From: Tepidisphaerales bacterium
GTDB lineage: Bacteria; Planctomycetota; Phycisphaerae; Tepidisphaerales; Tepidisphaeraceae
NCBI GenBank assembly: GCA_038240605.1
Contig: JBBSDP010000011.1
Coordinates: 75,182-107,181, forward strand
DNA length: 32,000 nucleotides
Direction: 5' to 3'
In this document: piece by piece, positions 1 through 32,000 of the stretch
How the letters are laid out: each line of letters opens with the position of its first letter
Numbering within the stretch: the first letter of the stretch is position 1
Program-made: the position numbers and the translations under genes
Notes under the pieces: model-generated
Told to the model about the DNA's origin: nothing
Databases searched by the model: none
What the model saw: the letters and a program-made list of their open reading frames with translations, nothing else

Positions 1-833
1 CAGGCGCCGTGCTGGGTGGGCTGGCTTGGATCCGATTCGATCCAGTTGAGGATCTCGTAGCGGATGTGTGCGCCGCTGAGCAAGCCGGCCAGGCTTTCGA
101 CCATCAGGGAGAGACCATATCCCTTGTTCGCCGCCATCGGCTGCACCGCCCCGCCCGCGGCAAAGTCGGCGGGGTTGGTGGTGGGCAGGCCGTTCTTGTC
201 GGTCAGCCAGTCGGGCGGGATCGACTTGCCCAGCGCCTGGGCCGCCGAAACCTTGCCCCCTGCGACCGTACTCATGGCGATATCGAGAAAGATCGGCCGT
301 TCCACTCCGGCCGGGGCGGCGAACGCCCAGGGATTGGTACCCATGACACGTCCGCGCGCGCCGGGGACCGTCATCGAGGGATGGTCGTTGGCGGTCGCCA
401 GGCCGATCATTCCCTTTTCGGCGGCCATTAGCGCGTAGTAGCCCGCGCCGCCGAAGTGACAGGAATTGCGAACGCCGACCACGCCGATGCCGCATGCGCG
501 GGCCTTGGCGATCGCGAAGTCCATGGCGGCGACGGAGGTGACCATGCCGAGGGAGGAGTCGCCATCCATCGAAGCCCAGGCGGGCCCATCGCGGAGGACG
601 CGCGGTACGCCGGTGGCTTTGATGCCGCCCCCTTTGAGGCGGCGCACGTATCCCTTCAGCAGCTTGGTTCCGTGCGTGAAGGTTCCCCAGGTATCGGTCA
701 TGACCAGGACGCGAGCGGTCGTGGCGGCGTCGGTCGTGCTCACGCCGAGAGAGGTGAGCACCGCCACCACGAACCGCTCGAGCGCCTCGTTGGGAATTCG
801 CAGCGGGCGCGGCGCGCCGGCTGCGTTCTCCAT
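1..833 (-). CDS. Ldh2-family malate/L-lactate/(sulfo)lactate dehydrogenase, N-terminal ~277 aa; the 3' end runs off the left edge
   Basis: Own translation of the minus strand from ATG (831-833): MENAAGAPRPLRIPNEALERFVVAVLTSLGV...TDTWGTFTHGTKLL...GVRNSCHFGGAGYYA...GTNPWAFAAP...MAANKGYGLSLMVE. The frame is open to position 1, so it is absent from the ORF track (no stop reached). The pattern is that of the Ldh_2 family. Confidence 0.8.
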   Translation of the reverse strand, partial: MENAAGAPRPLRIPNEALERFVVAVLTSLGVSTTDAATTARVLVMTDTWGTFTHGTKLLKGYVRRLKGGGIKATGVPRVLRDGPAWASMDGDSSLGMVTSVAAMDFAIAKARACGIGVVGVRNSCHFGGAGYYALMAAEKGMIGLATANDHPSMTVPGARGRVMGTNPWAFAAPAGVERPIFLDIAMSTVAGGKVSAAQALGKSIPPDWLTDKNGLPTTNPADFAAGGAVQPMAANKGYGLSLMVESLAGLLSGAHIRYEILNWIESDPSQPTQHGA

Positions 834-894
834 GACTGGGCCGATGGGTTTGGAACTGGACACGCACGCTCCGGGGACGTGGGACGCAAGGCGA

Positions 895-1872
895 TCAGGC
901 TGGGACGCGGGGAGAACGAACGCCGTTCACCACGTTGGGAGGCAACTCGCCGCGCAGCGCGGCCACCGCGGTTGCGGCCGCGCTCCCCTGCAGCTTCTGG
1001 ACCGCCTGGGGACTGACCGAGGCGACGTGTGAGCTGAGCACGACGTTGGGCATTTTCAGGACCGGGCTGTTGGCGGGGATCGGCTCGGGCGCGAAGACGT
1101 CCAGCGCCGCCGCTCCGACCGCGCCGCTGCGCAGGGCTTCGATCAGGGCCTGGGGATCGAGCAAATCGCCACGGCCAACGTTCACCAGCAGCACGCCCGG
1201 CTTCACCTTCGCAAGCGTGTCGCGGTTGATCATGCCGCGGGTCTGCGCGGTGGATGGACAATGCAGCGTGATCAGGTCGCTCTCGCGAAAGATCGTTTCC
1301 AGATCGACCGGCTCACATCCGGCGTCACGCACCGCGGCCGCCGGAGCGATCGGATCGAAGACGCGCACGCGCGCCTTAAAGGCGACCAGACGTCGAGCAA
1401 CTTCGCGGCCGATGCGGCCGAATCCGACGACGCCGACCGTCATTGTCTTCAACGCATGCATCGACGTGAGGGGGACGGCCATGCCCCACTTGCCGGCGGA
1501 TACGTCGTTGGAGTTGGGCACGATGGCGCGCGTCAGCGCGAGGACGAACGCGAGCGTGTGATCGGCGACCTCGTCGATACAATAATCCGGGACGTTGCAG
1601 ACGGGTATGCCGGCGGCGCGGGCGGCTTCGAGATCGACGTTATCCACGCCGATCCCATACCGGACGATCGCGCGAGCGCCGCGCATCGCCTTGACGACTT
1701 CGGTCGTCAGCGGCGCGAATTGCGTGATCACGCAGTCCGCGTCGGCGACGAGCTCGATCAGCTCGGGCGTCGTGGATTTCACGCGGGCGGCGAGGGTGTG
1801 ACCTTCGCGCTCCAGCGCGCTGCGTTCGGGTTCAATCGAGGCAAATGCGTAGTCCGTGATGACGGCCTTCAC
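895..1872 (-). CDS. NAD-dependent D-isomer-specific 2-hydroxyacid dehydrogenase (phosphoglycerate-dehydrogenase-like)
   Basis: ORF 895..2088. The family-typical N-terminus begins at GTG 1870-1872 (VKAVITDYAF...). NAD fold VGVVGFGRIGREVARRL; C-terminal ...AALDVFAPEP... pattern. Lies 61 nt upstream of the Ldh2 gene on the same strand. The residues upstream of the GTG look non-coding. Confidence 0.85.
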   Translation of the reverse strand: MKAVITDYAFASIEPERSALEREGHTLAARVKSTTPELIELVADADCVITQFAPLTTEVVKAMRGARAIVRYGIGVDNVDLEAARAAGIPVCNVPDYCIDEVADHTLAFVLALTRAIVPNSNDVSAGKWGMAVPLTSMHALKTMTVGVVGFGRIGREVARRLVAFKARVRVFDPIAPAAAVRDAGCEPVDLETIFRESDLITLHCPSTAQTRGMINRDTLAKVKPGVLLVNVGRGDLLDPQALIEALRSGAVGAAALDVFAPEPIPANSPVLKMPNVVLSSHVASVSPQAVQKLQGSAAATAVAALRGELPPNVVNGVRSPRVPA

Positions 1873-2106
1873 CGGCAACCCTTCTGCTGAGTTCGCGAAA
1901 CGCCCCCGGAGATACGCCGCACCTCGCCGCTGTGATATACCGCATGTTATAAAAATCGGCGAACCCCTACAAGGTCGGTACACGGTTGCAGCCGTAAGCT
2001 GCGGCGGGTCAGAGGTTAACGAATTGCACTGTGTCGCGCGCGGAAATATACTGCCTCCGGCGGCTGGCGGGGGGTGTTCGACTTTCATCTACCTGTGGGA
2101 AATCCT

Positions 2107-3087
2107 ATGAACCGTCTGGTTCGCGCCTGGCGTTGCCTGTTGACGTTGCTGGTGATCGCCTCACTGTGTTCGAGCTGCAACCGCTCCGCCGCAAAATCAT
2201 CCGCGCGCAAGTTCTACTGGGTCCAATCGGTGCGCGGACATCCGGTTCACCGGCTAACGCAGGTTGCGTTCCGCGAGGGGTGCAAGGACCTCGGTTACGA
2301 CTGCGAGGTGATCGGCCCCGATGCCAATGATGTTGCCCAGACGACCGCGATGGCGGAGCAGGCGCTCAGCCGGGGAGATTGCGCGGGAATGGCCGTCTGG
2401 GGGCTGGATCCGGGACTCTTCAAGCTGATCGAAAAGGTTGCGAAGAAGGGAATCCCCGTCGTCATTCCCCACTTCCCGACCGATCAGGCCAACGTCCCTG
2501 ACGCCACTGGCGTGGTGAGCGGCGACCCTGCGGCGTATGGCCGCGATTGCGCGATGGCGATCGGCAAGCAGATCAACGGCACCGGCACCGTCGCGATCAC
2601 CCAGGCCAATTACAACCCGACTGAAAACCTGCTGAGCGACTCGTTTACGAAGGCGATGCACGAGAACTTTCCGAACGTGAAAGTGATGACGCCGGAGATC
2701 GAAGGGCTGGATTCGGTGCAGGCGGTGGCCAAGGCATCGGCGATCCTTCAGGCGAATCCAGACGTGGTTGGGGCGTTGTCCACCACAGGGAACCTTCCCC
2801 CCACCTGGGCGGGCGCCTCGAAGCAGACGGGACGGCCGGTCGTCTCGATCGCGATGAACTACACGCGCCTGAACCTGGACGCGATCCGCGACGGCCACAT
2901 GTACGCCGCCGTCGCTCAGCCGCTCTGGGAAGAATCGTACGAATGCGCGAAGATCCTCGACCGCGCGACCAAGGGGGAGAAGCCCCCCTGGTGGACGAAG
3001 ATGCCCGCGCCGCTCATCACGAAGGAGAACGTCGCGCCGTATTACCAGCTCATCGACAAGGTGGATGCGGCGATGAAGCAGCAGTAG
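2107..3087 (+). CDS. Periplasmic sugar-binding protein (PBP type I, Peripla_BP_4-like), probable lipoprotein; no ABC partners adjacent
   Basis: ORF 2074..3087, preferred start ATG 2107 (MNRLVRAWRCLLTLLVIASLCSSCNRS, a signal peptide with Cys). Body motifs: ...KKGIPVVIPHFPTD..., ...GTVAITQANYNPTENLLSDSF..., ...ANPDVVGALSTTG.... Confidence 0.8.
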   Translation: MNRLVRAWRCLLTLLVIASLCSSCNRSAAKSSARKFYWVQSVRGHPVHRLTQVAFREGCKDLGYDCEVIGPDANDVAQTTAMAEQALSRGDCAGMAVWGLDPGLFKLIEKVAKKGIPVVIPHFPTDQANVPDATGVVSGDPAAYGRDCAMAIGKQINGTGTVAITQANYNPTENLLSDSFTKAMHENFPNVKVMTPEIEGLDSVQAVAKASAILQANPDVVGALSTTGNLPPTWAGASKQTGRPVVSIAMNYTRLNLDAIRDGHMYAAVAQPLWEESYECAKILDRATKGEKPPWWTKMPAPLITKENVAPYYQLIDKVDAAMKQQ

Positions 3088-3178
3088 GACAATCGACGTC
3101 TGCGACGATGCCAGGTTGATATCGCGGGGACGTCGACCGCGAATTTTCTTCCTGCGATCAGGTGCCCTTGGTTGCACT

Positions 3179-3197
3179 CTTGCTTCGCAAAAGCAAG
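3179..3197 (+). terminator. Weak hairpin candidate downstream of the binding-protein gene
   Basis: CTTGCTT-cgcaa-AAGCAAG gives a 7-bp stem (3179-3185 / 3191-3197), followed by gttgtttcc. Short stem and a poor T-tract. Confidence 0.25.
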
Positions 3198-3340
3198 GTT
3201 GTTTCCTGACAAAACCAACATACGAAAGGAGGCCTTCAATTGCGCGCGTGGCGCGCGTTGTGTCACGCCGGTCCGCCTCGAAGTTCACGGCGTTGCGTGG
3301 CACGAGATTGGATCGCCCACCTTCATCTCTTTCGGATAGC

Positions 3341-4921
3341 ATGACAACGATGTCTGGCAAGAATGGAATCGTCTACCTCGTCGGCGCGGGACCGGGGGAT
3401 CCGGAGCTCATCACCGTGCGCGGGGCGCAGCTTCTCGGCAGCGCAGATGTGGTCGTCTACGACGCCCTGGCCAACCCGCAATTGCTCAGCCATTGTCCGC
3501 CGGGCGCGGACGTGATTTACGTCGGCAAGAAGGCCTCCGCCCATTCGTTCACACAGGAGGCGATCAACGCATTGCTGGTCGAAAAGGCGGCGAGCGGTAA
3601 ATCGGTCGTGCGCCTCAAGGGAGGCGATCCGTTCGTCTTTGGCCGCGGCGGGGAAGAGTGCGAGGCGCTTGTTTCCGCCGGAATTCCGTTCGAAGTCGTG
3701 CCTGGCATCACCGCCGCCATCGCGGCACCGGCGTATGCCGGCATTCCCGTCACGCACCGGGATTTCAACTCGAGCTTCACGCTGATCACCGGTCATGAGA
3801 AGGAAGAGCAATATCAGGAACCCGAGGCCCAGGCGCGCCCGGCGGGGGCCGGCTCGTCCGATGTGGACTGGACGGCAATCGCCAGGCTGTCCTGCCTCGC
3901 CTTCTACATGGGGGTGAAGTCGCTGCCGCGCATCTGCGCCCGCCTTATCGAAAACGGGATGCCCCAGGGCACCCCCGCCGCCACGATCGCCCAGGGGACG
4001 ACACCCCGGCAGCAGACCGTGGTCGGGACCCTGGCGGACCTGCCGCGGCGCGTGAGCGACGCGGGGTTGCGGCCGCCGGCGCTCACCATCGTGGGTCGAG
4101 TCGTCTCACTGCGGGACACGCTCAACTGGTTCGAACGGCGGCCCCTCTTCGGGCAGACCGTGGTGGTGACTCGCACGCGACAGCAGGCGAGCGAACTCAC
4201 GCAACGCCTCGCCGGGGCGGGCGCGAGCGTCATCGAAGCCCCGACCATCGAGCTGGCGCGGCCCGGCGAGTGGTCGGCGGTCGATGAATCGCTCGAGCGG
4301 ATCAGCGAATACGACTGGGTCGTCTTCACCAGCGCCAACGGCGTCCACTTCGTCAAAGATCGCCTGCTGGAAACCGGACAGGACGCCCGCAACTTCGCCG
4401 GCGTACGAATCGCCGCAATTGGCGAGGCCACCGCCGACGCGATCGGCAAGGCGCTCTGCCTTCGCGTGGACCTGTGCCCCGAATCGTTCGTCGCCGAGGC
4501 GCTGGCCGACGCGCTGGCGGCCGCGAACGAGATCCAGGGCCGCCGGTACCTGCTGCTCCGCGCGGACATCGCTCGGGCGATCCTCCGCGAGCGGCTCGAA
4601 CAGGGCGGCGCCGCCGCGGTCGATGACATCTCCGTCTACGAATCCCGACCGGCGTCGTCGCTCCCGCCGGCGCTCGTCGATGCCCTGGGCGCCCGGCAAG
4701 TCAACTGGATCACCTTCACCAGCAGCAGCACCGCGCGCAACCTCGTCGGCCTGCTCGGCCCCGACTATCGCGCCACGCTCGCCGGCGTAAAGCTGGCCAG
4801 CATCGGCCCCATCACCACCCGCACGCTCCAGGACCTGGGGCTCGAGCCGGACGTGCAGGCGGAACGTTATACGATCGATGGATTGGTCGATGCGATGCTG
4901 GCGCGGGTTGGGCAAAAATGA
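3341..4921 (+). CDS. cobA: Bifunctional uroporphyrinogen-III C-methyltransferase / uroporphyrinogen-III synthase (CobA-HemD fusion)
   Basis: ORF 3116..4921, preferred start ATG 3341 (MTTMSGKNGIVYLVGAGPGDPELITVRG). SUMT motifs: GAGPGD, VVRLKGGDPFVFGRGGEE, GIPFEVVPGITA. The C-terminal half from GQTVVVTRTRQQASEL... has the HemD (HEM4) pattern with two repeated half-domains. Confidence 0.85.
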   Translation: MTTMSGKNGIVYLVGAGPGDPELITVRGAQLLGSADVVVYDALANPQLLSHCPPGADVIYVGKKASAHSFTQEAINALLVEKAASGKSVVRLKGGDPFVFGRGGEECEALVSAGIPFEVVPGITAAIAAPAYAGIPVTHRDFNSSFTLITGHEKEEQYQEPEAQARPAGAGSSDVDWTAIARLSCLAFYMGVKSLPRICARLIENGMPQGTPAATIAQGTTPRQQTVVGTLADLPRRVSDAGLRPPALTIVGRVVSLRDTLNWFERRPLFGQTVVVTRTRQQASELTQRLAGAGASVIEAPTIELARPGEWSAVDESLERISEYDWVVFTSANGVHFVKDRLLETGQDARNFAGVRIAAIGEATADAIGKALCLRVDLCPESFVAEALADALAAANEIQGRRYLLLRADIARAILRERLEQGGAAAVDDISVYESRPASSLPPALVDALGARQVNWITFTSSSTARNLVGLLGPDYRATLAGVKLASIGPITTRTLQDLGLEPDVQAERYTIDGLVDAMLARVGQK

Positions 4922-4986
4922 GTCGCGTCGCATATCATTTCAGTTGAACTCGCGCGGCGACGCAATTTGACGTTCTGGGGATTGCA

Positions 4987-5295
4987 ATGATCCGCACCTA
5001 TCACGGAATTTCGTTCGATGGCGATCGCATCGCCGAATTTTGCCGCCGTCACCAGGTCACCCGCTTCAGTTTGTTCGGCTTCATTGCGCGCGAAGATTTT
5101 GGGCCGACGAGCGACATCGACATTCTCCTCGAGTTCGGCTCCAGCGGAACGCCGAGCCTGTTGGATCTCGGCGGAATGGTAATTGAGCTGACGGAAATGC
5201 TGGGCCGGCAAGTCGATTTGAAGACGTGGGGTTTCATGTCCGAACCGGTGCGACGGCGCGTCGAGCTGCAACGACAGGTGCAGTATGCCGCGTAG
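4987..5295 (+). CDS. MntA-like minimal nucleotidyltransferase (type VII TA antitoxin family), with no HepT partner
   Basis: 102 aa. Has ...GFIAREDFGPTSDIDILLEF..., the G-S/T...D-x-D NTP_transf_2 signature. Lower GC than the flanks. Confidence 0.75.
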   Translation: MIRTYHGISFDGDRIAEFCRRHQVTRFSLFGFIAREDFGPTSDIDILLEFGSSGTPSLLDLGGMVIELTEMLGRQVDLKTWGFMSEPVRRRVELQRQVQYAA

Positions 5296-5307
5296 TGCAG
5301 TCACGAG

Positions 5308-5337
5308 TTGGGCAGGCATAACAACAGATGCTATAAT
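5308..5337 (+). promoter_or_regulatory. Candidate extended -10 promoter for parDE, possibly giving a leaderless transcript
   Basis: TGcTATAAT at 5329-5337 and TTGGGC at 5308-5313 (18-nt spacer). The parD ATG at 5344 lies only 6 nt after the -10 hexamer. Confidence 0.3.
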
Positions 5338-5343
5338 TTGTTA

Positions 5344-5661
5344 ATGCGATCACCCACGAATCTCAATGTTTCACTCACGTCACGCCTCATGGACCTCGTT
5401 CGCGATCGGGTTAAAAGCGGCCGATATCAATCCGCCAGCGAAGTCGTCCGAGAGGGCCTGCGGCTACTTGAGGAGCGCGACGAAAGAAGCGGAATAGATT
5501 GGTCTGAAGTGCGCGGGAAAGTGGCTGAAGCTCGCGCGGAGATGAAAGCTGGCATGGGAATCCCTGCCGATGTATTCCGAGAGAATATGAGCCGCTTCAC
5601 CCGAGAACTGAAAGCCGAACGTACCACTTCGAAGCCGCGCAGACGTGGCAGGAAGTCATGA
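5344..5661 (+). CDS. parD: ParD-type (CC2985/ParD4, ribbon-helix-helix) antitoxin
   Basis: ORF 5308..5661 (TTG), preferred ATG 5344: MRSPTNLNVSLTSRLMDLVRDRVKSGRYQSASEVVREGLRLLEERD. Its stop overlaps the next start (ATGA, 5658-5661). Confidence 0.8.
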   Translation: MRSPTNLNVSLTSRLMDLVRDRVKSGRYQSASEVVREGLRLLEERDERSGIDWSEVRGKVAEARAEMKAGMGIPADVFRENMSRFTRELKAERTTSKPRRRGRKS

Positions 5662-5960
5662 TCAGCTTTGTGGTTGCGCCGGCCGCCGAGCGCGACCTCA
5701 AACAGATTTACGGCTACATCACAAGCCACAGTGTTCGCAATGCTGATCGGGGGTTGGCAAGATTTCTTCAGCAATTCGATAGCATTGGAAAAATGCCTGG
5801 TATTGGGCATCGTCGCCCGGAGCTGAACGACCCCTCGCTGCGGGTCTCATCCGTCTATAAGTACCTTGTCATTTACGATGCGACGCGGAGGCCAGTCGAA
5901 ATCCTACGGATCATTCATGGTGCGATGGATCTGCAACGTGAATTTTCCAAACGTCGTTAA
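5658..5960 (+). CDS. parE: ParE/RelE-family toxin
   Basis: 100 aa. AERDLKQIYGYI...PGIGHRRPEL...YKYLVIYDATRRPVEILRIIHGAMDL follows the ParE pattern. Translationally coupled to parD. Confidence 0.8.
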   Translation: MISFVVAPAAERDLKQIYGYITSHSVRNADRGLARFLQQFDSIGKMPGIGHRRPELNDPSLRVSSVYKYLVIYDATRRPVEILRIIHGAMDLQREFSKRR

Positions 5961-6007
5961 TGCTGCGGCTATCCTGGCGTTCGGAAATGTGCCGAATGAC
6001 TGCTCAG

Positions 6008-6955
6008 CTACTTTCCCACGGCCTCTGCTCCGCTTCTCGCCAAAGGACGCGATGGCTCCGATTCAAACCGCCGGTTGCTGATCCGCCGCAACAGGTGGAC
6101 GGGGAAGAAGGGCCACGCCGCGACACGACCGACCCACAGGATCGGCGCCGTCAACCGGATCGGGATGGTCCATCCCGACGCATGCGAGGAACCATCGGCC
6201 GCGGGTTTTTCGACAACGACCGGGAACCAGGTGAACCGCCCGCCGACCAGGCGCAGCCCCGCCTCCTGGTAGAGTCGCAGGCTTCCGCTGAAACGGCGGT
6301 TGCCGCGCAGGTGCGTCGGATACCACGGGAGCAGCATGAAGAACGGGGCGCTCACGTACAGCCGGCCGCCCGGACGCAGGTAGGACGCGATCTGCTTCAC
6401 CATCGCCGGCGGATCCGGCACGTGCTCGAGCACGTCGAAGCAGATGACGGCGTCAAATGCTTCGTGCGGGATCTCCGACGGCTCGGTCAGCACGGGGATC
6501 TTCGCCCCCTTCCGCTCGAACATCTTTCGCGCGAATCGCTCGCTCAATCCGGCCAGCTCGAAATAGGTGACACGGTGTCCCTTCTGGGCAAGGTGCAGGC
6601 AATCGAAACCCATTCCGTCGCCGATCCCCAGTACATCTAACGGCTCTCCTCGCCGTGACATATGCCGGACCGTCCAGCGGCGCAGCTGTGCCTTGGCGCT
6701 GTTGCGGCTCCAGACGGCCAGCTCGTAGAGGAATGCGCTGGTCGAGCCGTAAAAGGCTTCGAGGTGTTTCCCCCAGACGTAGCGCGGGCCGCCACCCCGG
6801 GCCGCGAAATCATCGGCGACGGTCCGGCCCGGGTGCTGGCGCTCGTGCTCCAGTTTTTCCAGGACTAGGGAAAGCGGCTCGGCCGTAACCTCGGCGATCA
6901 ACTCCCCCATCTGCTGAGCGTTGCGAAGCGGGTCGAATACCATGTGGCCTCTCAT
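6008..6955 (-). CDS. Class I SAM-dependent methyltransferase
   Basis: ORF 6008..7165, preferred ATG 6953-6955 (MRGHMVFDPL...) or ATG 6941-6943. Motif I LDVLGIGDGMGFDCLHLAQKGHRVTYFE; post-I/II ...FDAVICFDVLEHVPDP...LRPGGRLYVS. Confidence 0.8.
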   Translation of the reverse strand: MRGHMVFDPLRNAQQMGELIAEVTAEPLSLVLEKLEHERQHPGRTVADDFAARGGGPRYVWGKHLEAFYGSTSAFLYELAVWSRNSAKAQLRRWTVRHMSRRGEPLDVLGIGDGMGFDCLHLAQKGHRVTYFELAGLSERFARKMFERKGAKIPVLTEPSEIPHEAFDAVICFDVLEHVPDPPAMVKQIASYLRPGGRLYVSAPFFMLLPWYPTHLRGNRRFSGSLRLYQEAGLRLVGGRFTWFPVVVEKPAADGSSHASGWTIPIRLTAPILWVGRVAAWPFFPVHLLRRISNRRFESEPSRPLARSGAEAVGK

Positions 6956-7224
6956 CCATATGCGGCCCCGGCGGCAAGGTAAGGAAGTTAAACCGATCCG
7001 TCGCAGGAGGCAACCGCACTCGCGTGCAATGTCGCGTGCAACAGCGCGCCGGTCGTGAGTTCCAACGGATCCTGGTGACGACATATCCGCATTGCTTCTC
7101 GTAGCACGGGCGCCTCGCCCGTGGCCTGGAAGCCAACACGGGCAAGGCGACCGTGCAACGAGCAACGAATTCGCGTGTCACTAAAATTGAGCATTTCACG
7201 ACATGCGAGTGCATCGCCGTGGCC

Positions 7225-7872
7225 TTATGCCACGAATTGGTAGATCAGGATGAAGTGACACGCGCTGCCGACCAGCACCAGCACGTGCCACAGGTCGTGT
7301 GCCTCGAAGATGCCGCGACATAGATTCGGGCGGTTGGTGGCGAAGATCACCGCGCCCACGGAATAAGCCACGCCGCCGCCGAGTAGCCAGGCGAGCGCCG
7401 CGTTCGGAAGTGCGTCATAGACCGGGCCGGCCACGGACAGCGCCAGCCACCCCATCACCACATAAGTTGCGATGCGCAGTCCCCACGAATGGTCGCGCAC
7501 CCGCGTCACGTAGGCGATCCCCGCCGCCGCGAGTACCCACTCCGCCGCCAGAACCGGCCATCCCCACCGGCTGCCCAGCGTGAACAGGCACAACGGCGTG
7601 TACGTCCCGGCGATCAGCAGAAAAATGGCCGACAGGTCAAACCGATCGAGCCGGCTGGAATTCACGTCGGAGCAGCGAATGGAATGACTCAGCGCGCTGG
7701 CGAGATAGAGGATGATCAGCGAACCGCCGTAGATCGAGAATCCGATGATGTAAGCCGGCCGTCCCTGCGCCACACGCAGCAATGCGACCAGCGCCGCCAC
7801 CGAAAGCAAAACGCCAACCCAATGCGACAGGGCCGGAAACGGGTCCTTAATGCAACGCCGGACGAGTTGCAT
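7225..7872 (-). CDS. trhA: Hemolysin III / PAQR family membrane protein
   Basis: ORF 7225..8073, preferred ATG 7870-7872 (MQLVRRCIKDPFPALSHWVGVLL...). Seven hydrophobic segments. Family signatures ...LASALSHS..., ...RFDLSAIFLLIAGTYTP..., ...EAHDLWHVLVLVGSACHF.... Confidence 0.85.
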   Translation of the reverse strand: MQLVRRCIKDPFPALSHWVGVLLSVAALVALLRVAQGRPAYIIGFSIYGGSLIILYLASALSHSIRCSDVNSSRLDRFDLSAIFLLIAGTYTPLCLFTLGSRWGWPVLAAEWVLAAAGIAYVTRVRDHSWGLRIATYVVMGWLALSVAGPVYDALPNAALAWLLGGGVAYSVGAVIFATNRPNLCRGIFEAHDLWHVLVLVGSACHFILIYQFVA

Positions 7873-7981
7873 CTTCACACCTTCAGTAGGACAGACATTC
7901 CGGTCTTTCAGGCAGTCGCGAACGCGGGCACACCTGCTCGCCGAGCGAATGCATTCTCCATCGCGTCGCCCCCACGATCCA

Positions 7982-8596
7982 TCACCGCCCCAGCTCCGAC
8001 GCCAGATACCCTCCCAGCGCCGACTTGAATTGCTCGACCACCCAATCTCCAGCCTCCCGGTCTGACCGCGCATAGAGAAACATCAGGCCCTTGTTGATGT
8101 GCAGGATCACATCGGCGATGCGCATCGCCTTGGCGCGCTTCAATCGCGGCGCGTGGCTGACGAGCACGTCGGCCAGGCGCTCGCGCAGCAGCAGCCGTGT
8201 GCCGGGAGTGTGAGCGCTGGAGGGGGAATCCATCAGCGGAAGAAATTCCGGGTGACCCTTCATGAAGTTCACCATGATCTCCACGTAGCGCTCGACCAGT
8301 TCCGCCCGCGACAACGTTCCCGCCTGCGTCTGGAGCGCCCCCCACGCGCCGTCCACTTCGCGTCCGTATTCCGCGCACAACGCCCGCGCGACCGCGTCCT
8401 TGTTGGGGAAAAATTGATAAAGCGATCCGATCGACGCGCCGGCCCGGCGGGCGATCGCGCTCATCGTGGCGGCGTCATACCCTTCGCTGGCGATCACGCA
8501 GGCGGCCGCGGAAAGGAGCCCGGCCACGCGGCGCTCACCGCGCGGCTGGCAGGGAATACGGCGGGGTGAATTTGACAGCCGTGCGGCTCGAGTCAT
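7982..8596 (-). CDS. TetR/AcrR family transcriptional regulator
   Basis: ORF 7982..8905, preferred ATG 8594-8596 (MTRAARLSNS...). HTH region ...EGYDAATMSAIARRAGASIGSLYQFFPNKDAV.... Divergent from the efflux operon. Confidence 0.85.
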   Translation of the reverse strand: MTRAARLSNSPRRIPCQPRGERRVAGLLSAAACVIASEGYDAATMSAIARRAGASIGSLYQFFPNKDAVARALCAEYGREVDGAWGALQTQAGTLSRAELVERYVEIMVNFMKGHPEFLPLMDSPSSAHTPGTRLLLRERLADVLVSHAPRLKRAKAMRIADVILHINKGLMFLYARSDREAGDWVVEQFKSALGGYLASELGR

Positions 8597-8604
8597 ATAG
8601 TCGC

Positions 8605-8630
8605 CGAATGTGATGATACCCTCACATTCG
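8605..8630. promoter_or_regulatory. Candidate TetR operator: perfect 9-bp inverted repeat
   Basis: CGAATGTGA (8605-8613), 8-nt spacer, TCACATTCG (8622-8630). Lies in the 115-bp divergent region between the tetR start (8596) and the MFP start (8712). Confidence 0.45.
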
Positions 8631-8711
8631 CTCGTTTGTCCAGTAAGCGATTTGCGGGGATCGAACCAGGGAAGTTCATCGTCGTCGTGGTCGTCGAGAA
8701 GGAGACACGTC

Positions 8712-9998
8712 ATGAGTGGCCGGCGGAAGCTTGCGTGGCGAACATCGCTCGCCGCGGTCGCGGTCACCCTCACGATCGCCTTGGCCGTCTCGCTGGTCGC
8801 CGGATGCGGCCACCCGGCCGCTCCGCCTCCGCCTCCACCGCCGCCCGTTTCAATCACACGGCCGATGGAGAAGGAAGTGATCGAATGGGACGAGTACACC
8901 GGCACGCTTCAGTCGCCCGAGACGGCCACCGTTGCGGCGCGGGTCAGCGGATTCGTCGAGAAGGCGGATTTCAAGGAAGGGACGATCGTCCACGCCGGCG
9001 ACTTGCTCTTCATCATCGACCCGCGCCCCTATCAGGCGGACCTGGACAATAAGATCGCGGCGGTCGCGCAGGCCCAGTCGCAGGCCGACCAGGCCAAGGT
9101 TCACTACGACCGCTATGCCAAGGTTCGCGGCACGCAGGCGATCTCGGAAGATGACTACGATGCCGCGAAAGCCTCTTACGCGCAGGCCTCTTCCGCCCTC
9201 GCCGCGGCCAGGGCGGCCACGCAAACCGCGCAGCTCAACCTGGAGTGGACGCGCGTCACGGCGCCGATCAACGGCCGAATCAGCCGTAAGTTCGTGACGC
9301 AGGGGAACCTCGTGAACGGCGGCGCCGGCCAGGCGACACAGCTCACCACCATCGTCTCCCTCGATCCGATCTACAGCTATTTCAACGTCCCCGGCCGCGC
9401 GTACCTCAAATACCACGCCCTCTCGGAACAGGAGCGCCGTAGCGGTTCGGCGCGGGGGGATGTCCCCTGCTTCATGGAATTGGAGACCGAGGCGCGCTTT
9501 CCACACGAAGGCGTTGTCGATTTCATGGACAACCAGATCGACCCGGGCACCGGGACGATGCAGATCCGCGGCGTGTTCCGCAACCCCAACGGCGAACTCC
9601 TGCCCGGGCTCTTCGCGCGCACGCGCATCCCCGGCAGTGCCCGCTATCGCACCATTCTGATCCCGGATGTGGCGGTGATGACCGATCAGGCCGAGAAATA
9701 CCTCTTCGTCGTGGTCAAAGATAACGTCGTCGAGCGCCGAACCGTTGAGCTGGGAGCGGCGTTCGGCCCCCTTCGATCGATCAAGACGGGGGTCCAACTG
9801 GGAGAGCAGGTCATCGTCGAGGGACTGACGCAGGCGGCGCCGGGGCGACCCGTCCAGCCGAAGGAGGTCCCCTTCCCGCGCAATACCGACGAAGACCTGA
9901 GCGGCATCCAATCGCCGACCACCCGTGCCCTGCCGACGTCCGACCCGGCGTCGCAACCCGCGGAAGCGGCGCGGGCAACGACGCAGCCCGCCCGCTAA
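8712..9998 (+). CDS. RND efflux periplasmic adaptor (membrane fusion protein), lipoprotein
   Basis: ORF 8610..9998, preferred ATG 8712 preceded by AAGGAG. Lipobox ...SLVAGC, then a PPPPPPPP linker. ...ARVSGFVEKADFKEGTIVHAGDLLFIIDPRPYQADLD... is the HlyD_D23/MFP pattern. Confidence 0.9.
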   Translation: MSGRRKLAWRTSLAAVAVTLTIALAVSLVAGCGHPAAPPPPPPPPVSITRPMEKEVIEWDEYTGTLQSPETATVAARVSGFVEKADFKEGTIVHAGDLLFIIDPRPYQADLDNKIAAVAQAQSQADQAKVHYDRYAKVRGTQAISEDDYDAAKASYAQASSALAAARAATQTAQLNLEWTRVTAPINGRISRKFVTQGNLVNGGAGQATQLTTIVSLDPIYSYFNVPGRAYLKYHALSEQERRSGSARGDVPCFMELETEARFPHEGVVDFMDNQIDPGTGTMQIRGVFRNPNGELLPGLFARTRIPGSARYRTILIPDVAVMTDQAEKYLFVVVKDNVVERRTVELGAAFGPLRSIKTGVQLGEQVIVEGLTQAAPGRPVQPKEVPFPRNTDEDLSGIQSPTTRALPTSDPASQPAEAARATTQPAR

Positions 9999-10007
9999 GG
10001 GTGTCTC

Positions 10008-13000
10008 ATGAACATCGCCCATTTTTTCATCGACCGTCCGGTCTTTGCCGCCGTCCTCTCGATCGTCACGATCATTGCCGGCGCGCTGGCGATCTTCGCG
10101 CTGCCGATCTCGCAATATCCGGATATCGCCCCGCCCACCGTCACGATCAGCACTTCGTATCCAGGCGCGAACGCCGACACCGTCTCCAAGACCGTCGCCA
10201 CGCCGATTGAAGAGCAGGTGAACGGCGTCGAGAACATGCTCTACATGTCGAGCCAGTGCACGAACGACGGCTCGATGCACCTGACGGTCACGTTCAAAGT
10301 GGGGACGAACCTGGACGTGGCGCAGGTGCAGGTGCAGAACCGCGTGGCGATCGCCCAGCCGCAGCTCCCCAGCGAAGTGCAGCTCCAGGGAATCACGGTC
10401 AAGAAGGCCTCTCCGAACATCACGCTCGTCGTCGCGGTCTACTCGCCCGAGGACACCCACGACCTGCTCTACCTGAGCAACTACGCGACGCTCCAGCTCA
10501 AGGACGAGATCGCCCGCCTGCCGGGCGTCGGCGACATCACGATCTTCGGCGCCCGCGATTACTCGATGCGGCTGTGGCTCGATCCCGACAAGCTCGCCGC
10601 ACGCGGCATCACCACGAGCGACGTGGTCGCGGCAGTCCGCGAGCAGAACGTGCAGGTGGCGGCGGGGATCATCGGCGGACCGCCCCTGCCGCCCGGCGCG
10701 GCGCAGTTCCAGTACACGGTCAGCGCCCAGGGCCGACTCACCGATCCCGAGCAATTCAACAACATCATCGTGAAGGTTGGTGACAACGGCCGCGTCACCT
10801 ACCTGCGCGACGTCGGACGCGCCGCGCTCGGCGCCGCCGATTACAGCACTTCCAACACCTACAACGGCCGCCCCGCCGTCGCGATCGCGATCTTCCAGCT
10901 CCCCGGCTCCAACGCGCTGCAGACCGCCAACGCCGTCTACAAGCGCATGAAGGAGCTGCGGCCCAAGTTCCCGCCCGGCGTTGAATATTCGCTCCCCTAC
11001 GACACGACGGTCTTCGTCCGCGACAGCATCGTGGACGTGACGCTGACGCTGCTGGAGGGCGTGGGGCTGGTGGCGCTGGTCGTGCTCGTCTTCCTTCAGA
11101 GCTGGCGGGCGGCGCTGGTGCCGATGCTGGCGATCCCCGTTTCGCTGGTCGGCACGTTCGCGGTCATGTGGCTGGCCGGGTTCTCGCTGAACAACCTCTC
11201 GCTGTTCGGCCTGATGCTGGCGATCGGCATCGTGGTGGACGACGCGATCGTCGTCGTCGAAAACGTCGAACGATGGGTGGAGCGCGGCGCCAGCCCGCGC
11301 GAGGCCGCCTATAAGGCGATGGACGAAGTGACCCCGGCGGTCATCGCGATCGCGTTCGGCCTCTCCGCGGTCTTCATCCCCGTGGCGTTCATCACCGGCA
11401 TCACCGGGCAGTTCTACCGGCAGTTCGCGCTCACGATCGCCTTCTCGACGCTCCTGTCGGCCTTCAACTCGCTGACGCTCAGCCCCGCCCTGTGCGTGCT
11501 GCTACTCAAGCCGCGCGGCGCGACGCGCGACTGGGGCACCCGGACGCTCAACTTCCTGCTCGGCTGGTTCTTCCGCCTTTTCAACCGCGGGTTCGACCGG
11601 CTGAACGGAACCTACATCTCCGCGCTGCGCCGCGTCGTGCGGTTCAGCGCCGTTGCCCTCCTGGCCTACGTCGGGCTGATCTTCCTGGCATACCTCGGCT
11701 TCAAGGCGGTCCCCAGCGGATTCATCCCCCAGCAGGACCAGGGTTACCTGATCATCAACCTCCAGATGCCCGACGCCGCCTCGATCGACCGCACCCAGGC
11801 GACGCTCGCGGAGATGTCGAAGATCGCCACGAACATTAAGGGTGTGAAAGACCAGTTCACTGTCGCGGGGTTGTCGATCCTCTCCAACTCCACTTCCTCG
11901 GCGGCGGGCGTGATGTTCGTGACGCTCGACCCGTTCCACGATCGCGCCGGCAAAGCGGACGTTTCGGCCAACGCGATCATGGCCCGGCTGCGCCAGGCAT
12001 TTGCACCCATCGAAGGGGGCTCGATCCTCGTCTTCCCACCGCCGCCGGTGAACGGCATCGGCAGTGCCGGCGGGTTCAAGATGCAGATCGAGGACCGCTC
12101 GGGACTCGGCACCCCCCAGCAGCTCGAAGGGGTCCTGCATCAGGTGATGGCGGAGGCGGGCAAGCGCCCGGAGGTGACCTCGCTCTTCTCCAGCTACCGT
12201 GCCAGCTTTCCGCAGCTCTACGCGAACGTCGATCGCGTCAAGGCCAAGCAGCAGAACGTAACCGTCACCAATCTCTTCCAGACGCTTCAGGTCTACCTGG
12301 GCGGCCTGTACATCAACGACTTCAACTTCCTCGGCCGCACCTGGCACGTGACGGCGCAGGCCGATGCCCCGTTCCGCGCCAAGGCGGCGGACGTCTCTCG
12401 CTTCGAAACCCGCAACCTCGCCGGGCAGATGGTCCCGCTCGGCGCCGTGATGGACCTGAAGGACATCACCGGCCCGGACCGGATCCAGCGGTATGACCTT
12501 TACCTTTCCGCCGAGATCAACGGCGCTACTGCGCCTGGCTTCAGCAGCGGCCAGTCGCTGGCCGCGATGCAGCAGGTCGCCGACCAGGTGATGCCGGCGC
12601 AGTACAGCTTCGAGTGGACCGACCTCGCCTATCAGGAGAAGGCGGCGGGCAACACCGCGCTCTTCATATTCCCGCTGTGCATCCTCTTCGTCTGGCTCAC
12701 CCATTCGGCGGAATACGAGAGCTTCGCGCTCTCGACCGCGATCATCCTGATCGTCCCGATGTGCCTCCTGTGCGCGATCGCCGGCGTGTGGTTGCGCGGC
12801 ATGGACAACAACATCTTCACGCAGATCGGCCTGGTCGTGCTGGCCGGCATGAGCGTCAAGAACGCGGTGCTGATCGTGGAGTTCGCCAAGCAGCAGCAGG
12901 AGCATCACCCCGAGATGAAGGCCGCCGACGCCGCCATCGAGGCCGCGCGCCTCCGCCTGCGGCCCATCCTCATGACCAGCTTCGCGTTCATCTTCGGCGT

Positions 13001-13289
13001 ACTGCCGCTGCTCACCGCTACCGGCGCCGGCTCGGAGATGCGCCAGGCCCTGGGCACCGCGGTCTTCTTCGGCATGATCGGCGTCACGTTCTTCGGCGTG
13101 TTCCTCACGCCGGTCTTCTATACGGTGATCCGCAACCTCACCGGCCGGCGCGTGATCCCGCCGAACGCGGGCGTCCGCGGACGGATGACGACCGACGACG
13201 AAGGCGCCTTGACCAGTGATGCGGAAGGCAATGGCGAGAAAGAACGCGACGGCGACGGCAACCCCGTCACGCCCGAGCTGGCCCACTAG
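10008..13289 (+). CDS. RND multidrug efflux transporter, HAE1 (AcrB/MexB-like) permease
   Basis: 1093 aa. MNIAHFFIDRPVFAAVLSIV...; ...GIVVDDAIVVVENVER...; two large periplasmic loops and 12 predicted TM segments. Has an unusual acidic ~45-aa C-terminal tail. Confidence 0.95.
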   Translation: MNIAHFFIDRPVFAAVLSIVTIIAGALAIFALPISQYPDIAPPTVTISTSYPGANADTVSKTVATPIEEQVNGVENMLYMSSQCTNDGSMHLTVTFKVGTNLDVAQVQVQNRVAIAQPQLPSEVQLQGITVKKASPNITLVVAVYSPEDTHDLLYLSNYATLQLKDEIARLPGVGDITIFGARDYSMRLWLDPDKLAARGITTSDVVAAVREQNVQVAAGIIGGPPLPPGAAQFQYTVSAQGRLTDPEQFNNIIVKVGDNGRVTYLRDVGRAALGAADYSTSNTYNGRPAVAIAIFQLPGSNALQTANAVYKRMKELRPKFPPGVEYSLPYDTTVFVRDSIVDVTLTLLEGVGLVALVVLVFLQSWRAALVPMLAIPVSLVGTFAVMWLAGFSLNNLSLFGLMLAIGIVVDDAIVVVENVERWVERGASPREAAYKAMDEVTPAVIAIAFGLSAVFIPVAFITGITGQFYRQFALTIAFSTLLSAFNSLTLSPALCVLLLKPRGATRDWGTRTLNFLLGWFFRLFNRGFDRLNGTYISALRRVVRFSAVALLAYVGLIFLAYLGFKAVPSGFIPQQDQGYLIINLQMPDAASIDRTQATLAEMSKIATNIKGVKDQFTVAGLSILSNSTSSAAGVMFVTLDPFHDRAGKADVSANAIMARLRQAFAPIEGGSILVFPPPPVNGIGSAGGFKMQIEDRSGLGTPQQLEGVLHQVMAEAGKRPEVTSLFSSYRASFPQLYANVDRVKAKQQNVTVTNLFQTLQVYLGGLYINDFNFLGRTWHVTAQADAPFRAKAADVSRFETRNLAGQMVPLGAVMDLKDITGPDRIQRYDLYLSAEINGATAPGFSSGQSLAAMQQVADQVMPAQYSFEWTDLAYQEKAAGNTALFIFPLCILFVWLTHSAEYESFALSTAIILIVPMCLLCAIAGVWLRGMDNNIFTQIGLVVLAGMSVKNAVLIVEFAKQQQEHHPEMKAADAAIEAARLRLRPILMTSFAFIFGVLPLLTATGAGSEMRQALGTAVFFGMIGVTFFGVFLTPVFYTVIRNLTGRRVIPPNAGVRGRMTTDDEGALTSDAEGNGEKERDGDGNPVTPELAH

Positions 13290-13343
13290 CGAAACATACA
13301 AGCCCGCCCGCGCGCGGGCGGCGCGCGAAGGGACGCGGAATCC

Positions 13344-14864
13344 ATGCGGCAATCTCTCGGCGTTGCCCTCACGGCGATCGTCGGCCTCGGCGGATGTACC
13401 GTCGGGCCCGATTACCATCGACCCACCTCACACCTCCCGGACCGCTTCGCGGGGGCGAGCACGCAGCCCACGACGCAGCCCGCGGAGGTGGTGGACATCC
13501 AGCGCTGGTGGCAGACGTTCGGCGACTCGGGTCTGAACAGCCTGATCGATCGTGGCGTCGCCTCCAATCTCGACGTGCGCCTCGCCACCGCGAGGGTGCG
13601 CGAGGCCCGCGCCCAGGTCGAGTTCAACCGCGCCGGCCTCTTTCCCACCGTCGACTCCAGCGCCAATTACACGCGCAGCCGTTCAAGCAGGAACGCAGTC
13701 GGCGTGCCGTTTGGTGGCGGATCGACCACTCCCACGGGCGGAGGAACCGGCAGCGGTGGATCGACCGGCGGCGGAACAACCGGCGGCACCACGGCGACGC
13801 CTACTGCGTTCTCGATCGGTGAAAGCAACCTCTATCAGGCCGGCTTCGACGCCGGCTGGGAGATCGACGTCTTCGGCGGCACCCGCCGGGCCATCGAAGC
13901 AGCCCAGTACTCGTATGAAGCGCAGATCGAGGCCCGTCGTAATGCGCTGGTTACCCTTCTCTCGGAGGTCGCGCGGAACTACGTCATGCTCCGCGGCTTT
14001 CAGCACGAGCTGGCGATCGTGCGCGACAACGCCGCGGCGCAGCGCAACACGCTGAAGCTCCAGCAGGACAAGCTCCAGGCCGGCATTGCAACGCGACTCA
14101 ATGTTGCGCAGTCCCTGGCACAGGTCGCGTCAACTGAATCGCAGATCCCCACGCTCCAGACAGAGATCCAGCAGGCCATCCATCGCCTGGGCGTCCTGCT
14201 CGATCAGGATCCGGCGTCGCTGGAAGCGGAGCTGGCCCCCGATGCGCCGCTGCCCGTCGGCCCCTCTCAGATCCCGCCGGACTTGCCATCAGAACTGCTC
14301 CGCCGCCGGCCCGACGTGCGCCACGCGGAGCGGCAGCTTGCGGTCGCCACCGCGAACATCGGCGTGGCCACGGCCGACCTCTTCCCCAAGTTCAGCCTCA
14401 CCGGCTCACTGGGCCTCGAGAGCCTTCAGCTCAAGAGCTTCGCAGACAGCGCCAGCGTTTTCTGGTCGGTGGGGCCGACGGTGAGCTGGCGCGTCTTTGA
14501 CGCCGGACGGATTCGCGCCAACATTCGCGTGCAGAACGCGCGGCAGGAGGAGGCGTTCCTCCAGTACCGCCAGGCGGTGCGGCAATCGTTGGCGGACGTG
14601 GAAGACGCGCTGGTCGCCTACAACCGCGAGCAGGCCCGGCGTCGGGCACTGCACGATGCGGTGCAGGCGAACCTGGAGGCGGTTGACCTGGCCAAACAGC
14701 TCAACAATGCCGGCGTCGTCGATTTCCTCAACGTGCTGACGGCGCAGCTCCAGCTCTATCAGTCGCAGGATCAATTAGCGCAAAGCGAACAGACGGTTTC
14801 CACCGACCTCATCGCGCTTTATAAAGCGTTGGGCGGCGGGTGGGAAGCGATCGATCAGCCATGA
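13344..14864 (+). CDS. Outer membrane factor lipoprotein, NodT/OprM family
   Basis: 506 aa. Lipobox GLGGC followed by TVGPDYHRP; ...GWEIDVFGG...; a duplicated alpha-helical repeat pattern. Third gene of the efflux operon. Confidence 0.9.
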   Translation: MRQSLGVALTAIVGLGGCTVGPDYHRPTSHLPDRFAGASTQPTTQPAEVVDIQRWWQTFGDSGLNSLIDRGVASNLDVRLATARVREARAQVEFNRAGLFPTVDSSANYTRSRSSRNAVGVPFGGGSTTPTGGGTGSGGSTGGGTTGGTTATPTAFSIGESNLYQAGFDAGWEIDVFGGTRRAIEAAQYSYEAQIEARRNALVTLLSEVARNYVMLRGFQHELAIVRDNAAAQRNTLKLQQDKLQAGIATRLNVAQSLAQVASTESQIPTLQTEIQQAIHRLGVLLDQDPASLEAELAPDAPLPVGPSQIPPDLPSELLRRRPDVRHAERQLAVATANIGVATADLFPKFSLTGSLGLESLQLKSFADSASVFWSVGPTVSWRVFDAGRIRANIRVQNARQEEAFLQYRQAVRQSLADVEDALVAYNREQARRRALHDAVQANLEAVDLAKQLNNAGVVDFLNVLTAQLQLYQSQDQLAQSEQTVSTDLIALYKALGGGWEAIDQP

Positions 14865-15201
14865 ACGCGCGTGAAAACGCACTCGATCAGTTCCGCCTCG
14901 ACGGCCGCCGGGCACTCATTACCGGCGGCGGCCGTGGGCTGGGGAACGTGTGCTGGCGCTGGAGTGGGCGCAGCCCGGCGTGACGGTGAACGCACTGTGC
15001 CCTGGCCCCTTCGCAACGGAGATGAACCAGGCGGTTCTCAAGGACCCAAAGCAGTACGCCGAGTTCATCGCGAAAGTCCCCATGGGACGCTTGGGTGAAC
15101 TGCGCGAGATCGACGGTCCCGCCCTCTTCCTCGCCTCCGATGCCTCGTCCTTCATGACCCGCAACACGCTCTTCGTCGATGGCGGCTGGACGGCGCAATA
15201 G
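14861..15201 (+). pseudogene. Short-chain dehydrogenase/reductase (SDR) remnant with an internal deletion and frameshift
   Basis: ATG 14861 (overlapping the OMF stop) gives [29 protein letters not shown], an SDR Rossmann TGxxxGxG start, then runs into a stop at 14981. A different frame from 14950 gives (V)[24 protein letters not shown]...[25 protein letters not shown], an SDR C-terminus. The ~140 central residues, including the catalytic YxxxK region, are missing. Confidence 0.75.
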
Positions 15202-15222
15202 CGCATCGATCTGGTGGATCGA

Positions 15223-18200
15223 TCACCACCGGAAGAACCGATAGGGATCGTCCCACTCTTCCGGCGTGTCCAGGTACATCCCACTCAGGTATCGATGCTC
15301 ATCCTGCCCGCCGACCGGTGTTGAAAACCGATCGAGCAACGGCGTCGATCCCGCGACGCCCGCGTTCGCGAGCAACCGCGACAGCAGGAACGACGACCGC
15401 CGGTACGTGCGACGCAGGTTGTGCGAATGCGCAAAATCGAATTGCCACGGGACCAGCTGGCAAAAGACGACCGTGCCTCGACCTCCCTTCGGCGCCGCGA
15501 CGGCAAGTACCCCATCACCCAGTACGGTTCCCCCGCTGGCAACAAGTGATATCTCGCGCGGACCGCGGTCATGAACATCCGCCGGGCCAACGTACGCCAA
15601 CGGAGACGCGAGCCCTGGCCGATCGAAGACGGCGTTGATGTGCTCCCCCTTTCGCAGCGTCATCTCGAACGGCAGCACGGCGTCCGCGCCCGCCTGATCC
15701 ATCCCAATCGCTACGATATTTCCGCCCGCCTCCAGGAACGCCCCCACGTTCTTCTTATTCGACGCTAGCGCATTCGCACCACCGGGTCCCACCACCAGCA
15801 CCTCGTCAGCGGCCAGCTTCGCACGCGCGACATACGCAGTTGCCGCCACGCCGGCCAATTCCAGATGCTTACGGCCTTCGGCCTCGCCGACGTACACCGC
15901 TCGGCGCACCGCCGGCGGTTTCCACGTCGCCGCGTATTGCAGGAGGTTCGTCGCCACCGCTTCCGCGGCGGGATCCGATTCCGTACGGCCCGTCACATCA
16001 AGCTGGCAGAAGAGGACCATGCCGCTTCCCTCGCGGTACTCCAGCAGCGGGCTGTACTGGAGGCTGTATCCGCCATCGACGATCGGCCGAAAATCCCCCC
16101 TTGCCGGCTTCTCGATCAGGACCGATGCCACGCTTCCCCGATTGCCGCAGCGCCACACGCGCGTCACCGGAATGTCGCACCACTTCACCGTCGGCCCATA
16201 TCGCTCCCGGCGCTCATACGTCAGCCGCGGCGCAGTCGTCGTCGCCTCACCGCGCCAGTCGCTCCACGCTTCGCCATCGATCCCCGCCAGCGCCGGATGA
16301 TCCGACACGCGCGGGAAGACGCGCCGCAGCCCATACTCCGCCACACGAAACCCGAGCCGCCGTTCCAGCGCCGGAGCCGTCTGCTCGAAGACGATCACCT
16401 TGAGCCCCGTGCGCACCCGGCTCAGTTGCGGCGCCGGTCCGTCCACCTTAAGCGCGTGTTTCCCGACGATGAGCACATCGACGCCGGTCAAATCCGCATC
16501 CGCATTGACCCGGCGGAATTGGACGCCGATCTTCTGCAGCCACGACGCAGTCTCTCCTTTCGGATCGAACAGCGCGATGGACGACTCGATCTTTGGCGCG
16601 GCATGCGCGGGCAGCACATGAATCGTGAACGAATCCGCCTGCACCTGCCCGTCTCCGAATCGCACCCGGGCGTGCAGCTCGTAAGCGCCCGGCGGCAACT
16701 CCGCCGGCAGTTGAAAATTCAGTGGGATGCGCGCCTGCTGCCCGGTCTCCACCGTCACCTTGGACTCGCCCACCTGCGCCGCCGGAAGCGCAAATGACCA
16801 GTCACAGGCGAACGTGAGCGTCCTTCGCGAATTGTTGATTACGATGAGCTGCTTCTCGACCGTCTCTGCCGCGCGGAAGTTGTGATCCTTGGAAGTGAAC
16901 GCCGATGCCTTGCCCGCGATATACGCCAGCACCGGCTGATTGTTGCGCAGCACGGCCTTCCCCACGGCAGTTGGAATCCAGTCGGCCAGTTCGTAGGCGG
17001 TGTCGATTCGTTCGACGCGCTGGTCGATGAAGTCCGGGCTGAGCCCGGGTCGCTGAAGATTCTCCCAGTCCACCGGCAGCGAGGCGTGGCCGCGCCGCAC
17101 GCCGGGCCCGGCCGTCCAGAACATGCCGAACTCCCACGGCGAGATTCCCGATACGCCCCACGTTCGAAACGCCCGCCACGTGTCGGTGAGGTATTCCGCC
17201 ATAACCGCGTTGCGGTCCTCGAAGCGCGGCGAGCCCATCTCGGTGGGGTAATCCCAGCGCTGCCAGACCTTGCCGGCTTTGAACTGCTCGGCCTCCCAGC
17301 GCAAGTTTGCCTTCTCCCGGTCGCCGATATTGAACGCCCGGTCCCCCATGAACTGCGCGTTCCATTCCGCGAGGCACAATTCCCATGGCACCGCCGCGCT
17401 GCCGAACTCGCGCTCCCCCTTGTACCAGCCGCGGTACATCGCATGGTCCCAGCTGAACGGCGCGCCATATTCGCAGGTGAAGGCCGGCTTCACCCCCGCC
17501 GTCGCCCAATGGCCGAACCAGTCGCACAGCTCCTGGATCGGCGCGAAGTTCGGATAGAAGTTGCTGGTGTGCATCGCGCCGATGTTCCCACCGGCGTGGT
17601 GGTAAACGATTCGCCCCGGGTCCAGCCGGTGCACGATCGCCTCCGCCCGCAGCGCCAGCTTCGCGTTCTTCGTGGACCACTCCTCTCGCGCATCGTGCAG
17701 CCCGTCGATCAGGTCCGGGTTCATGTCCTCCGTGTACCCGGTGGCGTTGTGGCTCATCGCGTAAAAGACGACGGAGGGATGGTTCGAAGCGACGCGCGCG
17801 TAGAACGCCGCATGAACGGCGTACCCGTTCTTCTCATCCGCGTCCGGCGCGTTCCACTCGTACTGCGAGAAATGCGGCTGCGTCAGCGCGACCAGCATCC
17901 CCGCGTCGTCCGCCGCTCTGAGGATCTCGGCGAAGCTCAGGTGGGAGCCCGGCTCGCAGTCGTAGTTGTGCGCGTAAACGAAGTTGATGCCGATCGACTT
18001 GAGCCGTTTCATCGTCTCCAGCGCAGCGGCGTAGTTTGCCGCGCCCGCGCCGATCGTCGCGTTGTCGATCGGCACTGCCGACAAAAACACGCGCGTGCCG
18101 TTCAGGAAAAAATCGCGACCGTCGATCCACAGTTCCCGGAATCCAAATCGCTCCTCCAGCGCCGTATCCAGCACCGCCCCATCCGCCCCGGTCAGCGAAA

Positions 18201-19131
18201 GTTGAACGTCATACATATTCTCCGGCGTGTTCAGGTCCCAAAACCGCTCCGGCTTCCATTTCGCCGTGAAACCGAAACGGCCGCCCGCCGCGTCTTCCGC
18301 TGTGAACGATTTGCTGGCAAACGTCGTCACCTTTCGACCATGATCCGTCACACGCGCCCGCAGCCCGTACGTCTGCCCGGCCGCGAGCCGCTGCAAATCC
18401 GTCCTGAACGTGATCTCCCCGCGCCGTACGGAGGTGTTCACATCAATCGAATCGATTCGCGCCCCAACCGGCGTACTCGTCAGAAGCACGTCGCCGCACA
18501 ATCCGCGCCGCTCCACCGCCCCTTTGATCGTCTTCGCGGTCGCGGTGTCCGCGTAAGAGAGCAACACCCCCTTCAGCGGCATCGCCCGAACGAGGAGGCT
18601 CAGCACATGTGTCTTGCCCGGCTCACACGCCGCCGACAGATCCATCTCCCCGGCGGGAAACCGGATCTCCCCAATCCGCTTCCCATCCACGAACACAACC
18701 GCGTACGAGTTGAGATACTCCACCGACAGTGCGATGCGCCGCCCTTTCCACTCCGACGGGATGGTGATCTCCCGCTGATACCAGGCCGCATCCACCTCTG
18801 CCGGCTTCGCATTCTTAAACGTCGGATTCGGATAGATCGTCTGCGAATCCTTCTCCAGATAATCCCCGCTCCCCGGCCAGTTCCCCGGCACCTTGAAGAA
18901 TCCCCACCCGCCCTCCGGCGACGCCTCACCGCCGGCCGGCTGCCAGCGCCAAAGCCCATTGAGGCAAACGACCTCCCGCGTCGGCGTCGCTTTCCGCCAC
19001 GCCTTCCCCAGGTCCCACACCGCCTTCACCCCCGCCGGCAGCTTCGCGTCATCGCGCTCCGCCCCCTTCGCGCCGCAAATAGAGCTGGCCAAAGCAAGAA
19101 TCGAAACAACCGTGCGAAGGGCGACGTTCAT
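15223..19131 (-). CDS. Large secreted glycoside-hydrolase-family-2-like protein with ~700 aa of uncharacterised C-terminal modules
   Basis: ORF 15223..19224, preferred ATG 19129-19131 (MNVALRTVVSILALASSICGA, a signal peptide). GH2 sugar-binding-domain pattern ...WYQREITIPSEWKGRRIALSVEYLNSYAVVFVDGKRIG.... TIM-barrel-like ...GINFVYAHNYDCEPGSHLSFAEILRAADDAGMLVAL.... The family assignment of the C-terminal half is uncertain. Confidence 0.75.
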   Translation of the reverse strand: MNVALRTVVSILALASSICGAKGAERDDAKLPAGVKAVWDLGKAWRKATPTREVVCLNGLWRWQPAGGEASPEGGWGFFKVPGNWPGSGDYLEKDSQTIYPNPTFKNAKPAEVDAAWYQREITIPSEWKGRRIALSVEYLNSYAVVFVDGKRIGEIRFPAGEMDLSAACEPGKTHVLSLLVRAMPLKGVLLSYADTATAKTIKGAVERRGLCGDVLLTSTPVGARIDSIDVNTSVRRGEITFRTDLQRLAAGQTYGLRARVTDHGRKVTTFASKSFTAEDAAGGRFGFTAKWKPERFWDLNTPENMYDVQLSLTGADGAVLDTALEERFGFRELWIDGRDFFLNGTRVFLSAVPIDNATIGAGAANYAAALETMKRLKSIGINFVYAHNYDCEPGSHLSFAEILRAADDAGMLVALTQPHFSQYEWNAPDADEKNGYAVHAAFYARVASNHPSVVFYAMSHNATGYTEDMNPDLIDGLHDAREEWSTKNAKLALRAEAIVHRLDPGRIVYHHAGGNIGAMHTSNFYPNFAPIQELCDWFGHWATAGVKPAFTCEYGAPFSWDHAMYRGWYKGEREFGSAAVPWELCLAEWNAQFMGDRAFNIGDREKANLRWEAEQFKAGKVWQRWDYPTEMGSPRFEDRNAVMAEYLTDTWRAFRTWGVSGISPWEFGMFWTAGPGVRRGHASLPVDWENLQRPGLSPDFIDQRVERIDTAYELADWIPTAVGKAVLRNNQPVLAYIAGKASAFTSKDHNFRAAETVEKQLIVINNSRRTLTFACDWSFALPAAQVGESKVTVETGQQARIPLNFQLPAELPPGAYELHARVRFGDGQVQADSFTIHVLPAHAAPKIESSIALFDPKGETASWLQKIGVQFRRVNADADLTGVDVLIVGKHALKVDGPAPQLSRVRTGLKVIVFEQTAPALERRLGFRVAEYGLRRVFPRVSDHPALAGIDGEAWSDWRGEATTTAPRLTYERRERYGPTVKWCDIPVTRVWRCGNRGSVASVLIEKPARGDFRPIVDGGYSLQYSPLLEYREGSGMVLFCQLDVTGRTESDPAAEAVATNLLQYAATWKPPAVRRAVYVGEAEGRKHLELAGVAATAYVARAKLAADEVLVVGPGGANALASNKKNVGAFLEAGGNIVAIGMDQAGADAVLPFEMTLRKGEHINAVFDRPGLASPLAYVGPADVHDRGPREISLVASGGTVLGDGVLAVAAPKGGRGTVVFCQLVPWQFDFAHSHNLRRTYRRSSFLLSRLLANAGVAGSTPLLDRFSTPVGGQDEHRYLSGMYLDTPEEWDDPYRFFRW

Positions 19132-19291
19132 GCTCTTTGGTACGGCAAGTCGGCTGATCCGTGGTCGTCGTTCAATCGCTACAAGAGCCGCGGGCAGCGA
19201 GGAATCGGCCACAATTCGTCGCAACCTTTATGAAAATCACACAAGACGATGCGCTGTCGCTCACACGATTCGTAATGATTCCACACAAAAT

Positions 19292-20119
19292 ATGGACTCT
19301 CAGACCATCCAGCGGCAATACGACGACGTCATCGCGGCCCATTACGATCTCGATCCCCAGTCGGTGAACGACCGGGCACTCGACGGCGCGATTCATCAGA
19401 TCCGCAAGCACCACCTCTTCGAGGAAGGAGGCGGGTCGCTCAAGGTCCTCGATGTCGGCGTCGGCACCGGCAAGCTGCTCGCCCGGCTTAAGGAGCTCGG
19501 CGGACATCGCGTCAGCCCGTTTGGCCTCGACTTCTCCGAGAAAATGGTCGAGACGGCCTGCCGCAAGGTCCCGGACCTGGTCGCGGAAGTCGATGACGCC
19601 GCCAACCTCGCCGCGCATTTCACGGCCGAGTCGTTCGACGTCATCTGCACGCACTTCATCACCGGCTACGTCCCGATGGCCACGCTGGCGCCGCAGATTC
19701 ACAGGCGCCTTGCCAAAGGGGGTCACTGGTCGTTTGTCGGCGGCACGCAGGCGGGCTTCCCCGCGCTGCGGGCGACCGCCAATCGAAGGCTTGTGCGCCT
19801 GGCGTTCGGCCGCGGCCGCAAGCTCGCCCCCGAACCGATGACCTGCAATCCCAACGACCGCGCCGAAGTAGTCAAGACGCTCGAGGCCAACGGCTTTGCG
19901 GTACGCGCCGCCGAAACGTTTGAGCCCGGCCTGCTCTTCAGCAACTTCGAGGAATTCATGAGTTTCGGCTATCGCGGCGGATGGCTCACGCCCTTCATCG
20001 AAACGCTGGGCCTGCACAAGGCCGGCCCGATCACGCGGATGCTGCTGGACACGATGGTCTTCCCGATCGAAGACCACCACAGCATCGAAATTGTCCTCGC
20101 GCAAAAGGTGAATGACTGA
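19292..20119 (+). CDS. Class I SAM-dependent methyltransferase
   Basis: ORF 18893..20119. Its upstream part overlaps the GH2-like gene start, so the preferred start is ATG 19292 (MDSQTIQRQYDDVIAAHYD...). Motif I LKVLDVGVGTGKLLARL. Confidence 0.8.
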   Translation: MDSQTIQRQYDDVIAAHYDLDPQSVNDRALDGAIHQIRKHHLFEEGGGSLKVLDVGVGTGKLLARLKELGGHRVSPFGLDFSEKMVETACRKVPDLVAEVDDAANLAAHFTAESFDVICTHFITGYVPMATLAPQIHRRLAKGGHWSFVGGTQAGFPALRATANRRLVRLAFGRGRKLAPEPMTCNPNDRAEVVKTLEANGFAVRAAETFEPGLLFSNFEEFMSFGYRGGWLTPFIETLGLHKAGPITRMLLDTMVFPIEDHHSIEIVLAQKVND

Positions 20120-20122
20120 CGA

Positions 20123-20150
20123 GCCCGCACGCGCATGTGCGCGAGCGGGC
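20123..20150. promoter_or_regulatory. GC-rich intercistronic inverted repeat between the methyltransferase and GT4 genes
   Basis: GCCCGCaCGCGCA (20123-20135) / TGCGCGaGCGGGC (20138-20150): 13-nt arms with one A/A mismatch and a 2-nt centre. Starts 4 nt after the methyltransferase stop. The GGAGG of the GT4 gene follows about 20 nt downstream. Confidence 0.3.
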
Positions 20151-20182
20151 CATGGACGGCGCAGTTACCACGGAGGTGTTCG

Positions 20183-21475
20183 ATGCGCATCGCCATCATC
20201 TCAGAAGTCTTCCTCCCCAAGATCGACGGCGTCGTCAACCGCACGCTGAACCTCGTGCGCCAGCTCCCGCGCCACGGCGATGAACTGCTGGTCGTCTGCC
20301 CGCGCGCGCCCGGCTGCAAAGACTCGCCCGCCCGCGTCGTTGATGTTCCCAGTTTTCCCTTTCCTCCCTATCCGGAGTACCGCATCGGCCTGCCCGGCGA
20401 GGAACTCGTCGAGACGATTCGATCCTTCGCCCCCGACGTGATCCATTACGTCAACCCGTTCGCGTTCGGGTTCCGCTGCCACGATGTGCTGCATCAGGCC
20501 GGCATCGAAGCCCCGACCGTCTTCTCCTTCCACACGCTCTACGGGGAATTCGTCAAGCAATACCGCGTCATGCGCCCCCTCTCGGCGCTCCTCTGGTGGC
20601 TGACGCGCGAGTACCACAATCGGGCTCACCAGAACCTGACCGTCTCCCCGATCATGCGCCAGGAATTGATCGAACGCGACTTCCAGCGCGTCGAGCTGTG
20701 GCCCCCGGCGGTTGACACCGAACGCTTTCACCCCGGCCGGCGCTCTGTCGAAATGCGCGCCCGCCTCACCGGCGGACGCCCCGAGCGCCCGCTGCTCCTC
20801 ACCGTCAGCCGTCTCGCGCCCGAGAAGAACGTCGCCTTCTTGGCAGATGTCCTGCGCGCCATGCCCGACGTCACGCTCGCGATCGTCGGCGATGGTCCCG
20901 GCCGCGCGGATCTGGAACGACGATTTGAAGGAACCGATACTCGCTTCATCGGCTATCTCGCCGGGGATGAACTGGCCACGGCTTACGCCTCCGCCGACGC
21001 GTTCGTCTACGCTTCCGAAACTGAAACGATGGGAAACGTCGTCCTCGAAGCGATGGCCTCCGGCGCGGCGGTCATCGCGCCACGGGCCGGCGGGATCCCC
21101 AACCTCTTCACTCACCAGGAAAGCGGCTTTCTCTACGAGCCGCGCAACCTGGCGGAAGCCGTCAGTTTCACGACCGGCGTCCTTCGCGATTCCACCCTGC
21201 GCGAACAAATCGGCGCCGCGGCACGCGAGGCGGTCGAAGGGCGCAACTGGGTGGAATCGATCGAGCGCGTTCGCGGGGTGTACGTGCAGGCGATTGAACA
21301 GAGCCTTTGTCCTGCCCCGGCCCCCACCTGGCGCGAACCGGTTTCGCGCGCGGTCATGCTGGGTCTGGTCTCGATATTCCGCGCGATCTCGTACCTCGCG
21401 GGCCCCAAGAGCCCCACGCCGGCGGCCGCAGCCGTGTTCGCGCCCAAGGAAGCCACCGAGCCGTCGCTCGTCTGA
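20183..21475 (+). CDS. GT4 glycosyltransferase of the SQD2/SqdX/MgtA-like (lipid-acceptor) subgroup
   Basis: ORF 20135..21475, preferred ATG 20183 after GGAGG. MRIAIISEVFLPKIDGVVNRTLNLVRQL...; ...LWPPAVDTERFHPGRRSVEMRARLTGGRPERPLLLTVSRLAPEKN...; ...IVGDGPGRADLERRF...GDELATAYASADAFVYASETETMGNVVLEAMASGAAVIAPRAGGIPN.... By memory this follows the plant SQD2, cyanobacterial SqdX and actinobacterial MgtA pattern almost block for block. Confidence 0.85.
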   Translation: MRIAIISEVFLPKIDGVVNRTLNLVRQLPRHGDELLVVCPRAPGCKDSPARVVDVPSFPFPPYPEYRIGLPGEELVETIRSFAPDVIHYVNPFAFGFRCHDVLHQAGIEAPTVFSFHTLYGEFVKQYRVMRPLSALLWWLTREYHNRAHQNLTVSPIMRQELIERDFQRVELWPPAVDTERFHPGRRSVEMRARLTGGRPERPLLLTVSRLAPEKNVAFLADVLRAMPDVTLAIVGDGPGRADLERRFEGTDTRFIGYLAGDELATAYASADAFVYASETETMGNVVLEAMASGAAVIAPRAGGIPNLFTHQESGFLYEPRNLAEAVSFTTGVLRDSTLREQIGAAAREAVEGRNWVESIERVRGVYVQAIEQSLCPAPAPTWREPVSRAVMLGLVSIFRAISYLAGPKSPTPAAAAVFAPKEATEPSLV

Positions 21476-22000
21476 TCAGTGCGATGTCGATCGCGCCCAG
21501 CTTTTCCGATCGAACATCAGGAAGTTCATGATCATCGGCACTTCCAGGAACAGCAGGATCACGAACCGAGCCATCCCCTTCGTGTACTTGCGGTTGAATT
21601 CCGCCATGTCATGTTCGATGTGGAACTTCTTGTGGCTCCAATTCTGAAGCTGGTAGGCCACCGGGATCATGATCGCGTACGCCCAGATCGGCAGCGTCGG
21701 GATTTCCAGCACCGCCGACACGAGGAGACCCACCAGCCCCGCCGTCACCACCAGAACGCGGAACGGCAGGCAGATCGATAGCGACAGCAGGTATGCGATC
21801 CCCAGTCCGACCGGCGCCCAGGGGCTGCCCGTGAGCCGCAAGACGATCCCGTAGACCGCGTACCAGATGATGAACAGCGCCGCCAGGTGCAGCACGTTAA
21901 TCCCCAGTTGCGAGTGCCGGCACAGGTGCCGCGCATACAACTCGCGGAAATCAACACGCAGCAGGCTGAACGGCTGCGACGGGATTGCCTGAACTTCCAT
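21476..22000 (-). CDS. Small polytopic membrane protein, tentatively Mpo1/DUF962-like
   Basis: ORF 21476..22015, preferred ATG 21998-22000 (MEVQAIPS...) after GGGAGG. About 5 hydrophobic segments. ...YARHLCRHSQLGINVLHL... and ...YQLQNWSHKKFHIEHDMAEF... resemble the His-containing DUF962 blocks, but the family call is weak. Confidence 0.6.
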   Translation of the reverse strand: MEVQAIPSQPFSLLRVDFRELYARHLCRHSQLGINVLHLAALFIIWYAVYGIVLRLTGSPWAPVGLGIAYLLSLSICLPFRVLVVTAGLVGLLVSAVLEIPTLPIWAYAIMIPVAYQLQNWSHKKFHIEHDMAEFNRKYTKGMARFVILLFLEVPMIMNFLMFDRKSWARSTSH

Positions 22001-24131
22001 AGGAGGACCTCCCAAAGAACGCGGACCTGACCACCCGGAAGGCCGCGGCGGCCAGCAACAAAACGAACGGCCGGTTCAACACATCAACGATTGTCGCGCA
22101 CGCCTCGCGAATCACCGCCGGATCGCTCGATAGCGACGGCGTGATCTTCAACACGTTCGGCTCGTACTGACAAAACCCCGCGAGCACCGGCATCCCGCGT
22201 GAATGTCGCAACATCCCCAGCACGTAAAACAGATAGAGCCGATTGCGAAGCCAGCGCTGCGGCCAGCGCCGCGCATCCAGCTCGATCCCGATCAGCAGCC
22301 CAAACACCCGCACCGCGCGCACGGCCCGGTTCGATCCTACTCCCGCTTTCAATAGCCGCTCAACCAGCTCCCCCGACTCGGCGACGCGCGCCTCCAGGCC
22401 CAGCGCCGCCGCTCGCGACAGCACGTTCAGCACCGTCTTGTACCCGTATTCATACCCATAGCGCGCCTGGAACTGCGCGGGGAGATCCGAGCCCGCCCGC
22501 GCGAGCTGTGCCGCCAGGCCCGCCGAATACATCACCAGCGCGAACGGGAACATCATGTCCGAGACGCCCTTGCCGACGACCAGCAGGTCCGGCGAGATCC
22601 CCATCGCCACCGACCGCGCGAACGGGCCGGTGCGATACATCCCCGTCTGCACTTCGTCCACCAGCAGCAGGTATCCCCAGCGCGCTCGCCCCGCCGCCAG
22701 GTGCCGCGCCACCGCCTCCGGCACCGCCCGCACGCCCCCCACGCCCTGCACCAGCTCGAGCTGAACCACCGCCACGGGCGCCTCCGCCAGCAATCGATCG
22801 ATCCGCGCCAGGGCGTCCGGCGCGAACGGGTCGACGTAGACAACGTCGTCATACAGCGGCGCGATGTGCTGCTTGTACGACGGCTTGGCCGTTCCGGTCA
22901 GTGCGAACAGCGTCTTGCCGCCGAACCCCGATGCCAGAGCCAGCACGCGCCGTCGTGGCGATTGCGCCACCAGCGCCATCTTCAGCGCGTTCTCCACCGC
23001 CGTCGCGCCGCTGACGGCGGGTACGCAATGCTCCAGCCCGCTCAACTCCCGCAGCCGTGCCGTGACCTGCTCTACGACCTCGCCCCCGTTCCCCAGCGAC
23101 TCGATCTCGCGCGCATATCCCGGCGGGTTGTGGCCGCGCACACTGCACGCAACACCGCTGACGCCGTCGTACACGCGCCGGCCCCCCTCGGCGAACACGA
23201 AATCCCCCGCCGCCCGCACCTCCGCCTTCTCAAATCCCGACGCCCGAATGGCCTTAAAGAGCGACGCGCTATAGAGCCGTCGGAAGAGCGCCGCGCGATA
23301 TGGCAGATCGGTTTCGATCGCCCTCAGATTCTGCTCGACCGATTCGAAAAACGCCGGATCATTCGACGAAAGACACGACATGAAGTGCAGTGAGCAAATC
23401 GTGTTCGGCTGATACGTCGTGGAGTGAAACGTCGTCTTACCCTTGCGGTTCCAGTGCTCGTACAACTCCCGGCGCGCCGCGAACGCGCCGAAGGCGAGGT
23501 CTCGGTTCGCGAACGAATCATCGAAGACGACGATGTCGGGCGACACCTTCGTCACCGCCCCGCCGCGACCGTCGCGAATGGCCGCAAGACTTTGCCTCGA
23601 GACGGCGGTGATCCATAGCGGCCGCCTTCCCGTCGACCCCGGTTGAAACAAGGATTGGATCTCCTCCGCCGCCGACTCAAAATCACCCACGGACTTTTCG
23701 CCCACGATCAGCGCTATGAACCCAAACTCAGCATCCTTCGGCGCGGCCGCGGCGACCGACTCCACTACCGTCAGCCCCGGCAGAAATTCGATCAGCTCCC
23801 CGTTCGCGCCAGGCGCCGAGGCGAACGGACCGAGGCGGCTCTCAGGGTCGATGATCAACCCGTGGGTCGAGCGCCCTTCGACGTCAGCGGCATATCGCGC
23901 TAGCTTGATCGCGCCGCCCAGCGCTTCGTCGAAGCCGTTGGCCAGATAGGTCTGAAATTCGTGCGGCCCGCCGTCGCTCCCGCGCTCCTCCCACGTCATC
24001 TGCGCGTATTGCTCCAGGCAGTAACAGACCTGCGTGACGTGCGGGTTGACGTAGAGCCGGAACAGGTTCGGCATCTGCTCCCGGATCATCCGGGCGAAGG
24101 TCTCATTGATGGTGGGCGACGACGGCGTCAT
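21951..24131 (-). CDS. Class-III (PLP) aminotransferase with an N-terminal degenerate aminotransferase-like pseudo-domain
   Basis: 726 aa. C-terminal domain: ...GHNPPGYAREI..., ...SGATAVENALKMAL..., ...LLLVDEVQTGMYRTGPFA...SPDLLVVGKGVSD... (canonical Asp and Lys present). N-terminal ~330 aa: ...YLANGFDEALGGAIKLARY... and ...SPDIVVFDDSFANRDLAFGAF...TFHSTTYQPN.... Confidence 0.85.
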   Translation of the reverse strand: MTPSSPTINETFARMIREQMPNLFRLYVNPHVTQVCYCLEQYAQMTWEERGSDGGPHEFQTYLANGFDEALGGAIKLARYAADVEGRSTHGLIIDPESRLGPFASAPGANGELIEFLPGLTVVESVAAAAPKDAEFGFIALIVGEKSVGDFESAAEEIQSLFQPGSTGRRPLWITAVSRQSLAAIRDGRGGAVTKVSPDIVVFDDSFANRDLAFGAFAARRELYEHWNRKGKTTFHSTTYQPNTICSLHFMSCLSSNDPAFFESVEQNLRAIETDLPYRAALFRRLYSASLFKAIRASGFEKAEVRAAGDFVFAEGGRRVYDGVSGVACSVRGHNPPGYAREIESLGNGGEVVEQVTARLRELSGLEHCVPAVSGATAVENALKMALVAQSPRRRVLALASGFGGKTLFALTGTAKPSYKQHIAPLYDDVVYVDPFAPDALARIDRLLAEAPVAVVQLELVQGVGGVRAVPEAVARHLAAGRARWGYLLLVDEVQTGMYRTGPFARSVAMGISPDLLVVGKGVSDMMFPFALVMYSAGLAAQLARAGSDLPAQFQARYGYEYGYKTVLNVLSRAAALGLEARVAESGELVERLLKAGVGSNRAVRAVRVFGLLIGIELDARRWPQRWLRNRLYLFYVLGMLRHSRGMPVLAGFCQYEPNVLKITPSLSSDPAVIREACATIVDVLNRPFVLLLAAAAFRVVRSAFFGRSSYGSSGNPVAAVQPAAC

Positions 24132-24137
24132 ACGTTC

Positions 24138-26177
24138 TCACATGCTCTGCTTGCCCGGGTTGGCGCGAATGACCGCAAACGTTCGCTTCAAATAACCCTC
24201 CACCGCTCCCCGGTTCTTGCGTACCGTGAACATGTCGCACGACACGCAGTCGCTGTCGCGAAACTCCGAATGCGGCAGCCCATCCCGGCGGATGTACCGA
24301 AGCTGAATCTTTCGCACGGGCAGCGATCGGTGGTCCTTCCAGAACTGGAGGAACTCATCGGGCGTGAAGAACAGCTCCACGTGCCACGCCAGCCGTCGCG
24401 TCAATGTGTGCATGAGCCAGGCCGTTACCCGGTTTTCCTCCAGCCGGTCCCAGAGCCGGCCGAGGCTGTCGCGCGGCACTTCCAGCACCGGAGAACTCGC
24501 GTCGCCGGCATCGTTGTAATACTGATAGAGCGTCGCCGCACTGCCCGATGCATTGGCCTTGCGCACCTCCACGTTCGCCGCCCGCTCATCGCGCAGCGCA
24601 TCGAGCAACAACGGGCCGTCCGGATCCTCCAGCGTCTGTTCGCGCACGTAGTAGCGCGACGCCGGCTTCACCCGCATGCGCAGACGCAACAGCAGCACGT
24701 CGCTCGAGAGGTTGTAAACGTGCTCGCGGAATTCAGGCGCCTCACGCCGAGCGGCGATGATCCGGTCGGCGTGCGGGTCGTAGAAGACCGCCCGGGTGAA
24801 CGTGTCGGCGACGCAGGAATAATCCGCCGCCGATCCGTGAATGGGGACGAAGAAAGCGGTGCCGAGCGTGACGTACGAATAATTCGGGATGACGTACAGG
24901 TCCTGCCGATCGGGTGCATGACAGTTTCGGCGGCGAACCTCCTCCCCCCTCTCCCAGTACTCTGGGAGAGGGTTGGGGTGAGGGCAGTTCCCTCGGAGGC
25001 CGGGGCGAAAACCCTCACCCCCGCCCTCTCCCGGCGTACCGGGAGAGGGAGAATCAATTTGGGGCACCGAATCTGTCACGCGCTCCTGCCGATCCGCGGA
25101 GAGGAAGTCGCGCGCCCGGCGGATCGTCGTCCCGCAATCCGCTCCCACCAGATCAGGGGCATAGCGCCGGATGCGATTCAGTTTCACGGTGGAGACGATC
25201 GTCCGTCCCGGATACCGATGCCCGAAATGGTTGACCCCATTGTTGTATCCGACCACTTTCACGTACGGCACGTTGTACGGGTTATAGAGCGCGAGCAATT
25301 CGCCGAACGATGCGGGCCGCAAAGTGCCCACGTTCCAGCTTCGCAGCAATGCGTTCTTGCGCGCCATTCGTTCCAGGACGAACGCCGCCAGCAGGCCAAC
25401 GCCGGTCAGCGCCAGCGCAGCGCAGACGATTTGCAGCAACAGGTGGAAAAACGTGGCGGGCGGGTGTTCCGCCAGCCGTTCCCGCCACGCCCGATTTTCC
25501 CCCAGCATGACCAGGCACCGCACGCGCCGCCGAGAACCCGATGCGGGCGATTGCGTTTCGCCGTCGGCCCACGGCCGACGGATCTCCCGATCGATCGCCG
25601 CAAAAAGTTCCGACCCCTCCAGGCAGCACCCGCGCAATCGACGCGAGACCAGCGGATACAGGAAGCCGAGCCTGCGAAGCGATGCCGTCGTTCGCGATTC
25701 GGGACTGAGCACGCACCCGGTCTCGAAGAGGACGATCGGCATCGTCGTGGCGTCGTCCGTTCCACCCTGAACGTCGCCCAGCATCTGTAGGACGTCGCTA
25801 ATCCCGCTGCCGAACCGGTATTCTGTGACGACAATCACTCGCCGCGCCGCAAGTCGCTGGGCCGTCCCGATCCAGCGCTGCGCCACGGCCGCAACCTCTG
25901 GCGAAAACGTCGGCGGCAGGAACAGCACCAGCGATGCAATCTGTCCCTGCATTGTCGGCGATGACTGTGGCGACCCGCGCGAGTCATCGATGAACCGCAC
26001 CGCGCCCCCTCCATCGCGCGCCGTGGCCGCCTTTGCTACCGAGTGGATGGAGTAGTCCGAGGCCACCCCGTCCCCCAGCCCCACGACCAGCACCGCTTCC
26101 GCGGCGTCGGTCGCTCCAGCGCGGCCTGCTTCCACGGCTGTCGTTTCAGGCGCCGTAAGTAAAGAGAGGCTGGCCAT
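24138..26177 (-). CDS. Membrane-anchored FAD-binding (PCMH/VAO-type, ALO/DprE1-like) oxidoreductase-like protein with an unknown ~230-aa N-terminal domain; carries an in-frame repeat-element insertion
   Basis: 679 aa. One TM segment (FFHLLLQIVCAALALTGVGLLAAFVL). ...YVKVVGYNNGVNHFGHRYPG... and ...YVTLGTAFFVPIHGSA... resemble FAD_binding_4. The C-terminus ...IQLRYIRRDGLPHSEFRDSDCVSCDMF... resembles the ALO-type cap. The family call is tentative. The start overlaps the psd-like stop by 32 nt. Confidence 0.7.
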   Translation of the reverse strand: MASLSLLTAPETTAVEAGRAGATDAAEAVLVVGLGDGVASDYSIHSVAKAATARDGGGAVRFIDDSRGSPQSSPTMQGQIASLVLFLPPTFSPEVAAVAQRWIGTAQRLAARRVIVVTEYRFGSGISDVLQMLGDVQGGTDDATTMPIVLFETGCVLSPESRTTASLRRLGFLYPLVSRRLRGCCLEGSELFAAIDREIRRPWADGETQSPASGSRRRVRCLVMLGENRAWRERLAEHPPATFFHLLLQIVCAALALTGVGLLAAFVLERMARKNALLRSWNVGTLRPASFGELLALYNPYNVPYVKVVGYNNGVNHFGHRYPGRTIVSTVKLNRIRRYAPDLVGADCGTTIRRARDFLSADRQERVTDSVPQIDSPSPGTPGEGGGEGFRPGLRGNCPHPNPLPEYWERGEEVRRRNCHAPDRQDLYVIPNYSYVTLGTAFFVPIHGSAADYSCVADTFTRAVFYDPHADRIIAARREAPEFREHVYNLSSDVLLLRLRMRVKPASRYYVREQTLEDPDGPLLLDALRDERAANVEVRKANASGSAATLYQYYNDAGDASSPVLEVPRDSLGRLWDRLEENRVTAWLMHTLTRRLAWHVELFFTPDEFLQFWKDHRSLPVRKIQLRYIRRDGLPHSEFRDSDCVSCDMFTVRKNRGAVEGYLKRTFAVIRANPGKQSM
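24901..25094. mobile_element. MITE/REP-like palindromic element with an 11-bp flanking direct repeat, inserted in frame in the CDS
   Basis: Direct repeat TCCTGCCGATC at 24901-24911 and 25084-25094. Inverted termini TGACAGTTTCGG (24919-24930) / CCGAATCTGTCA (25067-25078), 11/12 complementary. Internal hairpins at 24947-24972 and 25024-25049, plus the pairing 24975-24984 / 25012-25021. Confidence 0.65.
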
Positions 26178-27036
26178 ATTTCACCTTCTCGTTGGGCGAC
26201 ACTTCATCCGTGATGTCGTCGGCCGGCGGGGTGATCAGCACCACCGTCGAACCCAGCTCGAACGTCCCCACCCACTGCCCGCGCTCCACCGACACCGGCG
26301 GCGAAAAAACCTCCGCCGCCGCCACGCGCTTCTTCGGCCGGAAGTGCGGCGCCAGCGGAAGCCGGATGTTCCCCACGCCCCACCCCGCCACCATCACCAG
26401 CAGGCACGGGCCCAGCCGGGTCGAGAATCGCAGGATCATCCGCTCGTTGAGCGTGTAGACCGGATAGGCCGACGTCTGGAACGGCGGGTGCACCAGCAGC
26501 CGTGCGCCGGGAACATGAATCGCTTTCTCCAGCAACCCGTCCTGCGGACTGAAGACGCGATGACAGTCGATCGGCGACAGAAACACGATCGCGAACCGCC
26601 CCTGCTCGAAGGGGCGCGGATCCGTCCGCGGCAAGAGCGATTCCAGGCTGTACTCGATCCCCTTGAGTGTCAGCAGCCGTCCCTGCTCCACCCGCCCCAC
26701 ATCCTGCACCGTCCCGTCCGATGGACACAGAAACTGGCGAGTTCCCTGCGGGATCGGACGGAACTGCGGCTTGATCCCGCGCGTGAAGAGCGCATTCAGC
26801 GACGGATACTCGGCCAGCGGCTTCTCCGCTTCCCCTTCGTTCAACCCCGGCGGATATTTTTTCGTGAAGATGCCCCGGTAGAGCGAAGGCCGCAGCCGGC
26901 GCGCGGGAATGCGCAGGCGCGAGAGGCGGATCCCCAGCGCCGCCACCAGCAGCTTGGGGAGGCTGCCATGGATCTGCTTCGCCTGGCGGAACTGCTCCCG
27001 CCGGATCCGCCGCGAATTTCGTTTCACCTTGATCAT
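26146..27036 (-). CDS. psd: Phosphatidylserine decarboxylase family proenzyme (short type)
   Basis: 296 aa. ...FLCPSDGTV..., ...VFLSPIDCHRVFSP... (the LSPxDYHR-type block), and the ...FELGSTVVL... self-cleavage LGST motif. Confidence 0.85.
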   Translation of the reverse strand: MIKVKRNSRRIRREQFRQAKQIHGSLPKLLVAALGIRLSRLRIPARRLRPSLYRGIFTKKYPPGLNEGEAEKPLAEYPSLNALFTRGIKPQFRPIPQGTRQFLCPSDGTVQDVGRVEQGRLLTLKGIEYSLESLLPRTDPRPFEQGRFAIVFLSPIDCHRVFSPQDGLLEKAIHVPGARLLVHPPFQTSAYPVYTLNERMILRFSTRLGPCLLVMVAGWGVGNIRLPLAPHFRPKKRVAAAEVFSPPVSVERGQWVGTFELGSTVVLITPPADDITDEVSPNEKVKYGQPLFTYGA

Positions 27037-27063
27037 GAGCGGAATTGGATGCAGGTTCGAGAA

Positions 27064-28596
27064 TCAGGCCTCAGCGGCGACCACCCCCGCGACGCGCAGG
27101 GCGTTGGCGATGATCGTCAGCGCCGGGCCCACGCCCAGCGACGTCGGAAAGAAACTCCCGTCGACGACAAAGACATTCGGATGCCCGAACACCCGGCAAT
27201 CCCGCCACAGGACCGCTTCGCGCGGGTCGGTGCCGAATCGCAGCGTCCCGCACTGGTGGGCCACGTGCTCCTCCGATGCAAATCCGCTGTTCAGGCAGAG
27301 CATCGCCCCCGCGCGATACAGGATCCGCGACATCAATTCCCGGAGCGTCTTCCCCCGTTCCAGGTCATACGCGCCAAAGCGATGGGCGATGCGCGGCCGG
27401 CCATCCGCGCCCCACGACACGGCGTTCGACGGATCCGGCAAATCTTCGATGATGCCGACCAGCGGCAGGATGCGCCGCCGCAGGAACTGAATCAGCCAGC
27501 GCGGCAGAAAAGCCGGCGCCGATTTCGCCGCCAGCAGCGGCCCCGGCACCGGCAGCGACTGCACCAGCCCCAGCTTGTGCGCATAGGCCGGCGTCCCAAA
27601 GTAATAATCCGCGAACCCCACCTGCTTCACGAAATTCGAATCCGCCTCCGTCCGCCCGCGAAACATCCCCGCCACGATCGGCGAAAGATGAACCATGTAA
27701 TTCCGCCCGATCAGCGGCGCGTTCGCCCCCGACTTCAGCAACACCAAAGGCGAACCCAGCGCCCCCGCCGCCAGCACATATCGGCTTCCCCGGTAAACCG
27801 TCCGCGCCCCGCTCCCCCGATCCACCGCTTCGACACCCTGCGCTTCCCCCCTCCCATCCAGCAGCAGTCGCTCCACTTCGGCGTTCGTCACCACCCGCAA
27901 CGGCAACCCGTCGGCCACCGCCTGATCCAGCAACTGCGCGGAGGATTTGCGCGCCCCGGTCGGGCAGATGTAACCGGCGCACACGTTGCACTGAATGCAG
28001 CGCGACGAATCGATCGCCAGCGGAAGCCGGAACGGACGCAGCCCCTCGGCGCGATTCCCGTCGATCAGCCGTCGATTCATCGGATGCAGCGGCAACGGCC
28101 CGGCCGTCGTCACATGACGCGGACGGTGCAGCGGACCAAAGTCCGCGTCGGCGTCGTCCGCGCAGCCGCACACCCCGAAAAGCCGTTCGGCTTCGGTGTA
28201 GTGCGCCTCCAGCTCGTCGTATTGAACCGGCCAGTCCCAGATCGCCCGCGGAATACGGCTCCCGTAATGCCGCCCCGGCTGAAAATCATCCCGGCTCGGC
28301 CGCAATAGTGCCGCCCCGTACAAGCTCGTCCCCCCACCCAGCACGCCCCCCATGTAAAGCCGTTTGCTCGCCCCGTTCACCTCGACATCGCGGTCATCGT
28401 ACGGCTTTTTCTCAATCAGCATCGCCCGTTCATCATGCCCCTGGGCATCGATGCCCGGCCCGCCGGATCGTTCCGCCCCATACCGTTTCCCGCGCTCCAG
28501 CAGGATCACCGACTTGCCCGCCCTGGCACAGGCATACGCCAGCGTAGCGCCCCCCGCGCCGCTGCCAATGACGATCACATCACCATCATGCGCCAT
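27064..28596 (-). CDS. GMC-family FAD-dependent oxidoreductase
   Basis: ORF 27064..28641 (TTG), preferred ATG 28594-28596 after GGAG: MAHDGDVIVIGSGAGGATLAYACARAGKSVILLERG (GxGxxG). ...CIQCNVCAGYICPTGA.... C-terminal ...HQCGTLRFG...NVFVVDGSFFPTSLGVGPALTIIANALR is the GMC_oxred_C pattern. Confidence 0.85.
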   Translation of the reverse strand: MAHDGDVIVIGSGAGGATLAYACARAGKSVILLERGKRYGAERSGGPGIDAQGHDERAMLIEKKPYDDRDVEVNGASKRLYMGGVLGGGTSLYGAALLRPSRDDFQPGRHYGSRIPRAIWDWPVQYDELEAHYTEAERLFGVCGCADDADADFGPLHRPRHVTTAGPLPLHPMNRRLIDGNRAEGLRPFRLPLAIDSSRCIQCNVCAGYICPTGARKSSAQLLDQAVADGLPLRVVTNAEVERLLLDGRGEAQGVEAVDRGSGARTVYRGSRYVLAAGALGSPLVLLKSGANAPLIGRNYMVHLSPIVAGMFRGRTEADSNFVKQVGFADYYFGTPAYAHKLGLVQSLPVPGPLLAAKSAPAFLPRWLIQFLRRRILPLVGIIEDLPDPSNAVSWGADGRPRIAHRFGAYDLERGKTLRELMSRILYRAGAMLCLNSGFASEEHVAHQCGTLRFGTDPREAVLWRDCRVFGHPNVFVVDGSFFPTSLGVGPALTIIANALRVAGVVAAEA

Positions 28597-28764
28597 CCAT
28601 GCTCCGCGGGATTCACCCAACCTGCGCGCACGTTCAGGCAATTACCTTTGATTTACAAGTGCGATACAATCCATTTAACCAAACCTTCACCCGACCTTCG
28701 CGCAGCGACGTGAGGCGACAGCCGTACCATCGATCCGCTGATCAACGAGCCGAGGGAACCTGAC

Positions 28765-29034
28765 ATGACCGACGCAAACGAAATCAGCCCATCCGTCCTG
28801 CGGGCCATCTACCAGATCTCCGGCTTCACCCCCGCCCCCGTCACCGTCGCCCAGATCACCGACGTCATTCCCCTCCCGGCAGATCAGTTCGGACCCATCC
28901 TCCAACACCTCGAGTCCCAGGGCTGGATCCGAACCGACGCCGCCAGCGAATCCCTCCAGCTCACCCCCCAGGGCATCCAACAAGCCAGCACGATTCCGCC
29001 GGTGGCCGAGCCGCCGCTGTTTCAGGATATTTGA
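28765..29034 (+). CDS. Small winged-helix (MarR-like wHTH) protein
   Basis: 89 aa. ...VLRAIYQISGFTPAPVTVAQITDVIPLPADQFGPILQHLESQGWIRTDAASESLQLTPQG... has a wHTH recognition-helix/wing pattern. ATG start. Confidence 0.6.
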   Translation: MTDANEISPSVLRAIYQISGFTPAPVTVAQITDVIPLPADQFGPILQHLESQGWIRTDAASESLQLTPQGIQQASTIPPVAEPPLFQDI

Positions 29035-29044
29035 GGAATGTCGT

Positions 29045-29728
29045 TTGGGGATAAAGTTCGTGGGCAACCTGTTGATAAGCGGATTCGGGTCTGTCCCACG
29101 AGTTGTCAAGGTGCATGAAGATGCGTTAGTCTGCACGGTCGTGAGCACAAAATATCCAGAACTTGCCGAGTTGATCAAGCAGAAGTCTTTGCGGTGGGGC
29201 ATGTTTATGCTCGCCAGCGGCAAATCATCGAAATATTACATCGATGGCAAACTGACCTCCATGGACCCCGCGGGAGCGGCCTGTATTGCCAGGGCAATCC
29301 TCAGTGAAATCGATGGGATGCCGGTTCACGCGGTAGGAGGCATGGACATGGGTGCCACGCCCATCATGGGTGCCGTCGCCTGTACCAGCCACCATGCCCG
29401 GCGGCCATTGCCAACCTTCATTGTGCGCAAGGACGTTAAGTCGCACGGCACGATGAAGCTGATCGAAGGGCCGATTCCTGAAGCGCCCTGTAACGTCGTC
29501 ATCGTTGATGATGTGGTGACAACCGGCGACTCGATCCTCAAGGCGATTGATGCGGTAACGGCCAAGGGCATCACGGTGCTGTTGGCGATTTCCGTGCTTG
29601 ATCGGAATGCCGGAGCCGCGGAGGCGCTTAAAAAACGTGGCATTCCCTACCAGCCACTCGTCACTCTGCGGGACATCGGAGTAAACGATGGCGAAAGTCG
29701 ATCAAGCAGCCAATTCGGCACTGGCTAA
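29045..29728 (+). CDS. pyrE: Orotate phosphoribosyltransferase-like type I PRTase
   Basis: The ORF begins at TTG 29045, with GAGGA 7 nt upstream. Family-like N-terminus if started at GTG 29141 (STKYPELAELIKQKSLRWGMFMLASGKSSKYYIDGK). PRPP loop VVIVDDVVTTGDSILKAI; ...FIVRKDVKSHGT.... About 47-55 % GC by hand count, lower than the core genes. Start uncertain. Confidence 0.75.
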   Translation: MGIKFVGNLLISGFGSVPRVVKVHEDALVCTVVSTKYPELAELIKQKSLRWGMFMLASGKSSKYYIDGKLTSMDPAGAACIARAILSEIDGMPVHAVGGMDMGATPIMGAVACTSHHARRPLPTFIVRKDVKSHGTMKLIEGPIPEAPCNVVIVDDVVTTGDSILKAIDAVTAKGITVLLAISVLDRNAGAAEALKKRGIPYQPLVTLRDIGVNDGESRSSSQFGTG

Positions 29729-30019
29729 CTTCTGCTCGCAAACGGTTCAGCGCCTTCAGCGAAGTGAATAGCCCTCGTGGATTTGTTTTGAAGGCCGCCT
29801 TCGCGCGAGCGAGCATATCCGCAATGATCGTCAGCCCTCATGCTGCGTGACAGTCCGTTGATCGCATTCGTGGCGACGCAGGACGCCGGACGGGCGCGGG
29901 CGTTTTCTCGCTACTGGCTTCTCCACTTTCCCCCCTCTGGGATGAATCCAGAATTTCCTTGGCGTCCTGGCGCCTTGGCGGTTCAAATCCGTATTCTCTT
30001 TATTGAAAGGAGCCACATC

Positions 30020-30595
30020 ATGAGGAATCGAAATCGATCGATCGTCGCGCTGCTCGGGATCGCGCTCGCGGCCGGCGGCATCGTCCCGCGCAGCGCCCGC
30101 AGCGCCGATGAGAAGCCGAAGCCCGAGGAGCGGAAGACCGACGCGAAAGAGCAGCCGAAGCCCAACGAGAAGGCCTCGCCGCTCGACACGATCCGCGCCC
30201 TGGCCGGCACGTGGGTGGCGGTTGAAACCGAGGCGGACAAGCCACCGGCGACGATCGTCTTCAAATCCACCTCCGCCGACAGCGCCGTCATGGAGACGAT
30301 GTTTCCCGGCTCCGATCACGAGATGATCAACCTGTACACGCTCGACGGCGACGTCCTCACCCTCACCCACTACTGCTCCATGGGCAACCAGCCGCGCATG
30401 CGACTCGCCCCCAGCGACGACGGCGCCCTCCACTTCGACTACGCCGACGCCGGCAACCTCAAGAGCCGCGCCGAGCCCCACATGGACAGCGTCCAGATCA
30501 CGATCCAAGGCGATCGTCTGACAGAAAAGTGGGCCATGTACCGCGACGGGAAGATCACCGGCTACCACTCGTTCGAATTGAAGCGAAAGGGGTGA
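30020..30595 (+). CDS. Secreted protein of unknown function
   Basis: ORF 29840..30595, preferred ATG 30020 after GAAAGGAG. Signal peptide MRNRNRSIVALLGIALAAGG. Lys/Glu/Pro-rich linker, then ...LTLTHYCSMGNQPRM.... No confident family recognised. Confidence 0.7.
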   Translation: MRNRNRSIVALLGIALAAGGIVPRSARSADEKPKPEERKTDAKEQPKPNEKASPLDTIRALAGTWVAVETEADKPPATIVFKSTSADSAVMETMFPGSDHEMINLYTLDGDVLTLTHYCSMGNQPRMRLAPSDDGALHFDYADAGNLKSRAEPHMDSVQITIQGDRLTEKWAMYRDGKITGYHSFELKRKG

Positions 30596-30598
30596 AAA

Positions 30599-30913
30599 TG
30601 GTCAGTTGCCAGTTGTCCGTTGTCCGTTGTCCGTTGTTCTTGGTCAGTTGTCAGTGGTCAGTTGTCGGGAAAAGGAAGAAGTTCCGCGTATTGGCCAACT
30701 TGAATGCTCAGTGCGCTCCGCGTTCTCTGTGGCCTCCGCGCTTATGCGAATGGGTCCGCGCGAGCCAGTGGCCACCGAGGGCACGGAGAACACCGAGAGG
30801 CACAATGGCCTGATCGAGGCTGCGCACAACGGACAACTGACAACTGACAACCGACAACTGACAACTGACAACGGACCACTGACATCTTCACGACAACGGA
30901 CAACTGACAAAAA
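30599..30913. repeat. Composite element: inverted arrays of 7-nt tandem repeats flanking a core that carries its own imperfect inverted repeat
   Basis: Left array 30599-30668: 10 units of TTGTC(A/C)G. Right array 30826-30881: 8 units of ACAAC(T/G)G (the reverse complement), plus 3 more units at 30893-30913. Core inverted repeat 30716-30740 vs 30773-30797, 19/25 complementary. Confidence 0.85.
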
Positions 30914-30915
30914 CA

Positions 30916-31377
30916 ATGCCAGACGACCCACCCCACCCGTCGCCGCCCCGGCCGCCGCCCCCATCGCCACCCACAGTCGCGCCCGACCCGACGGCCAACC
31001 TCGACGAGGTCGTCGATGACCTGGGTCCGAAGGAAGAATGTGCCGACTGGATCCTCGCGCAGATGACCGCCGGCCGTCCCGCCGAAGACCTGACGGCGGA
31101 GCTGATCGACCAGGGTTGGAACCCCGACGACGCCGAATCCCTGGTCGAGTACGTCCGCCGGGCCACACGGCATGAGCGTGGCGTGGTCACGCGCGAGGAC
31201 GTCGCGCGAACCGCCGTCCGCCGTTACCGCCAGAGCTGGTCCCTCACCTGGTTCGCCGGCTTCCCCGCCATCGCCTCCGGCGTCCGTCTCGTCGGCGCCC
31301 TCCGCAACCTGCTCGGCTTCCGGCGTGTCACCAAAGGAACTCCGCCGTCGGGGGAAGAAAATAGGCCGTTTGAATAG
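30916..31377 (+). CDS. Hypothetical protein, Pro-rich N-terminus
   Basis: 153 aa, ATG start. The central part (ECADWILAQMTAGRPAEDLTAELIDQGWNPDDAESLVEYVRRATRHERG) reads like a real globular segment, followed by a hydrophobic stretch (WFAGFPAIASGVRLVGAL). Preferred over the antisense 244-aa ORF. No family recognised. Confidence 0.5.
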   Translation: MPDDPPHPSPPRPPPPSPPTVAPDPTANLDEVVDDLGPKEECADWILAQMTAGRPAEDLTAELIDQGWNPDDAESLVEYVRRATRHERGVVTREDVARTAVRRYRQSWSLTWFAGFPAIASGVRLVGALRNLLGFRRVTKGTPPSGEENRPFE

Positions 31378-31516
31378 CCGGTGGTGCGATGCGTTGGGAA
31401 TGGTCGCGGAGAGCACGGAAAGATGCAAAGTACACCGAGAGCGAAGCCTCTTGTTGGACCCCTGCTTGCATTCCATGACCTTATCTGCGGGGAGGTGAAT
31501 GAGATGTCGGCGGAAG

Positions 31517-31864
31517 TCAATTGCCCGTAACGCTGGTTTGACGATATGTCACAGATCCCGCTTGCTTCATGTTGTCCGCTGGGATACTTGACACCATCGC
31601 CACGGTTATTTGGGCGATTACATCGTCCTCTTCAAGAGCAAAATGAAACGGGCCGAGGTTTGAAATTTCCAGTGTTACTTTACCTGACCAGCTTGCATGG
31701 ATGGTTGGAGCCGTGAGATGAACCAGCAGGCCAGTACGGGCGCGCGTACTCTTGCCGTCGATGAAGCAAATCAAATTCGCCCCATCTTCGGGCGTGCCGA
31801 CGCGTTCCTTGGTTTGCCAGAGCAAGAACCCGTGAGGCTTGATGACGATCTCGTTGCCGCGCTT
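31517..31864 (-). pseudogene. dCTP deaminase/dUTPase-fold gene remnant, C-terminal ~115 aa only (5'-truncated)
   Basis: Own translation upstream of the listed TTG start: ...RGNEIVIKPHGFLLWQTKERVGTPEDGANLICFIDGKSTRARTGLLVHLTAPTIHASWSGKVTLEISNLGPFHFALEEDDVIAQITV.... By memory this aligns with the E. coli Dcd block ...LHPGELALAVTLESVTLP...GRSSLARLGL.VH.TA..IDPGWSG...LE..N.... The frame is closed by a stop at 31946-31948. No ATG or GTG lies upstream, and the ~70 N-terminal residues are absent. Confidence 0.7.
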
Positions 31865-31880
31865 AGAACCCGTCCAAAAA

Positions 31881-32000
31881 CTACTCCGTGTTTTTCTGGT
31901 GGGGGCGAATCGTGTAGTTCCACTGAGGGCAGACCTCGTGGCGGGTCAGTTGGATTGCTTGGAACTCGGCCTTGGTGACCTTCAAGCCTTTCTGATAGGT
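31881..32000 (-). mobile_element. 3' end of an ISAzo13-family (DDE_Tnp_ISAZ013) transposase gene; continues beyond the right edge
   Basis: Own translation of the minus strand from 32000: TYQKGLKVTKAEFQAIQLTRHEVCPQWNYTIRPHQKNTE, stop at 31881-31883. The ...G.KV...E......L..H...P.WNYTI.P ending is the characteristic C-terminus of this transposase family, as I remember it. Confidence 0.7.

Follow-up and report, generated by a model that had tools for sequence, protein, structure and literature searches.

A seven-gene cluster conserved across Planctomycetota and its possible role in membrane-lipid head-group synthesis

Seven adjacent genes in a 32,000-nucleotide stretch of Tepidisphaerales DNA (the window) form a real, uncharacterised cluster that is held together across the phylum Planctomycetota. 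Our tentative reading, to which we give somewhat less than even likelihood, is that they encode a membrane-lipid head-group pathway that leads to a phosphorus-free amine or quaternary-ammonium lipid and is attached to a lipid-renovation module.

Gene arrangement and conservation

Five core genes lie on the minus strand and encode a GMC-family flavoprotein dehydrogenase (27064–28596; 510 aa from ATG, the ORF reaching a TTG at 28641), a PSD-family pyruvoyl proenzyme (26146–27036; 296 aa), a 679-aa membrane-anchored flavoenzyme (24138–26177), a fused class-III aminotransferase (21951–24131; 726 aa) and a small four-helix membrane protein (21476–22000; 174 aa, the ORF reaching 22015), with spacings of +27, −32, +6 and −50 nt as derived from the ORF coordinates. 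On the plus strand follow a class-I SAM-dependent methyltransferase (19292–20119; 275 aa) and an Agt-like GT4 retaining glycosyltransferase (20135–21475; likely true start M17, base 20183), whose stop at 21475 directly abuts the stop of the small membrane protein at 21476, convergently and with zero bases between. The seven ORFs, their spacings and this junction were all found where the initial annotation had placed them.

The comparison drew on 61 related loci from Planctomycetota, in which at least six lineages of the phylum are represented (Gemmataceae, Isosphaeraceae, Planctomycetaceae, Pirellulales, Phycisphaerae and Kuenenia). All five core genes are present in 51 loci, while in the other 10 the core is cut by contig ends; the GMC gene is conserved in 55. 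Every one of the 51 complete loci keeps the order GMC enzyme, PSD, FAD enzyme, aminotransferase and small membrane protein on one strand, at amino-acid identities of 31–80% across the collinear loci, an arrangement far beyond chance. This collinearity strengthens the earlier proposal that the five minus-strand genes act as one unit, and the neighbourhood comparison that the initial annotation had called for shows that the genes do co-occur in related genomes. The methyltransferase adjoins the core in 47 of the 61 loci and the GT4 gene in 30, in three different arrangements. Since adjacency survives three rearrangements, the suggested functional link of these two genes to the operon is also reinforced. 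Of the seven genes the GT4 shows the loosest linkage, and 17 loci, including those of Isosphaeraceae, have the methyltransferase without it. No publication describing the cluster was found, and our searches, literature included, agree with the earlier statement that no characterised system has such a gene composition.

Proteins of the five-gene core

The GMC enzyme matches both Pfam GMC_oxred_N and GMC_oxred_C. Its best solved relatives are the alpha subunit of Burkholderia cepacia FAD-glucose dehydrogenase (6a2u/8hdd; 1e-28, full length) and the large subunit of Gluconobacter fructose dehydrogenase (1e-17), and by similarity it is assigned to the bacterial Fe-S sugar dehydrogenases. The orthologue alignment revealed a four-cysteine motif, C200-x2-C203-x2-C206-x4-C211-P (27961–27999, minus strand), in which each cysteine is at least 97% conserved among 43 orthologues and which is probably an Fe-S cluster site; its spacing is presumably ferredoxin-like, and we take it to correspond to the 3Fe-4S region of FAD-GDH/FDH. 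A BetA-like identity was rejected, as choline dehydrogenase models scored 29–50 bits against cutoffs above 600.

The PSD-family enzyme matches PF02666 (PS_Dcarbxylase; 1.9e-45) and E. coli PSD (7cnw; 4e-26), and passes the equivalog cutoff of TIGR00163 (149 bits versus 111.75). Its predicted LGST self-cleavage site occupies residues 261–264 (bases 26245–26256, minus strand), and the equivalents of D90, D142, H144 and LGST are kept in 48–51 of 51 orthologues. The position of Tyr137, which contacts phosphate in the assignment of catalytic and phosphate-contact roles of PMC7952604, is Phe in all 51 cluster orthologues; of the 125 outgroup PSDs nearest to them, 122 have Tyr there. A score gap from 280 to 160 bits sets the cluster clade apart from other PSDs. 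As judged from the alignment, Tyr137 to Phe is a clade-defining change, and the catalytic residues are kept. In E. coli PSD the Y137F mutant retains about 50% activity (PMC7952604), and the exchange consequently does not exclude PS as the substrate. By hydropathy many PSD orthologues carry hydrophobic segments, both the 679-aa flavoenzyme and the small protein are membrane-integral, and the GMC enzyme, the aminotransferase and the methyltransferase are soluble.

The 679-aa flavoenzyme is composed of a truncated SDR-like Rossmann domain (residues about 28–237), a hydrophobic segment identified by hydropathy (residues 250–268; bases 25374–25430, minus strand) and a C-terminal VAO/PCMH domain. 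No Pfam match was obtained for the window copy; PF01565 is present in some homologues. Foldseek comparison of the AlphaFold model (pTM 0.74) with the PDB returned 8qmy, 2vfs and 4ff6 at 3e-10 to 2e-9, and the modelled C-terminal domain has a fold of the alditol-oxidase/DprE1/galactonolactone-DH type, with a sequence identity to DprE1 of just 11–13%. The N-terminal domain model (pTM 0.76) resembles 6aqy, 6bi4 and NDUFA9 (2e-4 to 1e-2), and this domain is poorly conserved and has no conserved YxxxK. A MITE-like element (24901–25094; 172 nt, with 38-nt inverted repeats) lies in frame within the gene, flanked by 11-nt direct repeats TCCTGCCGATC. It adds 61 residues, which the alignment places in the window copy only, with no counterpart in any homologue, and to which AlphaFold assigns low pLDDT; the window's own gene might be impaired by this insertion.

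In the aminotransferase, Aminotran_3 (PF00202) spans residues 305–684, an intact C-terminal half with the predicted PLP lysine K521 (bases 22569–22571, minus strand). PigE (4ppm; 1e-21) is the best solved relative, followed by acetylornithine aminotransferases, and family models and solved structures place the enzyme nearest the omega-transaminases. Orthologues conserve the motifs GK and DEVQTG. PF00202 was matched by the N-terminal half in 10 of 24 orthologues, and the profile of this half aligned with AcOAT 2eh6 (1.9e-4) with 'FDESF' at the lysine position. By sequence the enzyme is a fused pseudo-dimer, its N-terminal half (about 1–295) being a degenerate class-III domain that lacks the PLP lysine.

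A GMC flavoenzyme is also combined with a class-III aminotransferase in the aminoglycoside systems NeoQ/NeoN and LivQ, where the pair turns an alcohol into an amine, and the initial annotation had likened it to the paromamine 6'-oxidase/neamine transaminase pair. The parallel is an analogy only: the cluster's GMC enzyme is nearest to FAD-GDH and fructose dehydrogenase, with the four-cysteine motif, whereas aminoglycoside 6'''-hydroxyparomomycin oxidase (7dve) is matched at residues 447–508 only (3e-7). Oxidation followed by transamination is also the logic of ArnA/ArnB, which acts on a nucleotide-sugar precursor of lipid A modification, but the cluster aminotransferase is class III and not of the DegT/ArnB type. 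DprE1/DprE2, which perform keto-intermediate chemistry on a lipid-linked sugar, resemble the flavoenzyme in its FAD domain fold with an SDR-like domain before it; the missing YxxxK and the low identity to DprE1 set it apart.

The small membrane protein has four hydrophobic segments, and residues H25, H29, H38, H123, N35, Q119 and E153 are invariant in 28 orthologues. It may be Mpo1/DUF962-like. Profile searches upheld most of the domain calls of the initial annotation; the Mpo1 assignment fell below threshold, with PF06127 at E=0.016, matches in only 4 of the 28 orthologues, and no significant hhalign alignment to a P. aeruginosa Mpo1-like protein.

Glycosyltransferase, methyltransferase and lipid-renovation context

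Glyco_transf_4 and Glycos_transf_1 domains were found in the GT4 enzyme. Its best NCBIfam names, all sub-threshold, are all lipid glycosyltransferases (GpgS GlcNAc-PG synthase, Mgs), with GpgS at 1.7e-35 and a score of 122 against a family cutoff of 480. It shares 31% identity over 388 aa (2e-44) with Agt1, the P. aeruginosa glycosyltransferase encoded directly after PlcP, and by these similarities is classed as an Agt-like lipid glycosyltransferase. Like GpgSDF of P. aeruginosa, which makes GlcN-phosphatidylglycerol, the cluster would give a membrane lipid an amino-bearing, charge-changing group, and GpgS is the best NCBIfam name of the GT4. The cluster differs in having no deacetylase or flippase homologue, in the GT4 score far from the GpgS cutoff, and in that transamination would generate the amine, which would not arrive as GlcNAc. 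The methyltransferase matches Methyltransf_25/11/12 and has a conserved C-terminal extension (GYRGGWLTPF); its sole lipid-methyltransferase match, to Legionella PmtA, is weak (E=8e-4).

PlcP-like genes lie near the cluster in 21–24 of the 61 loci, about a third; 9 loci have a PAP2 phosphatase and 10 an alpha/beta-hydrolase. PlcP is absent from the window. In one locus (L046) PlcP, PAP2, alpha/beta-hydrolase, GT4 and methyltransferase form one co-directional block. The PlcP-like metallophosphoesterase is 39% identical (4e-67) to S. meliloti PlcP, whose gene lies beside sinR/sinI. Operons of plcP-agt and plcP-btaAB are documented (PMC4796936; PMC8528852), and PlcP, PAP2, alpha/beta-hydrolase and the Agt-like GT4 together match, by homology, this known phosphorus-sparing lipid-renovation module. 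The lipid reading of the initial annotation is strengthened by these neighbours. A search for a Pho box found none, although the consensus may not apply in Planctomycetota.

The PlcP-Agt operons (S. meliloti SMc00171; P. aeruginosa PA3219-PA3218; SAR11 HTCC7211) have homologues in the cluster neighbourhood and convert phospholipid-freed DAG to a phosphorus-free lipid. The known ones are two-gene operons that make MGDG or GADG, whereas the cluster's GT4 always occurs with the methyltransferase and a five-gene operon without counterpart there, and PlcP is limited to about a third of the loci. In function, the methyltransferase and core operon would be most nearly paralleled by plcP-btaA-btaB, in which PlcP-linked DAG becomes a zwitterionic, N-methylated, phosphorus-free lipid (DGTS) with a SAM N-methyltransferase acting last. 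However, profile searches matched no cluster protein to the BtaA-type SAM 3-amino-3-carboxypropyl transferase, and in the cluster the amine would come from oxidation and transamination, with the carboxyl removed and not kept.

Proposed pathway and competing readings

In the pathway we propose, DAG released from phospholipids by PlcP or PAP2 would gain a polar head, through the GT4 where present, and the two flavoenzymes would turn head hydroxyls into carbonyl or carboxyl groups. The aminotransferase would then add an amino group to give a serine-like alpha-amino-acid intermediate, which the PSD-like enzyme would decarboxylate to a primary amine for N-methylation by the methyltransferase. If this is true, the predicted lipid could replace PE or PC, in parallel to DGTS. 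The affinities of the GMC enzyme to sugar/polyol dehydrogenases, of the FAD domain to alditol oxidase/DprE1 and of the aminotransferase to omega-transaminases speak for this pathway, as do the hydrophobic segments noted above, which point to membrane attachment, the conserved synteny, the PlcP and PAP2 neighbours, and a PSD in which the catalytic residues persist while Phe stands in for the phosphate-binding Tyr. Against it, we can name no sugar head group that would simply give an alpha-amino acid and so link the GT4 product to the PSD substrate; the GT4 is missing in the 17 methyltransferase-bearing loci and PlcP in the window; the usual substrates of class-III aminotransferases are aldehydes or ketones and not alpha-keto acids; and the pathway gives the small membrane protein nothing to do.

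It is conceivable, if unlikely, that the cluster instead provides a PssA-independent on-lipid route to PE and PC. Starting from phosphatidylglycerol (PG), the GMC enzyme would oxidise the 2'-OH to a ketone, with CH2OH turned into COOH by the alditol-oxidase-like enzyme; transamination would give phosphatidylserine, possibly via phosphatidylserinol, from which the PSD would make PE and the methyltransferase PC, with GT4, PlcP and PAP2 as a neighbouring renovation module acting separately. Such a route would unite the GMC enzyme, FAD enzyme, aminotransferase, PSD and methyltransferase in one chain of family-typical chemistry, with alditol-oxidase and polyol-dehydrogenase relatives as best matches, and many loci do without the GT4. 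As in PssA-Psd-PmtA, a small class-I methyltransferase accompanies a PSD that scores above the TIGR00163 cutoff and has its D-H-S triad and LGST intact; unlike there, no pssA is nearby and the PSD sits among flavoenzymes and the aminotransferase. In keeping with this route, PC and PE are known from across Planctomycetota, anammox bacteria included. It also accords with the lipids of S. acidiphila, where PC and PG are major components but PE is not (PMC12493201). Yet the phosphate-contacting Tyr is Phe throughout the separate cluster clade, the PmtA match is marginal, the small membrane protein again has no role, and a methyltransferase in one block with PlcP, PAP2 and GT4, as in L046, would place PC synthesis beside PC breakdown. 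We infer that a methyltransferase co-transcribed with PlcP would more probably have a phosphorus-free lipid as its substrate than serve PC synthesis.

The initial annotation had suggested an aminated, possibly methylated, glycolipid or aminolipid. Spelled out as a scheme, the GT4 would make a glycosyl-diacylglycerol, the GMC enzyme oxidise a sugar CH2OH or CHOH, and the aminotransferase form an amine for methylation, with the PSD and the small protein peripheral. The lipid part has gained from the PlcP/PAP2 context, which would supply DAG, and from the Agt-like GT4; both flavoenzymes resemble sugar-hydroxyl oxidoreductases, the aminotransferase resembles omega-transaminases that aminate aldehydes or ketones, and GpgSDF demonstrates that bacteria make cationic amino-sugar lipids (PMC12713373). 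The glycolipid scheme itself appears quite unlikely, as it leaves the decarboxylase, part of the invariant core (51/51), and the second flavoenzyme without a role and centres on the most dispensable gene (30/61), and as the similarity to aminoglycoside 6'-oxidase is confined to the C-terminal 60 residues.

Very little probability is given to modification of an envelope glycan or lipid A, or to amino-sugar formation on a polyprenyl-phosphate carrier, by Ara4N or GlcN3N logic, in which DprE1-like oxidation and transamination would be joined by LpxH-like and PAP2 genes acting on lipid A or undecaprenyl phosphate. The DprE1-like fold, the undecaprenyl-diphosphatases that are the best NCBIfam names of PAP2, and the sub-threshold LpxH matches of the metallophosphoesterase are consistent with it, and GT4 enzymes also build LPS cores. 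The metallophosphoesterase is, however, far nearer to S. meliloti PlcP than to LpxH (57.7 bits, cutoff 134) and its annotated relatives sit within PlcP-GT operons; flippase, polymerase, Wzx/Wzy and lipid A genes do not recur in the flanks of the related loci, and a PSD-family enzyme is without precedent in glycan pathways. Soluble-metabolite chemistry at the membrane, be it salvage of PlcP-released head groups (choline, ethanolamine, glycerol phosphate) or polyamine or compatible-solute synthesis, is similarly improbable. Choline and polyamine catabolism do employ pairs of a GMC enzyme and a class-III aminotransferase, free amino acids can be substrates of PSD-family enzymes such as PsiD, and three of the enzymes are soluble by hydropathy (aminotransferase, methyltransferase, GMC enzyme). 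But no characterised soluble pathway with such a gene context was found in the searches, the flanks of the related loci hold no recurrent transporter or regulator, the GMC enzyme is not BetA-like, and both the FAD enzyme and the small protein are membrane-integral.

Layout and conservation of the gene cluster

Seven open reading frames make up the cluster, and each was recovered where the initial annotation had placed it. Five are packed on the minus strand and code for the GMC enzyme (27064-28596, in an ORF that reaches back to a TTG at 28641), the PSD (26146-27036), a 679-aa protein (24138-26177), a 726-aa aminotransferase (21951-24131) and a small membrane protein (21476-22000), and the coordinates reproduce the reported core spacings of +27, -32, +6 and -50 nt. 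On the opposite, plus strand lie the genes of a methyltransferase (19292-20119) and a GT4 (20135-21475), and the convergent junction does have zero intergenic bases, with stop codons abutting at 21475/21476. Pfam and NCBIfam upheld the domain calls for the GMC enzyme, PSD, aminotransferase (Aminotran_3), GT4 and methyltransferase (class-I), while the 679-aa and small proteins stayed under threshold. A promoter and terminator scan of 19000-29300 gave no signal over shuffled expectation.

We scanned a single genome for each GTDB species and obtained 61 related loci, all from Planctomycetota apart from one labelled only 'Bacterium'. They are spread over Gemmataceae, Isosphaeraceae (Singulisphaera acidiphila, Aquisphaera and Paludisphaera), Tepidisphaeraceae, Planctomycetaceae, Pirellulales, Fuerstiella and Candidatus Kuenenia. 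Using the proteins of the window as tblastn queries, the core five genes were found complete in 51 loci, the remaining 10 being cut by contig ends, and the neighbourhood conservation that had been put forward as a check was observed throughout, order and strand being identical in 51/51. The methyltransferase gene adjoins the core in 47/61 loci and the GT4 gene in 30/61, each time beside the methyltransferase. Three arrangements occur: divergent upstream (n=20), convergent downstream (n=23) and co-directional downstream (n=4). The same layout appeared when genes were called independently on a 1.7-Mb MAG contig. The gene set is genuine and closely linked, and the persistence of this linkage through rearrangement, at 31-80% protein identity, is strong evidence that the genes share a function. 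None of the other genes in the window recurred beside the cluster in the related loci.

Enzymes of the cluster

The PSD matched PF02666 at 155 bits (cutoff 22, E=1.9e-45) and TIGR00163 at 149 bits (cutoff 111.75), and its self-cleavage site LGST occupies residues 261-264. LGST and the equivalents of D90, D142, H144 and S254, residues whose roles have been described in E. coli PSD (PMC7952604), are kept in 48-51 of the 51 PSD orthologues. The position of E. coli Tyr137, by contrast, is Phe in 51/51 cluster PSDs and Tyr in 122/125 of the nearest outgroup sequences. In E. coli this Tyr hydrogen-bonds the lipid phosphate, and family-wide the position is Tyr (85%) or Arg (15%) (PMC7952604). The Ser166 position is Leu or Pro in the cluster PSDs, in a column that is variable in the outgroup too. 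Among 1.8 billion representative proteins, the cluster-type PSDs form a separate group at 280-347 bits, after which scores fall to 160 bits or less. As judged from these alignments, the Tyr-to-Phe replacement is a clade-defining change at a head-group contact, and it suggests a substrate that may carry no phosphate at that place. It is no proof of a phosphate-free substrate, since E. coli PSD Y137F keeps about half of its activity (PMC7952604).

The 679-aa protein belongs to a family of at least 476 clusters annotated as hypothetical. The window protein has no Pfam match, some homologues carry PF01565 (FAD_binding_4), and the family profile reaches VAO-family chains only at E of about 0.04-0.08. 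A predicted model (pTM 0.74), used as the Foldseek query, shows a two-domain VAO fold matching 8qmy, 2vfs and 4ff6 at 3e-10 to 2e-9 with probability 1.00, the matched proteins being L-galactonolactone dehydrogenase, alditol oxidase and DprE1. The N-terminal 240 residues, modelled alone (pTM 0.76), resemble truncated extended SDRs, namely GDP-fucose synthetase, RfbB and NDUFA9 (2e-4 to 1e-2), with no conserved catalytic motif of this SDR-like domain in the homologue alignment. A single strongly hydrophobic segment separates the SDR-like and VAO domains. In the window, this gene carries at 24901-25094 a 183-nt in-frame insertion, made up of a 172-nt element and an 11-nt duplication, that is present in none of the homologues. 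MITE-like in appearance, the element lies between 11-nt direct repeats TCCTGCCGATC; its own inverted repeats measure 38 nt (87% complementary), and it holds two perfect 11-nt hairpins. It adds 61 residues, including 'PHPNPLPEYWERGE', with no stop codon and the reading frame open, and the activity of this copy of the protein may be impaired.

The C-terminal half of the aminotransferase (305-684) matched Aminotran_3 at 7e-37, conserves the PLP lysine K521 ('VVGKG') and a DEVQTG motif, and is closest to PigE and acetylornithine-type omega-transaminases. That the protein has two class-III domains, as originally described, was borne out by the Pfam matches of orthologues and a PDB profile search: PF00202 was matched by 10/24 orthologous N-terminal halves (best 2.9e-6), and the N-terminal profile matches 2eh6 at 1.9e-4. 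An hhalign comparison of the N-terminal with the C-terminal half gave no significant similarity, and the Lys position is occupied in the N-terminal half by Asp, Glu or Ser ('FDESF'). On this pattern the N-terminal half is a degenerate class-III domain, which makes the enzyme a fused pseudo-dimer. A search against plasmids returned only ordinary single-domain GabT/ArgD-type matches over half of the query. At its C-terminus the aminotransferase carries a tail of some 40 residues, hydrophobic (segments at 677-707) and encoded at 21951-22070; its coding sequence shares 50 nt with the beginning of the small membrane protein gene. Since such a C-terminal segment is present in only 2/48 aminotransferase sequences, the tail is genome-specific.

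Both PF00732 and PF05199 are present in the GMC enzyme, which over residues 5-506 matched the catalytic subunit of Burkholderia FAD-glucose dehydrogenase (6a2u/8hdd, 1e-28) and whose closest full-length relatives include the large subunit of Gluconobacter fructose dehydrogenase. It has four invariant Cys in a ferredoxin-like CxxCxxCxxxxCP arrangement, a spacing that differs from that of FAD-GDH. We read it as a probable Fe-S flavoprotein dehydrogenase acting on the hydroxyls of sugars or polyols. Partner subunits, namely a cytochrome c and a small (Tat hitch-hiker) subunit, were found neither in the window cluster nor recurring in the 61 loci. Upstream of the GMC gene and divergent from it lies a putative 89-aa ORF (28765-29034, plus strand), possibly coding for a small DNA-binding protein or the like, with no counterpart in the 61 loci.

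The small membrane protein has four hydrophobic helices and invariant H25, H29, H38 and H123. Its earlier assignment as Mpo1-like was not sustained: PF06127 (Mpo1-like/DUF962) scored 15.7 bits against a cutoff of 24 (E=0.016) for the window protein and was matched by only 4/28 orthologues (best E=0.0029), and hhalign against a P. aeruginosa Mpo1-like protein was not significant (probability 2.5%). In the P. aeruginosa comparison record (NZ_CP042268.1, 6656-6973) an annotated 'Mpo1-like protein' gene does lie 1.6 kb from the PlcP-Agt1 operon, with cyaB between. As no Mpo1-like gene is present at the PlcP loci of Roseomonas, Mitsuaria and Thiodictyon, this proximity may be a coincidence.

For the methyltransferase, the best match among annotated replicons, in Neorhizobium beside an aromatic amino-acid lyase and an ABC transporter, was uninformative. 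Identity with OlsG was considered and rejected, the Singulisphaera locus lying at about 5.14 Mb and Sinac_1600 being expected near 2 Mb, as inferred from gene numbering.

Probable lipid-renovation genes beside the cluster

Recurrent neighbours were found by clustering all flank ORFs of the related loci. A metallophosphoesterase resembling PlcP, a phospholipase C, lies beside the cluster in 21-24 of the 61 loci, a PAP2 phosphatase in 9 and an alpha/beta-hydrolase in 10. In one Planctomycetaceae locus (L046) the metallophosphoesterase, PAP2, alpha/beta-hydrolase, GT4 and methyltransferase genes form one co-directional block divergent from the core operon. The metallophosphoesterase scores under LpxH cutoffs and is 39% identical (4e-67) to a S. 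meliloti gene beside sinR/sinI, which we take to be PlcP (SMc00171), and in P. aeruginosa and Roseomonas its other annotated relatives are followed directly by a glycosyltransferase gene. Over 388 aa, the GT4 of the window shares 31% identity (2e-44) with the P. aeruginosa glycosyltransferase that follows PlcP, in the Agt1 position. The cluster is tied to DAG-generating and DAG-glycosylating enzymes.

Operons that join PlcP to the lipid glycosyltransferase Agt or to BtaAB are documented systems of phosphorus-sparing lipid renovation, in which PlcP frees diacylglycerol (DAG) from phospholipids and its partners make glycolipids or the betaine lipid DGTS from it (PMC4796936; PMC8528852; PMC3972451). 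With the PlcP-Agt system the window cluster shares an Agt-type GT4; that system has its own PlcP, whereas PlcP is missing from the 32-kb window and is found in the related loci mentioned. From DGTS synthesis by BtaA/BtaB the cluster differs in that BtaA is a SAM:DAG 3-amino-3-carboxypropyl transferase, and neither Pfam nor NCBIfam finds a BtaA-type domain among the cluster proteins. The Pho-box consensus had no match in the window, but this consensus is proteobacterial and may not apply to Planctomycetota.

The upstream blocks of L046 (1677-6781) and of a Candidatus Kuenenia locus (L037, 4769-7542) both hold alpha/beta-hydrolase, PAP2, GT4 and methyltransferase genes, with PlcP as well in L046. 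By analogy with OlsI, an alpha/beta-hydrolase that is a lipid O-acyltransferase in S. acidiphila (PMC12971839), the hydrolase of these blocks could be an acyltransferase instead of a lipase. The S. meliloti comparison record (CP090106.1, 3.72 Mb), labelled 'pSymB' in a plasmid collection, is apparently the chromosome, as it carries sinI, sinR and plcP.

Candidate products and remaining genes of the window

By enzyme family, the cluster combines two flavoenzymes that oxidise hydroxyls, a transaminase that forms amines, a decarboxylase of amino acids and a methyltransferase, and three of its proteins are membrane-bound. PSD-family enzymes require a free alpha-amino acid. The simplest chain with a task for each core enzyme, the small membrane protein excepted, would begin with oxidation of an alcohol or diol to a carbonyl or carboxyl by the two flavoenzymes, from which the aminotransferase would form a serine-like amino acid; the PSD-like enzyme would decarboxylate this to a primary amine and the methyltransferase would convert the amine to an N-methyl amine. 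The methyltransferase gene is co-oriented with PlcP, PAP2 and GT4 genes in several lineages, and this, together with the known PlcP operons that make phosphorus-free surrogates, favours a phosphorus-free amino lipid. We give nearly even chances to such a lipid standing in for PE or PC. The chain leaves the starting head group unnamed, and we see no easy way from a pyranosyl sugar to an alpha-amino acid.

The main rival assumes this chemistry at the glycerol moiety of phosphatidylglycerol (PG), giving PS, PE and PC without PssA. Although this agrees with the lipids of S. acidiphila, which comprise PC, PG, PA, trimethylornithine lipid and unidentified spots (PMC12493201), it is a poorer fit to the Tyr-to-Phe change and to the operon logic, and we regard it as unlikely. 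The scheme of the initial annotation, in which an alcohol oxidase and a transaminase would aminate a glycolipid, appears rather improbable, as it gives the invariant PSD no role and leans on the GT4, the most dispensable gene. Slimmer still are the prospects of the less likely proposals that the product is an envelope glycan or a soluble metabolite. Taken more broadly, it is a tentative proposal, held at somewhat short of even odds, that the cluster makes either an undescribed phosphorus-free N-methylated amino lipid or amino-glycolipid common to Planctomycetota, anammox bacteria included, or PS, PE and PC from PG by a lipid-linked route independent of PssA. For the undescribed lipid, oxidation, transamination and pyruvoyl-dependent decarboxylation would shape the head group while it is attached to the lipid, a PSD-family enzyme having been recruited to a non-phospholipid substrate.

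A full-text literature search found no published description of the cluster. It is best described as a lipid-renovation neighbourhood of the PlcP/Agt type to which a five-gene operon for building a head group has been added. No characterised counterpart of this operon was found, and the cluster also holds a divergent PSD clade and two fusion enzymes of unusual make-up. Planctomycetota have unusual membranes and live in large numbers in soils, wetlands, oceans and wastewater. If the product is a phosphorus-free amino lipid, it would be a lipid of the whole phylum with identified biomarker genes, and its synthesis would represent a new means of assembling a cationic or zwitterionic head group on the lipid itself. 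The PSD would then be the second enzyme of its family outside phospholipid metabolism, after PsiD, the fungal tryptophan decarboxylase. If PS, PE and PC are made from PG instead, the cluster would represent a new route to the commonest bacterial phospholipids. Mutant construction is feasible in planctomycetes other than Singulisphaera. As Singulisphaera mutants can also be made (PMC12493201), either outcome is now testable. Both fusion proteins, the pseudo-dimeric aminotransferase and the SDR-like/VAO enzyme, are new enzyme architectures that merit structural study.

Next to the cluster, 67 nt from the methyltransferase gene and divergent from it, a minus-strand gene (15223-19224) encodes a 1333-aa protein whose N-terminal domain is of the GH2 sugar-binding type and which shows weak similarity to beta-galactosidase/glucuronidase; it does not recur beside the cluster in other loci. 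Further along are an RND efflux system, consisting of an AcrB-type pump (10008-13289), an outer-membrane factor (13344-14864) and a probable adaptor ORF (8610-9998), a hemolysin-III family protein (7225-8073), a second methyltransferase (6008-7165) and a CobA/HemD fusion (3116-4921), all ordinary genes with no link to the cluster. A PGDH-like dehydrogenase and a PRTase are also encoded in the window.

Follow-up and report, generated by a model that had tools for sequence, protein, structure and literature searches.

A 174-bp segment of the window (the whole 32-kb stretch of DNA analysed here) is probably a copy of a MITE, a non-autonomous transposable element, with imperfect terminal inverted repeats and an inverted pair of BoxC/PIT/TM motifs, inserted in a flavoenzyme gene. 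Its features are those of MITEs: small size, terminal inverted repeats, a flanking duplication, a dispersed multi-copy family, and filled and empty sites. It lies below the MITE size limit of ~400 bp, carries no ORF or transposase gene of its own, and occurs once in the 32-kb window. An earlier note, made from the sequence alone, had already proposed a MITE-like insertion here. The BoxC/TM core, the extended terminus, the probable 9-bp duplication, the frame-neutral length and the recurrence of in-frame insertion are absent from that account. Features and coordinates are collected in Table 1.

Table 1. Parts of the element and of the host locus, in window coordinates
Feature	Position	Strand	Sequence or basis
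Putative MITE, 174 bp	24912-25085		Bounds are the conserved element sequence in relatives, GGGTGCATGACAG... to ...CTGTCACGCGCTC
Probable target-site duplication, left copy	24903-24911	.	CTGCCGATC; basis: terminus consensus and the 9-bp duplication of L148
Left terminal inverted repeat	24912-24934	+	GGGTGCATGACAGTTTCGGCGGC; 1 mismatch vs family consensus GGGTGCGTGACAGTTTCGGCGGC
Left linker, terminus to TM hairpin	24935-24946	.	Unpaired interior loop in the fold
Left BoxC/TM motif	24947-24984	+	Hairpin CCCTCTCCCAG-tact-CTGGGAGAGGG, TT, GGGGTGAGGG
Central spacer between the TM motifs, 27 nt	24985-25011	.	
Right BoxC/TM motif, inverted	25012-25049	-	CCCTCACCCC, CG, hairpin CCCTCTCCCGG-cgta-CCGGGAGAGGG
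Right linker, TM hairpin to terminus	25050-25062	.	
Right terminal inverted repeat	25063-25085	-	GAGCGCGTGACAGATTCGGTGCC (minus-strand reading); 17/23 identical to the left terminus
Probable target-site duplication, right copy	25086-25094	.	CTGCCGATC
Terminus sequence of the element, search form			GGGTGCGTGACAGTTTCGG
Host gene, 679 aa (618 aa without insert)	24138-26177	-	Insert is residues 365-425; N-terminal alpha/beta domain, two predicted helices at ~residues 243-279, predicted VAO/PCMH-type FAD-binding oxidoreductase domain
Downstream operon neighbour, extended class-III aminotransferase	21951-24131	-	
Upstream operon neighbour, phosphatidylserine decarboxylase	26146-27036	-	Its end overlaps the host start by 32 nt
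First gene of the conserved cluster, GMC-family FAD oxidoreductase	27064-28641	-	

Insertion, boundaries and reading frame

The host ORF runs through the segment without a stop, and the translation given in the earlier note is correct. The orthologue alignment for which that note had called has a 61-residue gap in 26 of 26 orthologues, where the empty site reads ...GQ(D/E)LYV(I/V)PNYSY... At the DNA level, removal of the element and one copy of the repeat rebuilds an empty site that is colinear with two orthologous loci (L158 and L159). The host gene belongs to a conserved four-gene cluster, and synteny is kept in both loci.

The palindromic structure of the segment is far beyond chance. Two perfect hairpins with 11-bp stems lie at 24947-24972 and 25024-25049, as had been described; their pattern is found twice in the window against none expected (100 shuffles). 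The pairing of GGGGTGAGGG (24975-24984) with CCCTCACCCC (25012-25021) also holds, and falls within a larger inverted repeat whose 38-nt arms are 87% complementary. Outer arms of ~35 bp, which end in the terminal inverted repeats, enclose this core. For the 194-nt segment, the predicted folding energies of the two strands are -119 and -128 kcal/mol (z = -7.5 and -9.2). An Rfam scan of 24700-25300 matched no bacterial family and gave sub-threshold microRNA-precursor matches alone, of the kind that any long hairpin gives. We give next to no weight to a native linker of the host protein family with coincidental palindromes: the absence of the block from all 26 orthologues and the dispersed repeat family to which its DNA belongs refute this, and such structure is not expected by chance.

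The earlier note bounded the segment by a direct repeat of 11 bp, TCCTGCCGATC, and placed inverted termini just inside it. The repeat is present at 24901-24911 and 25084-25094, 183 nt apart, and the termini TGACAGTTTCGG and CCGAATCTGTCA are 11/12 complementary, as claimed. The extents differ, however. The terminal repeat reaches further out (GGGTGCATGACAG...) in at least 13 independent ends, and the duplication is best read as 9 bp because of the element bounds in relatives and the perfect 9-bp duplication around another full copy (L148, below). The remaining 2 nt of the repeat are most likely the tip of the right terminus, matching the left flank by chance.

The net insertion is 183 nt under either reading of the duplication (9 or 11 bp). 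The 61 codons of an insertion "exactly in frame" are thus confirmed, but the in-frame length is built into this copy (174 + 9), so that the downstream frame is kept after any insertion of it. The copy is stop-free in three of its six frames, and about half of random intragenic insertions would therefore leave an ORF uninterrupted. In the favoured explanation, a transposase acting in trans would have made a staggered cut in the gene and placed the element there, duplicating 9 bp of target (CTGCCGATC). With its net length and open frame, the insertion would then have added a 61-residue block and kept the frame downstream. Ribosome bypass of the hairpin between the duplicated codons finds no support, the frame being open.

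Palindromes and repeats are sequences at which assemblies break, and a chimeric or fold-back join at the palindrome could produce such a segment. A second assembly (Logan, SRR24807096; contig L157), which we reached through a lookup of a neighbouring gene, itself ends inside the element, and many partial family copies in metagenomes lie at contig ends, as is expected of a multi-copy repeat. Up to its end, however, the Logan contig matches the window at 99.975% identity across 4,023 bp and continues for 81 nt inside the element; the agreement of the two assemblies supports the gene-element junction on that side. The element is also complete, with matched termini and duplicated host sequence, and the host frame continues exactly. 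We therefore consider an assembly artefact very improbable. An exact-protein lookup of the host gene returned no record.

A paired BoxC/PIT/TM core

The interior of the element (24947-25049) is, by its sequence, an inverted pair of the known BoxC/PIT/"TM"/HPGQ motif. BoxC/PIT/TM elements have been known since the 1990s and are strikingly conserved across bacteria. We know of no function or means of spread that has been established for them. TM(ECO) is described as an intrastrand-triplex motif, and also, under the name HPGQ, as a G-quadruplex-hairpin switch (Bachellier; Hoyne/Maher 2000; Holder et al. 2015, PMC4666352; Kaplan et al. 2016, PMC5100583). The motif is defined by a C-arm, a loop of 3-6 nt, a complementary G-arm, a linker of 2-3 nt and a third, G-rich arm, GGG(G)TGAGGG. 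This arrangement occurs in both halves of the core, on the plus strand at 24947-24984 and on the minus strand at 25012-25049, and each half follows the type-B layout given for TMECO (PMC4666352, Table 1): CCCTCTCCC, loop, GGGAGAGGG, 2 nt, GGGGTGAGGG. The G-rich part of the left motif is a G3-N3-G3-N2-G4-N3-G3 tract (four G-tracts).

The pattern GGGAGAGGGNNGGGGTGAGGG is present at no fewer than 120 genome loci from many phyla, and paired TM elements in other taxa have spacers of 17 to 89 nt. The inverted-pair configuration has been described for five E. coli loci (Holder et al. 2015, PMC4666352). The window core resembles the known motif in layout, in its inverted pairing, in its recurrence across phyla and in a potential, as judged from the bases, for hairpin, G-quadruplex and triplex formation; the computed folds are hairpins alone. 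In E. coli the motif is reported to be always intergenic and not tied to mobile elements (Holder et al. 2015, PMC4666352), whereas the window copy lies inside the 679-aa ORF. Intergenic location is a reported property of the E. coli motif and not a structural criterion.

A second difference is the frame around the core. The window core is set between its ~35-bp outer arms and the 9-bp duplication, whereas filled and empty E. coli alleles are without a clean duplication. In canonical E. coli BoxC pairs (hrpB-mrcB, alx-sstT), comparison of such alleles shows the pair collapsing to a single hairpin; in one empty allele the flanks have diverged and a clean duplication is lacking. As these differences are collapses and diverged flanks, they provide no evidence on how the core moves.

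REP elements do not, to our knowledge, make 9-bp duplications. They resemble the core in being short GC-rich palindromes, single or in inverted pairs, are mobilised by RAYT transposases, and form two superfamilies defined by a GTAG or CGTC head (Di Nocera et al. 2013, PMC3733652). The window hairpins start CCCTCTCCC and end GGGAGAGGG and have no GTAG/CGTC tag, and we rejected REP/RAYT membership. With classical bacterial MITEs (Correia, ERIC, Nezha, Coxiella QMITEs; PMC10969869, PMC3184786) the element shares small size, the lack of an ORF, terminal inverted repeats and a target-site duplication, as well as a long hairpin fold, many dispersed copies, and filled and empty sites. It differs from them in having no known parent IS and in its cargo, which is a cross-phylum motif and not an IS remnant.

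The element family and its spread

At least 13 independent ends in metagenome contigs share GGGTGC(G/A)TGACAGTTTCGG, begin at the same nucleotide and have unrelated outer flanks; several of the family termini occur within one metagenome. Together with a full metagenome copy, L148, which is flanked by a perfect 9-bp duplication (CCAAGCGGC), these extended termini bear out the MITE-like family that had been proposed. The linkers in relatives of the element are variable and often T-rich. A clean duplication is found in two copies only, those of the window and L148; L144/L125, L122 and L161 have no clean flanking duplication. L144, L122 and L161 are older copies.

We did not find an autonomous element with the same termini in the collected loci, where termini 0.1-6 kb apart were seen only in the MITEs themselves. 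Viral contigs gave 0 matches to the element termini and no autonomous partner. Nor did a literature search find a paper with the peptide signature (see below), or with the terminus sequence in a relevant context.

This lack of a transposase partner among the collected loci and viral contigs would fit a spread that needs no transposase, in which BoxC/TM pairs are propagated through gene conversion between copies, or through template switching or break repair where the DNA can form hairpins, triplexes or G4, and the flanking repeat is a repair footprint. Holder et al. could not link TM motifs to transposons and tie the motifs to local instability (PMC4666352), the E. coli alleles differ by collapses between repeated arms, and pair-only inserts such as that in LpxB have no outer arms. 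However, the window family has defined termini, as seen in the common starting nucleotide of its ends, and exact 9-bp duplications abut these termini at two unrelated sites, which is the signature of staggered-cut transposition. We regard spread by DNA structure as unlikely for this element. Outer arms are absent both from the LpxB insert and from the canonical E. coli BoxC pairs, and neither has a clean duplication. Thus, the core module may also spread by another route.

In-frame copies and the host protein

The fold of the host protein was settled by structure search, since profile searches had no match. Pfam and NCBIfam gave no matches on the protein with or without the insert (PF01565 included), and a search of the host profile against the PDB was marginal (E = 0.019). 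The PF01565 profile is found on several homologues of the protein. In Foldseek, the AF2 model of the host matches alditol oxidase, GalLDH, DprE1 and cholesterol oxidase (E = 7e-10 to 1e-6, probability 1.0), the best match being alditol oxidase 2vfs (E = 7e-10). The host is, on this model, a VAO/PCMH-fold flavoprotein (FAD_binding_4 fold), which agrees with the flavoenzyme suggested earlier. The insert is placed by the model where the earlier note had put it, within the FAD-binding domain; the helix ...RRARDFLSA lies before it and the strand LYVIPNYSYVTLG after it.

The inserted block of 61 residues is rich in Pro, Gly and Glu, and is predicted to be a disordered excursion between this helix and the following strand. 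The host model has a pTM of 0.77, with pLDDT <50 across the insert (residues 364-436). In the model of an insert-free orthologue (pTM 0.81) the loop directly after the insertion site is also weak, so the weakness there is intrinsic to the host protein family.

The same peptide signature is found in ~70 protein clusters, among them LpxB, an RsmD-type methyltransferase, a helicase and PMT_2 glycosyltransferases. These matches required an exhaustive search; a word-indexed protein search with the 61-aa peptide found four short ORFs only. The LpxB insert, which is pair-only, is carried by two orthologues that are 75% identical, and 12 others lack it. Its hairpin arms are 90-98% identical between the orthologues, whereas the coding sequence is only 73-75% identical; at third codon positions the identity is 89% in the arms versus 56% in the host. 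In-frame insertion of this type of element is recurrent, and essential genes are included.

By analogy with LpxB, we lean slightly towards an enzyme that tolerates the loop. Inactivation of the enzyme by the same element is possible, though somewhat less probable; the gene would then be a very young pseudogene with its frame intact only through a frame-neutral, stop-free copy. The 61 residues lie inside the FAD-binding domain, directly before the conserved ...TLGTAFFVPIHGSA segment, the host mRNA would bear a hairpin of about -128 kcal/mol, and roughly one insertion in two would leave the frame open by chance. The perfect hairpins and the perfect duplication also point to a recent event, the duplication by itself suggesting as much, and after a recent event an undecayed host gene says little on function. 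Set against this, the window protein keeps every family-invariant residue (all 130-odd columns invariant across 27 sequences), the insertion falls where a helix meets a strand, and the remaining model is confident. The gene is also mid-operon with an overlapping start, where its loss might be polar, and the same type of element has stayed in frame in LpxB orthologues that differ by 25% in protein sequence and occurs in other housekeeping proteins.

Rickettsia palindromic elements (RPE) are the best-known case of such insertion. In the accounts through which we cite them, they are palindromic repeats of ~100-150 bp, in frame in unrelated genes, with the peptide kept in the product (Ogata et al. 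2000, via PMC10969869, PMC3184786). The likeness is the in-frame palindromic insertion, with the peptide signature of the window element recurring in ~70 protein clusters including LpxB. The differences are the host phylum, the relatives here being Tepidisphaeraceae (Planctomycetota), and the BoxC/TM core, clear termini and target duplication of the window element. We see the element as a likely analogue of RPE and not a member, with a likeness that appears to be one of function and not of sequence.

It is also conceivable, if improbable, that the inverted BoxC/TM pair is a selectively maintained module and not passive junk, with the outer repeats and the 9-bp duplication as its vehicle and in-frame copies kept for their DNA or RNA structure. 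The observations behind this proposal are the conservation of the LpxB arms and the recurrence of the same 20-odd nucleotides across phyla. If it were true, the structure may pause translation, switch between hairpin and G-quadruplex in the mRNA, or guide recombination.

For genome annotation, the signature SPSPGTPGEGxGEG...PHPNPLPEYRERG flags insertions of this type, as well as the many spurious short ORFs that derive from them. In-frame copies show which protein loops tolerate 40-60 extra residues. The terminal inverted repeats and 9-bp duplication around the BoxC pair suggest a testable route of mobility for the motif. The finding carries in-frame selfish DNA, best known from Rickettsia, over to genomes of the Planctomycetota type and to essential genes, lpxB among them.

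Insertion of the element into the host gene

The earlier note described a palindromic segment lying within an uninterrupted flavoenzyme gene, and its account of the structure holds. The direct repeat TCCTGCCGATC is present at both ends, the two hairpins have perfect 11-bp stems, GGGGTGAGGG is complementary to CCCTCACCCC, and the inverted termini TGACAGTTTCGG and CCGAATCTGTCA are complementary at 11/12 positions. The 679-aa ORF runs through the element without interruption, with ADRQ doubled at both junctions. The hairpin pattern has an expectation of 0 in shuffled sequence. The whole segment is predicted to fold as a single long hairpin (z-scores of -7.5 and -9.2 for the plus and minus strands, respectively). 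The repeat had been taken as an 11-bp duplication, but against the family consensus it reads as 9 bp (CTGCCGATC), and the remaining 2 nt would be the tip of the right terminus. A Logan assembly of SRR24807096 is 99.975% identical across 4,023 bp and stops 81 nt inside the element; one junction is thus backed by a second assembly.

Homologues of the host protein number in the hundreds and are mostly 560-620 aa long. All of those aligned (26/26) have a gap of exactly the 61 residues and read ...GQ(D/E)LYV(I/V)PNYSY... at the empty site, in agreement with the proposed insertion. Removal of the element and one repeat copy yields ...GACTTCCTCTCCGCGGATCGGCAGGACCTGTACGTCATC..., and L158 and L159, the orthologous loci, are colinear with it codon for codon. 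A native, conserved 61-aa linker is ruled out, since the block has no counterpart in the aligned orthologues and the empty site is colinear.

Coordinates of the element, its host region, other repeats in the window, and full family copies
Feature	Location	Strand	Description
Four-gene cluster	21951-28641	minus	Conserved; also in L158 and L159
Host gene	24138-26177	minus	679-aa ORF
Direct repeat	24901-24911; 25084-25094		11 bp
Element	24912-25085		174 bp on family consensus
Left hairpin	24947-24972		11-bp stem
Right hairpin	25024-25049		11-bp stem
GTCAGTT array	30601-30666		7-nt tandem repeat, 9.4 copies
ACAACTG array	30826-30910		7-nt tandem repeat, 12.6 copies
Full copy	L148		219 bp; perfect 9-bp flanking duplication CCAAGCGGC
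Full copies	L144/L125, L122, L161		Older; no clear duplication

The ACAACTG array is the complement of the GTCAGTT array in inverted orientation, and together they enclose about 160 bp; this stretch is apparently intergenic.

The BoxC/TM core and the outer termini

Both arms of the element core match GGGAGAGGGNNGGGGTGAGGG, which a scan of the genome collection placed at at least 120 loci in Pseudomonas, Enterobacteriaceae, Acinetobacter, alphaproteobacteria, Acidobacteriota, Verrucomicrobiota, Planctomycetota, cyanobacteria, and others. The loci listed share the layout (t)tCTCCCTCTCCC-loop-GGGAGAGGG-NN-GGGGTGAGGG, often followed past a variable spacer by an inverted second copy. This motif is known as BoxC, PIT, or the G/C-rich intrastrand triplex motif TM/TMECO (Holder et al., 2015, PMC4666352), and as the HPGQ G-quadruplex-hairpin switch (Kaplan et al., 2016, PMC5100583). 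We found no Rfam family for it. Each half of the core has the type-B layout of TMECO, and the element satisfies the structural definition of the motif. According to the BoxC/TM literature, E. coli MG1655 carries 23 copies, five of which are arranged as inverted pairs; they have neither promoter nor terminator activity, and the motif is tied to local genomic instability. The E. coli copies are reported to be always intergenic and without transposon association, whereas the present element is intragenic and linked to mobile-element anatomy. With a two-pair enterobacterial query, E. coli genomes gave a median of 17 matching places each. In some genomes, single TM motifs are repeated in tandem at intervals of about 110-330 bp, and their flanks are conserved (L007:433-756, L030, and L022; Pseudomonas and Rhodanobacter), which suggests a larger repeat unit holding one TM each.

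What distinguishes E. coli strains at hrpB-mrcB (L162/L166) and alx-sstT (L163/L165) is a precise collapse across the repeated GGGAGAGGG or CCCTCTCCC arms that leaves one hairpin in place of the pair, in agreement with Holder et al. One further allele lacks the element entirely, with diverged flanks and no clean duplication. These alleles argue neither for nor against transposition of the bare TM pair.

The outer terminus is found in none of the at least 120 TM loci listed. A metagenome scan recovered the terminus with a TM arm on 36 contigs, a subset of which resemble the element well beyond the search pattern. At least 13 independent termini share their exact starting nucleotide and the sequence GGGTGC(G/A)TGACAGTTTCGG(CGGC), and continue through a short, often T-rich linker into the TM hairpin; the DNA outside them is unrelated among copies. 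Another seven hits fall at the ends of contigs, where multi-copy repeats, which break assemblies, would be expected. These shared termini, the 9-bp duplication around L148, and the filled versus empty sites bear out the proposal of a MITE-like element, and the anatomy is that of a MITE. The other full copies are intergenic, and the window's intragenic copy is therefore the unusual one. In L122 (reverse strand, 1813-2103), the left TM hairpin has some 130 bp of AT-richer, unrelated DNA in its loop, which may be a nested insertion, or the loop may have served as a target. A search for an autonomous partner element in the collected loci and in viral contigs found none. Identity with REP elements was rejected because the GTAG/CGTC tag is missing.

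TM-pair blocks within other proteins

When 1.84 billion cluster representatives were searched exhaustively with the block, 70 proteins came back with the signature SPSPGTPGEG(G/R)GEG - variable - PHPNPLPEYRERG. In a literature search we found no mention of this peptide signature, and the terminus string was met solely in papers on unrelated subjects. Many of the 70 are short ORFs running across intergenic copies; there are also genuine domain proteins in which the block is internal, including LpxB, an RsmD-type methyltransferase, an Lnb-family protein, two PMT_2 glycosyltransferases (P0151 and P0163), and a DEAD-box/PriA-like helicase (P0126) with one complete TM-pair block at about residue 58 and only half of one (APSPGTPGEGGGEG) at about residue 270. 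In-frame insertion of such blocks into genes is thus recurrent. P0151 and P0163 (33% identical) carry the block at an aligned position between transmembrane segments, either as a very old insertion or as one permissive loop hit twice; the alignment may itself have been pulled by the block.

Two LpxB proteins, P0161 and P0191 (labelled Tepidisphaeraceae), are 75% identical and have the block in one shared position; it is missing from 12 other LpxB orthologues. It represents a single old insertion kept in an essential gene. Between the two genes (L160:2205-2321 vs. L167), nucleotide identity is 90.2% and 97.6% for the TM arms, 73-75% for the host coding sequence, and 50% for the insert spacer; at third codon positions it is 89% in the arms vs. 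56% in the host. This pattern points to nucleotide-level constraint on the arms, or to concerted evolution/gene conversion, as what keeps them constant. The LpxB insert is a TM pair alone; hence the module in common is the pair, with the outer arms defining a sub-family.

The host flavoprotein and survival of the insertion

The host protein has no Pfam or NCBIfam match, with or without the block, and no Pfam model detects its family; PF01565 is present on several homologues. Its AlphaFold model is confident (pTM 0.77) and matches VAO/PCMH flavoproteins, namely alditol oxidase (E = 7e-10), L-galactonolactone dehydrogenase, DprE1, and cholesterol oxidase. The predicted fold and PF01565 on the homologues support its assignment as a flavoenzyme. 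An alpha/beta domain lies at its N-terminus, and two helices are predicted near residues 243-279. The gene belongs to a cluster with a GMC oxidoreductase, a phosphatidylserine decarboxylase, whose end overlaps the flavoprotein start by 32 nt, and an extended class-III aminotransferase. The cluster may encode a lipid head-group pathway.

The block (residues 365-425) comes after a helix (352-362) and before the strand LYVIPNYSYVTLG, and is modelled without secondary structure (pLDDT <50). A model of an orthologue lacking the insert, built from an alignment of equal depth (pTM 0.81), is likewise weak in the loop past the insertion site (block means 70, 65, and 52), so most of this weakness belongs to the family itself. 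All columns invariant across 27 sequences are retained in the host protein. Tolerance of the block by the enzyme is judged slightly more likely than a knockout.

The insertion is exactly in frame, as the earlier note held, but this alone is unremarkable. Element and duplication add 183 nt, so this copy would keep the downstream frame wherever it landed. It is stop-free in 3/6 combinations of orientation and phase, the TM motif contributing a TGA to one frame per strand, and an open frame is thus expected in about half of its intragenic insertions. The closest analogue by function, and by function only, is the Rickettsia palindromic element, the textbook selfish DNA in frame inside genes (PMC10969869, PMC3184786). 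Here, a MITE-type element carrying a BoxC/TM pair as cargo most probably inserted into the host gene, duplicating 9 bp, and gave a VAO-type flavoenzyme a disordered loop. That the copy is frame-neutral and partly stop-free accounts for how such insertions may survive.
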